From contig CAZMQI010000002.1 of assembly GCA_964568585.1 (NCBI GenBank), positions 9,237 through 73,236 on the forward strand: 64,000 nt of DNA, given 5' to 3'. How positions within the stretch are numbered: position 1 is the first letter of the stretch; every line of letters starts with the position of its first letter. Shown here one piece after another: positions 1 through 64,000 of this stretch. The notes beneath the pieces were generated by a model that saw only the letters and a list, made by a program, of their open reading frames with translations, was not told the origin of the DNA and searched no databases. Both the position numbers and the translations under genes were made by a program. The stretch comes from an uncultured Rhodospirillales bacterium. GTDB taxonomy: Bacteria; Pseudomonadota; Alphaproteobacteria; UBA9219; RGZA01.

Positions 1-12323: not shown

Positions 12324-15300
12324 TTAAGCTGTAATGGTTGCGGCAGCGCCTCTGCCAAAACGGTCGCTTAGCTGATAGACATTCACCGTCACCGCACTTT
12401 GCGTCGCGCCAAAATCGGTTGTTTGCTGTGCAGCGGTATAAATGATGGTCGCGGCTGGTTGATTTAGAAAGCTTCGTACGACAGCACTGCCGTTCATGAT
12501 TTCTATATCATACAGCTCTGCGGTTTCATCAAGTGGCACATCGATAACATCCACCCATTCGCAATTGCTTCGTGCGCGGCGTTTCCACACCAATGTTATA
12601 TCCAGACTTCCATTACGCGACGCCGCAACATGGCACGGTGCCAGCGGTTTCAGATTAGTCATCTGCGGCACGAACACGGTGTCCGCTACATCATGAACAT
12701 CCTGCCCGATGCTTGGTGTGCGGTAGTAGAATGTGCGCCCCTTATCACTAATATTCAGCGGCAAGAAGCGAACTGTGGCTGGTTGCAATAATACAAACCG
12801 TTCGCCGAGTATATGCGTGCCGGTCGCGGCTTCACTGCCCTTTCGTCCACGCAATAGATTGGAAAGTGTTATGCTGCCATCGGCATTCAAATTCGCATTC
12901 TGGAATTGGATGATTTCATCGCCAAGCAATGCGGCATTCGTGCCATTCAACATATCGTCGATGCTGCAACTTGATAAACTGCCACGCAGCAATGCAACCG
13001 TCACTGTACTTACCCTATCCATATAATATGTTGACCGCTGCGGCAGTACTGTTGTGGCCATGCCGATGGTTGCAGGTAACGAAAAGCTATCTTGCGCGGC
13101 ATAGTTTGTGCCATCGGTTGAACGCATCAAACTTGCACCAGGCCACGCTGCCGTGCCGGAAACGCCCACATAAAATCCTGGCTGGTCGTCTTCGGCACGC
13201 AATAACCCGATATCGAGCAAGCATAACGTGCTGGAAATCAGCGATAGCACATCACGGGAAACACCTTTGCCGCCGTCTGCCTTCGCAGAACTCGTCAACA
13301 CCAGATCTGAAACCGGTACGGTTTGTGCTTTTAAAATGCCGCCTTGCTGGTTGATTTGTGTCACGCGCAAGATATGGCCGGAAAAACTAATAACATCTCC
13401 CGCATCCAATCGTGCGATGCTGCGATTCACATGTAATTCATGTTCACTGCGCTCTGCCCAGCGGCGATAGAGCTGGCTTTCCGCGATTTGCTTGGCTTTT
13501 TGTGCCGGGCATACAACGGGCAGCCTTACATTCTCAATACTACGTGCATCACTGGTAATGCGGTGTGCGCGTTGTGATCCGCGCTGGAAATCCAATGCCG
13601 GGTCGAGATAATCCACGCTGATTTCGCGCGGCAAATCCAGTTCCTGCCCTCTGGTGGTTTGCAGGGCTGGGGGTTGCTCCTGTTTTTCGAGAGCCGCACG
13701 CGCCTCACTGGAAGCAATTGTTACATCCACCGACGCGCTATAGGTCTTTGCCTTTATCATCCCATCGGTCTCGATTAAATCGAATGGGGTATAGACCTGT
13801 AATGGCTCCAATGCTGCTCTGGCGGATGATACATTATCAATGACATAGCCTTGCACGCTCAACGCACCCAACGCGCTCACGTCAATATCGCCGACAGCAT
13901 AGCCAGCACGCGTCAAAATATCGGTAACAATCGCACTGATATTTTGTTCGGCTTGTCCACGTTCAATCAACGCGATGCGTGAAATGGTGCCGGAACCACC
14001 TGTTGCCTGCACGACAAAGCGCGTGGCATCCACAGGATAGAAGCTAAAATTATTGAGCACGCCGCCATAGCTTCCAGTCACTAATGTGCTGGCTGTTAAT
14101 AGCGTAAAACCTGTTGCCGTAACAGCAATCTCGCCATAGCGATACGAAACCGTGCTGTACACCATATGCAGAAAGCAAATCCGCCCATCACGAATGGCGA
14201 CAGACATATCCCCACTTGGCGGCACAGCAATGCTTGTCCAATTGCGTGTGACAATCGCCGAATTGAAATTCACCGTGAAACTCAGCAGGCGTATTTCACC
14301 AACCCCCATACGGGCCAGCACGACTTCATTCGCGTTGAGCGGTAATATCGCTGCGCTAATGGATGCAAACCCGCCAAGCGTATTGCTGAGGAGTGTTTCG
14401 CCGCCAACCTCCAGACCGTTATTCTGCCAGCGCAGCGTTCTGGTATAGAGCGATGCGGGACTAACCAGCACATCGCCCATGATACAACATAGCCCGCCTG
14501 ATAATTTGCAGAACTGCGCGAAGGGAAGTGTGAAACGTGTCGCACTGCTACCAGCACCCCATACACCGAAAAAGCCAAGCGCAACAGGCGTTGTTCCAGA
14601 CGCAGCATAGACACGAACACCGCATTGACCAGAGACCACGTCTTGTAATACCACGCGCTGTTCATCAAGCCATGCGAGCTGATTAAGCGCACTGGAATAG
14701 CCCAGATTTTCACTTAGTAAACTTCCAAAACTACGTGTGGCGATTTTATAAAATGCGATTGTCGCAGGATTACCTGCATCATAATGCTGCATATAACATG
14801 CGATGGTAGTTGCATCGGGGCTTAAGGCCCAACTGACGTCAGCCAGATCGCTGCTGCGAGTAATGCTGGCGCTGAGCGTGCGGGTGATTTCAACCGGCGC
14901 GCTACCTGTCATATCCATTTCAATCGCAACGAATTGGAATGATGTGCTGGTTTGAATAACACCACCCATCACCATGCGCGTAATACTGGAACCCGCTCTC
15001 GCAATTGCAATTGCTGGCATTGCATTATAACTGGCGACCGTTTGTGGACGTGATAGCAATGTAGGATTGGTCGTTCCAAGAAATCGTGGCGCGATTGCCG
15101 CATCCGCCGGATAACATTCAAACGTCATATTCGGCAAACGATTGCCAAAATTGGCCAGCTGCAAACGATGAAATGCCACGTAAGCAATACCGCGATAAGC
15201 GGGAACATTGCCTGCACCTAAATACCCTTCCATAAGCGGCGAAGCGGTCTGTGTTTCAGTACCAAGATAGAATTCGGCATCGGTTACGATATTGGCATTC

Positions 15301-15737
15301 CATTTTCCGTCGCTGTAAATGATTTTGCTGTCCGCCCATATGGTACGAATGCTGCCGATGCTGACACCGCTCATCCCCATACCGATTGCAACGGCAAGGT
15401 CTACCGCATAGCTGGCACGCTGAACGGATGCGCTGCTGCTCCCGCCCTTGCCGCCCACTTGGTCGCTGGAAAGCGTTTCGATTAAATCACTGCACCAAAT
15501 TACATTTCCTGCAATACGTGCGTTGCCATATACCACGGGGATAGATTTGCCATAGGTTGAATCCTGAATTTTCAGATTTTCAAGACGCGGTCCTTTGATA
15601 TGACTACTGCCAAATATCGCATTATCGATTTGCCCGCCAAGATATGCGCCCACACCACCCAGCAATGCGCCGCCGATACCCGGAAGCAATGCATTACCAA
15701 GTGCGGAACCACCCACGGTAAGAACAAGCGATGCCAT
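12324..15737 (-). CDS. GTA g15-like host-specificity / baseplate hub (megatron-type) protein
   Basis: 1137 aa. Glycine-zipper N-terminus (GGSALGNALLPGIGGALLGGVGAYLGG), then IKGPRLENLKIQDSTYGKSIPVVYGNARIAGNVIW and ANFGNRLPNMTFE. The C-terminal half resembles phage host-specificity (Phage-tail_3) regions. It sits directly after the g14 peptidase. Confidence 0.85.
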   Translation of the reverse strand: MASLVLTVGGSALGNALLPGIGGALLGGVGAYLGGQIDNAIFGSSHIKGPRLENLKIQDSTYGKSIPVVYGNARIAGNVIWCSDLIETLSSDQVGGKGGSSSASVQRASYAVDLAVAIGMGMSGVSIGSIRTIWADSKIIYSDGKWNANIVTDAEFYLGTETQTASPLMEGYLGAGNVPAYRGIAYVAFHRLQLANFGNRLPNMTFECYPADAAIAPRFLGTTNPTLLSRPQTVASYNAMPAIAIARAGSSITRMVMGGVIQTSTSFQFVAIEMDMTGSAPVEITRTLSASITRSSDLADVSWALSPDATTIACYMQHYDAGNPATIAFYKIATRSFGSLLSENLGYSSALNQLAWLDEQRVVLQDVVSGQCGVRVYAASGTTPVALGFFGVWGAGSSATRFTLPFAQFCKLSGGLCCIMGDVLVSPASLYTRTLRWQNNGLEVGGETLLSNTLGGFASISAAILPLNANEVVLARMGVGEIRLLSFTVNFNSAIVTRNWTSIAVPPSGDMSVAIRDGRICFLHMVYSTVSYRYGEIAVTATGFTLLTASTLVTGSYGGVLNNFSFYPVDATRFVVQATGGSGTISRIALIERGQAEQNISAIVTDILTRAGYAVGDIDVSALGALSVQGYVIDNVSSARAALEPLQVYTPFDLIETDGMIKAKTYSASVDVTIASSEARAALEKQEQPPALQTTRGQELDLPREISVDYLDPALDFQRGSQRAHRITSDARSIENVRLPVVCPAQKAKQIAESQLYRRWAERSEHELHVNRSIARLDAGDVISFSGHILRVTQINQQGGILKAQTVPVSDLVLTSSAKADGGKGVSRDVLSLISSTLCLLDIGLLRAEDDQPGFYVGVSGTAAWPGASLMRSTDGTNYAAQDSFSLPATIGMATTVLPQRSTYYMDRVSTVTVALLRGSLSSCSIDDMLNGTNAALLGDEIIQFQNANLNADGSITLSNLLRGRKGSEAATGTHILGERFVLLQPATVRFLPLNISDKGRTFYYRTPSIGQDVHDVADTVFVPQMTNLKPLAPCHVAASRNGSLDITLVWKRRARSNCEWVDVIDVPLDETAELYDIEIMNGSAVVRSFLNQPAATIIYTAAQQTTDFGATQSAVTVNVYQLSDRFGRGAAATITA

Positions 15738-16160
15738 TTATGTTTCCTGAATTAAAAATGGGTGACGATAAATACCGACCATGCGCCGTTGCCATGTCTC
15801 ACCCAGCCCGGTTTCAACCACGCGCCCAATGGGGGCATAGGCATGCACCATCACATCTTGTGAAACGGCAAGACCCACATGTTGTGGTTCGCCGTTAAAC
15901 CGGAATAGCAACACATCACCTGCTGTAACAGCTTCCACCTGCTCAAATCCATGCGCGACGAGTGCCGCGTGAAGTTTTTTGCCTTCCGGCTCGCGGCCAT
16001 AATCCTGCTGATCCTCAACCATAATGCCGACACGCTTTACCGCATGTATGACAAGCCCGATGCAGTCAAGCCCAATGCCCGCCACGCGGCCTTGATGGTA
16101 AAATGGCGTGCCGATGCATGCTCTGGCAGTATTCACCAGAGATGTTTGATATTCGTTCAT
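15738..16160 (-). CDS. GTA g14-like NlpC/P60 cell-wall peptidase
   Basis: GLDCIGLV (catalytic Cys) and PQHVGL (His) motifs. 140 aa. Its stop abuts the g15 start. Confidence 0.85.
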   Translation of the reverse strand: MNEYQTSLVNTARACIGTPFYHQGRVAGIGLDCIGLVIHAVKRVGIMVEDQQDYGREPEGKKLHAALVAHGFEQVEAVTAGDVLLFRFNGEPQHVGLAVSQDVMVHAYAPIGRVVETGLGETWQRRMVGIYRHPFLIQET

Positions 16161-16165
16161 AAGGG

Positions 16166-16798
16166 CTACCTGATGCGTTGTGCTCTGCGTGCTGCATCCA
16201 TCATCGATGCAGCAATTTGCGTCTGACTTGCTTGAAAACTCGCCGCATCCTGCGCGGTGATGTTCATAACGATGTTTAAAGCACCACCAACATCGGGATT
16301 GATGCGGCCAGATGTTTGCGGAACGAATAATTCTGGCCCGCGCTCGCCCACCAGATACGGTTGTCCAGCACCAACGGGGCCGCCAAATGCACGTGCACCG
16401 AATAGGCCGGCGATGCTGTTGGTCAACTCTCCCAGCAGTCCGCCCGTGCCTTGTGCTGGCAACACATCGCCCACCTTATCAATCTGACTAAGTTTTGCGG
16501 ATTCTCCTCCAAACAAGATATCGGAGAGCGGATTAAGCACAGCCGTCTTAATTGCCAAATCTGCTAATGCCTTACGTATATTATCAAACGTCTTGGAGAA
16601 TGTATCTCCACCATTAATTGCATCAGTTAGTGATTTTGAAAAATCCTCTTTAATTGTTTTAGCAGTCTTGGCAAATTCAAGATTGAGCTGGCTTAATTTA
16701 TCTTTAGCTTTATCAGCACTGTCGCCTGCTTTATCTACAGCTGGGGTTGTTTTATCTGCCGCATCCTGTAGACTTTGAAAGTCGTCAATAGGGGTCAT
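16166..16798 (-). CDS. Short tail tape-measure protein (RcGTA g11-like), in a non-canonical position
   Basis: 210 aa. The N-terminal half is helical and Lys/Asp/Ala-rich. The C-terminal half is Gly-rich with GAGQPYLVGERGPELFVPQTSGRI, the TMP-type GE(R/A)GPE motif. Confidence 0.7.
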   Translation of the reverse strand: MTPIDDFQSLQDAADKTTPAVDKAGDSADKAKDKLSQLNLEFAKTAKTIKEDFSKSLTDAINGGDTFSKTFDNIRKALADLAIKTAVLNPLSDILFGGESAKLSQIDKVGDVLPAQGTGGLLGELTNSIAGLFGARAFGGPVGAGQPYLVGERGPELFVPQTSGRINPDVGGALNIVMNITAQDAASFQASQTQIAASMMDAARRAQRIR

Positions 16799-16801
16799 GG
16801 T

Positions 16802-17245
16802 ATGTCCAATCTAAAACGTCTTGGTAGTCTGTTGCTGTTGCTGTCAGTGACAGCATGCATTGGTTCTTCTGGACCTTTAGTCCATTTATATGGTGGCGAA
16901 GGTCAGCGGCAAAACGGCAGCACGGAACTGGATGACGCATTTAATCATGATTTAATTGGTAAAACATACGATCAACTCATTGTTCAATATGGCCCTGCAA
17001 GCCGTACTGCTACACTCGATAGCGGATATAAAATGATGCAATATAATAGCAAGCGAACCATTATTTACGATGACGGGAAGCGCAATTACACAAACTGCGA
17101 ATTGCGGCTATGGCTGCGCGACAAAAAAGTGCGGCGCGTTGATTATTTGGGTGACCAAGTGGTTTGTGCAAAATTTATAATTACTGGACGAAAGAACTTT
17201 ATTGATGATGATCGTTTGCATTTTACCAACGCGTATCGTCAATAA
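16802..17245 (+). CDS. Small lipoprotein encoded antisense inside the GTA cluster (moron-like)
   Basis: ORF 16775-17245 trimmed to the ATG at 16802. Lipobox MSNLKRLGSLLLLLSVTAC. Its start is 3 nt from the divergent tape-measure start (16798). Its stop (17243-17245) abuts the g13 stop (17246-17248). It looks more AT-rich than its flanks by eye. Confidence 0.6.
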   Translation: MSNLKRLGSLLLLLSVTACIGSSGPLVHLYGGEGQRQNGSTELDDAFNHDLIGKTYDQLIVQYGPASRTATLDSGYKMMQYNSKRTIIYDDGKRNYTNCELRLWLRDKKVRRVDYLGDQVVCAKFIITGRKNFIDDDRLHFTNAYRQ

Positions 17246-18091
17246 TCAACTCCGTGCATCGGGATAATTCAAAATCCGGTCAACGCCCGGCAAATACGGA
17301 AATCCGCCAAAATTTGCCGCGTTGTTAAACACGCTCTGGCATGTCGCAAACCGTTTATCGCAGCCCTTATAGACCGAATAGGTATCACCCGCCGCAATTG
17401 CATTCGGCATCGGCAGCCACAGCGTGAATTGCTTGGCAATAAAGCTTTTTACTTCCATAGATAGACCTGTATTCGCGCCAGTCACCCATGTCAGCAACCC
17501 ATAATTAAATATATTATCCGCTTCGCTACGTGTGGCATCGGTAAAGCGCGCAAAATCGGTTACACTACTCGCGCTTCCGGAGACGGTATAGGCGGCCAGA
17601 TTGATTTTGCAACTGGCATCCCCAAGCGTATGGCGACACTCCGGCGAATAGATTTTCCCGAACGGACGTTGCAATAAATCATGTAGCCCGCGCAGCTCGG
17701 CCTGATATTTCCCGCCCACGAGTTTTATTTCACCAAGCCAGCCACGGCGCAACTGCATCACACCTTGTGTTACATCCGCCCAATTACATGCGTAAACATC
17801 AATTCGCGCATGATCGTATAATCCCGCGCGTAAATCGGCATCACTGATGCTTGCGCTATCCAGCAATCCGATAATATCAAGATTATCGGTTGATAATTCC
17901 GCGCGCGCTTGAATGGCGCTTGCTTGAAATGCGCCATCGGCCTTGTAGGTCACACCACTTACCACCACATCCTTATCGGTTGTTGTAAACCCCAACACCA
18001 CACTGTCTTTGCGTGTAATTTTGACCAGCGTTGCCAGCGTTGAAAGCTCTTGTGATAAATGGATTTGCAGCGCAGGTGATAGGGTTTTCAT
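17246..18091 (-). CDS. GTA g13-like hub protein (DUF2163 + phage BR0599 C-terminal domain)
   Basis: N-terminus LQIHLSQELSTLATLVKITRKDSVVLGFTTTDKDVVVSGVTYKA. C-terminus GCDKRFATCQSVFNNAANFGGFPYLPG. Confidence 0.85.
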   Translation of the reverse strand: MKTLSPALQIHLSQELSTLATLVKITRKDSVVLGFTTTDKDVVVSGVTYKADGAFQASAIQARAELSTDNLDIIGLLDSASISDADLRAGLYDHARIDVYACNWADVTQGVMQLRRGWLGEIKLVGGKYQAELRGLHDLLQRPFGKIYSPECRHTLGDASCKINLAAYTVSGSASSVTDFARFTDATRSEADNIFNYGLLTWVTGANTGLSMEVKSFIAKQFTLWLPMPNAIAAGDTYSVYKGCDKRFATCQSVFNNAANFGGFPYLPGVDRILNYPDARS

Positions 18092-18714
18092 ATGCGTACC
18101 TCCACCAATGGAATAGTGGATGTATATTGCTGAAAATCCTGTGCGCTTAAGCGTAATTGATCTGTATCGAACCGCACAGGCACATCGAATGTAAATCCTG
18201 CGGTAATGGCTGCGCTGGCAATCGGCGCGGCAGCAAAGGTCACAATACCGGTTGTCGTATCAACGCTCCATCCGCTGAATGCCTGTACCCCGTTCACGCC
18301 AATGGTCACACTGCCCGTCACAGGTTTGCGGATGTCGCGCGTATGGGTGATGCTAGCACTGATATAATTTTTCTTGAGCTGGAACTGGGTCAGCGTGCCA
18401 TTGCCCGTGCCGATACTTTGGTCACTAAACGCGCTGGTCGATAACCCATCTGCTGCACTTGTATAATCACTCCAGTCTTTGACGCGAAAGCCTCTAGCAC
18501 GTCCGGCCCGCGCATGGAAAAACGTGATCAGCGTTGCGACATCACTTGCAGTGCGAAGTCCAGTTGCTGCATCAAAATGCCGCCTTGCCTGACTCCAGTT
18601 CTGATTGCGGCGTTCATATCCGCCATCAATTGTGATGACTTCCGTTGAAAAGGCTGGCCCGCCGGAACTGCCAAAGCCGACACGCAGTGGGAACTGAACT
18701 TCATCAAAGGCCAT
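18088..18714 (-). CDS. GTA g12-like distal tail protein (DUF2460/TIGR02217)
   Basis: FPLRVGFGSSGGPAFSTEVITIDGGYERRNQNWSQARRHFDAATG...FFHARAGRARGFRVKDWSDY. Confidence 0.85.
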   Translation of the reverse strand: MAFDEVQFPLRVGFGSSGGPAFSTEVITIDGGYERRNQNWSQARRHFDAATGLRTASDVATLITFFHARAGRARGFRVKDWSDYTSAADGLSTSAFSDQSIGTGNGTLTQFQLKKNYISASITHTRDIRKPVTGSVTIGVNGVQAFSGWSVDTTTGIVTFAAAPIASAAITAGFTFDVPVRFDTDQLRLSAQDFQQYTSTIPLVEVRI

Positions 18715-18943
18715 GTGTGTTCTCGTCTAATAATTTTCGTAAGCTCCGCACATCATCATGCGATAGATTATTGGCGGGCTTTAACCCGTGAAACAGTTCA
18801 AAGCCATGCCACGCATTTAAAAAATCAAATGGCGTTGCTTGCCAAAATGCATCGGGCGACCAACCCATTACGCCGCAAGCCGCGCCCATCGCATTATTTA
18901 TAAAAGCGTTTTTTATAAAGTCAGCCACGTATACCACAGGCAT
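18704..18943 (-). CDS. GTA g10.1-like tail assembly chaperone (rcc01693 family)
   Basis: 79 aa with the MGWSPDAFWQATPFDFLNAW motif. It overlaps the 3' end of g10 by 23 nt in another frame. Confidence 0.7.
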   Translation of the reverse strand: MPVVYVADFIKNAFINNAMGAACGVMGWSPDAFWQATPFDFLNAWHGFELFHGLKPANNLSHDDVRSLRKLLDENTHGL

Positions 18944-19238
18944 GCGCCAAAAATGTGCCGCAAGGTTCGATGATTTGCGTGATGCCTGTACCGATTACTC
19001 GATCCGGCAAATCGGCTGGCGCGTCTTGCGCTGCGCCCTTCAATCCTGCCTGCACAATTGCCACAAAATCGCCTGCATGGGATATTTTGCTGTTATGATA
19101 ATCACGTGCAATATCGATGATGCCGCGCTTGAAATGCTCTTCCAGCAAGGCAATCGCCTGAAAACTGGGGCGCATGACGTATTCATGCTCCAGCAATGTA
19201 ATTTTTACATCACCGCGTGATGGATTATATGTATTCAT
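18921..19238 (-). CDS. GTA g10-like tail assembly chaperone
   Basis: 105 aa, directly after the major tail gene. RPSFQAIALLEEHF... is typical of the 'gene transfer agent family protein'. Confidence 0.7.
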   Translation of the reverse strand: MNTYNPSRGDVKITLLEHEYVMRPSFQAIALLEEHFKRGIIDIARDYHNSKISHAGDFVAIVQAGLKGAAQDAPADLPDRVIGTGITQIIEPCGTFLAHACGIRG

Positions 19239-19239
19239 A

Positions 19240-19653
19240 TTACACCGTGGTGAAGGTCAACGCGCCGCCCGATTCAAAGCTCAGCTGATAGGTTTGCTCG
19301 TTATTGTAATCCCCCGCCGCTTCAAACTGCACAAGTTGGAATGGCCCTTCCAGCACATCGCCATTATCAAATGTGATGCGATAGCTATCAATGCTGCGGC
19401 TAATTGCGCGATTAACAAGCGTTTGCGTTTGCGCTTGCCCGCTCAGTAACCCTTTTGCGCCAACCGTCACGCTGACAACGCCAGCGGCAGCAAGTAATTC
19501 GCGGTATTGGCCGCTACTGCTTTTATCTGTTACATCCACTGCCTTGCCTTGAATGGTGAAATTGGTGGAGCGCATGGCAGCAATCACAGTTGCGCCACCC
19601 CCTGTGCCGTCGGCAATCAAAAGGGTTCGTCCTGTGCGGGCGTTCTGGGTCAT
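19240..19653 (-). CDS. Major tail protein (TP901-1 family, GTA g9-like)
   Basis: 137 aa. GRTLLIADGTGGGATVIAAMRSTNFTIQGKAVDVTDKSSSGQYRELLAAAGVVSVTVGAKG...YQLSFESGGALTF. Confidence 0.85.
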   Translation of the reverse strand: MTQNARTGRTLLIADGTGGGATVIAAMRSTNFTIQGKAVDVTDKSSSGQYRELLAAAGVVSVTVGAKGLLSGQAQTQTLVNRAISRSIDSYRITFDNGDVLEGPFQLVQFEAAGDYNNEQTYQLSFESGGALTFTTV

Positions 19654-19669
19654 ATCTCTCTCCTAAAGT

Positions 19670-20077
19670 TTAATGCTGAACTACAATTCGATAACGTACG
19701 ATGCCGTGAAGCGTCAGGCCGTCATTTTCCTGCGTCGTACTCGCTGATTGGAACTGGCATGACACATAATTGGCGCCTGTTACGGCAAGTGATGTGTTGT
19801 GCAACACATCGTAAATGGTCTGGATGATTTGTTTGAGCTCTTTGCGTCCGCGATAGCGCGACCACACATGCAATACCAGCAATTGTTCAAACCCGTTTTG
19901 ATCCTTGGTATCAAATTGTTTGATCAGCACGTCACCGAGCGTAACGTAAGGAAATAATGCCGCCGGAGGCACCACATCATAAAGCCGCGCAGGATTTCCA
20001 ACCAGCGTCTGCATGGGTCCACTGGAGGTCAACGCGCCATACACGGCTTCCTGCACTGCAAAAAGAGAGGTTGTCAT
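19670..20077 (-). CDS. Tail terminator-like protein (DUF3168, GTA g8-like)
   Basis: 135 aa. VYGALTSSGPMQTLVGNPARLYDVVPPAALFPYVTLGD. The position is conserved. Confidence 0.75.
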   Translation of the reverse strand: MTTSLFAVQEAVYGALTSSGPMQTLVGNPARLYDVVPPAALFPYVTLGDVLIKQFDTKDQNGFEQLLVLHVWSRYRGRKELKQIIQTIYDVLHNTSLAVTGANYVSCQFQSASTTQENDGLTLHGIVRYRIVVQH

Positions 20078-20400
20078 GTTGCTACACCTTCTTCTGCCAA
20101 AATTTCCAGTGCACGGTTTTGTTCCTGGATATTTTTGATAGAACGAATATTGAAGACACGGCTGCCAAGCATAAAGCGCATCGCAGGTGTAATTGCCGGA
20201 TCATAGCGCATATGGATGCGATGCGTAATTGTGCCGCTCAGTCTTCCTGCAATCACGATTTCTGAACCATTCACAGGTTCAATCGATGCCCATACGGTAT
20301 TAATCGTCGTCCATCCCATCACCGTGCCACCGCCTGTATCGGCAAGAGGATTTTCCTGCTGCACATAGAGCCGCTGGCGGAAAGTTCCAATGCCGTACAT
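20074..20400 (-). CDS. Head-tail adaptor / head closure protein (GTA g7-like)
   Basis: 108 aa. FRQRLYVQQE...WTTINTVWASIEPVNGSE...HRIHMRYDPAITPAMRF...RVFNIRSI. Confidence 0.8.
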   Translation of the reverse strand: MYGIGTFRQRLYVQQENPLADTGGGTVMGWTTINTVWASIEPVNGSEIVIAGRLSGTITHRIHMRYDPAITPAMRFMLGSRVFNIRSIKNIQEQNRALEILAEEGVAT

Positions 20401-20409
20401 GATAAACCT

Positions 20410-21063
20410 TTAATAACGTAAACGTTGAATGCGGAATGGCTGATACATTGCTTGTACAATCTCGGGCAATGATTTGACCGATAATGCGTCACCGTTGATA
20501 CGCAAGCCTTCACCACGATGTTCGTAAAGCTGTGCGACATGCGCGAGCATGCCTTGCTTTAATGCTTGCGGCACAGTGCTGGCCGCACCATAACCCGCCG
20601 TAAAATCAATGCTGATGCCGTTGCTCATTCGTTGCGGCGTTGGCCATGATGCGCTATTTCGCAATGCCAATCGTCCAGGCTCTGCGGCATTATCTACAAA
20701 ATACAGCGTGGGCGAAAAAACTGTGCTGCTATCGTCATCGGCATAAACCGTAACCGCACTGATGCTTTGTAATGGCGCACGCGGAAGGGTAATGAAGCGC
20801 TTCACGGTGAGCTTTGAAGCTGCACCTTGGTGCATACCATCCCACCACGACATGCTATCACCCGGAAATTCATCCAGCCATAACCGCCATCCCTGGGTAA
20901 TCAATGCACGCGTGGTGAACTCTTCGCAGATCATGCGCGTTGCGGTGATTAAATTCGTAATTAAACTATCGTCATCGTTGATGGTAACACGCAAATGCGC
21001 TTTTGCATCAGACAGGCTGATGGGTTCGCTCGCAGGAGGCGTTGTTCGGGTCAATGCTGTCAT
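20410..21063 (-). CDS. gp6-like head-tail connector protein (GTA g6-like)
   Basis: 217 aa. EPISLSDAKAHLRVTINDDDSLITNLITATRMICEEFTTRALITQGWRLWLD. Confidence 0.8.
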   Translation of the reverse strand: MTALTRTTPPASEPISLSDAKAHLRVTINDDDSLITNLITATRMICEEFTTRALITQGWRLWLDEFPGDSMSWWDGMHQGAASKLTVKRFITLPRAPLQSISAVTVYADDDSSTVFSPTLYFVDNAAEPGRLALRNSASWPTPQRMSNGISIDFTAGYGAASTVPQALKQGMLAHVAQLYEHRGEGLRINGDALSVKSLPEIVQAMYQPFRIQRLRY

Positions 21064-21080
21064 GTTAAACCTATAAAGAA

Positions 21081-21107
21081 GTAGGCGAGGATAAACGCCT
21101 CGCCTAC
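21081..21107 (-). terminator. Strong hairpin (candidate attenuator/terminator or RNA-stability element) between the capsid module and the connector genes
   Basis: On the minus strand: GTAGGCGAGG-CGTTTAT-CCTCGCCTAC (10-bp stem) followed by TTCTTTAT. It lies in the 53-nt gap between the 130-aa ORF and g6. Confidence 0.45.
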
Positions 21108-21116
21108 ATGCTCAAA

Positions 21117-21509
21117 TTAAACCGGATTAACCGCCGGATGACCGCGCAACACCACTGCATTCGCAGCAGCACCTGTCGTGGCACCTGCAACCGTCATCAC
21201 CGCGCGAATGTAACGATAGCCGCCCGTGTAACCGATTTTCTGAATGGTGTTGGAACCTGCACCACTTGAAACCGCAACGAATGCACCGTTAAGCGAATTC
21301 GTGTCACAGGTCACATAGGTGGAGTTGTCCTGGGAATGCTGCAACGATGGTGTATGCGACCCATCGGTCCATGTTCCGAAATTGAATATCACCATTGCCG
21401 AGTTATGCCCCTGCAAATCAACACCCGTGCCCATTGCCGTTGCATTACGCACCGCAGGCGCAATGCTTTGTACAACGCTGATTCTATTTTCGAGATCTTT
21501 TAAAGCCAT
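21117..21509 (-). CDS. Hypothetical 130-aa protein inserted between capsid and connector genes (possible capsid accessory/decoration protein)
   Basis: The ORF fills the gap after the capsid gene. It is rich in Gly/Thr/Ala/Ser and probably beta-rich, and it contains IGYTGGYRYIRAV. By my recollection, canonical RcGTA order has no gene at this position. Confidence 0.55.
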   Translation of the reverse strand: MALKDLENRISVVQSIAPAVRNATAMGTGVDLQGHNSAMVIFNFGTWTDGSHTPSLQHSQDNSTYVTCDTNSLNGAFVAVSSGAGSNTIQKIGYTGGYRYIRAVMTVAGATTGAAANAVVLRGHPAVNPV

Positions 21510-21536
21510 TTGATTGTCTCCTATTAATATAAATAA

Positions 21537-22766
21537 TTACGAAACTGAGAAGCGCAAGAATTTCAGCGCATCAAAGTTGGTAACGTCACCGCCCACACGT
21601 TTGGTGCAGCGGAACTTCACGAATGGCGCCGCCGTGAACGGATCACGCAAGATACGCATGCCGATACGGTCAACGATGGTGTAGGCTTCGGCAAAATTAC
21701 CAAAGGCTAGTGACAGGCTGTTGGTAGCAACGGACGGCATATCTTCACCAAGATAAACCGGGAAGCCGAGCAAGGTCGCTGGCGTGCCGATTTGCAAGCT
21801 TGGTTGCCACAAATAGCTATCATTGGTCGTGCCCTTCATCTTGCGGATAAGTTCGGACACCGCGCGCGGCATCAACCATGCAGCATTCGGCAAATAGCCA
21901 GACTTTAAACGATGCATCAGGCTGATAATCGCATCCGCGGGAGCAGAAGATGCGAATGCACCTGCTGCGCCGGATGGGAAATATTCAAATGTGCCCCATG
22001 GGCGTGACGTATCGGCAGTTGCTGCTACAGCATAGCTGGCGAAACCGCGCGGTTGTGCCACACCATCACCTACAACAAAAGCTGCATTCTCGCGGCGCGC
22101 AAAACGAGCAGCGATTTTGTTTACAATCCATTCTTCGACATTCAAATTCGCATCATCAAGAAGTTTTTGTGTTGCTTTTGGCTGTGCGTGCAGTTCATGG
22201 ACAGAAATACGAATGCGGCCAAATTGTCCAGGTTCGCTATCGGTACGTGTATCCAATTCGCTCATCCATAAGGCTTCGCTATCATCGGTATCGCGAAGCA
22301 TTTCAACTGCATCGGATGATACGGTCATCACGGTTGCCAATTGACGCATCGGGGTTGTATCGAATTGGCGGGTGATGATGCGTTCCGACATTTCGGATGG
22401 CACTAGATAACCACCGTCTGGGTCTGAAATCACGCTCATCGCTTTTGCTTCGATGCCGGATAAATCCTGCTCCGCACCCTTCGTCACATAACGCAGGAAT
22501 GCACGTTTATGTTCGGATGGTACTTCCGCAAATTCCTTACCCATATTTGGACGCTTCAATACTGTTTTGAAAGACGCAACAGCATCTTGCAGTTTGGTTA
22601 CATCGCTGTTGATGCGGTTTACTTTTTCTTCCAATACCACATCGCCGCGTTTGCGTTCGAGGGATGATAGGCGTTCGTCATTTGCGTCTTTAAAGGCTTC
22701 AAAGGCGTGGGCAAGTTCGCCCGTCGCCGCCTTGATTTCCATCAAGTCAGTCATGCGTTTCTCCAT
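21537..22766 (-). CDS. HK97-family major capsid protein (GTA g5-like)
   Basis: 409 aa. A coiled-coil delta-like N-terminus (ELAHAFEAFKDANDERLSSLE...) precedes the HK97-fold body (...LWQPSLQIGTPATLLGFPVYLGEDMP...). It follows the prohead protease. Confidence 0.92.
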   Translation of the reverse strand: MEKRMTDLMEIKAATGELAHAFEAFKDANDERLSSLERKRGDVVLEEKVNRINSDVTKLQDAVASFKTVLKRPNMGKEFAEVPSEHKRAFLRYVTKGAEQDLSGIEAKAMSVISDPDGGYLVPSEMSERIITRQFDTTPMRQLATVMTVSSDAVEMLRDTDDSEALWMSELDTRTDSEPGQFGRIRISVHELHAQPKATQKLLDDANLNVEEWIVNKIAARFARRENAAFVVGDGVAQPRGFASYAVAATADTSRPWGTFEYFPSGAAGAFASSAPADAIISLMHRLKSGYLPNAAWLMPRAVSELIRKMKGTTNDSYLWQPSLQIGTPATLLGFPVYLGEDMPSVATNSLSLAFGNFAEAYTIVDRIGMRILRDPFTAAPFVKFRCTKRVGGDVTNFDALKFLRFSVS

Positions 22767-22775
22767 ACGTTATGT

Positions 22776-23327
22776 TTATGTGTTTAGATAGCTGGCCGTG
22801 TTTCGTAAGCGCATAACGATGGCCTGAAACTCGTTATGGTTTAATTCGTTGTAGGTTGCCTCTTTTACCGTGTGCACGCGCGCCAGCCCATTGGCCGGGA
22901 ATGTGACGAGGGACACTTCATAAAGTTCAACCTCGGTCAGCGTGCGGATCTTCGTTTTGCTGTCTTTAATACTTTTGACAGCTGCATAGCCGATGGATAG
23001 GCCGGTGATTGCGCCGATTTTTAATAGCTCATACGCTTCCGCACCGTGTTGCGTTTTAATCGCCAACTTTCCTTCAACGCGAAGGCCGCGAGCATCCTCA
23101 CTCACATTTGTCCATACACCAATTGGTTCAGCTGTATCATGCATCCACAGCATGGCAGGGTTGGCTTTGCTTTGTTTATACTTGGCAAGACTGCGTTCAA
23201 ACGCGCCCTTTGCCACTACGTCGCTTTGCGCGTCAACTTCACCAAAGACGGATGCATAACCGGCAATCGAACCTTGCGTGCCGATTTCTTTAATATCAAA
23301 TGACGTGGTCATATATTTTGTTTGCAT
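22776..23327 (-). CDS. HK97-family prohead protease (GTA g4-like)
   Basis: ORF trimmed to the ATG at 23325-23327 (AAGGAAG RBS), 10 nt after the portal stop. GYASVFGEVDAQSDVVAKGAF...MLWMHD...GLSIGY...EVSLVTFPAN. Confidence 0.9.
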   Translation of the reverse strand: MQTKYMTTSFDIKEIGTQGSIAGYASVFGEVDAQSDVVAKGAFERSLAKYKQSKANPAMLWMHDTAEPIGVWTNVSEDARGLRVEGKLAIKTQHGAEAYELLKIGAITGLSIGYAAVKSIKDSKTKIRTLTEVELYEVSLVTFPANGLARVHTVKEATYNELNHNEFQAIVMRLRNTASYLNT

Positions 23328-23337
23328 AGTTCTTCCT

Positions 23338-24534
23338 TTATTCAGGCGGATAACCAACAGCTTGTCGCTTTTCATTGCGCGAAATAAAATCAGCCTTACC
23401 GATTTTATCCCATACCATGTCGCGCCGTGCGGCGAGTGCCGGAATTTCATCGGCATCAATATCAAGGCGCAAATTGTCATCGAACATTGGCGTCAGCCAA
23501 CGATTAAGTTCGCCTTTGAATTGCTGCACTAATGGCAACACAGTTTCTTCGTAGAGCGAAAGGCGTGCTTCGGCCATATTGGTATAGGTTTGCGATTCAG
23601 AGATGCTGATGAGCTGATCGGGCACGCCAAATGCCAGCGCGATATCTTGCGCGGCACGTTTACGTCCAGCAAGCCAATCCATATCCTTTGGCGTCAGCCC
23701 CATCTCCTTCCAGTCAAGCCCGCCTTCCAGAATTAACGGACGGCCAGCGTTGCGCGGGGTAAGATAATGTTCTTCCAATTCTTCTTTCAGGCGGCGGAAT
23801 TGCTCATCGCTCAATTGCGATGGGCCATCCTTGGGTGAATAAATAAGCGCGCCTGATGGCCGTGCAGCTTGATTCAGCAATGCCTGGTTCCATGCACTGG
23901 CGGCATTGTGTTGATCGATTGCAGTCATCGCCGCTTCCAGTGGCGCCATACCATACCAATCATCTAACGGATGAAACGCTTTCCAATGCAAAATGTTACT
24001 TGCGCCCGTGAATGGGTCAGCAGCCCAACGCACTGTGCGTCCGCCCACCTGATATTCATAGCCAAGCGGCAACCCGCTTTCGCCGGGTATCACGCGCATG
24101 CGGTCGGGACGAAGCACATATAATTCAACCGGTGCTGCGCCTTCATTCGGACGTATCGCTTCGATGTAGACATTGCCGGAAATCTGATAATAACTAAACA
24201 CGCTTTCCAGAAATTGCGCGGTGCCTTGTAACGGGTTGGGGTGTTTTAATAATTCTTTTAATGGATGATCTTCCAGCTCCTGATGTTCTTGATTATATAA
24301 CAGCCATGGAATGCTGGCGGATGCTCTGGCAACTTCCGAAATGCAACGCCATGCAATCACATTCTTACGATAGCCTTCTTCTGCCAACGCATCATAACGG
24401 CGCGGAGTCCAACGCGGTTTTCCCACGTGAGAATACGCGACCACAGGCCCGGAAGCCGACGTTTTATGTGAAATTGCTTCACGCATTTTTTCTTGCATTT
24501 TTGGTTTGCGCGTTAGAAATGCTGGCCAATCCAT
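23338..24534 (-). CDS. HK97-family portal protein (GTA g3-like)
   Basis: 398 aa. VFSYYQISGNVYIEAIR..., YGMAPLEAA and SESQTYTNMAEARLSLYEETVLP. It lies between the terminase and protease genes. Confidence 0.92.
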   Translation of the reverse strand: MDWPAFLTRKPKMQEKMREAISHKTSASGPVVAYSHVGKPRWTPRRYDALAEEGYRKNVIAWRCISEVARASASIPWLLYNQEHQELEDHPLKELLKHPNPLQGTAQFLESVFSYYQISGNVYIEAIRPNEGAAPVELYVLRPDRMRVIPGESGLPLGYEYQVGGRTVRWAADPFTGASNILHWKAFHPLDDWYGMAPLEAAMTAIDQHNAASAWNQALLNQAARPSGALIYSPKDGPSQLSDEQFRRLKEELEEHYLTPRNAGRPLILEGGLDWKEMGLTPKDMDWLAGRKRAAQDIALAFGVPDQLISISESQTYTNMAEARLSLYEETVLPLVQQFKGELNRWLTPMFDDNLRLDIDADEIPALAARRDMVWDKIGKADFISRNEKRQAVGYPPE

Positions 24535-24550
24535 ATTCGCTTCCTTTTTT

Positions 24551-25846
24551 TTAAAAATTCAAGTTTCTTACACGGGGCATGTGGTACGTTCCCTGCATCA
24601 ATTCAGTCATCGCCCAAACAAGCGCATCCACGCGGTCGGGTGAACCATCCTTCACGCCGTGGCTTGTGAATTGGCACATCTGGTCTTCCAATGCTTTATG
24701 CATACCCACATGATGCACAATGCCGCGTTCATATAATGCAGCCACCGGAAACGCACGCACCGCTTTGGCCTTGGTTGCCCGTACCGCTTTGAACACAACA
24801 TAGGGATCAGCAAGACGCAGCATACGCTCAATCAAATCGCCGCCTTCATTCACTTCGCCGATAATCAAATCTGCGCCCAATTCATCTCGCAGATTTATGG
24901 CGCGCCTTGCCCAAGCATCAGGCGTCATCTGCCCTGATGCATCGGCAAGTACGTAAAACTGTCCGTCATTACTTCGTGCGGCCGCCACCACACCTGTTTC
25001 ATCACTTTTGGCATGACTGGTAACCGCGGGATCGATTGCAATCACAATCCGCTCCAGATTATCAGGAATGTCTGCAACTCTTACTACATCCAATGCACTA
25101 TGTGACCACAGCGCGCCCTCCATATCTTCGACGATTTCGGCATCTAACTCCTGTCGTCCTAGCCGTGTACCGCCATACCGTTCACGTAAATCTGCCAAGA
25201 CTTGCGGCGCAATATTTCCTGCGTTCTCTTCACTGCGGCCTCTGGTTAAAAACAAATCCTTATGTGCGCGTTTTACTAAATCCTTGATGATGGCAATCGG
25301 CTTTGGCGTCGTGGTAATCACCAGTTGCGGATGCTTCCCTAAACGTAATCCCATCATCAATTGGTCAAATGCCGCTGGACTGCTCCATGCCGCCAATTCA
25401 TCAGCCCAAGCCCTGTGAAATTGTGGGCCACGCAGCCGTTCCGGCTCATCGGCAGAAAATAATTTAAATCTGCTGCCGTTCTTTAATATCAATTCCGAAA
25501 GAGAGCGGTTCCATCGCTCGATGCATTCCTGTGGTAACACACTTAACAATCCGCTAGGTCCTTCGACACAGGTATCCCGCGCATCTGCATGGGTTGGCGC
25601 AATCACCGCAATGCGTGCGTCGTCATTCCATAATCCGTAATAGGCGACATCCTCCGCTCCGGTCAGTGTTTTTCCCCAACCTCTGCCTGCCAGCACCATC
25701 CAGATGCGCCAGTTACCTCTGGGGGTTATCTGTTCCGGACGCGCCTTCAATAACCACTGTGCCCTGGCCATCCAGCTCTTGCGTTTTGCTTCCGGCCAAT
25801 GCATCCAGAACTTTTTTAGCAAGAGCGATGGCAGCATCAAGTTCAT
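24551..25846 (-). CDS. Terminase large subunit (GTA g2-like)
   Basis: [26 protein letters not shown] (Walker A), Walker B-like RIAVIAPT...AWADELAAW and a C-terminal nuclease domain ([10 protein letters not shown]...). The exact start is uncertain because the N-terminus overlaps the TerS-like ORF. Confidence 0.92.
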
Positions 25847-26072
25847 CTTCCGTTGGAGGAGAGACTTCAGGGGTATGTGTGCTCAACGGTTTGGCACTTC
25901 GATCGAGCAGCACTTTGGCGGCAGCCATCTGCAATTTGGGATCATCATTATCTTTCATGATAGCAATGATGGTCATAAGCGCCTCTTGGCTGAAGTCGCC
26001 CTTAGGTTCTTTGTCATGCATATTTGCTTGGTTTTTCAGGATTCTGTCGGCGGACGCATCACGCCGTGTCAT
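25713..26072 (-). CDS. Possible small terminase-like protein (GTA g1 position)
   Basis: ORF 25713-26177 trimmed to the ATG at 26070-26072 (start uncertain, no clear RBS). [20 protein letters not shown] resembles the helix...LLDRG.GKP element of phage small terminases. The 3' end overlaps the TerL ORF by up to 134 nt. Confidence 0.45.
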
Positions 26073-26211
26073 AGTCAATACCGCAAAAGGGGGTATAAGC
26101 GCAAATCTATTCCCTTTTTCAAATAATTTTTGTAAAAATGTCGCAATTCCCATATGTTTAATGCGACACTTTAGCACATGTCATGCCCATTACTTTTTGT
26201 TACCATTCCCT

Positions 26212-27447
26212 ATGACCGCGCCCTTCATTCCACCTTATGAAAAACATTTCCTGAATTCCCTTGCGGGGATTAAGGCTGAAGGACGTTACCGAATTTTCAC
26301 GCCCATCGCACGTCAGCGCGGCGCATTCCCGAATGCTGAACTCCGCTTACCCGATGGCCGCAAAAAAACCGTCACAGTGTGGTGCGGTAATGATTATCTC
26401 GGCATGGGCCAGAATGAATCTGTTTTAAAAGCGATGCATGACGCGGTGGATGGTTTTGGTTCGGGCAGCGGCGGCACGCGCAACATTTCCGGTAACATGC
26501 CCATCCACGCAGAACTGGAAGCAGAGCTTGCCGATTTGCATCAACAGCAAGCGGCACTGGTTTTCAATTCCGGCTATATGGCCAATGCGACCACACTCGC
26601 AACGCTGGCAAAAATTCTTCCTAACGCCATTTTCTTTTCCGATGCGAAGAACCATGCATCGATGATTGAAGGCATTCGCCACACACGCTGCGAAAAACAT
26701 ATCTTCGAACATAACAATCCCGAACATTTACGCAGCTTATTGGCTGCTGCACCTGCGGAATGCTGCAAAATCGTGGTATTTGAATCGGTCTATTCCATGG
26801 ATGCAACCTTTGCCCCATTAAAGGCCATCTTGGATGTCGCGGAGGAATTCGGCGCATTTACTTATCTTGATGAAGTGCATGCAGTCGGTCTTTATGGCGA
26901 ACGCGGCGGCGGCGTTGCCGAACGTGATGATGTGCTCAACCGCATCAGCCTTATTCAGGGAACCTTGGGCAAAGCCTTTGGTCTCATCGGCGGATACATC
27001 GCTGGCAACCGCACCATCATTGATGCTATTCGTTCCAGTGCGCCAGGTTTCATTTTCACGACATCCATCCCGCCAGTGATTGCTGCTGGTGCGCTTGCAT
27101 CAGTTCGTTATGTAAAAACCCACCCGAATTTACGCGCCGAACACCAACAGGTGGTTGCTGCAACCAAGGAAGCATTGCTTGCCGCAAACCTTCCACTGCT
27201 TGAGGAACCAAGCCATATTCTGCCAATCCACATCGGTGATGCACGTAAAGCCAAAGCACTGAGTGATATTCTGCTGAATGATTATGGCATTTATGTTCAG
27301 CCGATTAATTACCCTACTGTGCCACGTGGCAATGAACGTTTCCGCGTTACACCTACTCCCCTCCACACCTCCGTGCATATTGCCGAACTGGTTTCTGCAC
27401 TATCGGAAGTGTTACACGGTAAAATGGAACTAAGCGCAGCGGAATAG
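26212..27447 (+). CDS. hemA: 5-aminolevulinate synthase
   Basis: ORF 25594-27447 trimmed to the in-frame ATG at 26212 ([13 protein letters not shown]...). [11 protein letters not shown], the PLP lysine context GTLGKAFG and [19 protein letters not shown]. 411 aa. Confidence 0.93.
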
Positions 27448-27459
27448 TCATCTACACGT

Positions 27460-27966
27460 TTATCTTTTCAGGCCGTAAAACCGCGCCAATTGAACCAAGC
27501 CATCCTTCAAACCATTTAATTGCATCATGCGTGGCGCATGCCCCAGACATGCCACGTGAATAACGACATCGCGCTGGGCAACAGCAATGAGCCGCAAGGC
27601 ATTGCGCCAGCGTTGATAAGCTGCTTCCTGCAATTCACTGCGTAACACCCGCGCTTCCGCATCACCTTTCGAGCTGCGCGTACTGGTATACGATGCCGTG
27701 ACGCGCGCTTCAATCCCCGCGACATGATAATCATGATGCAGTTTTAGCCCTGCATCACGCGCTGGCTCGTCAATCACCTTCATCAGCAAGAGATGATCAA
27801 GCACATGCGGTTCCGATACACGAACTGCGAAGACACCTGCCGTATCGGTATATTCCAGCGTGCGGCCTGAATGCTGCCAGCGCTCTGCTGTTCCATAATC
27901 CGACGATGTGCGTTGCTTAAAGCGTTTGTCACGTGAAACGGGGGGTCGGCGGATTTTCTTGCCCAT
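27460..27966 (-). CDS. Hypothetical basic 168-aa protein, possible DNA-binding/regulatory protein
   Basis: N-terminus MGKKIRRPPVSRDKRFKQR. The C-terminal part AAYQRWRNALRLIAVAQRDVVIHVACLGHAPRMMQLNGLKDGLVQLARFYG has a helix-turn-helix / sigma region-4-like pattern by eye. Confidence 0.55.
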   Translation of the reverse strand: MGKKIRRPPVSRDKRFKQRTSSDYGTAERWQHSGRTLEYTDTAGVFAVRVSEPHVLDHLLLMKVIDEPARDAGLKLHHDYHVAGIEARVTASYTSTRSSKGDAEARVLRSELQEAAYQRWRNALRLIAVAQRDVVIHVACLGHAPRMMQLNGLKDGLVQLARFYGLKR

Positions 27967-28063
27967 GCGTCATCCTCAAAAAAAGATTGGATGTGCAGTG
28001 TGTGGCTTTTTTCAAAAACAGGAAGACAGGAGCGTTGTTAAAACTAATTTTAGTTTTAAAAAA

Positions 28064-29167
28064 TTAAGTCACCGATGCCCACAGTACATCATCGATATGC
28101 TGTGCGCCCGTTGCCAGCATCACTAAGCGGTCAACACCAAGCGCGATGCCGGCAGCAGCAGGCATACCATGCTCCAATGCCGCCAAGAACTCCTTATCAA
28201 TCGGATAATCAGATCCATAACGCGCTTTACGCAACGCCATATCCGCTTCGAAGCGGCTGCGTTGAATGCTCGCATCGGTCAGTTCCACAAATGCATTTGC
28301 AAGTTCAAGCCCACATACATACAGCTCGAAACGTTCTGCAACGCACGGGTTGCTGGGTTTTGCACGTGCAAGCGCGGCTAATGGCAAAGGATAATCAGTC
28401 AAAAAACATGGCGCATCCTTGCCCAAATGCGGCTCGATTTTTTCGCCGATAATCCGCAGTACCACATCATCCCACGTATCGTCCGCAGCGGTACGTACAC
28501 CAATACGTTTGGCTTCGGCCATGATGGCGCTTGCGGTTGGATGCTGCACATCGTCCATGCTTGCCAATACATCCACATCCGCATATTTAAAAAAGGCTTC
28601 GGCGACCGTAATACGCGTTGGCGTTTTAATGGTGTCACAGCTCATGCCGTTATAATCACAATGCGTGCGGTGCGTAACTGCACATGCCAATTTTAAAATC
28701 GCTTCGCAATCATCCATTAATTCGTGATAACCGGCGCCGGTTCGATACCATTCAAGCATCATGAATTCAGGGTGATGCCTGCTGGAACTTTCCGCATTCC
28801 GGTACATATGGGAGAGTTGATATATGCGTTCCATCCCCGCCACCAGCAGTTTTTTGCAGGTGAATTCAGGACTGGTGGCCAGATAAAACGGGTGGGTATC
28901 GCCATGCGGTGTCTGCAATTCGGTTTTGAACGCATGCAAATGCGGTTCCATGCATGGGCTACGTTGTAAGGCTGGCGTATCGACCTCAACGAAGTCTTCC
29001 TTGGCAAAATAATCGCGCAGACTTCCTAAAATCTTCGCACGCGCTTCTAACGTTGCACGCTTTTTTGCAAACAGTGAAGGCTGCCACCAATCGCTATCGC
29101 TGGCTTGGCTATTCTGCGGCGGCTTCCGCATACGCGCTATTCTGGTTAGAGGCTTCGCCTTGTTCAC
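28064..29167 (-). CDS. epmA: EF-P lysyl ligase-like protein (truncated class II LysRS paralogue, EpmA/GenX family)
   Basis: Class II aaRS core without an anticodon-binding domain: FVEVDTPAL, FYLATSPEF, EFMMLEWY and GIALGVDRLVMLATG. Either candidate start (29167 or 29131) lies inside the smc 3' end. Confidence 0.8.
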   Translation of the reverse strand: MNKAKPLTRIARMRKPPQNSQASDSDWWQPSLFAKKRATLEARAKILGSLRDYFAKEDFVEVDTPALQRSPCMEPHLHAFKTELQTPHGDTHPFYLATSPEFTCKKLLVAGMERIYQLSHMYRNAESSSRHHPEFMMLEWYRTGAGYHELMDDCEAILKLACAVTHRTHCDYNGMSCDTIKTPTRITVAEAFFKYADVDVLASMDDVQHPTASAIMAEAKRIGVRTAADDTWDDVVLRIIGEKIEPHLGKDAPCFLTDYPLPLAALARAKPSNPCVAERFELYVCGLELANAFVELTDASIQRSRFEADMALRKARYGSDYPIDKEFLAALEHGMPAAAGIALGVDRLVMLATGAQHIDDVLWASVT

Positions 29168-32100
29168 GTAAGGCCAATGCCTGTTTCAAATCAACCGAGA
29201 CAAGTTGCGAGACGCCCTTTTCGGCCATGGTGACGCCGTATAACCGGTCCATACGCGCCATCGTCAAACGATGGTGGGTGATGACCAAGAAACGTGTCTT
29301 GCCGCTTTCCGCCATTTCACGCAGCAAAGAACAATAACGGTCAACGTTCGCTTCATCGAGTGGTGCATCGACTTCGTCAAGGACGCAAATCGGTGACGGA
29401 TTCACAAGGAATAATGCGAACAACAACGACAACGCCGTCAAAGCCTGTTCGCCGCCTGAAAGCAGTGATAATGCCTGCAAACGCTTACCCGGCGGGCATG
29501 CGAAGATTTCAAGGCCGGCTTCCAGCGGATCGTCATTTTCAATCAATTGCAAATGTGCCTTACCACCGCCAAACATGCGGGTAAAGAGTTCGCCAAAGTT
29601 CTTGTTCACTTCATCGAATGCGATTTGCAGACGTTCGCGTGCTTCCTTGTTCAAAGTGCCAATCGCTTGACGAAGTTTAGCAATGGCCTGCACCAGATCA
29701 TCCTTCTCCGCCGTCATCTTGTCGAACTGCGTCTGGATTTCCTCGGCTTCGATTTCCGCGCGAAGGTTCACAGGACCCATATTTTCGCGTTCCTTACTGA
29801 AACGTGCGAAATCATGTTCCAGCTGGTTCATCGCCGGTAATTCGCTGGGGTCTTTGACTTCAGCTTTTTCAAGCAAGCCATCAGTAGAGCAATGCCATTT
29901 TTCCTGTGATTCCGTTTGCAATGCTTCGAACGCATGCTGCGCTTGATACATTTGTTCTTCAGAACGCACGCGGTTTTCCTTGGCGTTGCTTAAGGCTTCT
30001 TCATGCTGGCGGGCTTGCTTTTCCACGGCAGATAAATTTGTTTCTGCGGTTTGCAAGTTATCCGCTGCTACCTTGCGGGTTTCTTCGGCCGCGCTGGCAT
30101 TGGTCAATAACTGCTGACGTTGCTCTTCAATCGCTGCTGGTTTTTCTGCCAAAACGACTTCCTGTTCGGTCAGTTCAGCCTTGCGGGTTTGCAGTTCGGC
30201 GATGCGTGAAGTTGCGCCGGTTGCACGCGTGGTCCATGATTGTTGTTCTTGACCCACTGCCGTAATGCGCGTTTCAACTGCGCGCATATCACGTTGGTAC
30301 CCTGACAGCGCGGCTTGTTTCTCGCTCAACGCCCCGCGCAATTCTGCCATCACAATGCGTGCGGAGTTCAGATTGCGGGTCAGTTCTTCCAAATCCGCGC
30401 CTTGACTGCGTTGTGCGGCAATCGCTTCAGCTTCGGTTTGTAATTGCTGTTCATCGGCTGCGGTTGCTTGCAACATATCGCGCACGCGTTGGGCTTGTGC
30501 GGCTTTGTGTGCTTGGGCTTGGGTTTCTTCGGCTTGGTTGCGGCGTGCATCGTTCAATGCAGCGAATGCTTGTGCGAGCGAACTTTGTGCTTCGCTGTCA
30601 CGGGTGGATGCTGCCTGCATCGCTTGGTTAGCAGATGTTAGTGCTTCTTCGGCTTGTTCGGCTTTGCCCACCGAATAGGTAATAAGCGCATTCAGTTCTG
30701 CCAAACGGTTGCGATGCTGCAAACGTGCCGCGGCTGGCGTGACAGCATCAGCCTTTTGCGTATAACCATCCCAACGCCAAGCAGCACCGCTTTGTGCCAC
30801 GATAATTTGGCCAGGTTTCAATTCCGTGCTTAAACGTTCACCTGCTGCTTCATCTTCCACCAAACCGATTTGGCTTAACGCGCGTGATAATGCGGCAGGG
30901 CACTCAACGAATGCTTTGATGGTGCGAACACCGTTCGGCAACGCATAGCTTGCATCACCTTGGAATGGCGGCAATGCGCGCCAGAAAATCTTGGCGGCAT
31001 CTTCCAGCGGTGCAGACAATGCATCACCAAGCGCGGCGGCTAAAGCTGCTTCGTAACCAGGTTCAACCTTCACCAAATCGCTGAGTGGCGTTCCGGTGTT
31101 TTCTTCAAGTTGTAATAGTTTGGTAAGAGCCCCCGCTTCAGCTTCCAGCTTGGTTTTTTCAGACCATGCGCGTTCGCGTGCCGCACGTGCATCCGTCTGT
31201 GTTTGCTCTGCTGTAACTTTGGTTTCTTTGGCGGAGGTGGCTTCGGATTGTTTGCGCGTTAAATCGGTTTCGCATGCTTCGACCATGCTGAGCGCGAGTA
31301 CAAGGCTTGGCAGACGTGCGATTTCAGCATCGAGGTCAGCGATTTGCTGTTCCAGCTGTTGCTTCTTTTGCTGAACATTGCGTTGGCGTTCGGCCAATGC
31401 CGCTTCTTGGCGTTGCAGGCTGCGATGTTGTGCTTCGGCACTGGCCAAATTCTGGGTGATTTCCTGAACGGATTTTTCCTGCGCGGTCACTTCCTCTTGC
31501 GCGGTTTGTGCGGCTGCTTCTAGTTCAGGACGCGCGATGGAAAGACGTTCGGCTTCTGCTTTTAATGTCAGATGTTCTTCTTCCAAACGCGCCAAGGCTG
31601 CGGTGGCATCGCTTGCCAAGGCTTCTTCACGCTGTGCGTCTTCGGCGGTTTGTTGCAAACGGTTGCGAAGTGCTGCTTGTTCACCAGCGATGCGTGCCGC
31701 TTCACGTTCCAACGCTTCGCGTTCCAAAATTAAACGTTGTACGACTGCGGATGCCGCGGCTTCCGCTTGGCGCAATGGCGGCAAGGTGGTGGCCATTTCC
31801 GTGCGCTGTGTGGTGATTTGGGTGACGACCGATGTCAGTTCGCGCACACGGCCTTCGGCTTCGGCATGCGTATCTTCCGATAAACGCAAATTCACTTCCG
31901 CTTGCTTGGCCTTTAAATACAACAGCCCCGCTTCGGATTTGCGGATGAGGTCGCCAAGGTTACGGTAACGGCTGGCTTGACGGGTTTGCGTCTTCAGGCT
32001 GCGGATTTGTGCATCCATCACCTGCAATTGGTCATCTACGCGCGTTAAATTACCTTCCGCGCCTTTTAATTTCAGTTCCGCTTCATGGCGGCGGGCATGG

Positions 32101-32618
32101 AGACCGCTGATGCCTGCTGCTTCTTCCAATACTTGGCGGCGTTCGGCTGGCTTTGCTTGGATGAGCGCGCTGATGCGGCCTTGGCTTACGATGCTAGTGG
32201 AATGCGCGCCGGTCGCTTGATCGGCAAAGAATAATTGAACATCTTTTTGACGAACCGGTTTTCCGTTAATGCGGTAATCGGAGCCATGGCCTCGTTCGAT
32301 GTGACGGATGATTTCAATTTCATCTTCATTGTTGAATTCAGAAAGCGCGGTGCGCTGGGTGTTATCCAGATACAAAGTTACTTCGGCAAGGTTGCGCGCA
32401 GGACGACCAGCAGAGCCGGAGAAGATCACGTCATCCATCTCACCGCCACGAAGACGCTTGGCAGAATTTTCGCCCATCACCCAACGAAGACTTTCAACAA
32501 CGTTTGATTTACCGCAGCCATTCGGACCAACGATACCGGTAAGGCCCTGTTCAATCACAAATTCGGTTGGCTCCACAAAGGATTTGAAGCCGGTGATTTT
32601 CATTTTTGTAAATTGCAT
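29109..32618 (-). CDS. smc: Chromosome segregation protein SMC
   Basis: 1169 aa. Walker A GPNGCGKSN, a long coiled coil with a central hinge, the signature LSGGEQALTALSLLFA and Walker B ICVLDEVDAPLD. Confidence 0.95.
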   Translation of the reverse strand: MQFTKMKITGFKSFVEPTEFVIEQGLTGIVGPNGCGKSNVVESLRWVMGENSAKRLRGGEMDDVIFSGSAGRPARNLAEVTLYLDNTQRTALSEFNNEDEIEIIRHIERGHGSDYRINGKPVRQKDVQLFFADQATGAHSTSIVSQGRISALIQAKPAERRQVLEEAAGISGLHARRHEAELKLKGAEGNLTRVDDQLQVMDAQIRSLKTQTRQASRYRNLGDLIRKSEAGLLYLKAKQAEVNLRLSEDTHAEAEGRVRELTSVVTQITTQRTEMATTLPPLRQAEAAASAVVQRLILEREALEREAARIAGEQAALRNRLQQTAEDAQREEALASDATAALARLEEEHLTLKAEAERLSIARPELEAAAQTAQEEVTAQEKSVQEITQNLASAEAQHRSLQRQEAALAERQRNVQQKKQQLEQQIADLDAEIARLPSLVLALSMVEACETDLTRKQSEATSAKETKVTAEQTQTDARAARERAWSEKTKLEAEAGALTKLLQLEENTGTPLSDLVKVEPGYEAALAAALGDALSAPLEDAAKIFWRALPPFQGDASYALPNGVRTIKAFVECPAALSRALSQIGLVEDEAAGERLSTELKPGQIIVAQSGAAWRWDGYTQKADAVTPAAARLQHRNRLAELNALITYSVGKAEQAEEALTSANQAMQAASTRDSEAQSSLAQAFAALNDARRNQAEETQAQAHKAAQAQRVRDMLQATAADEQQLQTEAEAIAAQRSQGADLEELTRNLNSARIVMAELRGALSEKQAALSGYQRDMRAVETRITAVGQEQQSWTTRATGATSRIAELQTRKAELTEQEVVLAEKPAAIEEQRQQLLTNASAAEETRKVAADNLQTAETNLSAVEKQARQHEEALSNAKENRVRSEEQMYQAQHAFEALQTESQEKWHCSTDGLLEKAEVKDPSELPAMNQLEHDFARFSKERENMGPVNLRAEIEAEEIQTQFDKMTAEKDDLVQAIAKLRQAIGTLNKEARERLQIAFDEVNKNFGELFTRMFGGGKAHLQLIENDDPLEAGLEIFACPPGKRLQALSLLSGGEQALTALSLLFALFLVNPSPICVLDEVDAPLDEANVDRYCSLLREMAESGKTRFLVITHHRLTMARMDRLYGVTMAEKGVSQLVSVDLKQALALREQGEASNQNSAYAEAAAE

Positions 32619-32698
32619 TTCGTTGCCTTATTCTGTGGTCTTGGGGTGCTTTTATCGTTGTAAATCAGGTCTTAATATATGCTCGGGCTAATATGCAT

Positions 32699-33490
32699 TT
32701 AAGTAGGAGCCCATTCCGGTTTCGTATAATAAAGGTAATGCGCCACGCTGTTAAAACTGCCGCATTTCAAATTCACGCTTTCAGCAAGAAGCGATAAACT
32801 TTTCTTAGAAAATAAACTGATATGCCCATTTCGCGGTGATGCGTACCACCAATTCAACCGCTGATTAGGCTTGATATCGGTATCAGAAATAAGGGTTGAA
32901 AACAACACCACACTTTGCGGGTGCATGAGCATTGTTAACGATTTTATTAAATGGTTTACATCGCTTACATGCTCGAAGATCTCAAAGGCAGTGATGAAAT
33001 CGAACTTACCTAAATCGGCAGGGTTAACATCGGTATTCACAAACGGGTCATAGGAGGTGGAATTCCACCCCTTCTCGCGCATGATTTTGCTCATCAGGCC
33101 ATTGCCGCCACCGTAATCCAGATGGCGCGCACCTTTGTAATATTCGCCAAAGGTATCAAAAATCGCCTTGGCATTATTGGTCGGACGCGCTTCTAGATAA
33201 TCGGGGTCAACGATGCCGTATTCCTCGTTATAGATGTTCGCTTCGAATTCTTCCTTGCTCCACGCCATTAATTCGGGGGCAAAGGTAAAAGCACAATTCG
33301 GACAGTGGTAATAGTAAACGGTCTTGCCCGACATTGGCAGAAAGATACCCGTCTTTTCCTCGCAGTTTTTGTTAAAATCTACCACATCCAGTGCTTTGGC
33401 CTGCGTACTGCAAACCGGACAAAAATGGGGCTCGAGGGTAGGGCTAATCATCAAAACGCCTATTGTTTTCTTCTTAAAAACGAAGGGCAA
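32699..33490 (-). CDS. Class I SAM-dependent methyltransferase with an N-terminal zinc ribbon
   Basis: CPVC...CPNC pair near the N-terminus. SAM motif I HLDYGGGNG. DFITAFEIFEHV (post-II/III region). Confidence 0.75.
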   Translation of the reverse strand: MPFVFKKKTIGVLMISPTLEPHFCPVCSTQAKALDVVDFNKNCEEKTGIFLPMSGKTVYYYHCPNCAFTFAPELMAWSKEEFEANIYNEEYGIVDPDYLEARPTNNAKAIFDTFGEYYKGARHLDYGGGNGLMSKIMREKGWNSTSYDPFVNTDVNPADLGKFDFITAFEIFEHVSDVNHLIKSLTMLMHPQSVVLFSTLISDTDIKPNQRLNWWYASPRNGHISLFSKKSLSLLAESVNLKCGSFNSVAHYLYYTKPEWAPT

Positions 33491-33557
33491 TTATGGCGTG
33501 TTTTACCCGGCGATGAAACGGGAATTGACTCTTATACACAAGAGATTAGGGGGAAGA

Positions 33558-34976
33558 TTAGCGCGTAGTGCTATTGACTTCGTTTTGAGCTACACGCGAC
33601 GGATCAGACATCGCAGCTACCAGCTGTTCAAACTGGGTGTGAACCTTGTTGCGCCAATCCTGGAAGGAAGCGAGTTGCTTGCCGCCCAAAGCCGAACCCA
33701 TTGGCACATCCACATTGAGCGGGTTGACTTGTTGGTTTTCAACCAGCACTTCGTAATGCAAATGCGGGCCCGTTGAGCTTCCGGTTGATCCCACATAACC
33801 AATCACATCACCTTGTGCAATGCGTGAACCTTTGGTGATGCCTTTACCAAAACGGCTCATATGGGCATAAGCGGTGGAGATACGGTTGTTATGGCGGATT
33901 TTGACGTAGATGCCATAGCCATTTTTGCGTTCAGCGTCTTCAACAATACCAGCGCCCGCTGCAAAAATCGGGGAGCCATATGGAACGCCGAAATCAATGC
34001 CTTTATGCATGCGGTTATATCCCATGATGGGATGCTGACGCATACCGAAGCCAGATGTGATGTGTGCGCTTTCGACCGGTGTGCGGAGCAAGCCCTTGCG
34101 GATGGACTCGCCCTTGGCATCAAAATATTCGTAAGCATTTCCGGATGTAGCAACACGGTAGATAGGAACGATTTTTCCGTTCACTTGCAGCGCCGCATAA
34201 ATCAAGGTTGCATCACCGCTGGTGTGGCCTTCAGCATCGGATAGCTGCTCATATAGAACTTCAAAACGGTCGCCTTCTTTGACATCACGCTGGAAGTCGA
34301 TGTTGTAGGAATAGGTCTTGATGATGGTGGAAAGAACAGAGCTGGGCACACCCAGCTTAACGCCTGAATCATATAGGTTATCTTGCACAACACCGCGCAA
34401 AGCAAAGCGACGTTTTTCAGGGGCGATGGTCTTAAGTGATGCTTCGAATGCGTTGGCAATATTGCGCGAAATGGTCACAACCGTAAAACCATCATGCAGT
34501 TCCAAACCGGCATAGCGTTCATTCACACCGTCACGCGTAAACAGAACCGCTACTTCCTGACCATCACGGATTTTGCGCGGGTTCATATGCGGGCGAAGAG
34601 CCTCAAGAGTGGTCAGAATTTCAGTGCGGCTGATACCGGCCATGACCAGACGGGCAGTTAAAGTTTCACCGCGACCAACCACCAGAATACGGCGAAGTTT
34701 GCCGTCTTTTTCCTCAACGCGCTTGAATACAGCAGCATTGATTGCGGCATGAAGCGGATCGGCAGAATTAATGGAATTATTGGCCGAACTAACGATTAAA
34801 GTCTGGTCGTCATTAGCAGGGGTGGGAATGATGCCAGCTTGCAAAATCTGGTTTACGACCGAGCTGACAAAGGCTGGCTTGGCGTCTTTTTCATCAACAT
34901 TGAGGGCATAGACAAGCCCAAAGCTCATCAATGAAAGCAATATTAGTAAAACTGATCCAACCCGGCTTAAAACCAC
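33558..34976 (-). CDS. Membrane-anchored M23-family peptidoglycan DD-metalloendopeptidase
   Basis: N-terminal TM helix VGSVLLILLSLMSFGLVYAL. C-terminal M23 domain with HKGIDFG and GSTGSSTGPHLHYEV. Confidence 0.85.
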   Translation of the reverse strand: MVLSRVGSVLLILLSLMSFGLVYALNVDEKDAKPAFVSSVVNQILQAGIIPTPANDDQTLIVSSANNSINSADPLHAAINAAVFKRVEEKDGKLRRILVVGRGETLTARLVMAGISRTEILTTLEALRPHMNPRKIRDGQEVAVLFTRDGVNERYAGLELHDGFTVVTISRNIANAFEASLKTIAPEKRRFALRGVVQDNLYDSGVKLGVPSSVLSTIIKTYSYNIDFQRDVKEGDRFEVLYEQLSDAEGHTSGDATLIYAALQVNGKIVPIYRVATSGNAYEYFDAKGESIRKGLLRTPVESAHITSGFGMRQHPIMGYNRMHKGIDFGVPYGSPIFAAGAGIVEDAERKNGYGIYVKIRHNNRISTAYAHMSRFGKGITKGSRIAQGDVIGYVGSTGSSTGPHLHYEVLVENQQVNPLNVDVPMGSALGGKQLASFQDWRNKVHTQFEQLVAAMSDPSRVAQNEVNSTTR

Positions 34977-35343
34977 GCGCTCTAAAACCTTTAGCTAAAC
35001 GTTGAGTTCCAGTTACGTATAAAGGGCTGGAACGAGATTGGCAGGTAATTAATAAATTAAACATTAACGCTTTGAAGGAGGCAGATAATCAAAAATCACC
35101 GTGACCTGTCAACCTTAACTTCCCCACAAGTTGTGGATAAATCGGATTCGAGATTATTAATTTCATTAATTCTATGGAGAATCACAAGCTAAAGCGTCTA
35201 TCTATGATGCATCGTCCGGTTTCACTTTCGCCGATTCACCGATTTGCCACAATTGATGGCTTGATGAGTTGCTCTAAGAATAGGATTCTTGACGTAAGCG
35301 TAGGGTAAAACGACTTAAATTCTTAATTTGGGCAAAAAAGCTT

Positions 35344-36981
35344 ATGGCAAATCCAACTTCCTTAAGATCGCGCGCACAGCAGCCCCGCCAGCAGCAACAG
35401 CAACAATATGTTCAAGAAGAACGCTTTCAAGAACAACAGTGGGACGAACATCAGCAAGATGAAAATTTTGATGTCGCGCTGCATCTGGCCAGCCACGCAC
35501 AACGCTTGAAGAATGTAGATTCATCTCTCACCTACTTCGAACAATCCTTGAAAAATTTCCAAGCAGTGTATGTTCAGGAACGTAATCGCCAAAATAAATA
35601 TCTCGCCATCCTTGGTGGCTGCATCGCCATCACTGTACTTGCGGTTGCGTTCTGGCCACGTGGCGGCACCACGAATTCCGCTGCGCCGATTCAATCCGCA
35701 CAACAACGCATACAACAACAAATGGCTGCGCCACTGGCGCCGGTAGCGATGCCGCAAGCTCAACAAACCTATGCGCCAAACTTTGCAGCAGCGCCACAAG
35801 TGCAGCAGCAAATGCCACAAATCCAAGCGCCTACCATGCGCGCTCCCGCGAACGTTGTTGCACTTGGCGCACGCTACGACCAACAAACCCAGCGTAATAC
35901 TCAAGCATATCTTGCAGCGCCCGCACAGCCTGTCTATCAACAGCCAGTTCCCGTTCAACCACGCCTGAGCCCGTTCCAGATTACCGTACAAAATAAATTA
36001 GCTGCTAAAGGCGAAGCAGTGCCTGCTGATTGGCAACCCTTATTCAACCGCGAAGCAAGCGGCGATAAAAAAGGCAAGCTTCTGGTTGCTGCAAAATTCC
36101 TTAAAGGTGAAGGCGTGCAACGCGACCAAGCTTTTGCCGTTGAGATGATCCGCCAAGCAGCAGATGCGGGCGAAAAAGAAGCGATGATGTGGCTCGCTTA
36201 CGCGAACCAAGGCGGCAACATCGGTAAAACCGATATCAATGCAGCTATCCGTTGGTTCCAGGCAGCAGGTAAGGCGGGCGTCAATCAAGCCTACACCGAA
36301 CTTGGCCGCATTTATGAAACCGGAGCAGATGGCGCTCCCGATATTGAAACCGCACTTGCGTGGTATCAACGCGGTGCACAAGCAGGCGATGCCAAAGCTG
36401 CTGAAGCCATCAATCGCCTAACTGCTGGCCAACAAGCTGCACAACAACCTATTCAACAACCACAATATGCTGCGCCTGTTTACCAAGCACCAGCACCCAT
36501 AGCACCAATTGGCGCGTCACCCGCACAACAACTCCAGCAAATGATTCAGCCCGCAGGCGGGTTGGGTCAGGGCGCCCAGAATATTAATACGAATGCTCCG
36601 AACGATATTTTTGTTCCTGCACCTGCTCAGGCTGCACAAATTCAACAACCCATCACACCGGCGGTTGCCCAACAAATCGCAAATGAGATCGATAACTCCA
36701 TTGCCCCTGCCTATTCGGCAACGCCTGTGGTCGCTTCTGTGCCAACCCCTGCACCATCGACCCAAGTGGGCATGAGCAAGGAACAAGCCAGCGCAGATAA
36801 CAAAGCGATTCAACGTATGCTACGCGTCCTAGGTTACAAGGTTGACCGCGTGGACGGCGAATACGGCCCGCAAACAGCATCAGCCATTCGCGCTTACCAA
36901 CGTGATCATTCCGTATATCCGGACGGCGAACCATCCGCTGAGTTGATTGACTCGCTGATGCGCGATGTACGCGGTCAGTAA
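35344..36981 (+). CDS. Bitopic protein with a Gln/Pro-rich region, Sel1 repeats and a C-terminal PG_binding_1 domain (PodJ-like periplasmic architecture)
   Basis: TM helix YLAILGGCIAITVLAVAFW at about aa 86-105. Sel1-type repeats (AAKFLKGEGVQRD..., MMWLAYANQGG..., AIRWFQAAGKAG..., ALAWYQRGAQAGD). C-terminus IQRMLRVLGYKVDRVDGEYGPQTASAIRAYQ. Confidence 0.75.
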   Translation: MANPTSLRSRAQQPRQQQQQQYVQEERFQEQQWDEHQQDENFDVALHLASHAQRLKNVDSSLTYFEQSLKNFQAVYVQERNRQNKYLAILGGCIAITVLAVAFWPRGGTTNSAAPIQSAQQRIQQQMAAPLAPVAMPQAQQTYAPNFAAAPQVQQQMPQIQAPTMRAPANVVALGARYDQQTQRNTQAYLAAPAQPVYQQPVPVQPRLSPFQITVQNKLAAKGEAVPADWQPLFNREASGDKKGKLLVAAKFLKGEGVQRDQAFAVEMIRQAADAGEKEAMMWLAYANQGGNIGKTDINAAIRWFQAAGKAGVNQAYTELGRIYETGADGAPDIETALAWYQRGAQAGDAKAAEAINRLTAGQQAAQQPIQQPQYAAPVYQAPAPIAPIGASPAQQLQQMIQPAGGLGQGAQNINTNAPNDIFVPAPAQAAQIQQPITPAVAQQIANEIDNSIAPAYSATPVVASVPTPAPSTQVGMSKEQASADNKAIQRMLRVLGYKVDRVDGEYGPQTASAIRAYQRDHSVYPDGEPSAELIDSLMRDVRGQ

Positions 36982-37006
36982 TGGTGCAGTCAATAGACCC
37001 GACTAA

Positions 37007-37888
37007 TTAGAACCCGCTCACGGCAACCCACCAGCCACGATCAAGCTGACGTATCTTGCTAGCTGCCACTTCTGCATCAAGCGCATTTTTAAATAATCCA
37101 AAGCATGTCGCGCCAGAACCCGACATACGCGCCAGCAAACAATCCTGCTGATCATTCAAAGCCATCAATACATCATTCACTGGTTCGCATAACAATTTGG
37201 CAGGCTCTTGCAAATCATTGCAACGCGCAGATAGTTGTGCGGCAAGCTCTGCTGCGCTTTGCGGCATATTCGGCAGTCGCGCTGCCTGCGAATAATCCCC
37301 CACACGCGCTTTGAATACATGCTGGGTTGCCAATGGAACATTGGGGTTCACTAACACCATAGTGGTGCGCGGCAATCCATCCACCCCGTCGATTACATCA
37401 CCAATACCGCCAAAATAACATGGCTTGTTATATAAACACGCCAATACATCCGCGCCAGTTTCTTTGGCAGTGCGTATAACAGCATCGCTATTCACATTCA
37501 CGTTCCATAACTTTGCGGCAGCACGTAGCGCGGCAGCAGCATCTGCCGAGCCGCCGCCAATGCCGGATGCGACAGGAAGATTTTTATAAAGGCGCACTTC
37601 CATATGTGGCGCACGATTAATCTTGCTCGCAAGGCCACGTATGGCACGCGTCACCAGATTGTTATCCTTGGACTCTTTTTGCAATAAAGCAGACTGTGGG
37701 CCAGTGATATTCAGACTATAGGCATTAGATGGGGTGATGGTGATTTCATCAGCCGCCGCCGCGCCATCATTGGCGAATACCACCAAACTATCCAGTAAAT
37801 GATAGCCATCCTCACGTTTTCCTGTCACATGCAGGTATAGGTTTATTTTGGCTGGCGCGCGTTCTACAATGCTTGCGGGCTGGTTCAT
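37007..37888 (-). CDS. ispE: 4-diphosphocytidyl-2-C-methyl-D-erythritol kinase
   Basis: APAKINLYLHVTGKREDGYHLLDSL and the GHMP motif PVASGIGGGSADAAAAL. Confidence 0.9.
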   Translation of the reverse strand: MNQPASIVERAPAKINLYLHVTGKREDGYHLLDSLVVFANDGAAAADEITITPSNAYSLNITGPQSALLQKESKDNNLVTRAIRGLASKINRAPHMEVRLYKNLPVASGIGGGSADAAAALRAAAKLWNVNVNSDAVIRTAKETGADVLACLYNKPCYFGGIGDVIDGVDGLPRTTMVLVNPNVPLATQHVFKARVGDYSQAARLPNMPQSAAELAAQLSARCNDLQEPAKLLCEPVNDVLMALNDQQDCLLARMSGSGATCFGLFKNALDAEVAASKIRQLDRGWWVAVSGF

Positions 37889-37913
37889 ATGGCCACCTTA
37901 GAAAGATATAAGA

Positions 37914-38720
37914 ATGAAGATAATATTTTTTGGTGATATTATGGGCCGTGCGGGGCGCGATGCGCTAGCGCAATTTCTACCCAGCTTAATGGCACAGCAC
38001 AAGCCGGACTTTGTGGTGGCGAATGCCGAAAACGCCGCTGCTGGCTATGGGCTTACCCTTAAAATCGCTTCGGACCTATTCGCGCTTGGCATCGATGTGC
38101 TGACGACCGGCAACCATGTCTGGGATCAAAAGGAATTACTCAGTACCATTCAAAATGAACCGCGCATTCTGCGCCCATGCAATTTTCCCAAAGACACGCC
38201 GGGTTCGGGCAGTTTTGTTGCCCAATCCAAAACGGGTAAGAAATTACTGGTGGTGAATGTGATGGGCCGTTTGTTCATGGATGCGATGGATGATCCATTC
38301 TCCACCACCACCGAATGCGTGAATGCTCATACCCTTGGCAAAACCGTGGATGGCATTTTAATCGATGTTCACTGTGAAGCCAGTTCCGAAAAACAAGCCA
38401 TCGCCCATTTATTCGATGGACGCGTGACGGCAGTTCTTGGAACCCACACCCATGTGCCAACCGCCGATGACCGTATTCTTGCCAAAGGAACGGCATTCCA
38501 AACCGATACTGGTATGTGCGGTGATTACGACAGTGTGATTGGCATGAAGAAAGAATTATCGGTCCAACGCATGACGCGCAAATATTCGTTTGAACGCTTA
38601 ACGCCAGCCGAAGGCGAAGGCACGGTATGCGCCGCGCTGGTTGAAAGCGATGACAAAACCGGTTTAGCCAAAAGCATTTCAACCTTCCGCATGGGCGGAG
38701 CCCTCAAGCAAACGGCTTAA
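37914..38720 (+). CDS. YmdB-like metallophosphoesterase (TIGR00282 family)
   Basis: MKIIFFGDIMGRAGR, ANAENAAAGYG, TTGNHVWD and GTHTHVPTAD. Confidence 0.85.
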   Translation: MKIIFFGDIMGRAGRDALAQFLPSLMAQHKPDFVVANAENAAAGYGLTLKIASDLFALGIDVLTTGNHVWDQKELLSTIQNEPRILRPCNFPKDTPGSGSFVAQSKTGKKLLVVNVMGRLFMDAMDDPFSTTTECVNAHTLGKTVDGILIDVHCEASSEKQAIAHLFDGRVTAVLGTHTHVPTADDRILAKGTAFQTDTGMCGDYDSVIGMKKELSVQRMTRKYSFERLTPAEGEGTVCAALVESDDKTGLAKSISTFRMGGALKQTA

Positions 38721-38734
38721 CAGACGGCGTAAGC

Positions 38735-39352
38735 ATGCCAACACTGCTTTATGAAATTGAATGTGGTCGTAATAACGGTGTGCTGATTGCCGGCACCGAT
38801 GAAGCAGGACGCGGGCCATTGGCAGGCCCAGTGGTCGCAGCTGCCGTTATCATTCCCGAAAACTTTCCAGAAAAACTGGCCAAGACGATTAACGATAGCA
38901 AACAACTCACCGAAAAAAAGCGCGAGATATTATTCCCGCACATCACCGAATGCTGCGTTCACGGCATTGCCGAATGCTCAGCGCAAGAAATCGACACCAT
39001 AAATATTCTGCAAGCAAGCTTGTTGGCAATGAAACGCGCGGTGCTGCAACTGTCATCGCAGCCTTCCTTCGTGTTGGTGGATGGCAATAAATCGCCGAAT
39101 ATCCCAAGGATGAAAAACATCCCTATCGTAAAGGGCGATAGCAAAAGCCTGTCAATTGCGGCGGCGTCCATTTTGGCCAAGGTCACGCGCGACCGGCTGA
39201 TGCAAAAGCTGCACCTTGAGCATCCGCATTACGGCTGGGACCATAATGCGGGCTACCCCACCGCCGAGCATCTTGCCGCGCTGCAAACCCATGGCATCAC
39301 CCCGCATCACCGCCAGAGTTTTGGGCCAGTTCGTAATCTGGCTGGTGGTTAG
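38735..39352 (+). CDS. rnhB: Ribonuclease HII
   Basis: IAGTDEAGRGPLAGPVVAAAV, DSKQLTEKKRE, VDGNK and ASILAKVTRD. Confidence 0.92.
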   Translation: MPTLLYEIECGRNNGVLIAGTDEAGRGPLAGPVVAAAVIIPENFPEKLAKTINDSKQLTEKKREILFPHITECCVHGIAECSAQEIDTINILQASLLAMKRAVLQLSSQPSFVLVDGNKSPNIPRMKNIPIVKGDSKSLSIAAASILAKVTRDRLMQKLHLEHPHYGWDHNAGYPTAEHLAALQTHGITPHHRQSFGPVRNLAGG

Positions 39353-39383
39353 ACATATATATGTGTCTTCGGCCTGTGCTTTT

Positions 39384-39439
39384 AAGAATGGCGACCGCCA
39401 TTCCGCGAGCTAATGCGAGCGTAGCCATGCGGCGTTTGA
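39384..39439. repeat. Intergenic structured repeat, copy 1 (two hairpins)
   Basis: AAGAATGGCGACCGCCATTCCGCGAGCTAATGCGAGCGTAGCCATGCGGCGTTTGA. About 80% identical to 44547-44602. The substitutions preserve pairing (GAATGGCG/CGCCATTC here versus GAACGGC/GCCGTTC in copy 2). Confidence 0.6.
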
Positions 39440-39451
39440 GCAATAATCTGT

Positions 39452-40807
<1,356 letters not shown>

Positions 40808-40820
40808 ATCTGTAAATTGA

Positions 40821-42170
40821 TTACGCGCTGCCATTGCCATTACTTGGGCGTGCGGAGCGCCCATAAAATGGTACTACGTTTCGTAATTTTTCTATGCGAC
40901 TGGCAAAGTCGAGTACCTCGGGCATAACTTCCTGAAGGTGACGAGAGCCATTGAAAATACCATAATGACCAACCTTTGGCTGAGTATATTTCACTTTTCT
41001 GGCTTCAGGAATGTTGGAGCACAGCGCATGCGCGGCATGGGTTTGCCCAGCACCCGTAATATCATCTTTTTCACCTTCAATAGTCATCAAGGAGACATGG
41101 CGAATTTTAGTTAAATCAATCACGCGTTCTTGCGGTGTGCCTTCGCGGTACTTGAAGACACCGCGTGGCAAATGATGCTCAAAAAACACCTTCACATTTG
41201 TTTGCCATACATACCGTGCGGTAGGGTCCATGACCGCTTCATATTCATCATAGAACGCGCGGTGTTTCTCGGCGCTATCGCCATCCCCCCTGACCAGATT
41301 CATAAAGTGATCATGATCGGCCTTCATATGCTTATCAATATTCGGAAATTTGAATGCATTTAACATGGCATAGCCCGGGGCAACCAAGCGTCCAAAACCC
41401 GGATAACGGGATGGCACATAATCAAATAATTTTCGTAATGTGTTTAACCCATATTTTAAAGCGTTGGTGTTTACAGGCGTTGGATTAATGCGCGTATCAA
41501 TAGGCCCGCCACGCAACGTCACACTCATGGGAACATGAGGATCGTTATCTGCTTCCATCATAGCAATCGCGGCCATCACAGGTACAGATGGCTGGCACAC
41601 CGCATCGACATGCACATTGCCCTTAAAACTACGAAATACATCGACCATATAATCAATATAGTCATCCAGATCAAAATCCTCTGCGCCCGCAGCAACCGGA
41701 ACATCCCGTGGATTATGCCAATCGGTGATATAAATATTTTCATGCGGCAGAAAGGCTTCAACTGTACCACGCAGCAAGGTTGCATAATGTCCCGACATTG
41801 GCGCAACAAAGAGTCGATTGGAATCTGGGGCGCGGCCTTGGGGCAAATCACGATCAAAATGCAATAAATCCATAAACGGCTTAGTCATTACAACTTTCTC
41901 GCGTACCGCAACTTCTTGCCCATCCACAACAGTAATAGGCAAGTTGAATTCGGGGCGAGCATAACGGCGAGTTTTGCGTTCAAATGTTTCACACGCCGCC
42001 CCCACCCAGCGAGCCATGTTGGTGGTAGCCACCAAAACTGCGTCAGTGGCAAACCCAAGGGGTGTAAATTGTAAAGGATTTGCCGGGTGGTGAAGAATAC
42101 TGCTTGCGAACTTGACACTAGCCTCGGTCATGTGTGCGCCAGCCGAGCCCGCAATCGCTCCTGCGCGCAT
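40821..42170 (-). CDS. phaZ: Intracellular polyhydroxyalkanoate depolymerase
   Basis: NPLQFTPLG...ACETFERKTRRYARPEFNL...VDGQEVAVREKVV..PF..LLHF and PMSGHYATLLR, the pattern of the PhaZ TIGR01849 family as I recall it. Confidence 0.8.
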   Translation of the reverse strand: MRAGAIAGSAGAHMTEASVKFASSILHHPANPLQFTPLGFATDAVLVATTNMARWVGAACETFERKTRRYARPEFNLPITVVDGQEVAVREKVVMTKPFMDLLHFDRDLPQGRAPDSNRLFVAPMSGHYATLLRGTVEAFLPHENIYITDWHNPRDVPVAAGAEDFDLDDYIDYMVDVFRSFKGNVHVDAVCQPSVPVMAAIAMMEADNDPHVPMSVTLRGGPIDTRINPTPVNTNALKYGLNTLRKLFDYVPSRYPGFGRLVAPGYAMLNAFKFPNIDKHMKADHDHFMNLVRGDGDSAEKHRAFYDEYEAVMDPTARYVWQTNVKVFFEHHLPRGVFKYREGTPQERVIDLTKIRHVSLMTIEGEKDDITGAGQTHAAHALCSNIPEARKVKYTQPKVGHYGIFNGSRHLQEVMPEVLDFASRIEKLRNVVPFYGRSARPSNGNGSA

Positions 42171-42304
42171 TGGTTCCGCTAAATCATGTGCTGCGTCGTG
42201 TAAAATATAACTCAGAGCGCTACCATCTATTGTTTTAAAATGGATGGTAAGCCTATGCCTCGATTCGGGAGGGTGTCTATGTAGCTAGTGTGCAGCGCAC
42301 ACAA

Positions 42305-43057
42305 CTAGAACGGCACGAAGTAGAAAAAGCGGTTGCGATACAACGGATCCGAGAAAAATTCAATAGAATGCATCGTCGCCTTTACTTTCCACAACCGGTC
42401 ATTCGCGCCTTGCTGCGTTGTGAAGACCGACGGGCCTATGTATTCGGCATCGGTGATTTCGATGTTAAAGCGCACATAGGCAATGCGGTTGGGGTTATTC
42501 GCCTGTTCGAACTTCTGCCGCAAATCCTTGGCTTGCTCTTCACTTAAACGTAGACCCGGCAAGGTCACGGGGTTATTGGTGATAACCTGAAAACGGGAGG
42601 GCAGCAAAATGTTGTTGGGTTTGGTGCAAACCTCGGCATGGGGGCGCGCATCCGTCGGGAACGTATTCACCTTCTGCATCGGCGTCTGTTCGGAGAACAG
42701 GTAATATTTTGACTCAGCATCATAACGCGAGAACATGATTTTGCTGCGAACCGACAACCGTGTGGGGAATTTGTTAGAGCGTGGCGCAAGCCATTTCTTC
42801 ATCGCTTCACGCGCCTGGTTCCAGCGGAACTCGTCATTGAAGCTGCCCTGCACCACATCGCAATGCGCGACCATGCTATAGGCATCAAGGAAATCGGTAT
42901 TTTCAGGTTTGAATTTACCAATCTTAATCAACGCATGCAGCACATTCACATAATTCAAATCCAGATAGCTACGCACGGGCGGGTTAGCCGACGCAGGCAA
43001 TGGCGCGAGAACGGCTGCTATTAAAAAAAACGTGATGAGGTTAAGTGTTCGTTTCAT
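42305..43057 (-). CDS. Secreted hypothetical protein
   Basis: ORF trimmed to the ATG at 43055-43057, giving the signal peptide MKRTLNLITFFLIAAVLAPLPASA. The start overlaps the mutY stop by 1 nt (TGATG). Confidence 0.6.
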   Translation of the reverse strand: MKRTLNLITFFLIAAVLAPLPASANPPVRSYLDLNYVNVLHALIKIGKFKPENTDFLDAYSMVAHCDVVQGSFNDEFRWNQAREAMKKWLAPRSNKFPTRLSVRSKIMFSRYDAESKYYLFSEQTPMQKVNTFPTDARPHAEVCTKPNNILLPSRFQVITNNPVTLPGLRLSEEQAKDLRQKFEQANNPNRIAYVRFNIEITDAEYIGPSVFTTQQGANDRLWKVKATMHSIEFFSDPLYRNRFFYFVPF

Positions 43058-44181
43058 CAAGACTTTTCTAAACCCAAATGGTGTTGTGCAGCATCCGCAA
43101 TCCGGCGTGTCAGCGTTGGTAATGCCAGTGTGGACAAGTCTTTCCATTTCATCCAGCGATATTCGCCATTATCCATAGTATGGGGAGAAAATGCGGCACT
43201 GCTATGGCCAATTCGCAACGCTGTTTCAAGTTTGAAATGCGAAAACACATGCGATACAGGCTTTGCCCCCGCAATCCAGCGCAAAGGTGCGGGCGCATGG
43301 CGTTTCAAAACGCCCTTATTCGGCTTGGTTGCTTCCCAAGGCGTGCTGGGAAATTCCCACATCCCACCCAGCAATCCTTTATCTTCACGTTTTCTTAATA
43401 ACACGTCACCTTTTTTGTTCACGGCGATGAAGGCAGTCATAAATTTTTGCGGTGATTTTTGTTTAGCGATTTTACGTGGATAATCTTCCATCGTGCCGTG
43501 TGCATAGGCGTTGCAGTTTTTCCGCCAAGGGCATGTGGTACAAAGCGGGTTTCGTGGCAAACAAACCGTTGCGCCCAACTCCATGACTGCTTGCGAATAA
43601 TCACCAAAACGATTTTTTGGCAAACAGTTTGCTGCCAAGTCGTGCAATGTTTTTTTAGCGGCTGGTAATTTTTCTTCGACTGCGAAAATGCGTGCCATTA
43701 CACGTTCCACATTTCCATCAACCACCACCGTTTTTTTATCGAATGCTATCGCCGCAATTGCGGCTGCGGTGTATGGGCCAATGCCCGGCAATGCACGTAA
43801 TGCTGTTTCATCTTGCGGGATGTTACCACCATGCTGCGCCACAATAGCGCGAACGCATTCATGTAAAAACTTTGCACGGCGATAATAACCAAGACCAGAC
43901 CATGCATGACGCACATCATCCAGCGAGGCGTTGGCAAGCGCCGCCAAGGTCGGCCAACGCTTGGTGAAAGCTTTAAAATACGGAATGACCGTGACCACCT
44001 GCGTTTGCTGTAACATGAATTCCGACAGTAATTCATGATACGGATTTGGCCGTTTAGCACCCTTCACGCGCGCATTCTTAACTCTCCACGGCATATCTCT
44101 CCCATGCGCGTCATACCAGCGCAGCAAAGCAGCGGGAGATGGTGGCTTTAAAGCATGTTTTTTGGGGACTCTACGAATCAT
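43057..44181 (-). CDS. mutY: A/G-specific adenine DNA glycosylase
   Basis: ORF trimmed to the ATG at 44179-44181 (MIRRVPKKH...). LSEFMLQQTQV, the HhH LPGIGPYTAAAIAAIAF, the 4Fe-4S loop CLPRNPLCTTCPWRKNC and a C-terminal MutT-like domain. Confidence 0.9.
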   Translation of the reverse strand: MIRRVPKKHALKPPSPAALLRWYDAHGRDMPWRVKNARVKGAKRPNPYHELLSEFMLQQTQVVTVIPYFKAFTKRWPTLAALANASLDDVRHAWSGLGYYRRAKFLHECVRAIVAQHGGNIPQDETALRALPGIGPYTAAAIAAIAFDKKTVVVDGNVERVMARIFAVEEKLPAAKKTLHDLAANCLPKNRFGDYSQAVMELGATVCLPRNPLCTTCPWRKNCNAYAHGTMEDYPRKIAKQKSPQKFMTAFIAVNKKGDVLLRKREDKGLLGGMWEFPSTPWEATKPNKGVLKRHAPAPLRWIAGAKPVSHVFSHFKLETALRIGHSSAAFSPHTMDNGEYRWMKWKDLSTLALPTLTRRIADAAQHHLGLEKS

Positions 44182-44206
44182 AGGTTTGAATATAGGATAA
44201 AAGCTA

Positions 44207-44527
44207 ATGGCAAAACACATCCAACAATTACTGAACAATCTGGCAGGCAAGGTGCTTGGCCCTGAATGGCGCGTGCTGCGGTTGCTGATGGATCATTGGA
44301 AAACGATTGTCGGCGATGATATGGCCGAACATGCCTGTCCCGTTGGCATTAAACTTGTGCCTCAAGCAGGCAGTAGTGATAAGTCTGAACAAGCCAAACT
44401 CGTCGTACGTATTCCTGGTGCGCTTGCCCCGCAATTCCAGATGATGCAAGGCGTAATGCTGGAACGTATCAACCAGCTGGTGGGGTATGATTTCATCAGC
44501 AAAATCATCTTCGAACACAAGGTATAG
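44207..44527 (+). CDS. DUF721 (DciA-like) protein
   Basis: 106 aa. W..IVGDDMAEHACPVGIK...LVVRIPGALAPQFQMMQGVMLERINQLVGYDFISKIIF fits the DUF721 pattern. Divergent from mutY. Confidence 0.65.
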   Translation: MAKHIQQLLNNLAGKVLGPEWRVLRLLMDHWKTIVGDDMAEHACPVGIKLVPQAGSSDKSEQAKLVVRIPGALAPQFQMMQGVMLERINQLVGYDFISKIIFEHKV

Positions 44528-44546
44528 AACGGGTTAAGAACAGGCT

Positions 44547-44602
44547 AAGAACGGCAACCGCCGTTCCGTGAGCTTATGTAAACGTAGCCCTACGGCGTTT
44601 GA
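44547..44602. repeat. Intergenic structured repeat, copy 2
   Basis: AAGAACGGCAACCGCCGTTCCGTGAGCTTATGTAAACGTAGCCCTACGGCGTTTGA. See copy 1 at 39384-39439. Both copies lie 20-32 nt after the stop of a plus-strand gene. Confidence 0.6.
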
Positions 44603-44690
44603 TTATTTAATGCCTTTCTCTTGCCATACTGTACCGTTTATATAGTCTAGTGTTTTCCAAATAATGGTTATGACCCCAAAGGATCCACCC

Positions 44691-45386
44691 ATGCGCTCTT
44701 CTTTCTTTGCCTTTCTTCCCTTGCTTGCTGCGTTGATAATTTCGCCAGCCCTTGCTGCTGAACCTGCTGCTGACCATGCTGGTCATGCACACACAGAACT
44801 CGATAATATGAAACGGGATATCGCCAAAAAAGAAGCAACCGATCATGCCGTAAAAACCGGCGATATTTTAACCGAACATGTAATGGGTAATCCGGCTGCG
44901 CCCGTTACCATCATCGAATATGCATCATTGAACTGCTCGCATTGCGCGTCTTTCCACAAGGACATTCTGCCGGAAGTTGTGAAGAAGTATATTTCCACCG
45001 GCAAAGTCAAACTGATCTTCCGTGATTTCCCGTTAAACGCGCAAGCACTGAAGGCTGCCCAGCTTGCACAATGCATGCCGGAAGACCGTTATTTCCCGTT
45101 CATCAAAACTCTGTTTGAAAATCAGGAAGGTTGGAGCACCGCAAAGGACACCGATGCAACCCTTACCCAATATGCAAAATTGGCAGGTCTGCCGGGCGAA
45201 CGCATCACCAAATGCCTTGCTGACAAGAACCTTCAGGACGCGCTGGTTAAACGCCGCATGCAGGCTGAAAACCAGTTCAAGATCAATGCAACGCCAAGCT
45301 TTGTCATCGATTATGGCAAAGAAACCATCAGCGGCATCAGTACCTTCGAAGAATTCGATAAGGCGATTGCGAAGTACGTGAAGTAA
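44691..45386 (+). CDS. DsbA-family periplasmic thiol:disulfide oxidoreductase
   Basis: ORF trimmed to the ATG at 44691, giving the signal peptide MRSSFFAFLPLLAALIISPALA. Thioredoxin-fold active site LNCSHCASFH. Confidence 0.85.
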   Translation: MRSSFFAFLPLLAALIISPALAAEPAADHAGHAHTELDNMKRDIAKKEATDHAVKTGDILTEHVMGNPAAPVTIIEYASLNCSHCASFHKDILPEVVKKYISTGKVKLIFRDFPLNAQALKAAQLAQCMPEDRYFPFIKTLFENQEGWSTAKDTDATLTQYAKLAGLPGERITKCLADKNLQDALVKRRMQAENQFKINATPSFVIDYGKETISGISTFEEFDKAIAKYVK

Positions 45387-45402
45387 GCTTTTTCAAACAC
45401 AC

Positions 45403-45431
45403 AAAAAAATCCCCGCCAAACTACGGCGGGG
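45403..45431 (-). terminator. Rho-independent terminator closing the minus-strand Pro/Ala-rich operon (possibly bidirectional)
   Basis: On the minus strand: CCCCGCC-GTAGTTT-GGCGGGG followed by ATTTTTTT. It lies between the convergent DsbA-family gene and ORF 45457-46128. Confidence 0.65.
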
Positions 45432-45456
45432 ATAATTCTTTACAATGATGCTTGTA

Positions 45457-46128
45457 TTAAGCGCCCATCGTCGGTGCTGGTGCACGTGGCGCCGTTGCTG
45501 GTGCCGCTGCTGGCGCCGCTTGGCTAACCCGCAAAACACCCTGTGCGTCAGGCTGTGATAATGCTGGAACCAGACCCGTGTCTTGTGCTGCTGCCAACAC
45601 ACCATCCAATCTGGCTTTAACGTCAGCAGGTGGTGTAACAGGGTCACCTTGTGCAACATAGGAATTAGCCTGCGGGCTCCATACAGCTTTGTGATATACG
45701 GCGCCATCAATAGATGCAGGCACTGGTGGAGGGCCGGCTTCTGCTGGTGTAACACCGGGTATGCTTGCTTTCTTATCCGCGCCTACTTCAAGACCAACAC
45801 GGGCTAAATATGCTTGGCCGTCGGGCCCTTGACGAACCGCCTGTGCAAACACACTGCTGCTATCAAATGGGGGGTTATTTAAAGTTGCCCCATTTTCTGT
45901 ACGTGTATTGGGTGATACCTGAAAGGTAATGCGTTCGCCTGGCTTTGTACGACCAAAACGGTCAGGTGTACCTGCTGCTGCTGCAACAGAAACAATCCCT
46001 CTGTTCGATGCCAGATCCAGATTTCCAGTTCCCGGTAAGACAGCATCTGCAAAATTTTCTGCAGGTGTTTTACGTCCAGTTACGCGTGTTCTATGTTCGC
46101 CTGGTTGTGATCCGTGTGTAACTCCCAT
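45457..46128 (-). CDS. Hypothetical Pro/Ala-rich protein A (third gene of the C-B-A operon)
   Basis: AGAGGAG RBS. N-terminus MGVTHGSQPGEHRTRVTGRK, then NFADAVLPG. Ala/Pro tail. No signal peptide and no recognised domain. Confidence 0.6.
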   Translation of the reverse strand: MGVTHGSQPGEHRTRVTGRKTPAENFADAVLPGTGNLDLASNRGIVSVAAAAGTPDRFGRTKPGERITFQVSPNTRTENGATLNNPPFDSSSVFAQAVRQGPDGQAYLARVGLEVGADKKASIPGVTPAEAGPPPVPASIDGAVYHKAVWSPQANSYVAQGDPVTPPADVKARLDGVLAAAQDTGLVPALSQPDAQGVLRVSQAAPAAAPATAPRAPAPTMGA

Positions 46129-46216
46129 GGGTAGCTCCTCTTTGTTGTAAATTGATGTTTTAGTGTTTGTTTGTACTACTTATCTAACGTTCAAATTCAG
46201 AATTCATGGATTGTGC

Positions 46217-46576
46217 TCATGTAATAACTGGCCCTCCTCTAGCGGTGATTTGCGCTGGGCTTGGCGCCGCACTTTGAACTTCTGGAAGATCAAAATCAGT
46301 CAAATTTCTCATCGCTAATGGGCCCGCAGCAACCGATGCTACCTGCACAGGTGCAGCAGCTGGAGCTGCAGCGGGTGCCGCAACGGGCGGTGTTGCCCTA
46401 GCAGGAGCAACTCCCGCAATCTGCTGTACCGAAGGTGGTCTGTTGCCGGGTACAACACCTTCTGCAACGTCAAATCTGGTTAAATCAACAGGCGCATGCT
46501 GTGGCAATCGTGCGGGAAGCGCAGGAGGTGTAAGCTCCTCTCTATGTCTTCCTCTACCTTTCCTATTATTTCCCAT
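46217..46576 (-). CDS. Hypothetical Pro/Ala-rich protein B
   Basis: ORF trimmed to the ATG at 46574-46576 behind AAGGAAGGA. N-terminus MGNNRKGRGRHRE. Two copies of the DFD motif: DLTRFDVAE (46460-46486) and NLTDFDLPE (46280-46306). Confidence 0.55.
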   Translation of the reverse strand: MGNNRKGRGRHREELTPPALPARLPQHAPVDLTRFDVAEGVVPGNRPPSVQQIAGVAPARATPPVAAPAAAPAAAPVQVASVAAGPLAMRNLTDFDLPEVQSAAPSPAQITARGGPVIT

Positions 46577-46600
46577 GTGCTTTCCTTCCTTTTGCAATCT

Positions 46601-47218
46601 TTACATTCGTGGTGGCGCTGCAACTGCAGGAGCCGCCGGTGCTGGAGCCACGCCAGCTATCGCAGCTGGTGATGGCGCTACCGCAGGCGCTGCTTCTGGA
46701 ACATCAAAGTCTGCAATATTACCACTAATTGGCGCAGGTAATGGTCCAGCTGGCGGCCCCTCTGGCGCTGCTGGTGCTGCCGGTGGCGCAGCTGCTACTG
46801 GTGCGGCTGGATCTGGCGCTGGACCAGTTCGTGGCTGGAATCCATTTGGGCTTTCCCGCAATCCATCAACACCTGTCTGCAGTTCATTGAATGCTTGTGC
46901 ATTGGCTGGATTATTACGGAATTCTTGGCCAGCTGGCGTTTCAAGGCCAGCGGCAATACGTTGCATTCTCTCAAGACGGCTTTCATTTGGGAAAGCTGGA
47001 TCTGGTCGGAATGCTTTATCCATTAATTCGCGAACGCCATTTGTAGCAGGCCCCGCTTTTCCATCAACACACAACTGGCGTGCATTCGGACCATATAATT
47101 TTTGCAACAGCTTGTTCATCGCTTCTTGTTCAGCTCTAACGGCTGGATCAGCCGCAGCTGCTGGACGCGCGCGGCGAGGAGAATGTCTCGGTAAATTATT
47201 TCTGCGATGACGACCCAT
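46601..47218 (-). CDS. Hypothetical protein C with a PG_binding_1-like segment and a Pro/Ala-rich tail
   Basis: AAGGAAG RBS. N-terminus MGRHRRNNLPRHSPRRARP. LCVDGKAGPATNGVRELM resembles the DG.xGxxT core of peptidoglycan-binding domain 1. NIADFDVPEAAPAVAPSPA at 46694-46720 onward. Confidence 0.6.
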   Translation of the reverse strand: MGRHRRNNLPRHSPRRARPAAAADPAVRAEQEAMNKLLQKLYGPNARQLCVDGKAGPATNGVRELMDKAFRPDPAFPNESRLERMQRIAAGLETPAGQEFRNNPANAQAFNELQTGVDGLRESPNGFQPRTGPAPDPAAPVAAAPPAAPAAPEGPPAGPLPAPISGNIADFDVPEAAPAVAPSPAAIAGVAPAPAAPAVAAPPRM

Positions 47219-47519
47219 AACATCTTCCTTACGGAATTAAAAATCTTGTGTGTGTAACGTGATTATCAGCACAAGCCCTTAAAATATATTTAATGGGCAA
47301 ATGTTCATTTAGTATCGGTAGTTAGCGGGTTAATGAATATGGTTAATGAGTCATGAAAATACATTTTTGCTGTTTGTCATTGATTTTATTGGTTTATTTG
47401 AATGGGAAAAAATCCATGTAATTACAGTTTAGTTAAAAACAGCAGTTTTTATTGGGAAAAACACGCGTCATCGCTACGCAAACCGCGCCCAATTTTAATA
47501 CAAAATATGAAAAAAAATC

Positions 47520-48638
47520 TCAGTTGGAAATGCGGTGAATCTGCAACGGCGGATGCGATGCGGGTAGATCAACGCGCGATGCGGGTGGTTGTTGAGCAGA
47601 TAGAGTGTTGATGCGCCAATTTGTTGTTGGCGGACTGTATCCTTGAACGGCACCTGCATGCACAGGATATGGTGCAGGTTGCACGGGACGCTGTGCTTGA
47701 TACATCGGTTGCTGCGCGGACATATGTGGTTGAACTGCTGATCTTGGTTGTGGAGGTTGATTTATTCCCAGCAAACTTCCAACCCCATGTGCAATTCCAC
47801 CGGCCACAGTAGCAATTGTATTGCCTACACCCTTTACAAAGCGACCCAATGCACCAAGCAGGCTCTGGTCATAGTTTTCCTTGGCGGCATATTGATACGT
47901 ATTGTGGCTTGGCGCCAATTGTATGCCAAATTCGGCTAATCCTCTACGCAGTGATGGCCATTGCGAGCGATAGCCTTCCTCGGATATGGCAAAATCGGCA
48001 ACGCTCTCACGTCGCACGCTGCCGTCTGCCAACGCAGTGCGTAGTTCATTGATCTCACTCTGCACAGGATTCTTCAAAAGCATTTGCACATGCGGCGGCA
48101 ACTCACCACGGTCTTTCGCGGCTTGGAATTGTCTTAAAAACCTAATCGTCTGACCTTGAGGAATATTATCGGCTTCAAAAAATGTCACGCCGCAATTTTT
48201 TGCAAAGTGCCGCACCTGATCATGGAATGAACGTTCCCATCCACCATTCATCCACTGCGATTCCGTCATACCATATCTGCGTTTAGCAGCTTCTTTTCTT
48301 GCCAGTTCGCCTGCTTCATATCTACTACCGGTTGGGCCCGTGCGGCCTTCACTATATACACCCACATGGCGGACGCCACGTTGGCGTATATAATCCAGCA
48401 TTTGTCCTGCTTGGCTACGCATATCTGTGGTGCCACCCACATCCACCATGACTGCAATATTGGTTCCGTGCTGGCGTATCGCTTCGTCAATTTCGGAACG
48501 CGATAAGGTGCGGGCGCCAACTGTGTTACTTATGTTTGATGCAAAGAGCAAACGACGCGGCGGCGTATATATAGGCGCAGGCGTTCCTTGCACCTGCGGC
48601 GGGCTATATGGGTATGATGCGTTGGGCTGTACGGCCAT
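47520..48638 (-). CDS. Leaderless protein D: putative TIM-barrel glycosidase-like domain + glycine zipper + Pro/Gln spacer + tail motifs
   Basis: 372 aa. IAVMVDVGG...VGVYSEG...WMNGGWERSF...GVTFFEADNI (weak GH114-like pattern by eye). LGALGRFVKGVGNTIATVAGGIAHGVGSLLG. WRINT at 47604-47618. The terminal PLQIHRISN* has its motif at 47532-47546. Confidence 0.65.
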   Translation of the reverse strand: MAVQPNASYPYSPPQVQGTPAPIYTPPRRLLFASNISNTVGARTLSRSEIDEAIRQHGTNIAVMVDVGGTTDMRSQAGQMLDYIRQRGVRHVGVYSEGRTGPTGSRYEAGELARKEAAKRRYGMTESQWMNGGWERSFHDQVRHFAKNCGVTFFEADNIPQGQTIRFLRQFQAAKDRGELPPHVQMLLKNPVQSEINELRTALADGSVRRESVADFAISEEGYRSQWPSLRRGLAEFGIQLAPSHNTYQYAAKENYDQSLLGALGRFVKGVGNTIATVAGGIAHGVGSLLGINQPPQPRSAVQPHMSAQQPMYQAQRPVQPAPYPVHAGAVQGYSPPTTNWRINTLSAQQPPASRVDLPASHPPLQIHRISN

Positions 48639-48736
48639 TCCAGCTCGCTAAAAATACATAAAATATATCTCGTATTTTATCTAATCTAGGTTAGTAAGCG
48701 ATGAAGGAACGTGGTTAATTTAATAAAACAAATAAC

Positions 48737-49201
48737 TTATTGGCTTTCTTTATCTTCCCAATCGGTCGGGGGACCCATCACTTTGATGGCGGTGCCGAAC
48801 AAATGGGTTTCGTAAACCGGCACATCGGCATAGTTACGGCGCTGGGTTGTGTAGCGCACAATCTGGTATTGCGCGTGAATAACGGCATCCGCGCCCGTTG
48901 AAAATGCCAGTTCCTGCATCATGCGTGTCGCTTGCTGGGATGATGCGGTTGGGTCATAAGGCTGGCCGGGCTCGGCTGTATAATGGGAGAACACGCGCAA
49001 CGTATCCAGAATAGCGTAGCGGTATTTCACATCACCCGTGATAACTCTAATCGTTGCAATCTTGCGTTCGCGTTCTTCTTTGGCACGCGCTTGGGCATCT
49101 GATTGCTGTTGCTTGGCGCGGTCTTTGCGTTCTTGCTCTTCACGCAGCTTTGCGCGCTCTTCATTCGCTTTCTTCAGATTTTCTTTAATGGAATCAAACA
49201 T
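48737..49201 (-). CDS. Hypothetical protein: Lys/Glu/Arg-rich coiled-coil N-terminus + possible YbjQ (UPF0145)-like domain
   Basis: 154 aa. ...AFSTGADAVIHAQYQI...THLFGTAIKV resembles the YbjQ pattern A..GADAV......GTA.K by eye only. Confidence 0.5.
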   Translation of the reverse strand: MFDSIKENLKKANEERAKLREEQERKDRAKQQQSDAQARAKEERERKIATIRVITGDVKYRYAILDTLRVFSHYTAEPGQPYDPTASSQQATRMMQELAFSTGADAVIHAQYQIVRYTTQRRNYADVPVYETHLFGTAIKVMGPPTDWEDKESQ

Positions 49202-49324
49202 GGAATGTGTGCTGGTTTAAAGGTGAGCGGGAAGAGTAAGCCAATCCTCGATAAAAAAGGATTAAATTTTTCCAAACCTATGATAAACCTAGGCTTTCTG
49301 TAACCCGTTCACAACCCATGCCCT

Positions 49325-50179
49325 ATGCACCCGCTCTATCGCCACATTCAAAGTAACAATAACGTCGACTGGGCCGATTACACCCCGCTCCTAATTGCCG
49401 GCAAGGATCTTGGCCGTGTACATAAAACCGTAGCAGCAACGCTATGCGATGCCAAATTACTGGAACGTAAAAACGATGCCCTATACTTGGTTGGTGAAAA
49501 ACCAGATATAGATGGCCGCACCAAACAGCTGCACACCATACTCCACCACCTGATTGAAACAAAATTTGTTCCAAAGGAACGTTTCGAACTTTACAGCGTC
49601 GCCACATCCTTCAAAGACGAACCGGTTGCACTGGCCGACCGCGCGCTTATCCCGTTCCTTGGCTTTGTGGCTTATGGCGTACATTGCAATGGCTATGTCA
49701 AAAAGGACGGCGCATTTTCATTATGGGTTGGTAAACGCTCATCCGATAGAGGTACCGACCCCGGCAAGTTCGATCATATGATTGCAGGGGGCCAACCGCA
49801 TGGCCTAAGCGCGTTTGATAATCTGGCCAAAGAAGCGCATGAGGAAGCAGGCGTACCGGCAAAGCTTGTAGCACAAGCAAAGCCGGTTGGCTGCATCACC
49901 TATACACGTGCCCTGCCAAACAGCATCCGCCGTGATGCATTATTCCTGTTCGATTTAAAATGTCCGGAAGACTTCACACCGCATAATCAGGATGGCGAAG
50001 TAGAGGATTTCCGTTTAATGCCTGCTGCAGAAGTCCTGCATCTGATTGCCACCAGCGATGCGTTCAAATTCAACGTGAATTTAGTGCTGATTGATTTCTT
50101 TATCCGTCACGGGATCATTAAATGTGACGAGCCGGGATATTCCGAGCTATGCGCTGGGCTCCACGCACCACATATTTAA
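49325..50179 (+). CDS. NUDIX hydrolase with an N-terminal DUF4743-like domain
   Basis: Nudix box GGQPHGLSAFDNLAKEAHEEAGVP (G-x5-E-x7-REUxEExGU-like). 284 aa. Confidence 0.8.
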   Translation: MHPLYRHIQSNNNVDWADYTPLLIAGKDLGRVHKTVAATLCDAKLLERKNDALYLVGEKPDIDGRTKQLHTILHHLIETKFVPKERFELYSVATSFKDEPVALADRALIPFLGFVAYGVHCNGYVKKDGAFSLWVGKRSSDRGTDPGKFDHMIAGGQPHGLSAFDNLAKEAHEEAGVPAKLVAQAKPVGCITYTRALPNSIRRDALFLFDLKCPEDFTPHNQDGEVEDFRLMPAAEVLHLIATSDAFKFNVNLVLIDFFIRHGIIKCDEPGYSELCAGLHAPHI

Positions 50180-50990
50180 TCACATAGCGCGCGTTTTCAT
50201 ATGTCAAAGCCGATACAAACCGTGTCGCAGCTGTGCGCTGCGAATTCTGTGACAACAAGATGGATGTGCCATTTCGCAAACGCTCCGCTTCTTGTTCAAT
50301 GAACTGCGTTACGTCAATCATGCGCGGCACTTCGTATTTATACAGCAGATTCAAGTCTCCCTGAACATCCGCCAACCGCGGGCCTGCCTTGGCATAACGC
50401 ATCTTCAAGAAACTGAATTTGGCTGGTCTTGGCTCTACGAATTGATTCTGGGCAAAGTCATAAATCATCAAACGGTAAGGATTAGTGGTCGGGTCTTCAT
50501 AATAGACGACAAATTTCAAATGGTTCGATTTAACGCCCTTCATCACTTCAGGATATGTGAGGAAGTTATTCATATCAGCAAGCGTTTTGGCCGCCGATAA
50601 TAACCTCAGACTGTTTGTACGATCCAACCCCATGCGCTGCACATCCTGTGCAAGCCCAAGATATGGTGCATATAATGTACGCTCGTAACGTTCCGTGATT
50701 TGTTCTTTATCCGTCACCGCATCCCAGATATGCCTGACATCTAGACAATCATAATGGCCAGATTGCGCGGTAATCAATAGCCCGTCATCTTTTTTAGTAT
50801 GATTATAAAGCAGGAAGAATGATGCCATCACAACACTAAGCTTATCGCTTTCCAATGGCGGAGAAGCCGGAACCGATGCGCCAGCATTGGTTGCCAGAAA
50901 TTGCACGCCGCCATGCGTATTACGCGTATCAAGGCGTTTGTCCATACAACGGAAACACATGCAGGTAATAGCTTGCACTTTATAAGTCAT
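50118..50990 (-). CDS. Divergent beta-carbonic-anhydrase-like protein, paralogue 1
   Basis: CMCFRCMDKR (C-x-D-x-R), ATNAGAS and SGHYDC (G-H-x-x-C) occur in the order and spacing of beta-CA zinc-site motifs, followed by a ~110-aa C-terminal extension. The 3' end overlaps the convergent NUDIX gene by 62 nt. Confidence 0.55.
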   Translation of the reverse strand: MTYKVQAITCMCFRCMDKRLDTRNTHGGVQFLATNAGASVPASPPLESDKLSVVMASFFLLYNHTKKDDGLLITAQSGHYDCLDVRHIWDAVTDKEQITERYERTLYAPYLGLAQDVQRMGLDRTNSLRLLSAAKTLADMNNFLTYPEVMKGVKSNHLKFVVYYEDPTTNPYRLMIYDFAQNQFVEPRPAKFSFLKMRYAKAGPRLADVQGDLNLLYKYEVPRMIDVTQFIEQEAERLRNGTSILLSQNSQRTAATRFVSALTYENARYVIKYVVRGAQRIARNIPARHI

Positions 50991-51096
50991 CGTAGTTACA
51001 AAATATAAATTATTTTAAAAATAAGCATACGTGCTCAAATATATACATCTGGTATTTGCCAGAGTTGGCGATGGCGGTCAATTGAATTAGACATAA

Positions 51097-51867
51097 TTAA
51101 CTACGTGCTAAGCGTGCGATATGCGCTGGTCCGGCGTCTTGTTCATCTTGGTCATCAACCATCGCCTTAATAGCCGTTTCATAAGTTTTAAGGGCACGGC
51201 GCTGCATATAAATGGCGGCTTTATCATCAACAAACGCCGCTACATTCACAGGGCCTCTTAACGCATATTGCTCAAGCAATTCAGGAGATTCCAAAAATTC
51301 TTTAAGGCGCGTGGTGGTTGGCACGAATACATTCTGCTGCGGATCAAAGATATGCAAACGATGTGGTTCAATGACCACATCTTCAAAATACGCAACGATG
51401 CTTAATTCGTTATCACGCACTTCGGCTTGAATGTCGTCGTATGCGAATGCGTGATTGATATCCTGTAATGTCTTTGCCTGCGTCAACAAACGCATGCGTT
51501 CGACATCATCGATACCCGGGTGGTTGCGAACTTGCTCTACCAGATTAGCATAGGGCGCGAGGCGGGCGGTGTCACGGTCACTGCGCTCGGCAACTGGCTT
51601 ATGCGCGACATTCCAGATGCTGCGTACTGCCACACAATCCTCATGGCCGGAGAATGCGGAAATGACGGTTTGATTGCCTTCTTTGGCACGTTCCAGAAGG
51701 ATATGCAGACTGTCTTCCTGCGTGCTTTGCTGCAATGCTGGCGGCGGGAACGACGCGCCTGCAGTCGACATTTTGAACACTTCCAAACCGTGGGTGGCAT
51801 TGGAATTAATGCGGCGGTCCATACAATGAATGCAGATACAAACGGAAGCTGGCTGTTTAACAGTCAT
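51097..51867 (-). CDS. Divergent beta-carbonic-anhydrase-like protein, paralogue 2
   Basis: CICIHCMDRR, STAGAS and SGHEDC in the same order. Collinear similarity to 50118-50990 throughout (e.g. LTQAKTLQDINHAF versus LSAAKTLADMNNFL, and HRLHIFDPQQNVFVP versus YRLMIYDFAQNQFVE). Confidence 0.55.
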   Translation of the reverse strand: MTVKQPASVCICIHCMDRRINSNATHGLEVFKMSTAGASFPPPALQQSTQEDSLHILLERAKEGNQTVISAFSGHEDCVAVRSIWNVAHKPVAERSDRDTARLAPYANLVEQVRNHPGIDDVERMRLLTQAKTLQDINHAFAYDDIQAEVRDNELSIVAYFEDVVIEPHRLHIFDPQQNVFVPTTTRLKEFLESPELLEQYALRGPVNVAAFVDDKAAIYMQRRALKTYETAIKAMVDDQDEQDAGPAHIARLARS

Positions 51868-52399
51868 TCATCACTCAACATGGGTCAGTTACACCGGAAA
51901 ATAATAACTGCATTCGCAGTGTTTTAAAAGGTGTCTTCAGAATCACTTAACGATCAGCTTAATAGCTGCGGCGCCAGCGCAATAAATAACGGATGAATTG
52001 AATTATATTGCTCATAATTGCAGCCCTCGTTTTATCCACTGACGCAATCGATGCGCGGCGTTTGAAATTGGTTGGGATGGCGCAGATGTTAGAACAAGGT
52101 CCCCTCGTTGCACGGCATCTAATAGTGGTTGCGTTGGTGTTCTTACTGGATCGCCTGTCCACTGTGTTTCAGGCGGCAAGCTTCGACCATCGCTTGTATC
52201 TTTTGTTCCGTGCGCGCTTCTGCGTCCAAAATCTGTCATATAAAATCCTTTAAAAAATTCGGCTTTTAAATCTGATGTTTTGATTGTACTGCAGAACTTT
52301 GAAAGTAATTTGCGGCGTTTTCATTAACCCTTCCTGCCCCTATAATATTGATATTACAGCATTTTATTAACCACCTTTTTTACCGCGGTCTTGTTTTTT

Positions 52400-53716
52400 A
52401 TGCCCGATAGAGCAGCCCTCCTTGCCGGATTTCGCGGCACCGCCGTTGAGGTCAGCGAGCTCGCCAAAAAACTGGCAATCGGTTCACATTACCAACCTGG
52501 CGCGTTCACACGAAACGACCTTGAAAAAGTATTTAAACTGTTGCTGCGCCCGCTACTAGCGGAAGGTGACAATGAACCATGGTCGCTACAACGCATTTAC
52601 AACGAAACGGGCGTCAATAAATCCACCATCAGCGAAATGCGTATCGCACTGATTGCGCTTAAATTTTTGCCGTATGATGAAGACAAGTTTTCAAGCAAAA
52701 CTATTCTCAACGTCTGGAATCTTATAAACAATCCAGATAACGCGAATAAATCCTATGAAGTCATCGCAAATAAAGCAAATGTTCCTCTGCTCACTTTTTT
52801 GTACTACGCGCGAATTGGCCGCTTTGCAGGCAAAGTTGCTTCGCGTGATGTGCCCCGCACACGCCCGATTGATGATTTAGCGCCCGTGAAAGCTGCCCTG
52901 CTTGGTCAAAAGCCTAGCGATGAACCAACATTAACATCTGATGCCTACAAGCAAATATCATCGATGCTGAAGAGTGCCACCGATGAAGAAGGGCATATCA
53001 GTGAAACTACCATTAAAGGAATTGCTGCACACTTCCCCAAAGAAGCGGGGATTGGCGAATCTATCGTGAAGGAAGTTCGAATTGGTCTGGTTGCTCTGGG
53101 AGATTTACCAGAACGCAAACCCATCAACACTGAACGTATCCTCGCCATGTGGTATGTGCTGGACAACAATAGAACCACACCCATACCTGAATTGGCGGTA
53201 CAGCATGGCTGGGAACAAAAAGCCTTGGAACGCGCAGGCATAACCGGACGATTGGTTGGCGCCGTTGAACCACGCGTTAAACGCAATAAACAACGTATGA
53301 TAAAAATTGTATTGCGACTTATGGAACGCCAATCACTTGATGCTTCCGGGGCAGCACAGCGTTTGAAATTAAACAAAGCAACAGTACGCGAATGGGTTCG
53401 GGAAGCACTTGGGAATCAGCAAGAACGTGTGGCAATCCGCCGTAAACGCTTGTTGGAAGCGGCGCTGAAAGCTGACCCAAATCTTACTAACAAAAAGCTT
53501 GGCACAGAAATTGGTCTATCGGAAAAAGTGGTACGCACCGATTTATTGGCGATTGTTCAGCAGTTAGAAATGTCCACGGAGGCAGCTGATAAAGCCAAGC
53601 TCGTCATATTAAAGCCACGCCTTGAACGCATGGCATTAGGCGTTATTCGCCAAAAAATGCGAAAACCAGCCAAACGCATTCGCCGCCCCAAACCTAAGCC
53701 ACAAGCTCCAAACTAA
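52400..53716 (+). CDS. Hypothetical protein with an internally duplicated HTH-like module and a basic C-terminal tail
   Basis: ORF 52391-53716 (TTG) trimmed to the ATG at 52400. Repeats: STISEMRIALIALKFLP...TILNVWNLINN versus SIVKEVRIGLVALGDLP...RILAMWYVLDN. Tail KMRKPAKRIRRPKPKPQAPN. Confidence 0.6.
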   Translation: MPDRAALLAGFRGTAVEVSELAKKLAIGSHYQPGAFTRNDLEKVFKLLLRPLLAEGDNEPWSLQRIYNETGVNKSTISEMRIALIALKFLPYDEDKFSSKTILNVWNLINNPDNANKSYEVIANKANVPLLTFLYYARIGRFAGKVASRDVPRTRPIDDLAPVKAALLGQKPSDEPTLTSDAYKQISSMLKSATDEEGHISETTIKGIAAHFPKEAGIGESIVKEVRIGLVALGDLPERKPINTERILAMWYVLDNNRTTPIPELAVQHGWEQKALERAGITGRLVGAVEPRVKRNKQRMIKIVLRLMERQSLDASGAAQRLKLNKATVREWVREALGNQQERVAIRRKRLLEAALKADPNLTNKKLGTEIGLSEKVVRTDLLAIVQQLEMSTEAADKAKLVILKPRLERMALGVIRQKMRKPAKRIRRPKPKPQAPN

Positions 53717-55525
53717 TTATTTGTTATCTTCGTATTTAAGCGCGGCGATGAATGCACTTTGCGGGATTTCAACCTGTCCGAATTGACGCATGCGCTTTTT
53801 GCCTTCTTTCTGCTTTTCGAGCAGTTTCTTCTTACGGCTAATATCGCCGCCATAGCATTTCGCGGTAACATCCTTCCGCATCGCGGAGATGTCTTCACGC
53901 GCGATAATCTTGCCGCCGATTGCAGCTTGCACCGCAATCTTGAACATTTGTTTTGGAATTAAATCCTTCAAGCGTTCGCACAGCTGACGGCCACGTTTTT
54001 CTGCGGCGACCCTATGCACGATCATCGCCAGTGCATCAACCGGTTCCTGGTTCACCAGAATGCTCATCTTCACCAAATCGCCGGTTTCATAGCCATCCAT
54101 TACATAGTCAAAGCTGGCGTAACCTCGGCTGACCGATTTCAAACGATCGTAAAAATCAAACACAACTTCATTCAATGGTAAGCGGTACACCAGCATCGCA
54201 CGCGTGCCGGCATAGGTTAAATCAACCTGCACGCCGCGGCGGTCTTCACATAGCTTCAAGATGGAGCCCAGATATTCATCAGGCACCAAAATAGTTGCTT
54301 TAATCCACGGTTCATCAATATGGTCGATACGCATAACATCCGGCATATCAACCGGATTATGAATCTGCAGCAATTCGCCATTCGTCATGTGCAATTTGTA
54401 CACCACAGATGGCGCAGTGGTGATGAGATCAAGATTGAATTCGCGTTCCAGACGCTCCTGAATGATTTCAAGATGCAATAAACCTAAGAAACCGCAGCGG
54501 AAACCCAAACCAAGCGCGGCGGATGTCTCGCCCTCAAAGTGGAAGCTGGAATCATTGAGCACCAGCTTACCAAGACTATCGCGTAGATCTTCGAACTTCG
54601 CGGCATCGGATGGGAATAATCCGCAGAACACGACAGGGACGGATGGCTTGAACCCCGGCAGCGCTTCGGTCGCTTGCCGTTTTTCTTCGGTAATTGTATC
54701 GCCCACTTTGGTATCGGTGATAGTTTTAATACCAGCAGTGATGTAACCCATTTCGCCAGGTAACAAAGACTGCACGGGAATTTTATTGGGTGTGAAATAG
54801 CCAACGCGCTCTACTTGGTGGGTTGCGCCTGCGGCCATGAAGCGTACCTTCATATCTTGTTTAATCTCGCCTTCAAATACACGCACCAGAATAACTACGC
54901 CCAAGTAAGCATCATACCAGCTATCAACCAGCAAGGCCTTTAACGGCGCAGACTTATCACCCTTTGGTGCTGGCAAACGGTGCACCACCGCTTCCAATAC
55001 GCCTTCAATATTCAAACCGGTTTTTGCCGAAACGCATACGGCATCGCTGGCATCCAAACCAATTACATCTTCGATTTGTGTCTTCACGCGGTCAATATCC
55101 GCTGCTGGCAAATCCACCTTGTTCAATACGGGAATAATCTCGTGCCCGTTATTGATGGCCTGATACACGTTCGCCAAGGTCTGTGCTTCAACGCCTTGGC
55201 TGGCATCCACTACCAAAATACTACCTTCACATGCGGCCAACGAACGGCTCACTTCATAGGCAAAGTCGACATGGCCAGGGGTATCCATCAAATTCAACTG
55301 ATACATCTCGCCGTTCAGCGCTTTGTAATTCAGACGCACGGTTTGCGCTTTGATGGTGATGCCACGCTCGCGCTCAATATCCATGCTATCGAGCATCTGT
55401 TCTTTCATGTCACGTTTTTCGATACCGCCGCAGAACTCAATCAAGCGGTCAGCAAGCGTGGATTTACCGTGATCAATATGCGCGATAATCGCGAAGTTTC
55501 GAATATGGGATAGTGGTACGGACAT
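53717..55525 (-). CDS. lepA: Elongation factor 4 (translational GTPase LepA)
   Basis: [35 protein letters not shown] and the LepA-specific C-terminal domain. 602 aa. Confidence 0.97.
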
Positions 55526-55612
55526 TATGTAATAGGTTCTTTAACTGGCGTTGTCGTGGCGCTATTGATAGCGCATAAAGCCATTAAAAAAAACGGAATT
55601 ATTATTGCTGTT

Positions 55613-57205
55613 TTAAGCCTTTTTAGGGGGCTTTATCGCGTAGGTGGCACAGCTCATCGGCTTTAAAACAAGGCCGTTTTTCTGCTCCAGCACGCCAATG
55701 CTGGCTTCATAGATAAGCTGCCCTCTGGCTGGAATTTTATAATTGGCCGATGTGGCGCCAAGATTGAACACGAAATGCAGGCGGTGCTTTTTATCAAAGC
55801 GCTCAAAGGCAATGACATCGCCTTTCGTCTTTATCAGTTTGAAGCCATCGGATTTAAGGGCGGATTGTGCTTTACGCCACGCGATAATGCGCCGTGCGAA
55901 GTGCAAATTGCTTTCTTGGTTCTTCTCCTGAACGTCTACCGCCAAGGCTTTATGATCTTCGCTCACCGGCAACCATGTGTTACGCGATACACTAAACCCC
56001 GCATGGGCTGACCATTTATTCCACGGCATTGGCGTTCGGCAACCATCGCGTCCCTTGAACTTGGGATAAAAAGCAAGGCCGAATGGATCAACCATCTTTT
56101 CAAACGGCACATCCGCTTCGGGCAATCCCAATTCTTCACCCTGATACATGCAGTAAGAGCCTGGCAATGAAAGGCCAAACAGCAATGCAACCCGCGCCGC
56201 GTTAGGTGTATCACCCCAACGCGATGTGACACGTTTCACATCATGGTTTGATAATGCATAGCAAAATAGGGTGTCCGGTTTTTTTGTGGTTTCGGCTTTC
56301 GCAACAGTTTCCGCAAAAGATGCCGCATCCGGTTTCCCTTTAAGCAGTGCAAAGGTATAACTCATGTGCAGGCGTTTTTTGCCCGTATACAATGCAGCTC
56401 TGGCCAGTGGATTTTCGCCGCCCACTTCGCCCAGTAATATCGCGCCATAACGGTTGGTGAGTTTACGTAATGCTTCTAAAAATACTAACGTGTCTTTATG
56501 GCCTTCACTGTGCAAACGGATTTGCCGTGCTTGCGGAATATCTTTGGGAACGTCGGGCGCAATCGGCATCGTCTTTGGACGCGGCGGATTGTTGCGTAAC
56601 ATCGGGTCTGCAAAACCAGTATGAATGGCATCCAGCCGGAAACCATCCACGCCCATATCTAGCCAGAAACGGCCAGTTTGCATGATCATTTTACGCAAAG
56701 CTGGGTTTCGCAGGTTAAAGGTGGGCTGGCTTTCCAAAAACTGGTGGAAATAATACTGCTGGCGCGTGGTATCCCACGCCCAAGCACCACCACCGAAATA
56801 GGAAAGCCAGTTATTGGGCGGCGTACCATCAGGCTTTGCATCGGCCCATATGAACCAGTCGGCTTTGGGGTTTTTCTGGCTGCTGCGGCTTTCGATAAAC
56901 CACGGATGGGCATCAGAACAATGGCACCACACCTGATCCATTATAATCTTCAGATGCTGCTTATGCGCTTCATTCAATAATTTTTTAAAATCTGCAAGCG
57001 TTCCAAAACGTGGGTCGACATCGCAGTAATCGCTGACGTCATATCCAAAATCTTTTTGTGGCGATTTCACGAATGGCGAAACCCACACGGCATCAACGCC
57101 AAGGCGCCCAATATAAGGAAGCTTTTCGATAATGCCACGCAAATCACCGACACCATCGGCGTTACTGTCTTTGAACGAACGGGGATAGATTTGATAAATC
57201 AGCAT
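55613..57205 (-). CDS. GH13 alpha-glucosidase (oligo-1,6-glucosidase / trehalose-6-P hydrolase-like)
   Basis: IYQIYPRSFKDSNADGVGDLRGI, GVDGFRLDAIH, LLGEVGGE and LSNHDVKR (GH13 regions I-IV). Confidence 0.9.
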   Translation of the reverse strand: MLIYQIYPRSFKDSNADGVGDLRGIIEKLPYIGRLGVDAVWVSPFVKSPQKDFGYDVSDYCDVDPRFGTLADFKKLLNEAHKQHLKIIMDQVWCHCSDAHPWFIESRSSQKNPKADWFIWADAKPDGTPPNNWLSYFGGGAWAWDTTRQQYYFHQFLESQPTFNLRNPALRKMIMQTGRFWLDMGVDGFRLDAIHTGFADPMLRNNPPRPKTMPIAPDVPKDIPQARQIRLHSEGHKDTLVFLEALRKLTNRYGAILLGEVGGENPLARAALYTGKKRLHMSYTFALLKGKPDAASFAETVAKAETTKKPDTLFCYALSNHDVKRVTSRWGDTPNAARVALLFGLSLPGSYCMYQGEELGLPEADVPFEKMVDPFGLAFYPKFKGRDGCRTPMPWNKWSAHAGFSVSRNTWLPVSEDHKALAVDVQEKNQESNLHFARRIIAWRKAQSALKSDGFKLIKTKGDVIAFERFDKKHRLHFVFNLGATSANYKIPARGQLIYEASIGVLEQKNGLVLKPMSCATYAIKPPKKA

Positions 57206-57248
57206 CGCTTGTCAGCTTAGTATAGCCACACGCGTTTATACAAGCATG

Positions 57249-58580
57249 TTACGCAGTGCCGCGCGGTGGCGATTGGGTATGAATGACAAATCGGTTTGTC
57301 GTTGCTGTAACTGTGGTCGGCGGCCCCGCAGCAGGCTGCACGCTGGCAATCAATGTACGTATCTGCTGTGTACCAGCCGCAGTCAAGTGCAGCCCGTCTG
57401 CATCTTTTTGTATTCCTCTATCCCGTGTCACAATGGGTTGGATAGGTGGCCTGTCAGGATGCGCTTGATTATGTTCCCGTATGGTTTCGGTAATGACATT
57501 CGCGACTCTGGCAAGGCCCGCATCGTTGTGAGCGCTGCCTTGATTATTACCGGGCAATACCCAGTTATTTATTCTCACGCCAGCGCGGTCTGCTGCCTGC
57601 AAAAATAACTGCACCTGACGCTTATTTTCTGCATCAGGATATGGACCGTTATTACTACCCAGCACGACATCCGCAACAGCGCCGGGTCTCAAATGGCGGA
57701 ACTGCGCTGCTGCCGCCCCAATACTCACACCGACCACAGCGACGTTTTGCTTATTGGGATATGCCCATTTCAAGCTTGCGCCAATGCTATCACCCATAAT
57801 CACATTGCTTTCAGCGCGGGGATGCTGCACGGAGTTATTGACCAAGCCATGCGTTGGCGGATGCGCAACCACAGGTCGTATATCCTGCCTGCCATCACGC
57901 GGCGGCCCACTGGGCGATGCGTAGGGTGGCGCGTAAGGTGGCGCTTGTTGTGGTGAACCTTCATTCTGGCGATTGATACGAAGACCTGTTGGCTGCGGGG
58001 GCGTTTGTTGCGGCAATGGCTCGGCGGGTCTAAATGCGTTGCCAATAGAATTACCGATAGTATTCATGACGGTGTTGAATCCGCGCCCAATGGCCGCGAA
58101 CGCATCTCTAAACCCTTGCATAAAACTATTGGTTGAAACCGTGCGCTGTCCATACGTTGAACCTGGAAGCGATGCCCATTCCTGACGACATTTATATGCG
58201 GCTTGCTGGATATTGCCATTAATCACATCATTAAGCGCGCCACGCTGTGCAATCAATGCCACGGCTGCTATGTCCTGTGTATGCGGCTTGAAATCATTGA
58301 ACCCATGGGCACGTGCGATACGGTCCCACGTATAGCTCATGAACTGATAGCGACCCGCTGCATTTGAACGCAGACTTGGATTAAGCTGCACCATAATGCG
58401 TGGATGGTCGACATACCCGTTGTTGAATTGGCCATGACCCACATTGATGTTATAACCACGGTCCCCTCGTCCATAGGTTCCTTCTGCCTTGGCAATCGCA
58501 TCCAGAAATGCGCGCACATTCTGGTTTTGCAATGCAGCTTCATATTGAGCGTATTGTGGTGAACGGGGAAAATTTGTCAT
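57249..58580 (-). CDS. Leaderless two-enzyme protein E1: lambda-R-type (GH104) lytic transglycosylase + SGNH/GDSL esterase, with glycine zipper and tail motifs
   Basis: aa ~20-155 are collinear with phage lambda R as I recall it (AFLDAIAKAEGT, HPRIMVQLNPSLRSNAAGRYQF, FKPHTQD, WASLPGSTYGQ). Glycine zipper FAAIGRGFNTVMNTIGNSIGNAF. LRINR at 57969-57983. SGNH blocks IMGDSIG, VVLGSNNG and DGLHLT. The C-terminus RFVIHTQSPPRGTA* has its motif at 57273-57290. Confidence 0.85.
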   Translation of the reverse strand: MTNFPRSPQYAQYEAALQNQNVRAFLDAIAKAEGTYGRGDRGYNINVGHGQFNNGYVDHPRIMVQLNPSLRSNAAGRYQFMSYTWDRIARAHGFNDFKPHTQDIAAVALIAQRGALNDVINGNIQQAAYKCRQEWASLPGSTYGQRTVSTNSFMQGFRDAFAAIGRGFNTVMNTIGNSIGNAFRPAEPLPQQTPPQPTGLRINRQNEGSPQQAPPYAPPYASPSGPPRDGRQDIRPVVAHPPTHGLVNNSVQHPRAESNVIMGDSIGASLKWAYPNKQNVAVVGVSIGAAAAQFRHLRPGAVADVVLGSNNGPYPDAENKRQVQLFLQAADRAGVRINNWVLPGNNQGSAHNDAGLARVANVITETIREHNQAHPDRPPIQPIVTRDRGIQKDADGLHLTAAGTQQIRTLIASVQPAAGPPTTVTATTNRFVIHTQSPPRGTA

Positions 58581-58593
58581 CTATTCGCCCGTC

Positions 58594-64000: not shown

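Follow-up and report, generated by a model that had tools for sequence, protein, structure and literature searches.

Gene D of an uncultured Rhodospirillales bacterium may encode a leaderless modular cell-envelope hydrolase, in which a barrel-shaped head of an undescribed family would be joined to a disordered C-terminal tail used as a shared export or targeting tag, and which would act as an antibacterial effector; we put the probability of this reading at roughly 0.45. The window, that is the whole stretch of DNA that was analysed, is 64,000 nt long and corresponds to positions 9,237-73,236 of the forward strand of contig CAZMQI010000002.1 (GCA_964568585.1). D and its parts are placed in it as follows:

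47520..48638, minus strand: gene D, encoding a leaderless modular protein of 372 residues (ORF list and translation), with its stop codon at 47520..47522
48564..48638, minus strand: residues 1-25, disordered Pro-rich N-terminal segment (MAxxP...YxPP...PP) with no signal peptide (pLDDT ~40)
47868..48563, minus strand: residues 26-257, head, a (beta/alpha)8-type barrel (AlphaFold2 models, family search and conservation)
47769..47867, minus strand: residues 258-290, predicted amphipathic helix rich in small residues, the 'glycine zipper' SLLGALGRFVKGVGNTIATVAGGIAHGVGSLLG (AlphaFold2 and hydropathy)
47619..47768, minus strand: residues 291-340, disordered basic Pro/Gln-rich linker (pLDDT ~30 and composition)
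47604..47618, minus strand: residues 341-345, motif 1, WRINT (comparison of orthologues and siblings)
47523..47546, minus strand: residues 365-372, motif 2 and C-terminus, LQIHRISN, within the DNA block kept in the cassette swap described below

Because the ORF reading leaves just three codons upstream of D before the next stop, the gene has no room for a leader, in agreement with the sequence-only reading, whose quoted peptide strings were all found in the translation. Residues 1-25 contain no hydrophobic stretch, and P5, P14, P26 and P27 are invariant among the tail-bearing relatives. A Tat signal at 'PPRRLLFAS' was considered and rejected, this stretch being strand beta1 of the barrel and being conserved in relatives where it is located far from the N-terminus. 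Orthologues of D were found at the same chromosomal position in three metagenomic relatives (L001, L002 and L003), with 55-75% identity. Among the D orthologues, identity amounts to 68-89% in the head and to 23-40% in the linker. The chromosomal position of the gene among core genes is stable.

The tail had been described from the sequence as a glycine zipper followed by a Pro/Gln spacer, WRINT and a terminal LQIHRISN. The spacer and both motifs are present, residues 258-372 containing 13.9% Pro and 11.3% Gln, with a pI of 11.4 and a single acidic residue in 115. As for the zipper, the (G/A/S)xxx(G/A/S) pattern (AGGIAHGVGSLLG) is clear in D and in its closest orthologue P0002, whereas in the orthologues P0003-P0006 the region is an amphipathic helix with Asp, Glu and Lys; what is conserved thus appears to be an amphipathic helix in which small residues abound, and not a hydrophobic zipper. 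The start of this helix, LLGALGxF, is conserved among the D orthologues and the remainder varies. AlphaFold2 models residues 258-278 as the only helix of the tail, with falling confidence (hydrophobic moment 1.8), and the C-terminal ~115 residues of D are predicted to form no folded domain. The Gly-rich helix was rejected as a transmembrane anchor, since the segment is too polar (the maximum 19-residue Kyte-Doolittle hydropathy of the tail is 1.45) and is charged in orthologues. The idea that the tail motifs dock onto the barrel of the same molecule was rejected as well, because AlphaFold2 leaves them disordered. Substrates of T1SS carry Gly-rich repeats and an acidic C-terminus; a T1SS signal was rejected for D, in which protein and tail are strongly basic, Gly-rich repeats are absent and the C-terminus is not acidic. 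Motif 1 reads WRINA, WRFNT, WNING or WIING in orthologues and LRINR or WVINR in sibling proteins of the window, and motif 2 gives the end HPPLQIHRIST in the orthologue P0009 and reads FTIHR.., LTIRR.., FVIHT.. or LRIHTQT in siblings. Orthologues of D often end in an Arg/Pro-rich PPRQRPA and the siblings in PPRQPT, PPRGTA or VTPRP; D itself ends in ...HRISN without such an extension.

Five leaderless tail-bearing proteins, D included, are encoded in the window. D had been presented as the fifth of them; here the fifth is the M23 peptidase that heads the list of its four siblings:

158..826, plus strand: leaderless M23 peptidase ending in ...AALRIHTQT (PF01551, E 5e-24; motif)
57249..58580, minus strand: protein with a phage lambda lysozyme-like head (PDB 1am7/3d3d, E 1.5e-30)
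58594..59433, minus strand: PF18013 phage-tail-lysozyme head followed by a tail with LRINR and FTIHR (Pfam, E 6.3e-19)
59602..60462, minus strand: head with no Pfam or PDB match, followed by a Gly-rich helix, WVINR, a P/Q linker and LTIRR (blastp with the D tail, E 8e-7)

In the lysozyme-like protein the head is followed by an amphipathic helix, a P/Q linker, LRINR, an extra GDS-containing region and an end in ...FVIHTQSPPRGTA. Its orthologues keep the motifs, and so does P0148, the orthologue of the PF18013 protein. The pattern [LW]xI[NH][RT], derived from D alone, matched each of the four siblings but not one of the remaining 53 window proteins, with only three matches in six-frame ORFs that do not belong to the family (62,944 residues), and a broader motif pattern was matched 8 times against a mean of 0.07 in shuffled tails. 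The motifs of the tails are therefore shared beyond chance. Micro-motifs of the linker (xYxQ, HPVQ-like) are also common to D and the sibling tails and are collinear in their alignment (A6). By contrast, an HMM of external D-type tails matched the 286-residue sibling weakly (E 0.003, with high composition bias) and the 279- and 443-residue siblings not significantly, and the tail profile, used in a word-index search, retrieved nothing but two orthologues of siblings. Judged from these comparisons, the similarity between the tails is one of collinear short motifs and common architecture and not one of alignable domain homology. The proposal of different cargoes on one common tail nevertheless holds, the same tail being found on M23, lambda lysozyme and PF18013 heads. 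From the presence of this tail on four other leaderless hydrolases, we infer that it may be a shared Sec-independent export or targeting tag, composed of an amphipathic helix and of acid-free Pro/Gln-rich disorder with two strand-like motifs (W/L-x-I-N-R/T and Phi-x-I-H/R-R/T), that would direct a whole set of wall-degrading enzymes to a cell wall.

Comparison of the locus with that of a close relative, L008, bears on whose wall this would be. The features concerned are:

47578..48652, minus strand: replaceable cassette with no DNA homology to L008, both flanks being 80% identical (blastn)
45457..47218, minus strand: three small leaderless Pro/Ala-rich ORFs downstream of D (46601..47218, 46217..46597 and 45457..46128; ORF list)
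45409..45433: strong bidirectional terminator following these three ORFs

The flanking proteins are 86-97% identical between L008 and the window, whereas the allele replacing D is ~30% identical to it and has the same fold. At the DNA level, homology is lost 14 nt ahead of the D start codon and returns 58 nt before the stop, the kept block amounting to approximately the last 19 codons with the terminal motif included. This cassette swap strengthens the modular reading of D. The three Pro/Ala-rich ORFs are hypervariable between relatives, carry genome-specific short repeats and gave no match in Pfam; the 46601..47218 ORF contains a PG_binding_1-like 'DGxxGPxT' module, and all three may be co-functioning partners of D. 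Given the cassette-like replacement of alleles and the hypervariable neighbours, the target would most probably be the wall of other bacteria, and D would then be an antibacterial effector. No immunity-type gene with a signal peptide adjoins D. The 154-residue product of the upstream gene was rejected as an immunity protein: it looks cytosolic, lacks a leader and stays 91-96% conserved whichever D allele is present, and hence does not co-vary with D. Among the ORFs of the window examined by Pfam or by eye, no secretion-system genes, those of a VirB/VirD4 T4SS included, were recognised.

Alternatively, D and its four companions could be autolysins of the producer, kept in the cytoplasm and reaching the producer's own wall only at programmed lysis, possibly for GTA release, with the tail helping them to associate with the membrane or to be released through a holin. 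Endolysins that depend on a holin are as a rule muralytic enzymes without a leader, and the window contains a complete RcGTA-like head-tail cluster at 12.3-25.8 kb, 25-35 kb from D; the two phage-type heads (lambda lysozyme and PF18013), the amphipathic basic helix of the tail and the absence of immunity genes also speak for such a role. However, no holin or lysis cassette is found next to D, and the five genes are scattered among housekeeping genes, which are also the immediate neighbours of D. The D-type domain had no tblastn match in 50,697 phage genomes or in plasmid collections when D and the family consensus were used as queries, 50 family members queried against PHROGs and NCBIfam found no match, and a scan of IMG/VR with the related family clade A7 found no relative. 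In addition, self-lysis leaves the cassette replacement and the hypervariable neighbours unexplained, and five hydrolases with conserved linear motifs exceed what lysis needs. We consider this role unlikely. It should be noted that the modular endolysins of Gram-negative phages, which are basic proteins as D is, share with many distant members of the D family a leaderless layout of PG_binding_1 and catalytic domain. D differs from them in that it has a C-terminal disordered tail in place of any PG-binding domain and lacks a phage context, its domain being absent from the phage collections searched.

The alternating beta/alpha segments and the TIM-barrel head suggested by the sequence were recovered by structure prediction. 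AlphaFold2 folds the head alone into an eight-strand barrel (pLDDT 87.5, pTM 0.85) and gives it a pLDDT of ~90 within the full-length model; the strands alternate with helices, and the head has a pLDDT of 87-92 across the models. An exhaustive HMM search defined a family of 133 cluster representatives. Searches of Pfam, NCBIfam and PDB sequences with D gave no useful match, and two family alignments used as profiles against PDB sequences gave noise only; the head is a barrel of an undescribed family with no Pfam, NCBIfam, PHROG or PDB counterpart. Seven residues are invariant in this family (Y95, G98, E155, D157, K189, N190 and E220) and seven others near-invariant (G88, E111, W129, W134, N158, T247 and Y250). 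In the AlphaFold2 models Y95, the E155-x-D157-N158 motif, K189-N190 and E220 are found at the ends of beta3, beta4, beta5 and beta6, respectively, and the invariant carboxylates that follow beta4 and beta6 at their C-terminal ends would make up the active site. The head is probably a glycosidase. No enzymatic or structural homologue fixing its chemistry was found, Foldseek returning generic TIM barrels with non-glycosidases among them.

A more specific assignment had been suggested by the sequence-only reading, to which the head looked non-muralytic and possibly like a GH114-type enzyme degrading exopolysaccharide or biofilm. In this case the head would be a GH114/GH191/GH135/GH166-type endo-alpha-1,4-galactosaminidase acting on a Pel/GAG-like cationic exopolysaccharide, and the common tail would deliver an anti-biofilm activity. 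Such enzymes (Ega3, TM1410, Sph3 and the PelA hydrolase domain) resemble D in their modified (beta/alpha)8 barrel and, as far as the models of D show, in acidic residues on its C-terminal face. PF03537 (GH114), which has a gathering score of 27 bits, is the sole Pfam family touched by the D-family consensus. One family consensus (A4) matched it below this cut-off, with 21.6 bits and an E value of 1.4e-4, in a collinear manner (consensus 36-134 vs profile 22-118), and weak matches were seen in 6 of 122 family members; however, a second consensus reached only 12.7 bits (E 0.077), and D itself had no Pfam match at E<=1, PF03537 included. A word-index search with the family profile returned 21 known members only and no GH114 protein. 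The best match of the head among viral structures (BFVD) was a Spherulin-4/GH135-like phage protein (probability 0.99, E 2.7e-3, TM 0.45). By contrast, the best 50 Foldseek matches in the PDB included no GH114/191/166 structure and neither Ega3, TM1410 nor PelA-h, and Sph3 (5c5g) came at rank 21 with an E value of 0.028 and a TM-score of 0.35; in the comparison with GH114, PelA, Sph3 and Ega3 the TIM barrel thus stood and a significant match to these structures did not.

D157 and E220, both invariant and placed where beta4 and beta6 end, are 63 residues apart, and the catalytic Asp/Glu pairs of GH114/191/166 are separated by 58-69 residues (PMC12054363). These enzymes also share a three-stranded insertion after beta3 (PMC12054363). 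This insertion, with its mobile Trp loop, is absent from the model of D, in which a low-confidence loop of ~12 residues comes after beta3 (residues 91-96) and leads to helices 109-122 and 126-149, with an extra long helix. The galactosaminidases share an acidic substrate crevice; the head of D is basic overall (pI 9.3), which may speak against such an enzyme. Genes of GH114, GH135 and GH166 are typically associated with exopolysaccharide biosynthesis clusters, yet no polysaccharide-synthesis cluster was present at the D locus or in the three contexts of distant members that were inspected, where the genes were unrelated. A literature search gave nothing relevant connecting GH114 with peptidoglycan. 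Since D has no Pfam match, the consensus falls short of the cut-off and no significant superposition was obtained, the GH114 assignment is not established; the link appears weak and unstable at the sequence level, and we hold a galactosaminidase to be distinctly improbable.

The associations of the family point instead to the cell wall. PG_binding_1, PG_binding_3 and PG_binding_2 match 14, 11 and 3 of the 122 members, so that up to 28 of 122, by summed Pfam match counts, carry peptidoglycan-binding domains, whereas GH114-type enzymes are encoded in Pel/GAG clusters. Giant members are fused with Amidase_2, Glucosaminidase and GH75, or with Peptidase_M15_4, and fusion with a pesticin-type lysozyme is indicated by a weak match below the cut-off (E 2.6e-4). 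Many N-terminal architectures of the family consist of leaderless PG-binding repeats, others of signal peptides or two transmembrane segments, and one distant member adjoins an NlpC/P60 gene. On the basis of these binding and lytic fusions and of the missing polysaccharide-synthesis cluster, the head is more likely to be muralytic than biofilm-degrading, and the notion of a non-muralytic head finds no support. The fusions indicate where the family members work and not which bond is cleaved; the most likely substrate of D would be peptidoglycan or a peptidoglycan-linked glycan. A further step, which we regard as speculative and somewhat unlikely, would be that the tail is the signal of an undescribed Sec-independent export route delivering a wall-degrading battery and that the D head founds a new family of peptidoglycan glycoside hydrolases.

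A wall-directed D could also be a housekeeping enzyme of wall remodelling, with the motifs of its disordered tail tethering it to an envelope machine or scaffold, for instance a component of the cytoskeleton or the divisome. Its stable chromosomal position among core genes would fit, as would the conservation of the motifs in an otherwise divergent linker, which is typical of docking motifs. However, since D has neither a leader nor a transmembrane segment, its catalytic head would lie on the wrong side of the membrane, the swapping of alleles between close relatives argues against a core function, and the family is rare (8 word-index matches among 5.8 billion clusters); there is little chance that D has this role. 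That the head is a non-glycosidase barrel of phosphodiesterase, lyase or aldolase type, which shares the tail for unrelated reasons, is very hard to credit: significance was reached by no glycosidase family and the best Foldseek matches were endonuclease IV, MTHFR, sialic-acid aldolase and triose-phosphate isomerase, but their TM-scores of 0.2-0.45 and rmsd of 6-14 A mean that they reflect the generic fold only, the fusion partners of the family are cell-wall binding and lytic modules, and the invariant carboxylates, Asn, Tyr and Trp are typical of carbohydrate-active sites.

If D is an antibacterial effector, its closest functional analogue, by resemblance only, would be the X-Tfe effectors of T4SS. 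The X-Tfe proteins, defined by their XVIPCD, and the D group both comprise leaderless peptidoglycan hydrolases and other enzymes with differing N-terminal heads and one common C-terminal module. The X-Tfe tail is Gln-rich; that of D has 11% Gln, contains Arg and has one acidic residue, and its orthologues often end in PPRQRPA. The extreme C-termini of X-Tfe likewise contain Arg, are free of acidic residues and have many Pro or small residues (PMC8740702). By contrast, D has neither the folded alpha-alpha-beta-beta-beta XVIPCD region (tail residues 271-372 have a pLDDT of ~30) nor any sequence similarity to it, its host is an alphaproteobacterium, unlike those of Xanthomonadales-type X-Tfe, no immunity lipoprotein genes adjoin it and no T4SS genes were seen in the window. 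Bacteriocins of the colicin and pesticin type also combine an enzymatic killing domain, which in pesticin is a muramidase, with a disordered region whose short strand-forming boxes dock to the import machinery. There, the disordered region is N-terminal and Gly/Ser-rich, whereas in D it is C-terminal and Pro/Gln-rich; the TonB/TolB box sequences are unlike the motifs of D, and bacteriocins have an adjacent immunity gene, none being seen for D. Polymorphic toxin and effector cassettes, in which a conserved trafficking part and a variable enzymatic part are recombined at a fixed locus, provide a third parallel. D departs from these in having its variable part at the N-terminus, its conserved anchor in the last ~19 codons and a replacing allele that shares its fold, with no immunity gene travelling along.

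Taken together, these results bear on both halves of the protein. If active, the D head would represent a new family of carbohydrate-active enzymes, with a possible use as a lysin, and the common disordered tail on five leaderless hydrolases offers a testable candidate for a delivery tag. The replacement of D between a conserved 5' flank and the last motif would provide a clean natural example of modular lytic-effector evolution at a fixed site.

The window comes from an alphaproteobacterial chromosome and carries gyrB, SMC, a CcrM-type methylase, mutY, dciA, lepA, leuBCD and an RcGTA-like cluster. This complete head-tail cluster (12324..25846, minus strand) encodes terminase, portal, S78 protease, capsid, connector, tail tube, DUF2460, hub (phiJL001 Gp84_N/BR0599) and NlpC/P60 proteins as well as a 1137-aa Phage-tail_3 + Rcc01698_C protein, and only about 500 nt (18715..19239) are found at the expected site of the tape-measure gene. 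The gene considered here, D (47520..48638, minus strand), encodes 372 aa and is genuine. A missed signal peptide is excluded because the ATG lies just three codons past the preceding stop. Three other assemblies have an orthologue with 55-75% identity at the corresponding position, and the only relative in species-level genomes belongs to the MAG 'Alphaproteobacteria bacterium EBPR_ori4bin.18'. The D loci share the gene order NUDIX gene, 154-aa gene, D, three small ORFs, dsbA-like gene, dciA and mutY, in which the neighbours of D are:

48737..49201, minus strand: 154-aa gene directly upstream of D, with a charged coiled-coil N-terminus and a weak YbjQ-like domain (E 0.029)
45457..47218, minus strand: three small Pro/Ala-rich leaderless ORFs downstream of D

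The 154-aa gene is 91-96% identical across all relatives whatever the D allele, and this independence makes it an improbable immunity partner of D. P0007, a D orthologue from a JGI metagenome, begins with 120 aa forming a long extension of PPVY/EPVYRPQ repeats reminiscent of PPxY motifs; a YxPP / PPVYxPP pattern is likewise retained in D-type N-termini.

No match to D was obtained in Pfam, NCBIfam or PDB sequences. The TIM barrel that the sequence-only reading had guessed by eye for the head was nevertheless borne out by structure prediction: an AlphaFold2 model built from eight orthologues (pLDDT 87.5, pTM 0.85) shows eight strands alternating with helices, and the head still reached about 90 in a second, full-length model. 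Foldseek searches of PDB (twice) and BFVD returned only TIM barrels, drawn from many superfamilies (E around 1e-3 to 1e-2, TM 0.2-0.48), and no solved structure is close to the fold. Searching 1.84 billion representatives exhaustively with an HMM identified 133 proteins of the head family at E<=1e-3, 75 of them at <=1e-10, whereas none was found in PHROGs, NCBIfam, 50,697 phage records or 72,556 plasmids, nor in IMG/VR for the clade scanned. In a 50-sequence domain alignment, Y95, G98, E155, D157, K189, N190 and E220 are invariant and G88, E111, W129, W134, N158, T247 and Y250 nearly so. The models place Y95, E155-x-D157-N158, K189-N190 and E220 at the ends of beta3, beta4, beta5 and beta6, respectively, the strand ends that form the catalytic face of TIM-barrel enzymes.

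As regards the substrate, the shorter family members (n=122, Pfam) carry PG_binding_1, PG_binding_3 and PG_binding_2 domains in 14, 11 and 3 cases and SH3_3 and DUF2272 in one each. Many members have the classical leaderless layout of PG_binding repeats plus a catalytic domain; others begin with a signal peptide or with two transmembrane segments. In giant members (1,100-1,800 aa) the domain lies beside Glucosaminidase, GH75 and Amidase_2, or beside Peptidase_M15_4 (Pfam), and one of them gave a weak, sub-cut-off match to a pesticin-type lysozyme (E 2.6e-4). An NlpC/P60 gene is located 35 nt upstream of one family member, and none of the three distant-member contexts looked at contained a polysaccharide-synthesis cluster. 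By association, these fusions and contexts point to the cell wall, most simply peptidoglycan or an attached glycan, as the target of the head rather than a secreted biofilm polysaccharide, contrary to the exopolysaccharide-degrading activity proposed earlier.

A GH114-type biofilm hydrolase is a possible but less likely chemistry for this head. Weak PF03537 matches were observed in 6 of 122 family members (best 2e-4), and PF03537 was the top match of one family consensus, collinear over beta2-beta4 (E 1.4e-4, 21.6 bits, below the 27-bit cut-off); a second consensus gave only E 0.077, and D's own clade no match. The best viral structural match was a Spherulin-4 (GH135-type) protein (Foldseek, BFVD, E 2.7e-3), and Sph3 scored 0.028 (Foldseek, PDB). 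A modified barrel with a catalytic Asp/Glu pair is common to GH114, GH191, GH135 and GH166, and five of the six solved structures of these families also have an acidic crevice for cationic substrates (PMC12054363). D has an Asp/Glu pair, D157/E220, with a similar spacing of 63 residues, and its head is basic overall (pI 9.3). The three-stranded insertion after beta3 common to GH114, GH191 and GH166 (PMC12054363) is replaced in D by just a short loop. A distant kinship with GH114 is thus possible, but the evidence is too thin for membership and one common structural feature is absent.

Four further leaderless proteins of the window have the layout of D:

158..826, plus strand: M23 peptidase, ending in LRIHTQT
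57249..58580, minus strand: lambda-lysozyme-like protein (PDB 1am7, E 1.5e-30)
58594..59433, minus strand: PF18013 'phage tail lysozyme' protein (Pfam)
59602..60462, minus strand: protein without an assigned head (no Pfam or PDB match)

The pattern [LW]xI[NH][RT], derived from D alone, matches each of the four companions but not one of the 53 remaining window proteins. For a broader motif pattern, the five proteins yielded 9 matches and the 17,887 other residues none, and shuffled tails gave a mean of 0.07 matches against 8 observed. The helix and the motifs (GWVVxx, LWQFN, GWIVNG, LRINRIS, ITIRRQ) are retained by sibling orthologues from other genomes, and a 16-tail alignment revealed the further collinear micro-motifs xYAQ and HPVQ. 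On this motif evidence, the earlier proposal of one tail on different cargoes stands. By ordinary alignment statistics, the D tail resembles only that of the 59602..60462 protein (blastp 8e-7 without composition correction; 0.003 with an HMM of external tails); the motif evidence is much stronger. In the lambda-lysozyme-like protein, an extra region of about 150 aa (aa ~265-420), conserved in the related loci L001 and L002, is inserted between tail motifs; it has no Pfam match, and its 'VIMGDSIG' motif recalls SGNH/GDSL hydrolases. A further Q/P-rich envelope protein of the window (35344..36981, plus strand, 545 aa), whose N-terminus is Gln-rich and which has one hydrophobic segment, Sel1 repeats and, at its C-terminus, a PG_binding_1 domain, is devoid of the tail motifs.

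In the full-length model of D, disorder extends over residues 1-22 and 271-372 (pLDDT about 30-40), and 258-278 form the sole predicted tail helix. The tail contains 14% Pro, 11% Gln and a single acidic residue in 115 (pI 11.4). The glycine zipper described previously is genuine in D and its orthologue P0002, but the other orthologues carry a charged amphipathic helix instead, and the Gly-rich helix is too little hydrophobic to span a membrane. Identity among D orthologues is 68-89% in the head but falls to 23-40% in the linker; W-x-[IF]-N, a second W-x-Phi-x motif and the PPRQRPA end persist despite this divergence.

Comparison with L008, a close relative, revealed that its neighbouring proteins are 86-97% identical to those of the window, closer than in L001/L002, while its D-locus protein, P0009, is of the same fold family and only about 30% identical to D; it ends in HPPLQIHRIST. 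The 80% DNA homology stops 14 nt upstream of the D start codon and returns 58 nt before the stop codon, and a second break takes out most of the three small downstream ORFs. These ORFs (counterparts in L001, 11557..13207; L002, 11461..13385; L008, 6872..8826) are nearly unalignable between close relatives and gave no family match. Their short repeats are genome-specific (N[IL][AT]DFD[VL]PE in the window, [VI]DPExx[LM]R in L008, SLLxxP[VI]DVAR in L002); a PG_binding_1-like DGxxGPxT module is present in the first ORF, and some of the ORFs terminate in tail-like motifs such as ...VTISRGRPTPT. This pattern is that of a locus under diversifying exchange. A second replaced gene of the same region encodes a PHB depolymerase (PF06850; 40821..42170, minus strand, versus 12013..13377 in L008), with only 34% identity against 95-97% for its neighbours. 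Two paralogues with Cys/His motifs (CxCxxCMDxR...SGHxDC; 50118..50990 and 51097..51867, minus strand), one with a sub-threshold beta-carbonic-anhydrase match (Pro_CA, E 1.9e-4), are 90% and only 62% conserved in L008.

Taken together, these results place D in a family of leaderless, basic, wall-associated barrel enzymes, with a disordered tail whose conserved linear motifs are common to five hydrolases and a coding sequence replaced modularly at a fixed locus. Wall hydrolases that are modular, lack a leader and share a C-terminal module are already a known kind; neither the head family nor the tail is described in the libraries searched. The nearest functional parallel is provided by the X-Tfe effectors of antibacterial T4SSs, whose Gln-rich tails terminate in a stretch of Pro and small residues with Arg and no acidic residue (PMC8740702), although the folded XVIPCD part is absent from D-type tails and neither T4SS nor immunity genes were seen among the window ORFs examined. 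Programmed lysis of the producer itself, for instance to release the GTA, is the main rival for the role of D and its companions. The tail is inferred to act as a tag for export or targeting, which a partner protein would recognise by the strand-like motifs, and the five enzymes may together constitute a lytic battery.
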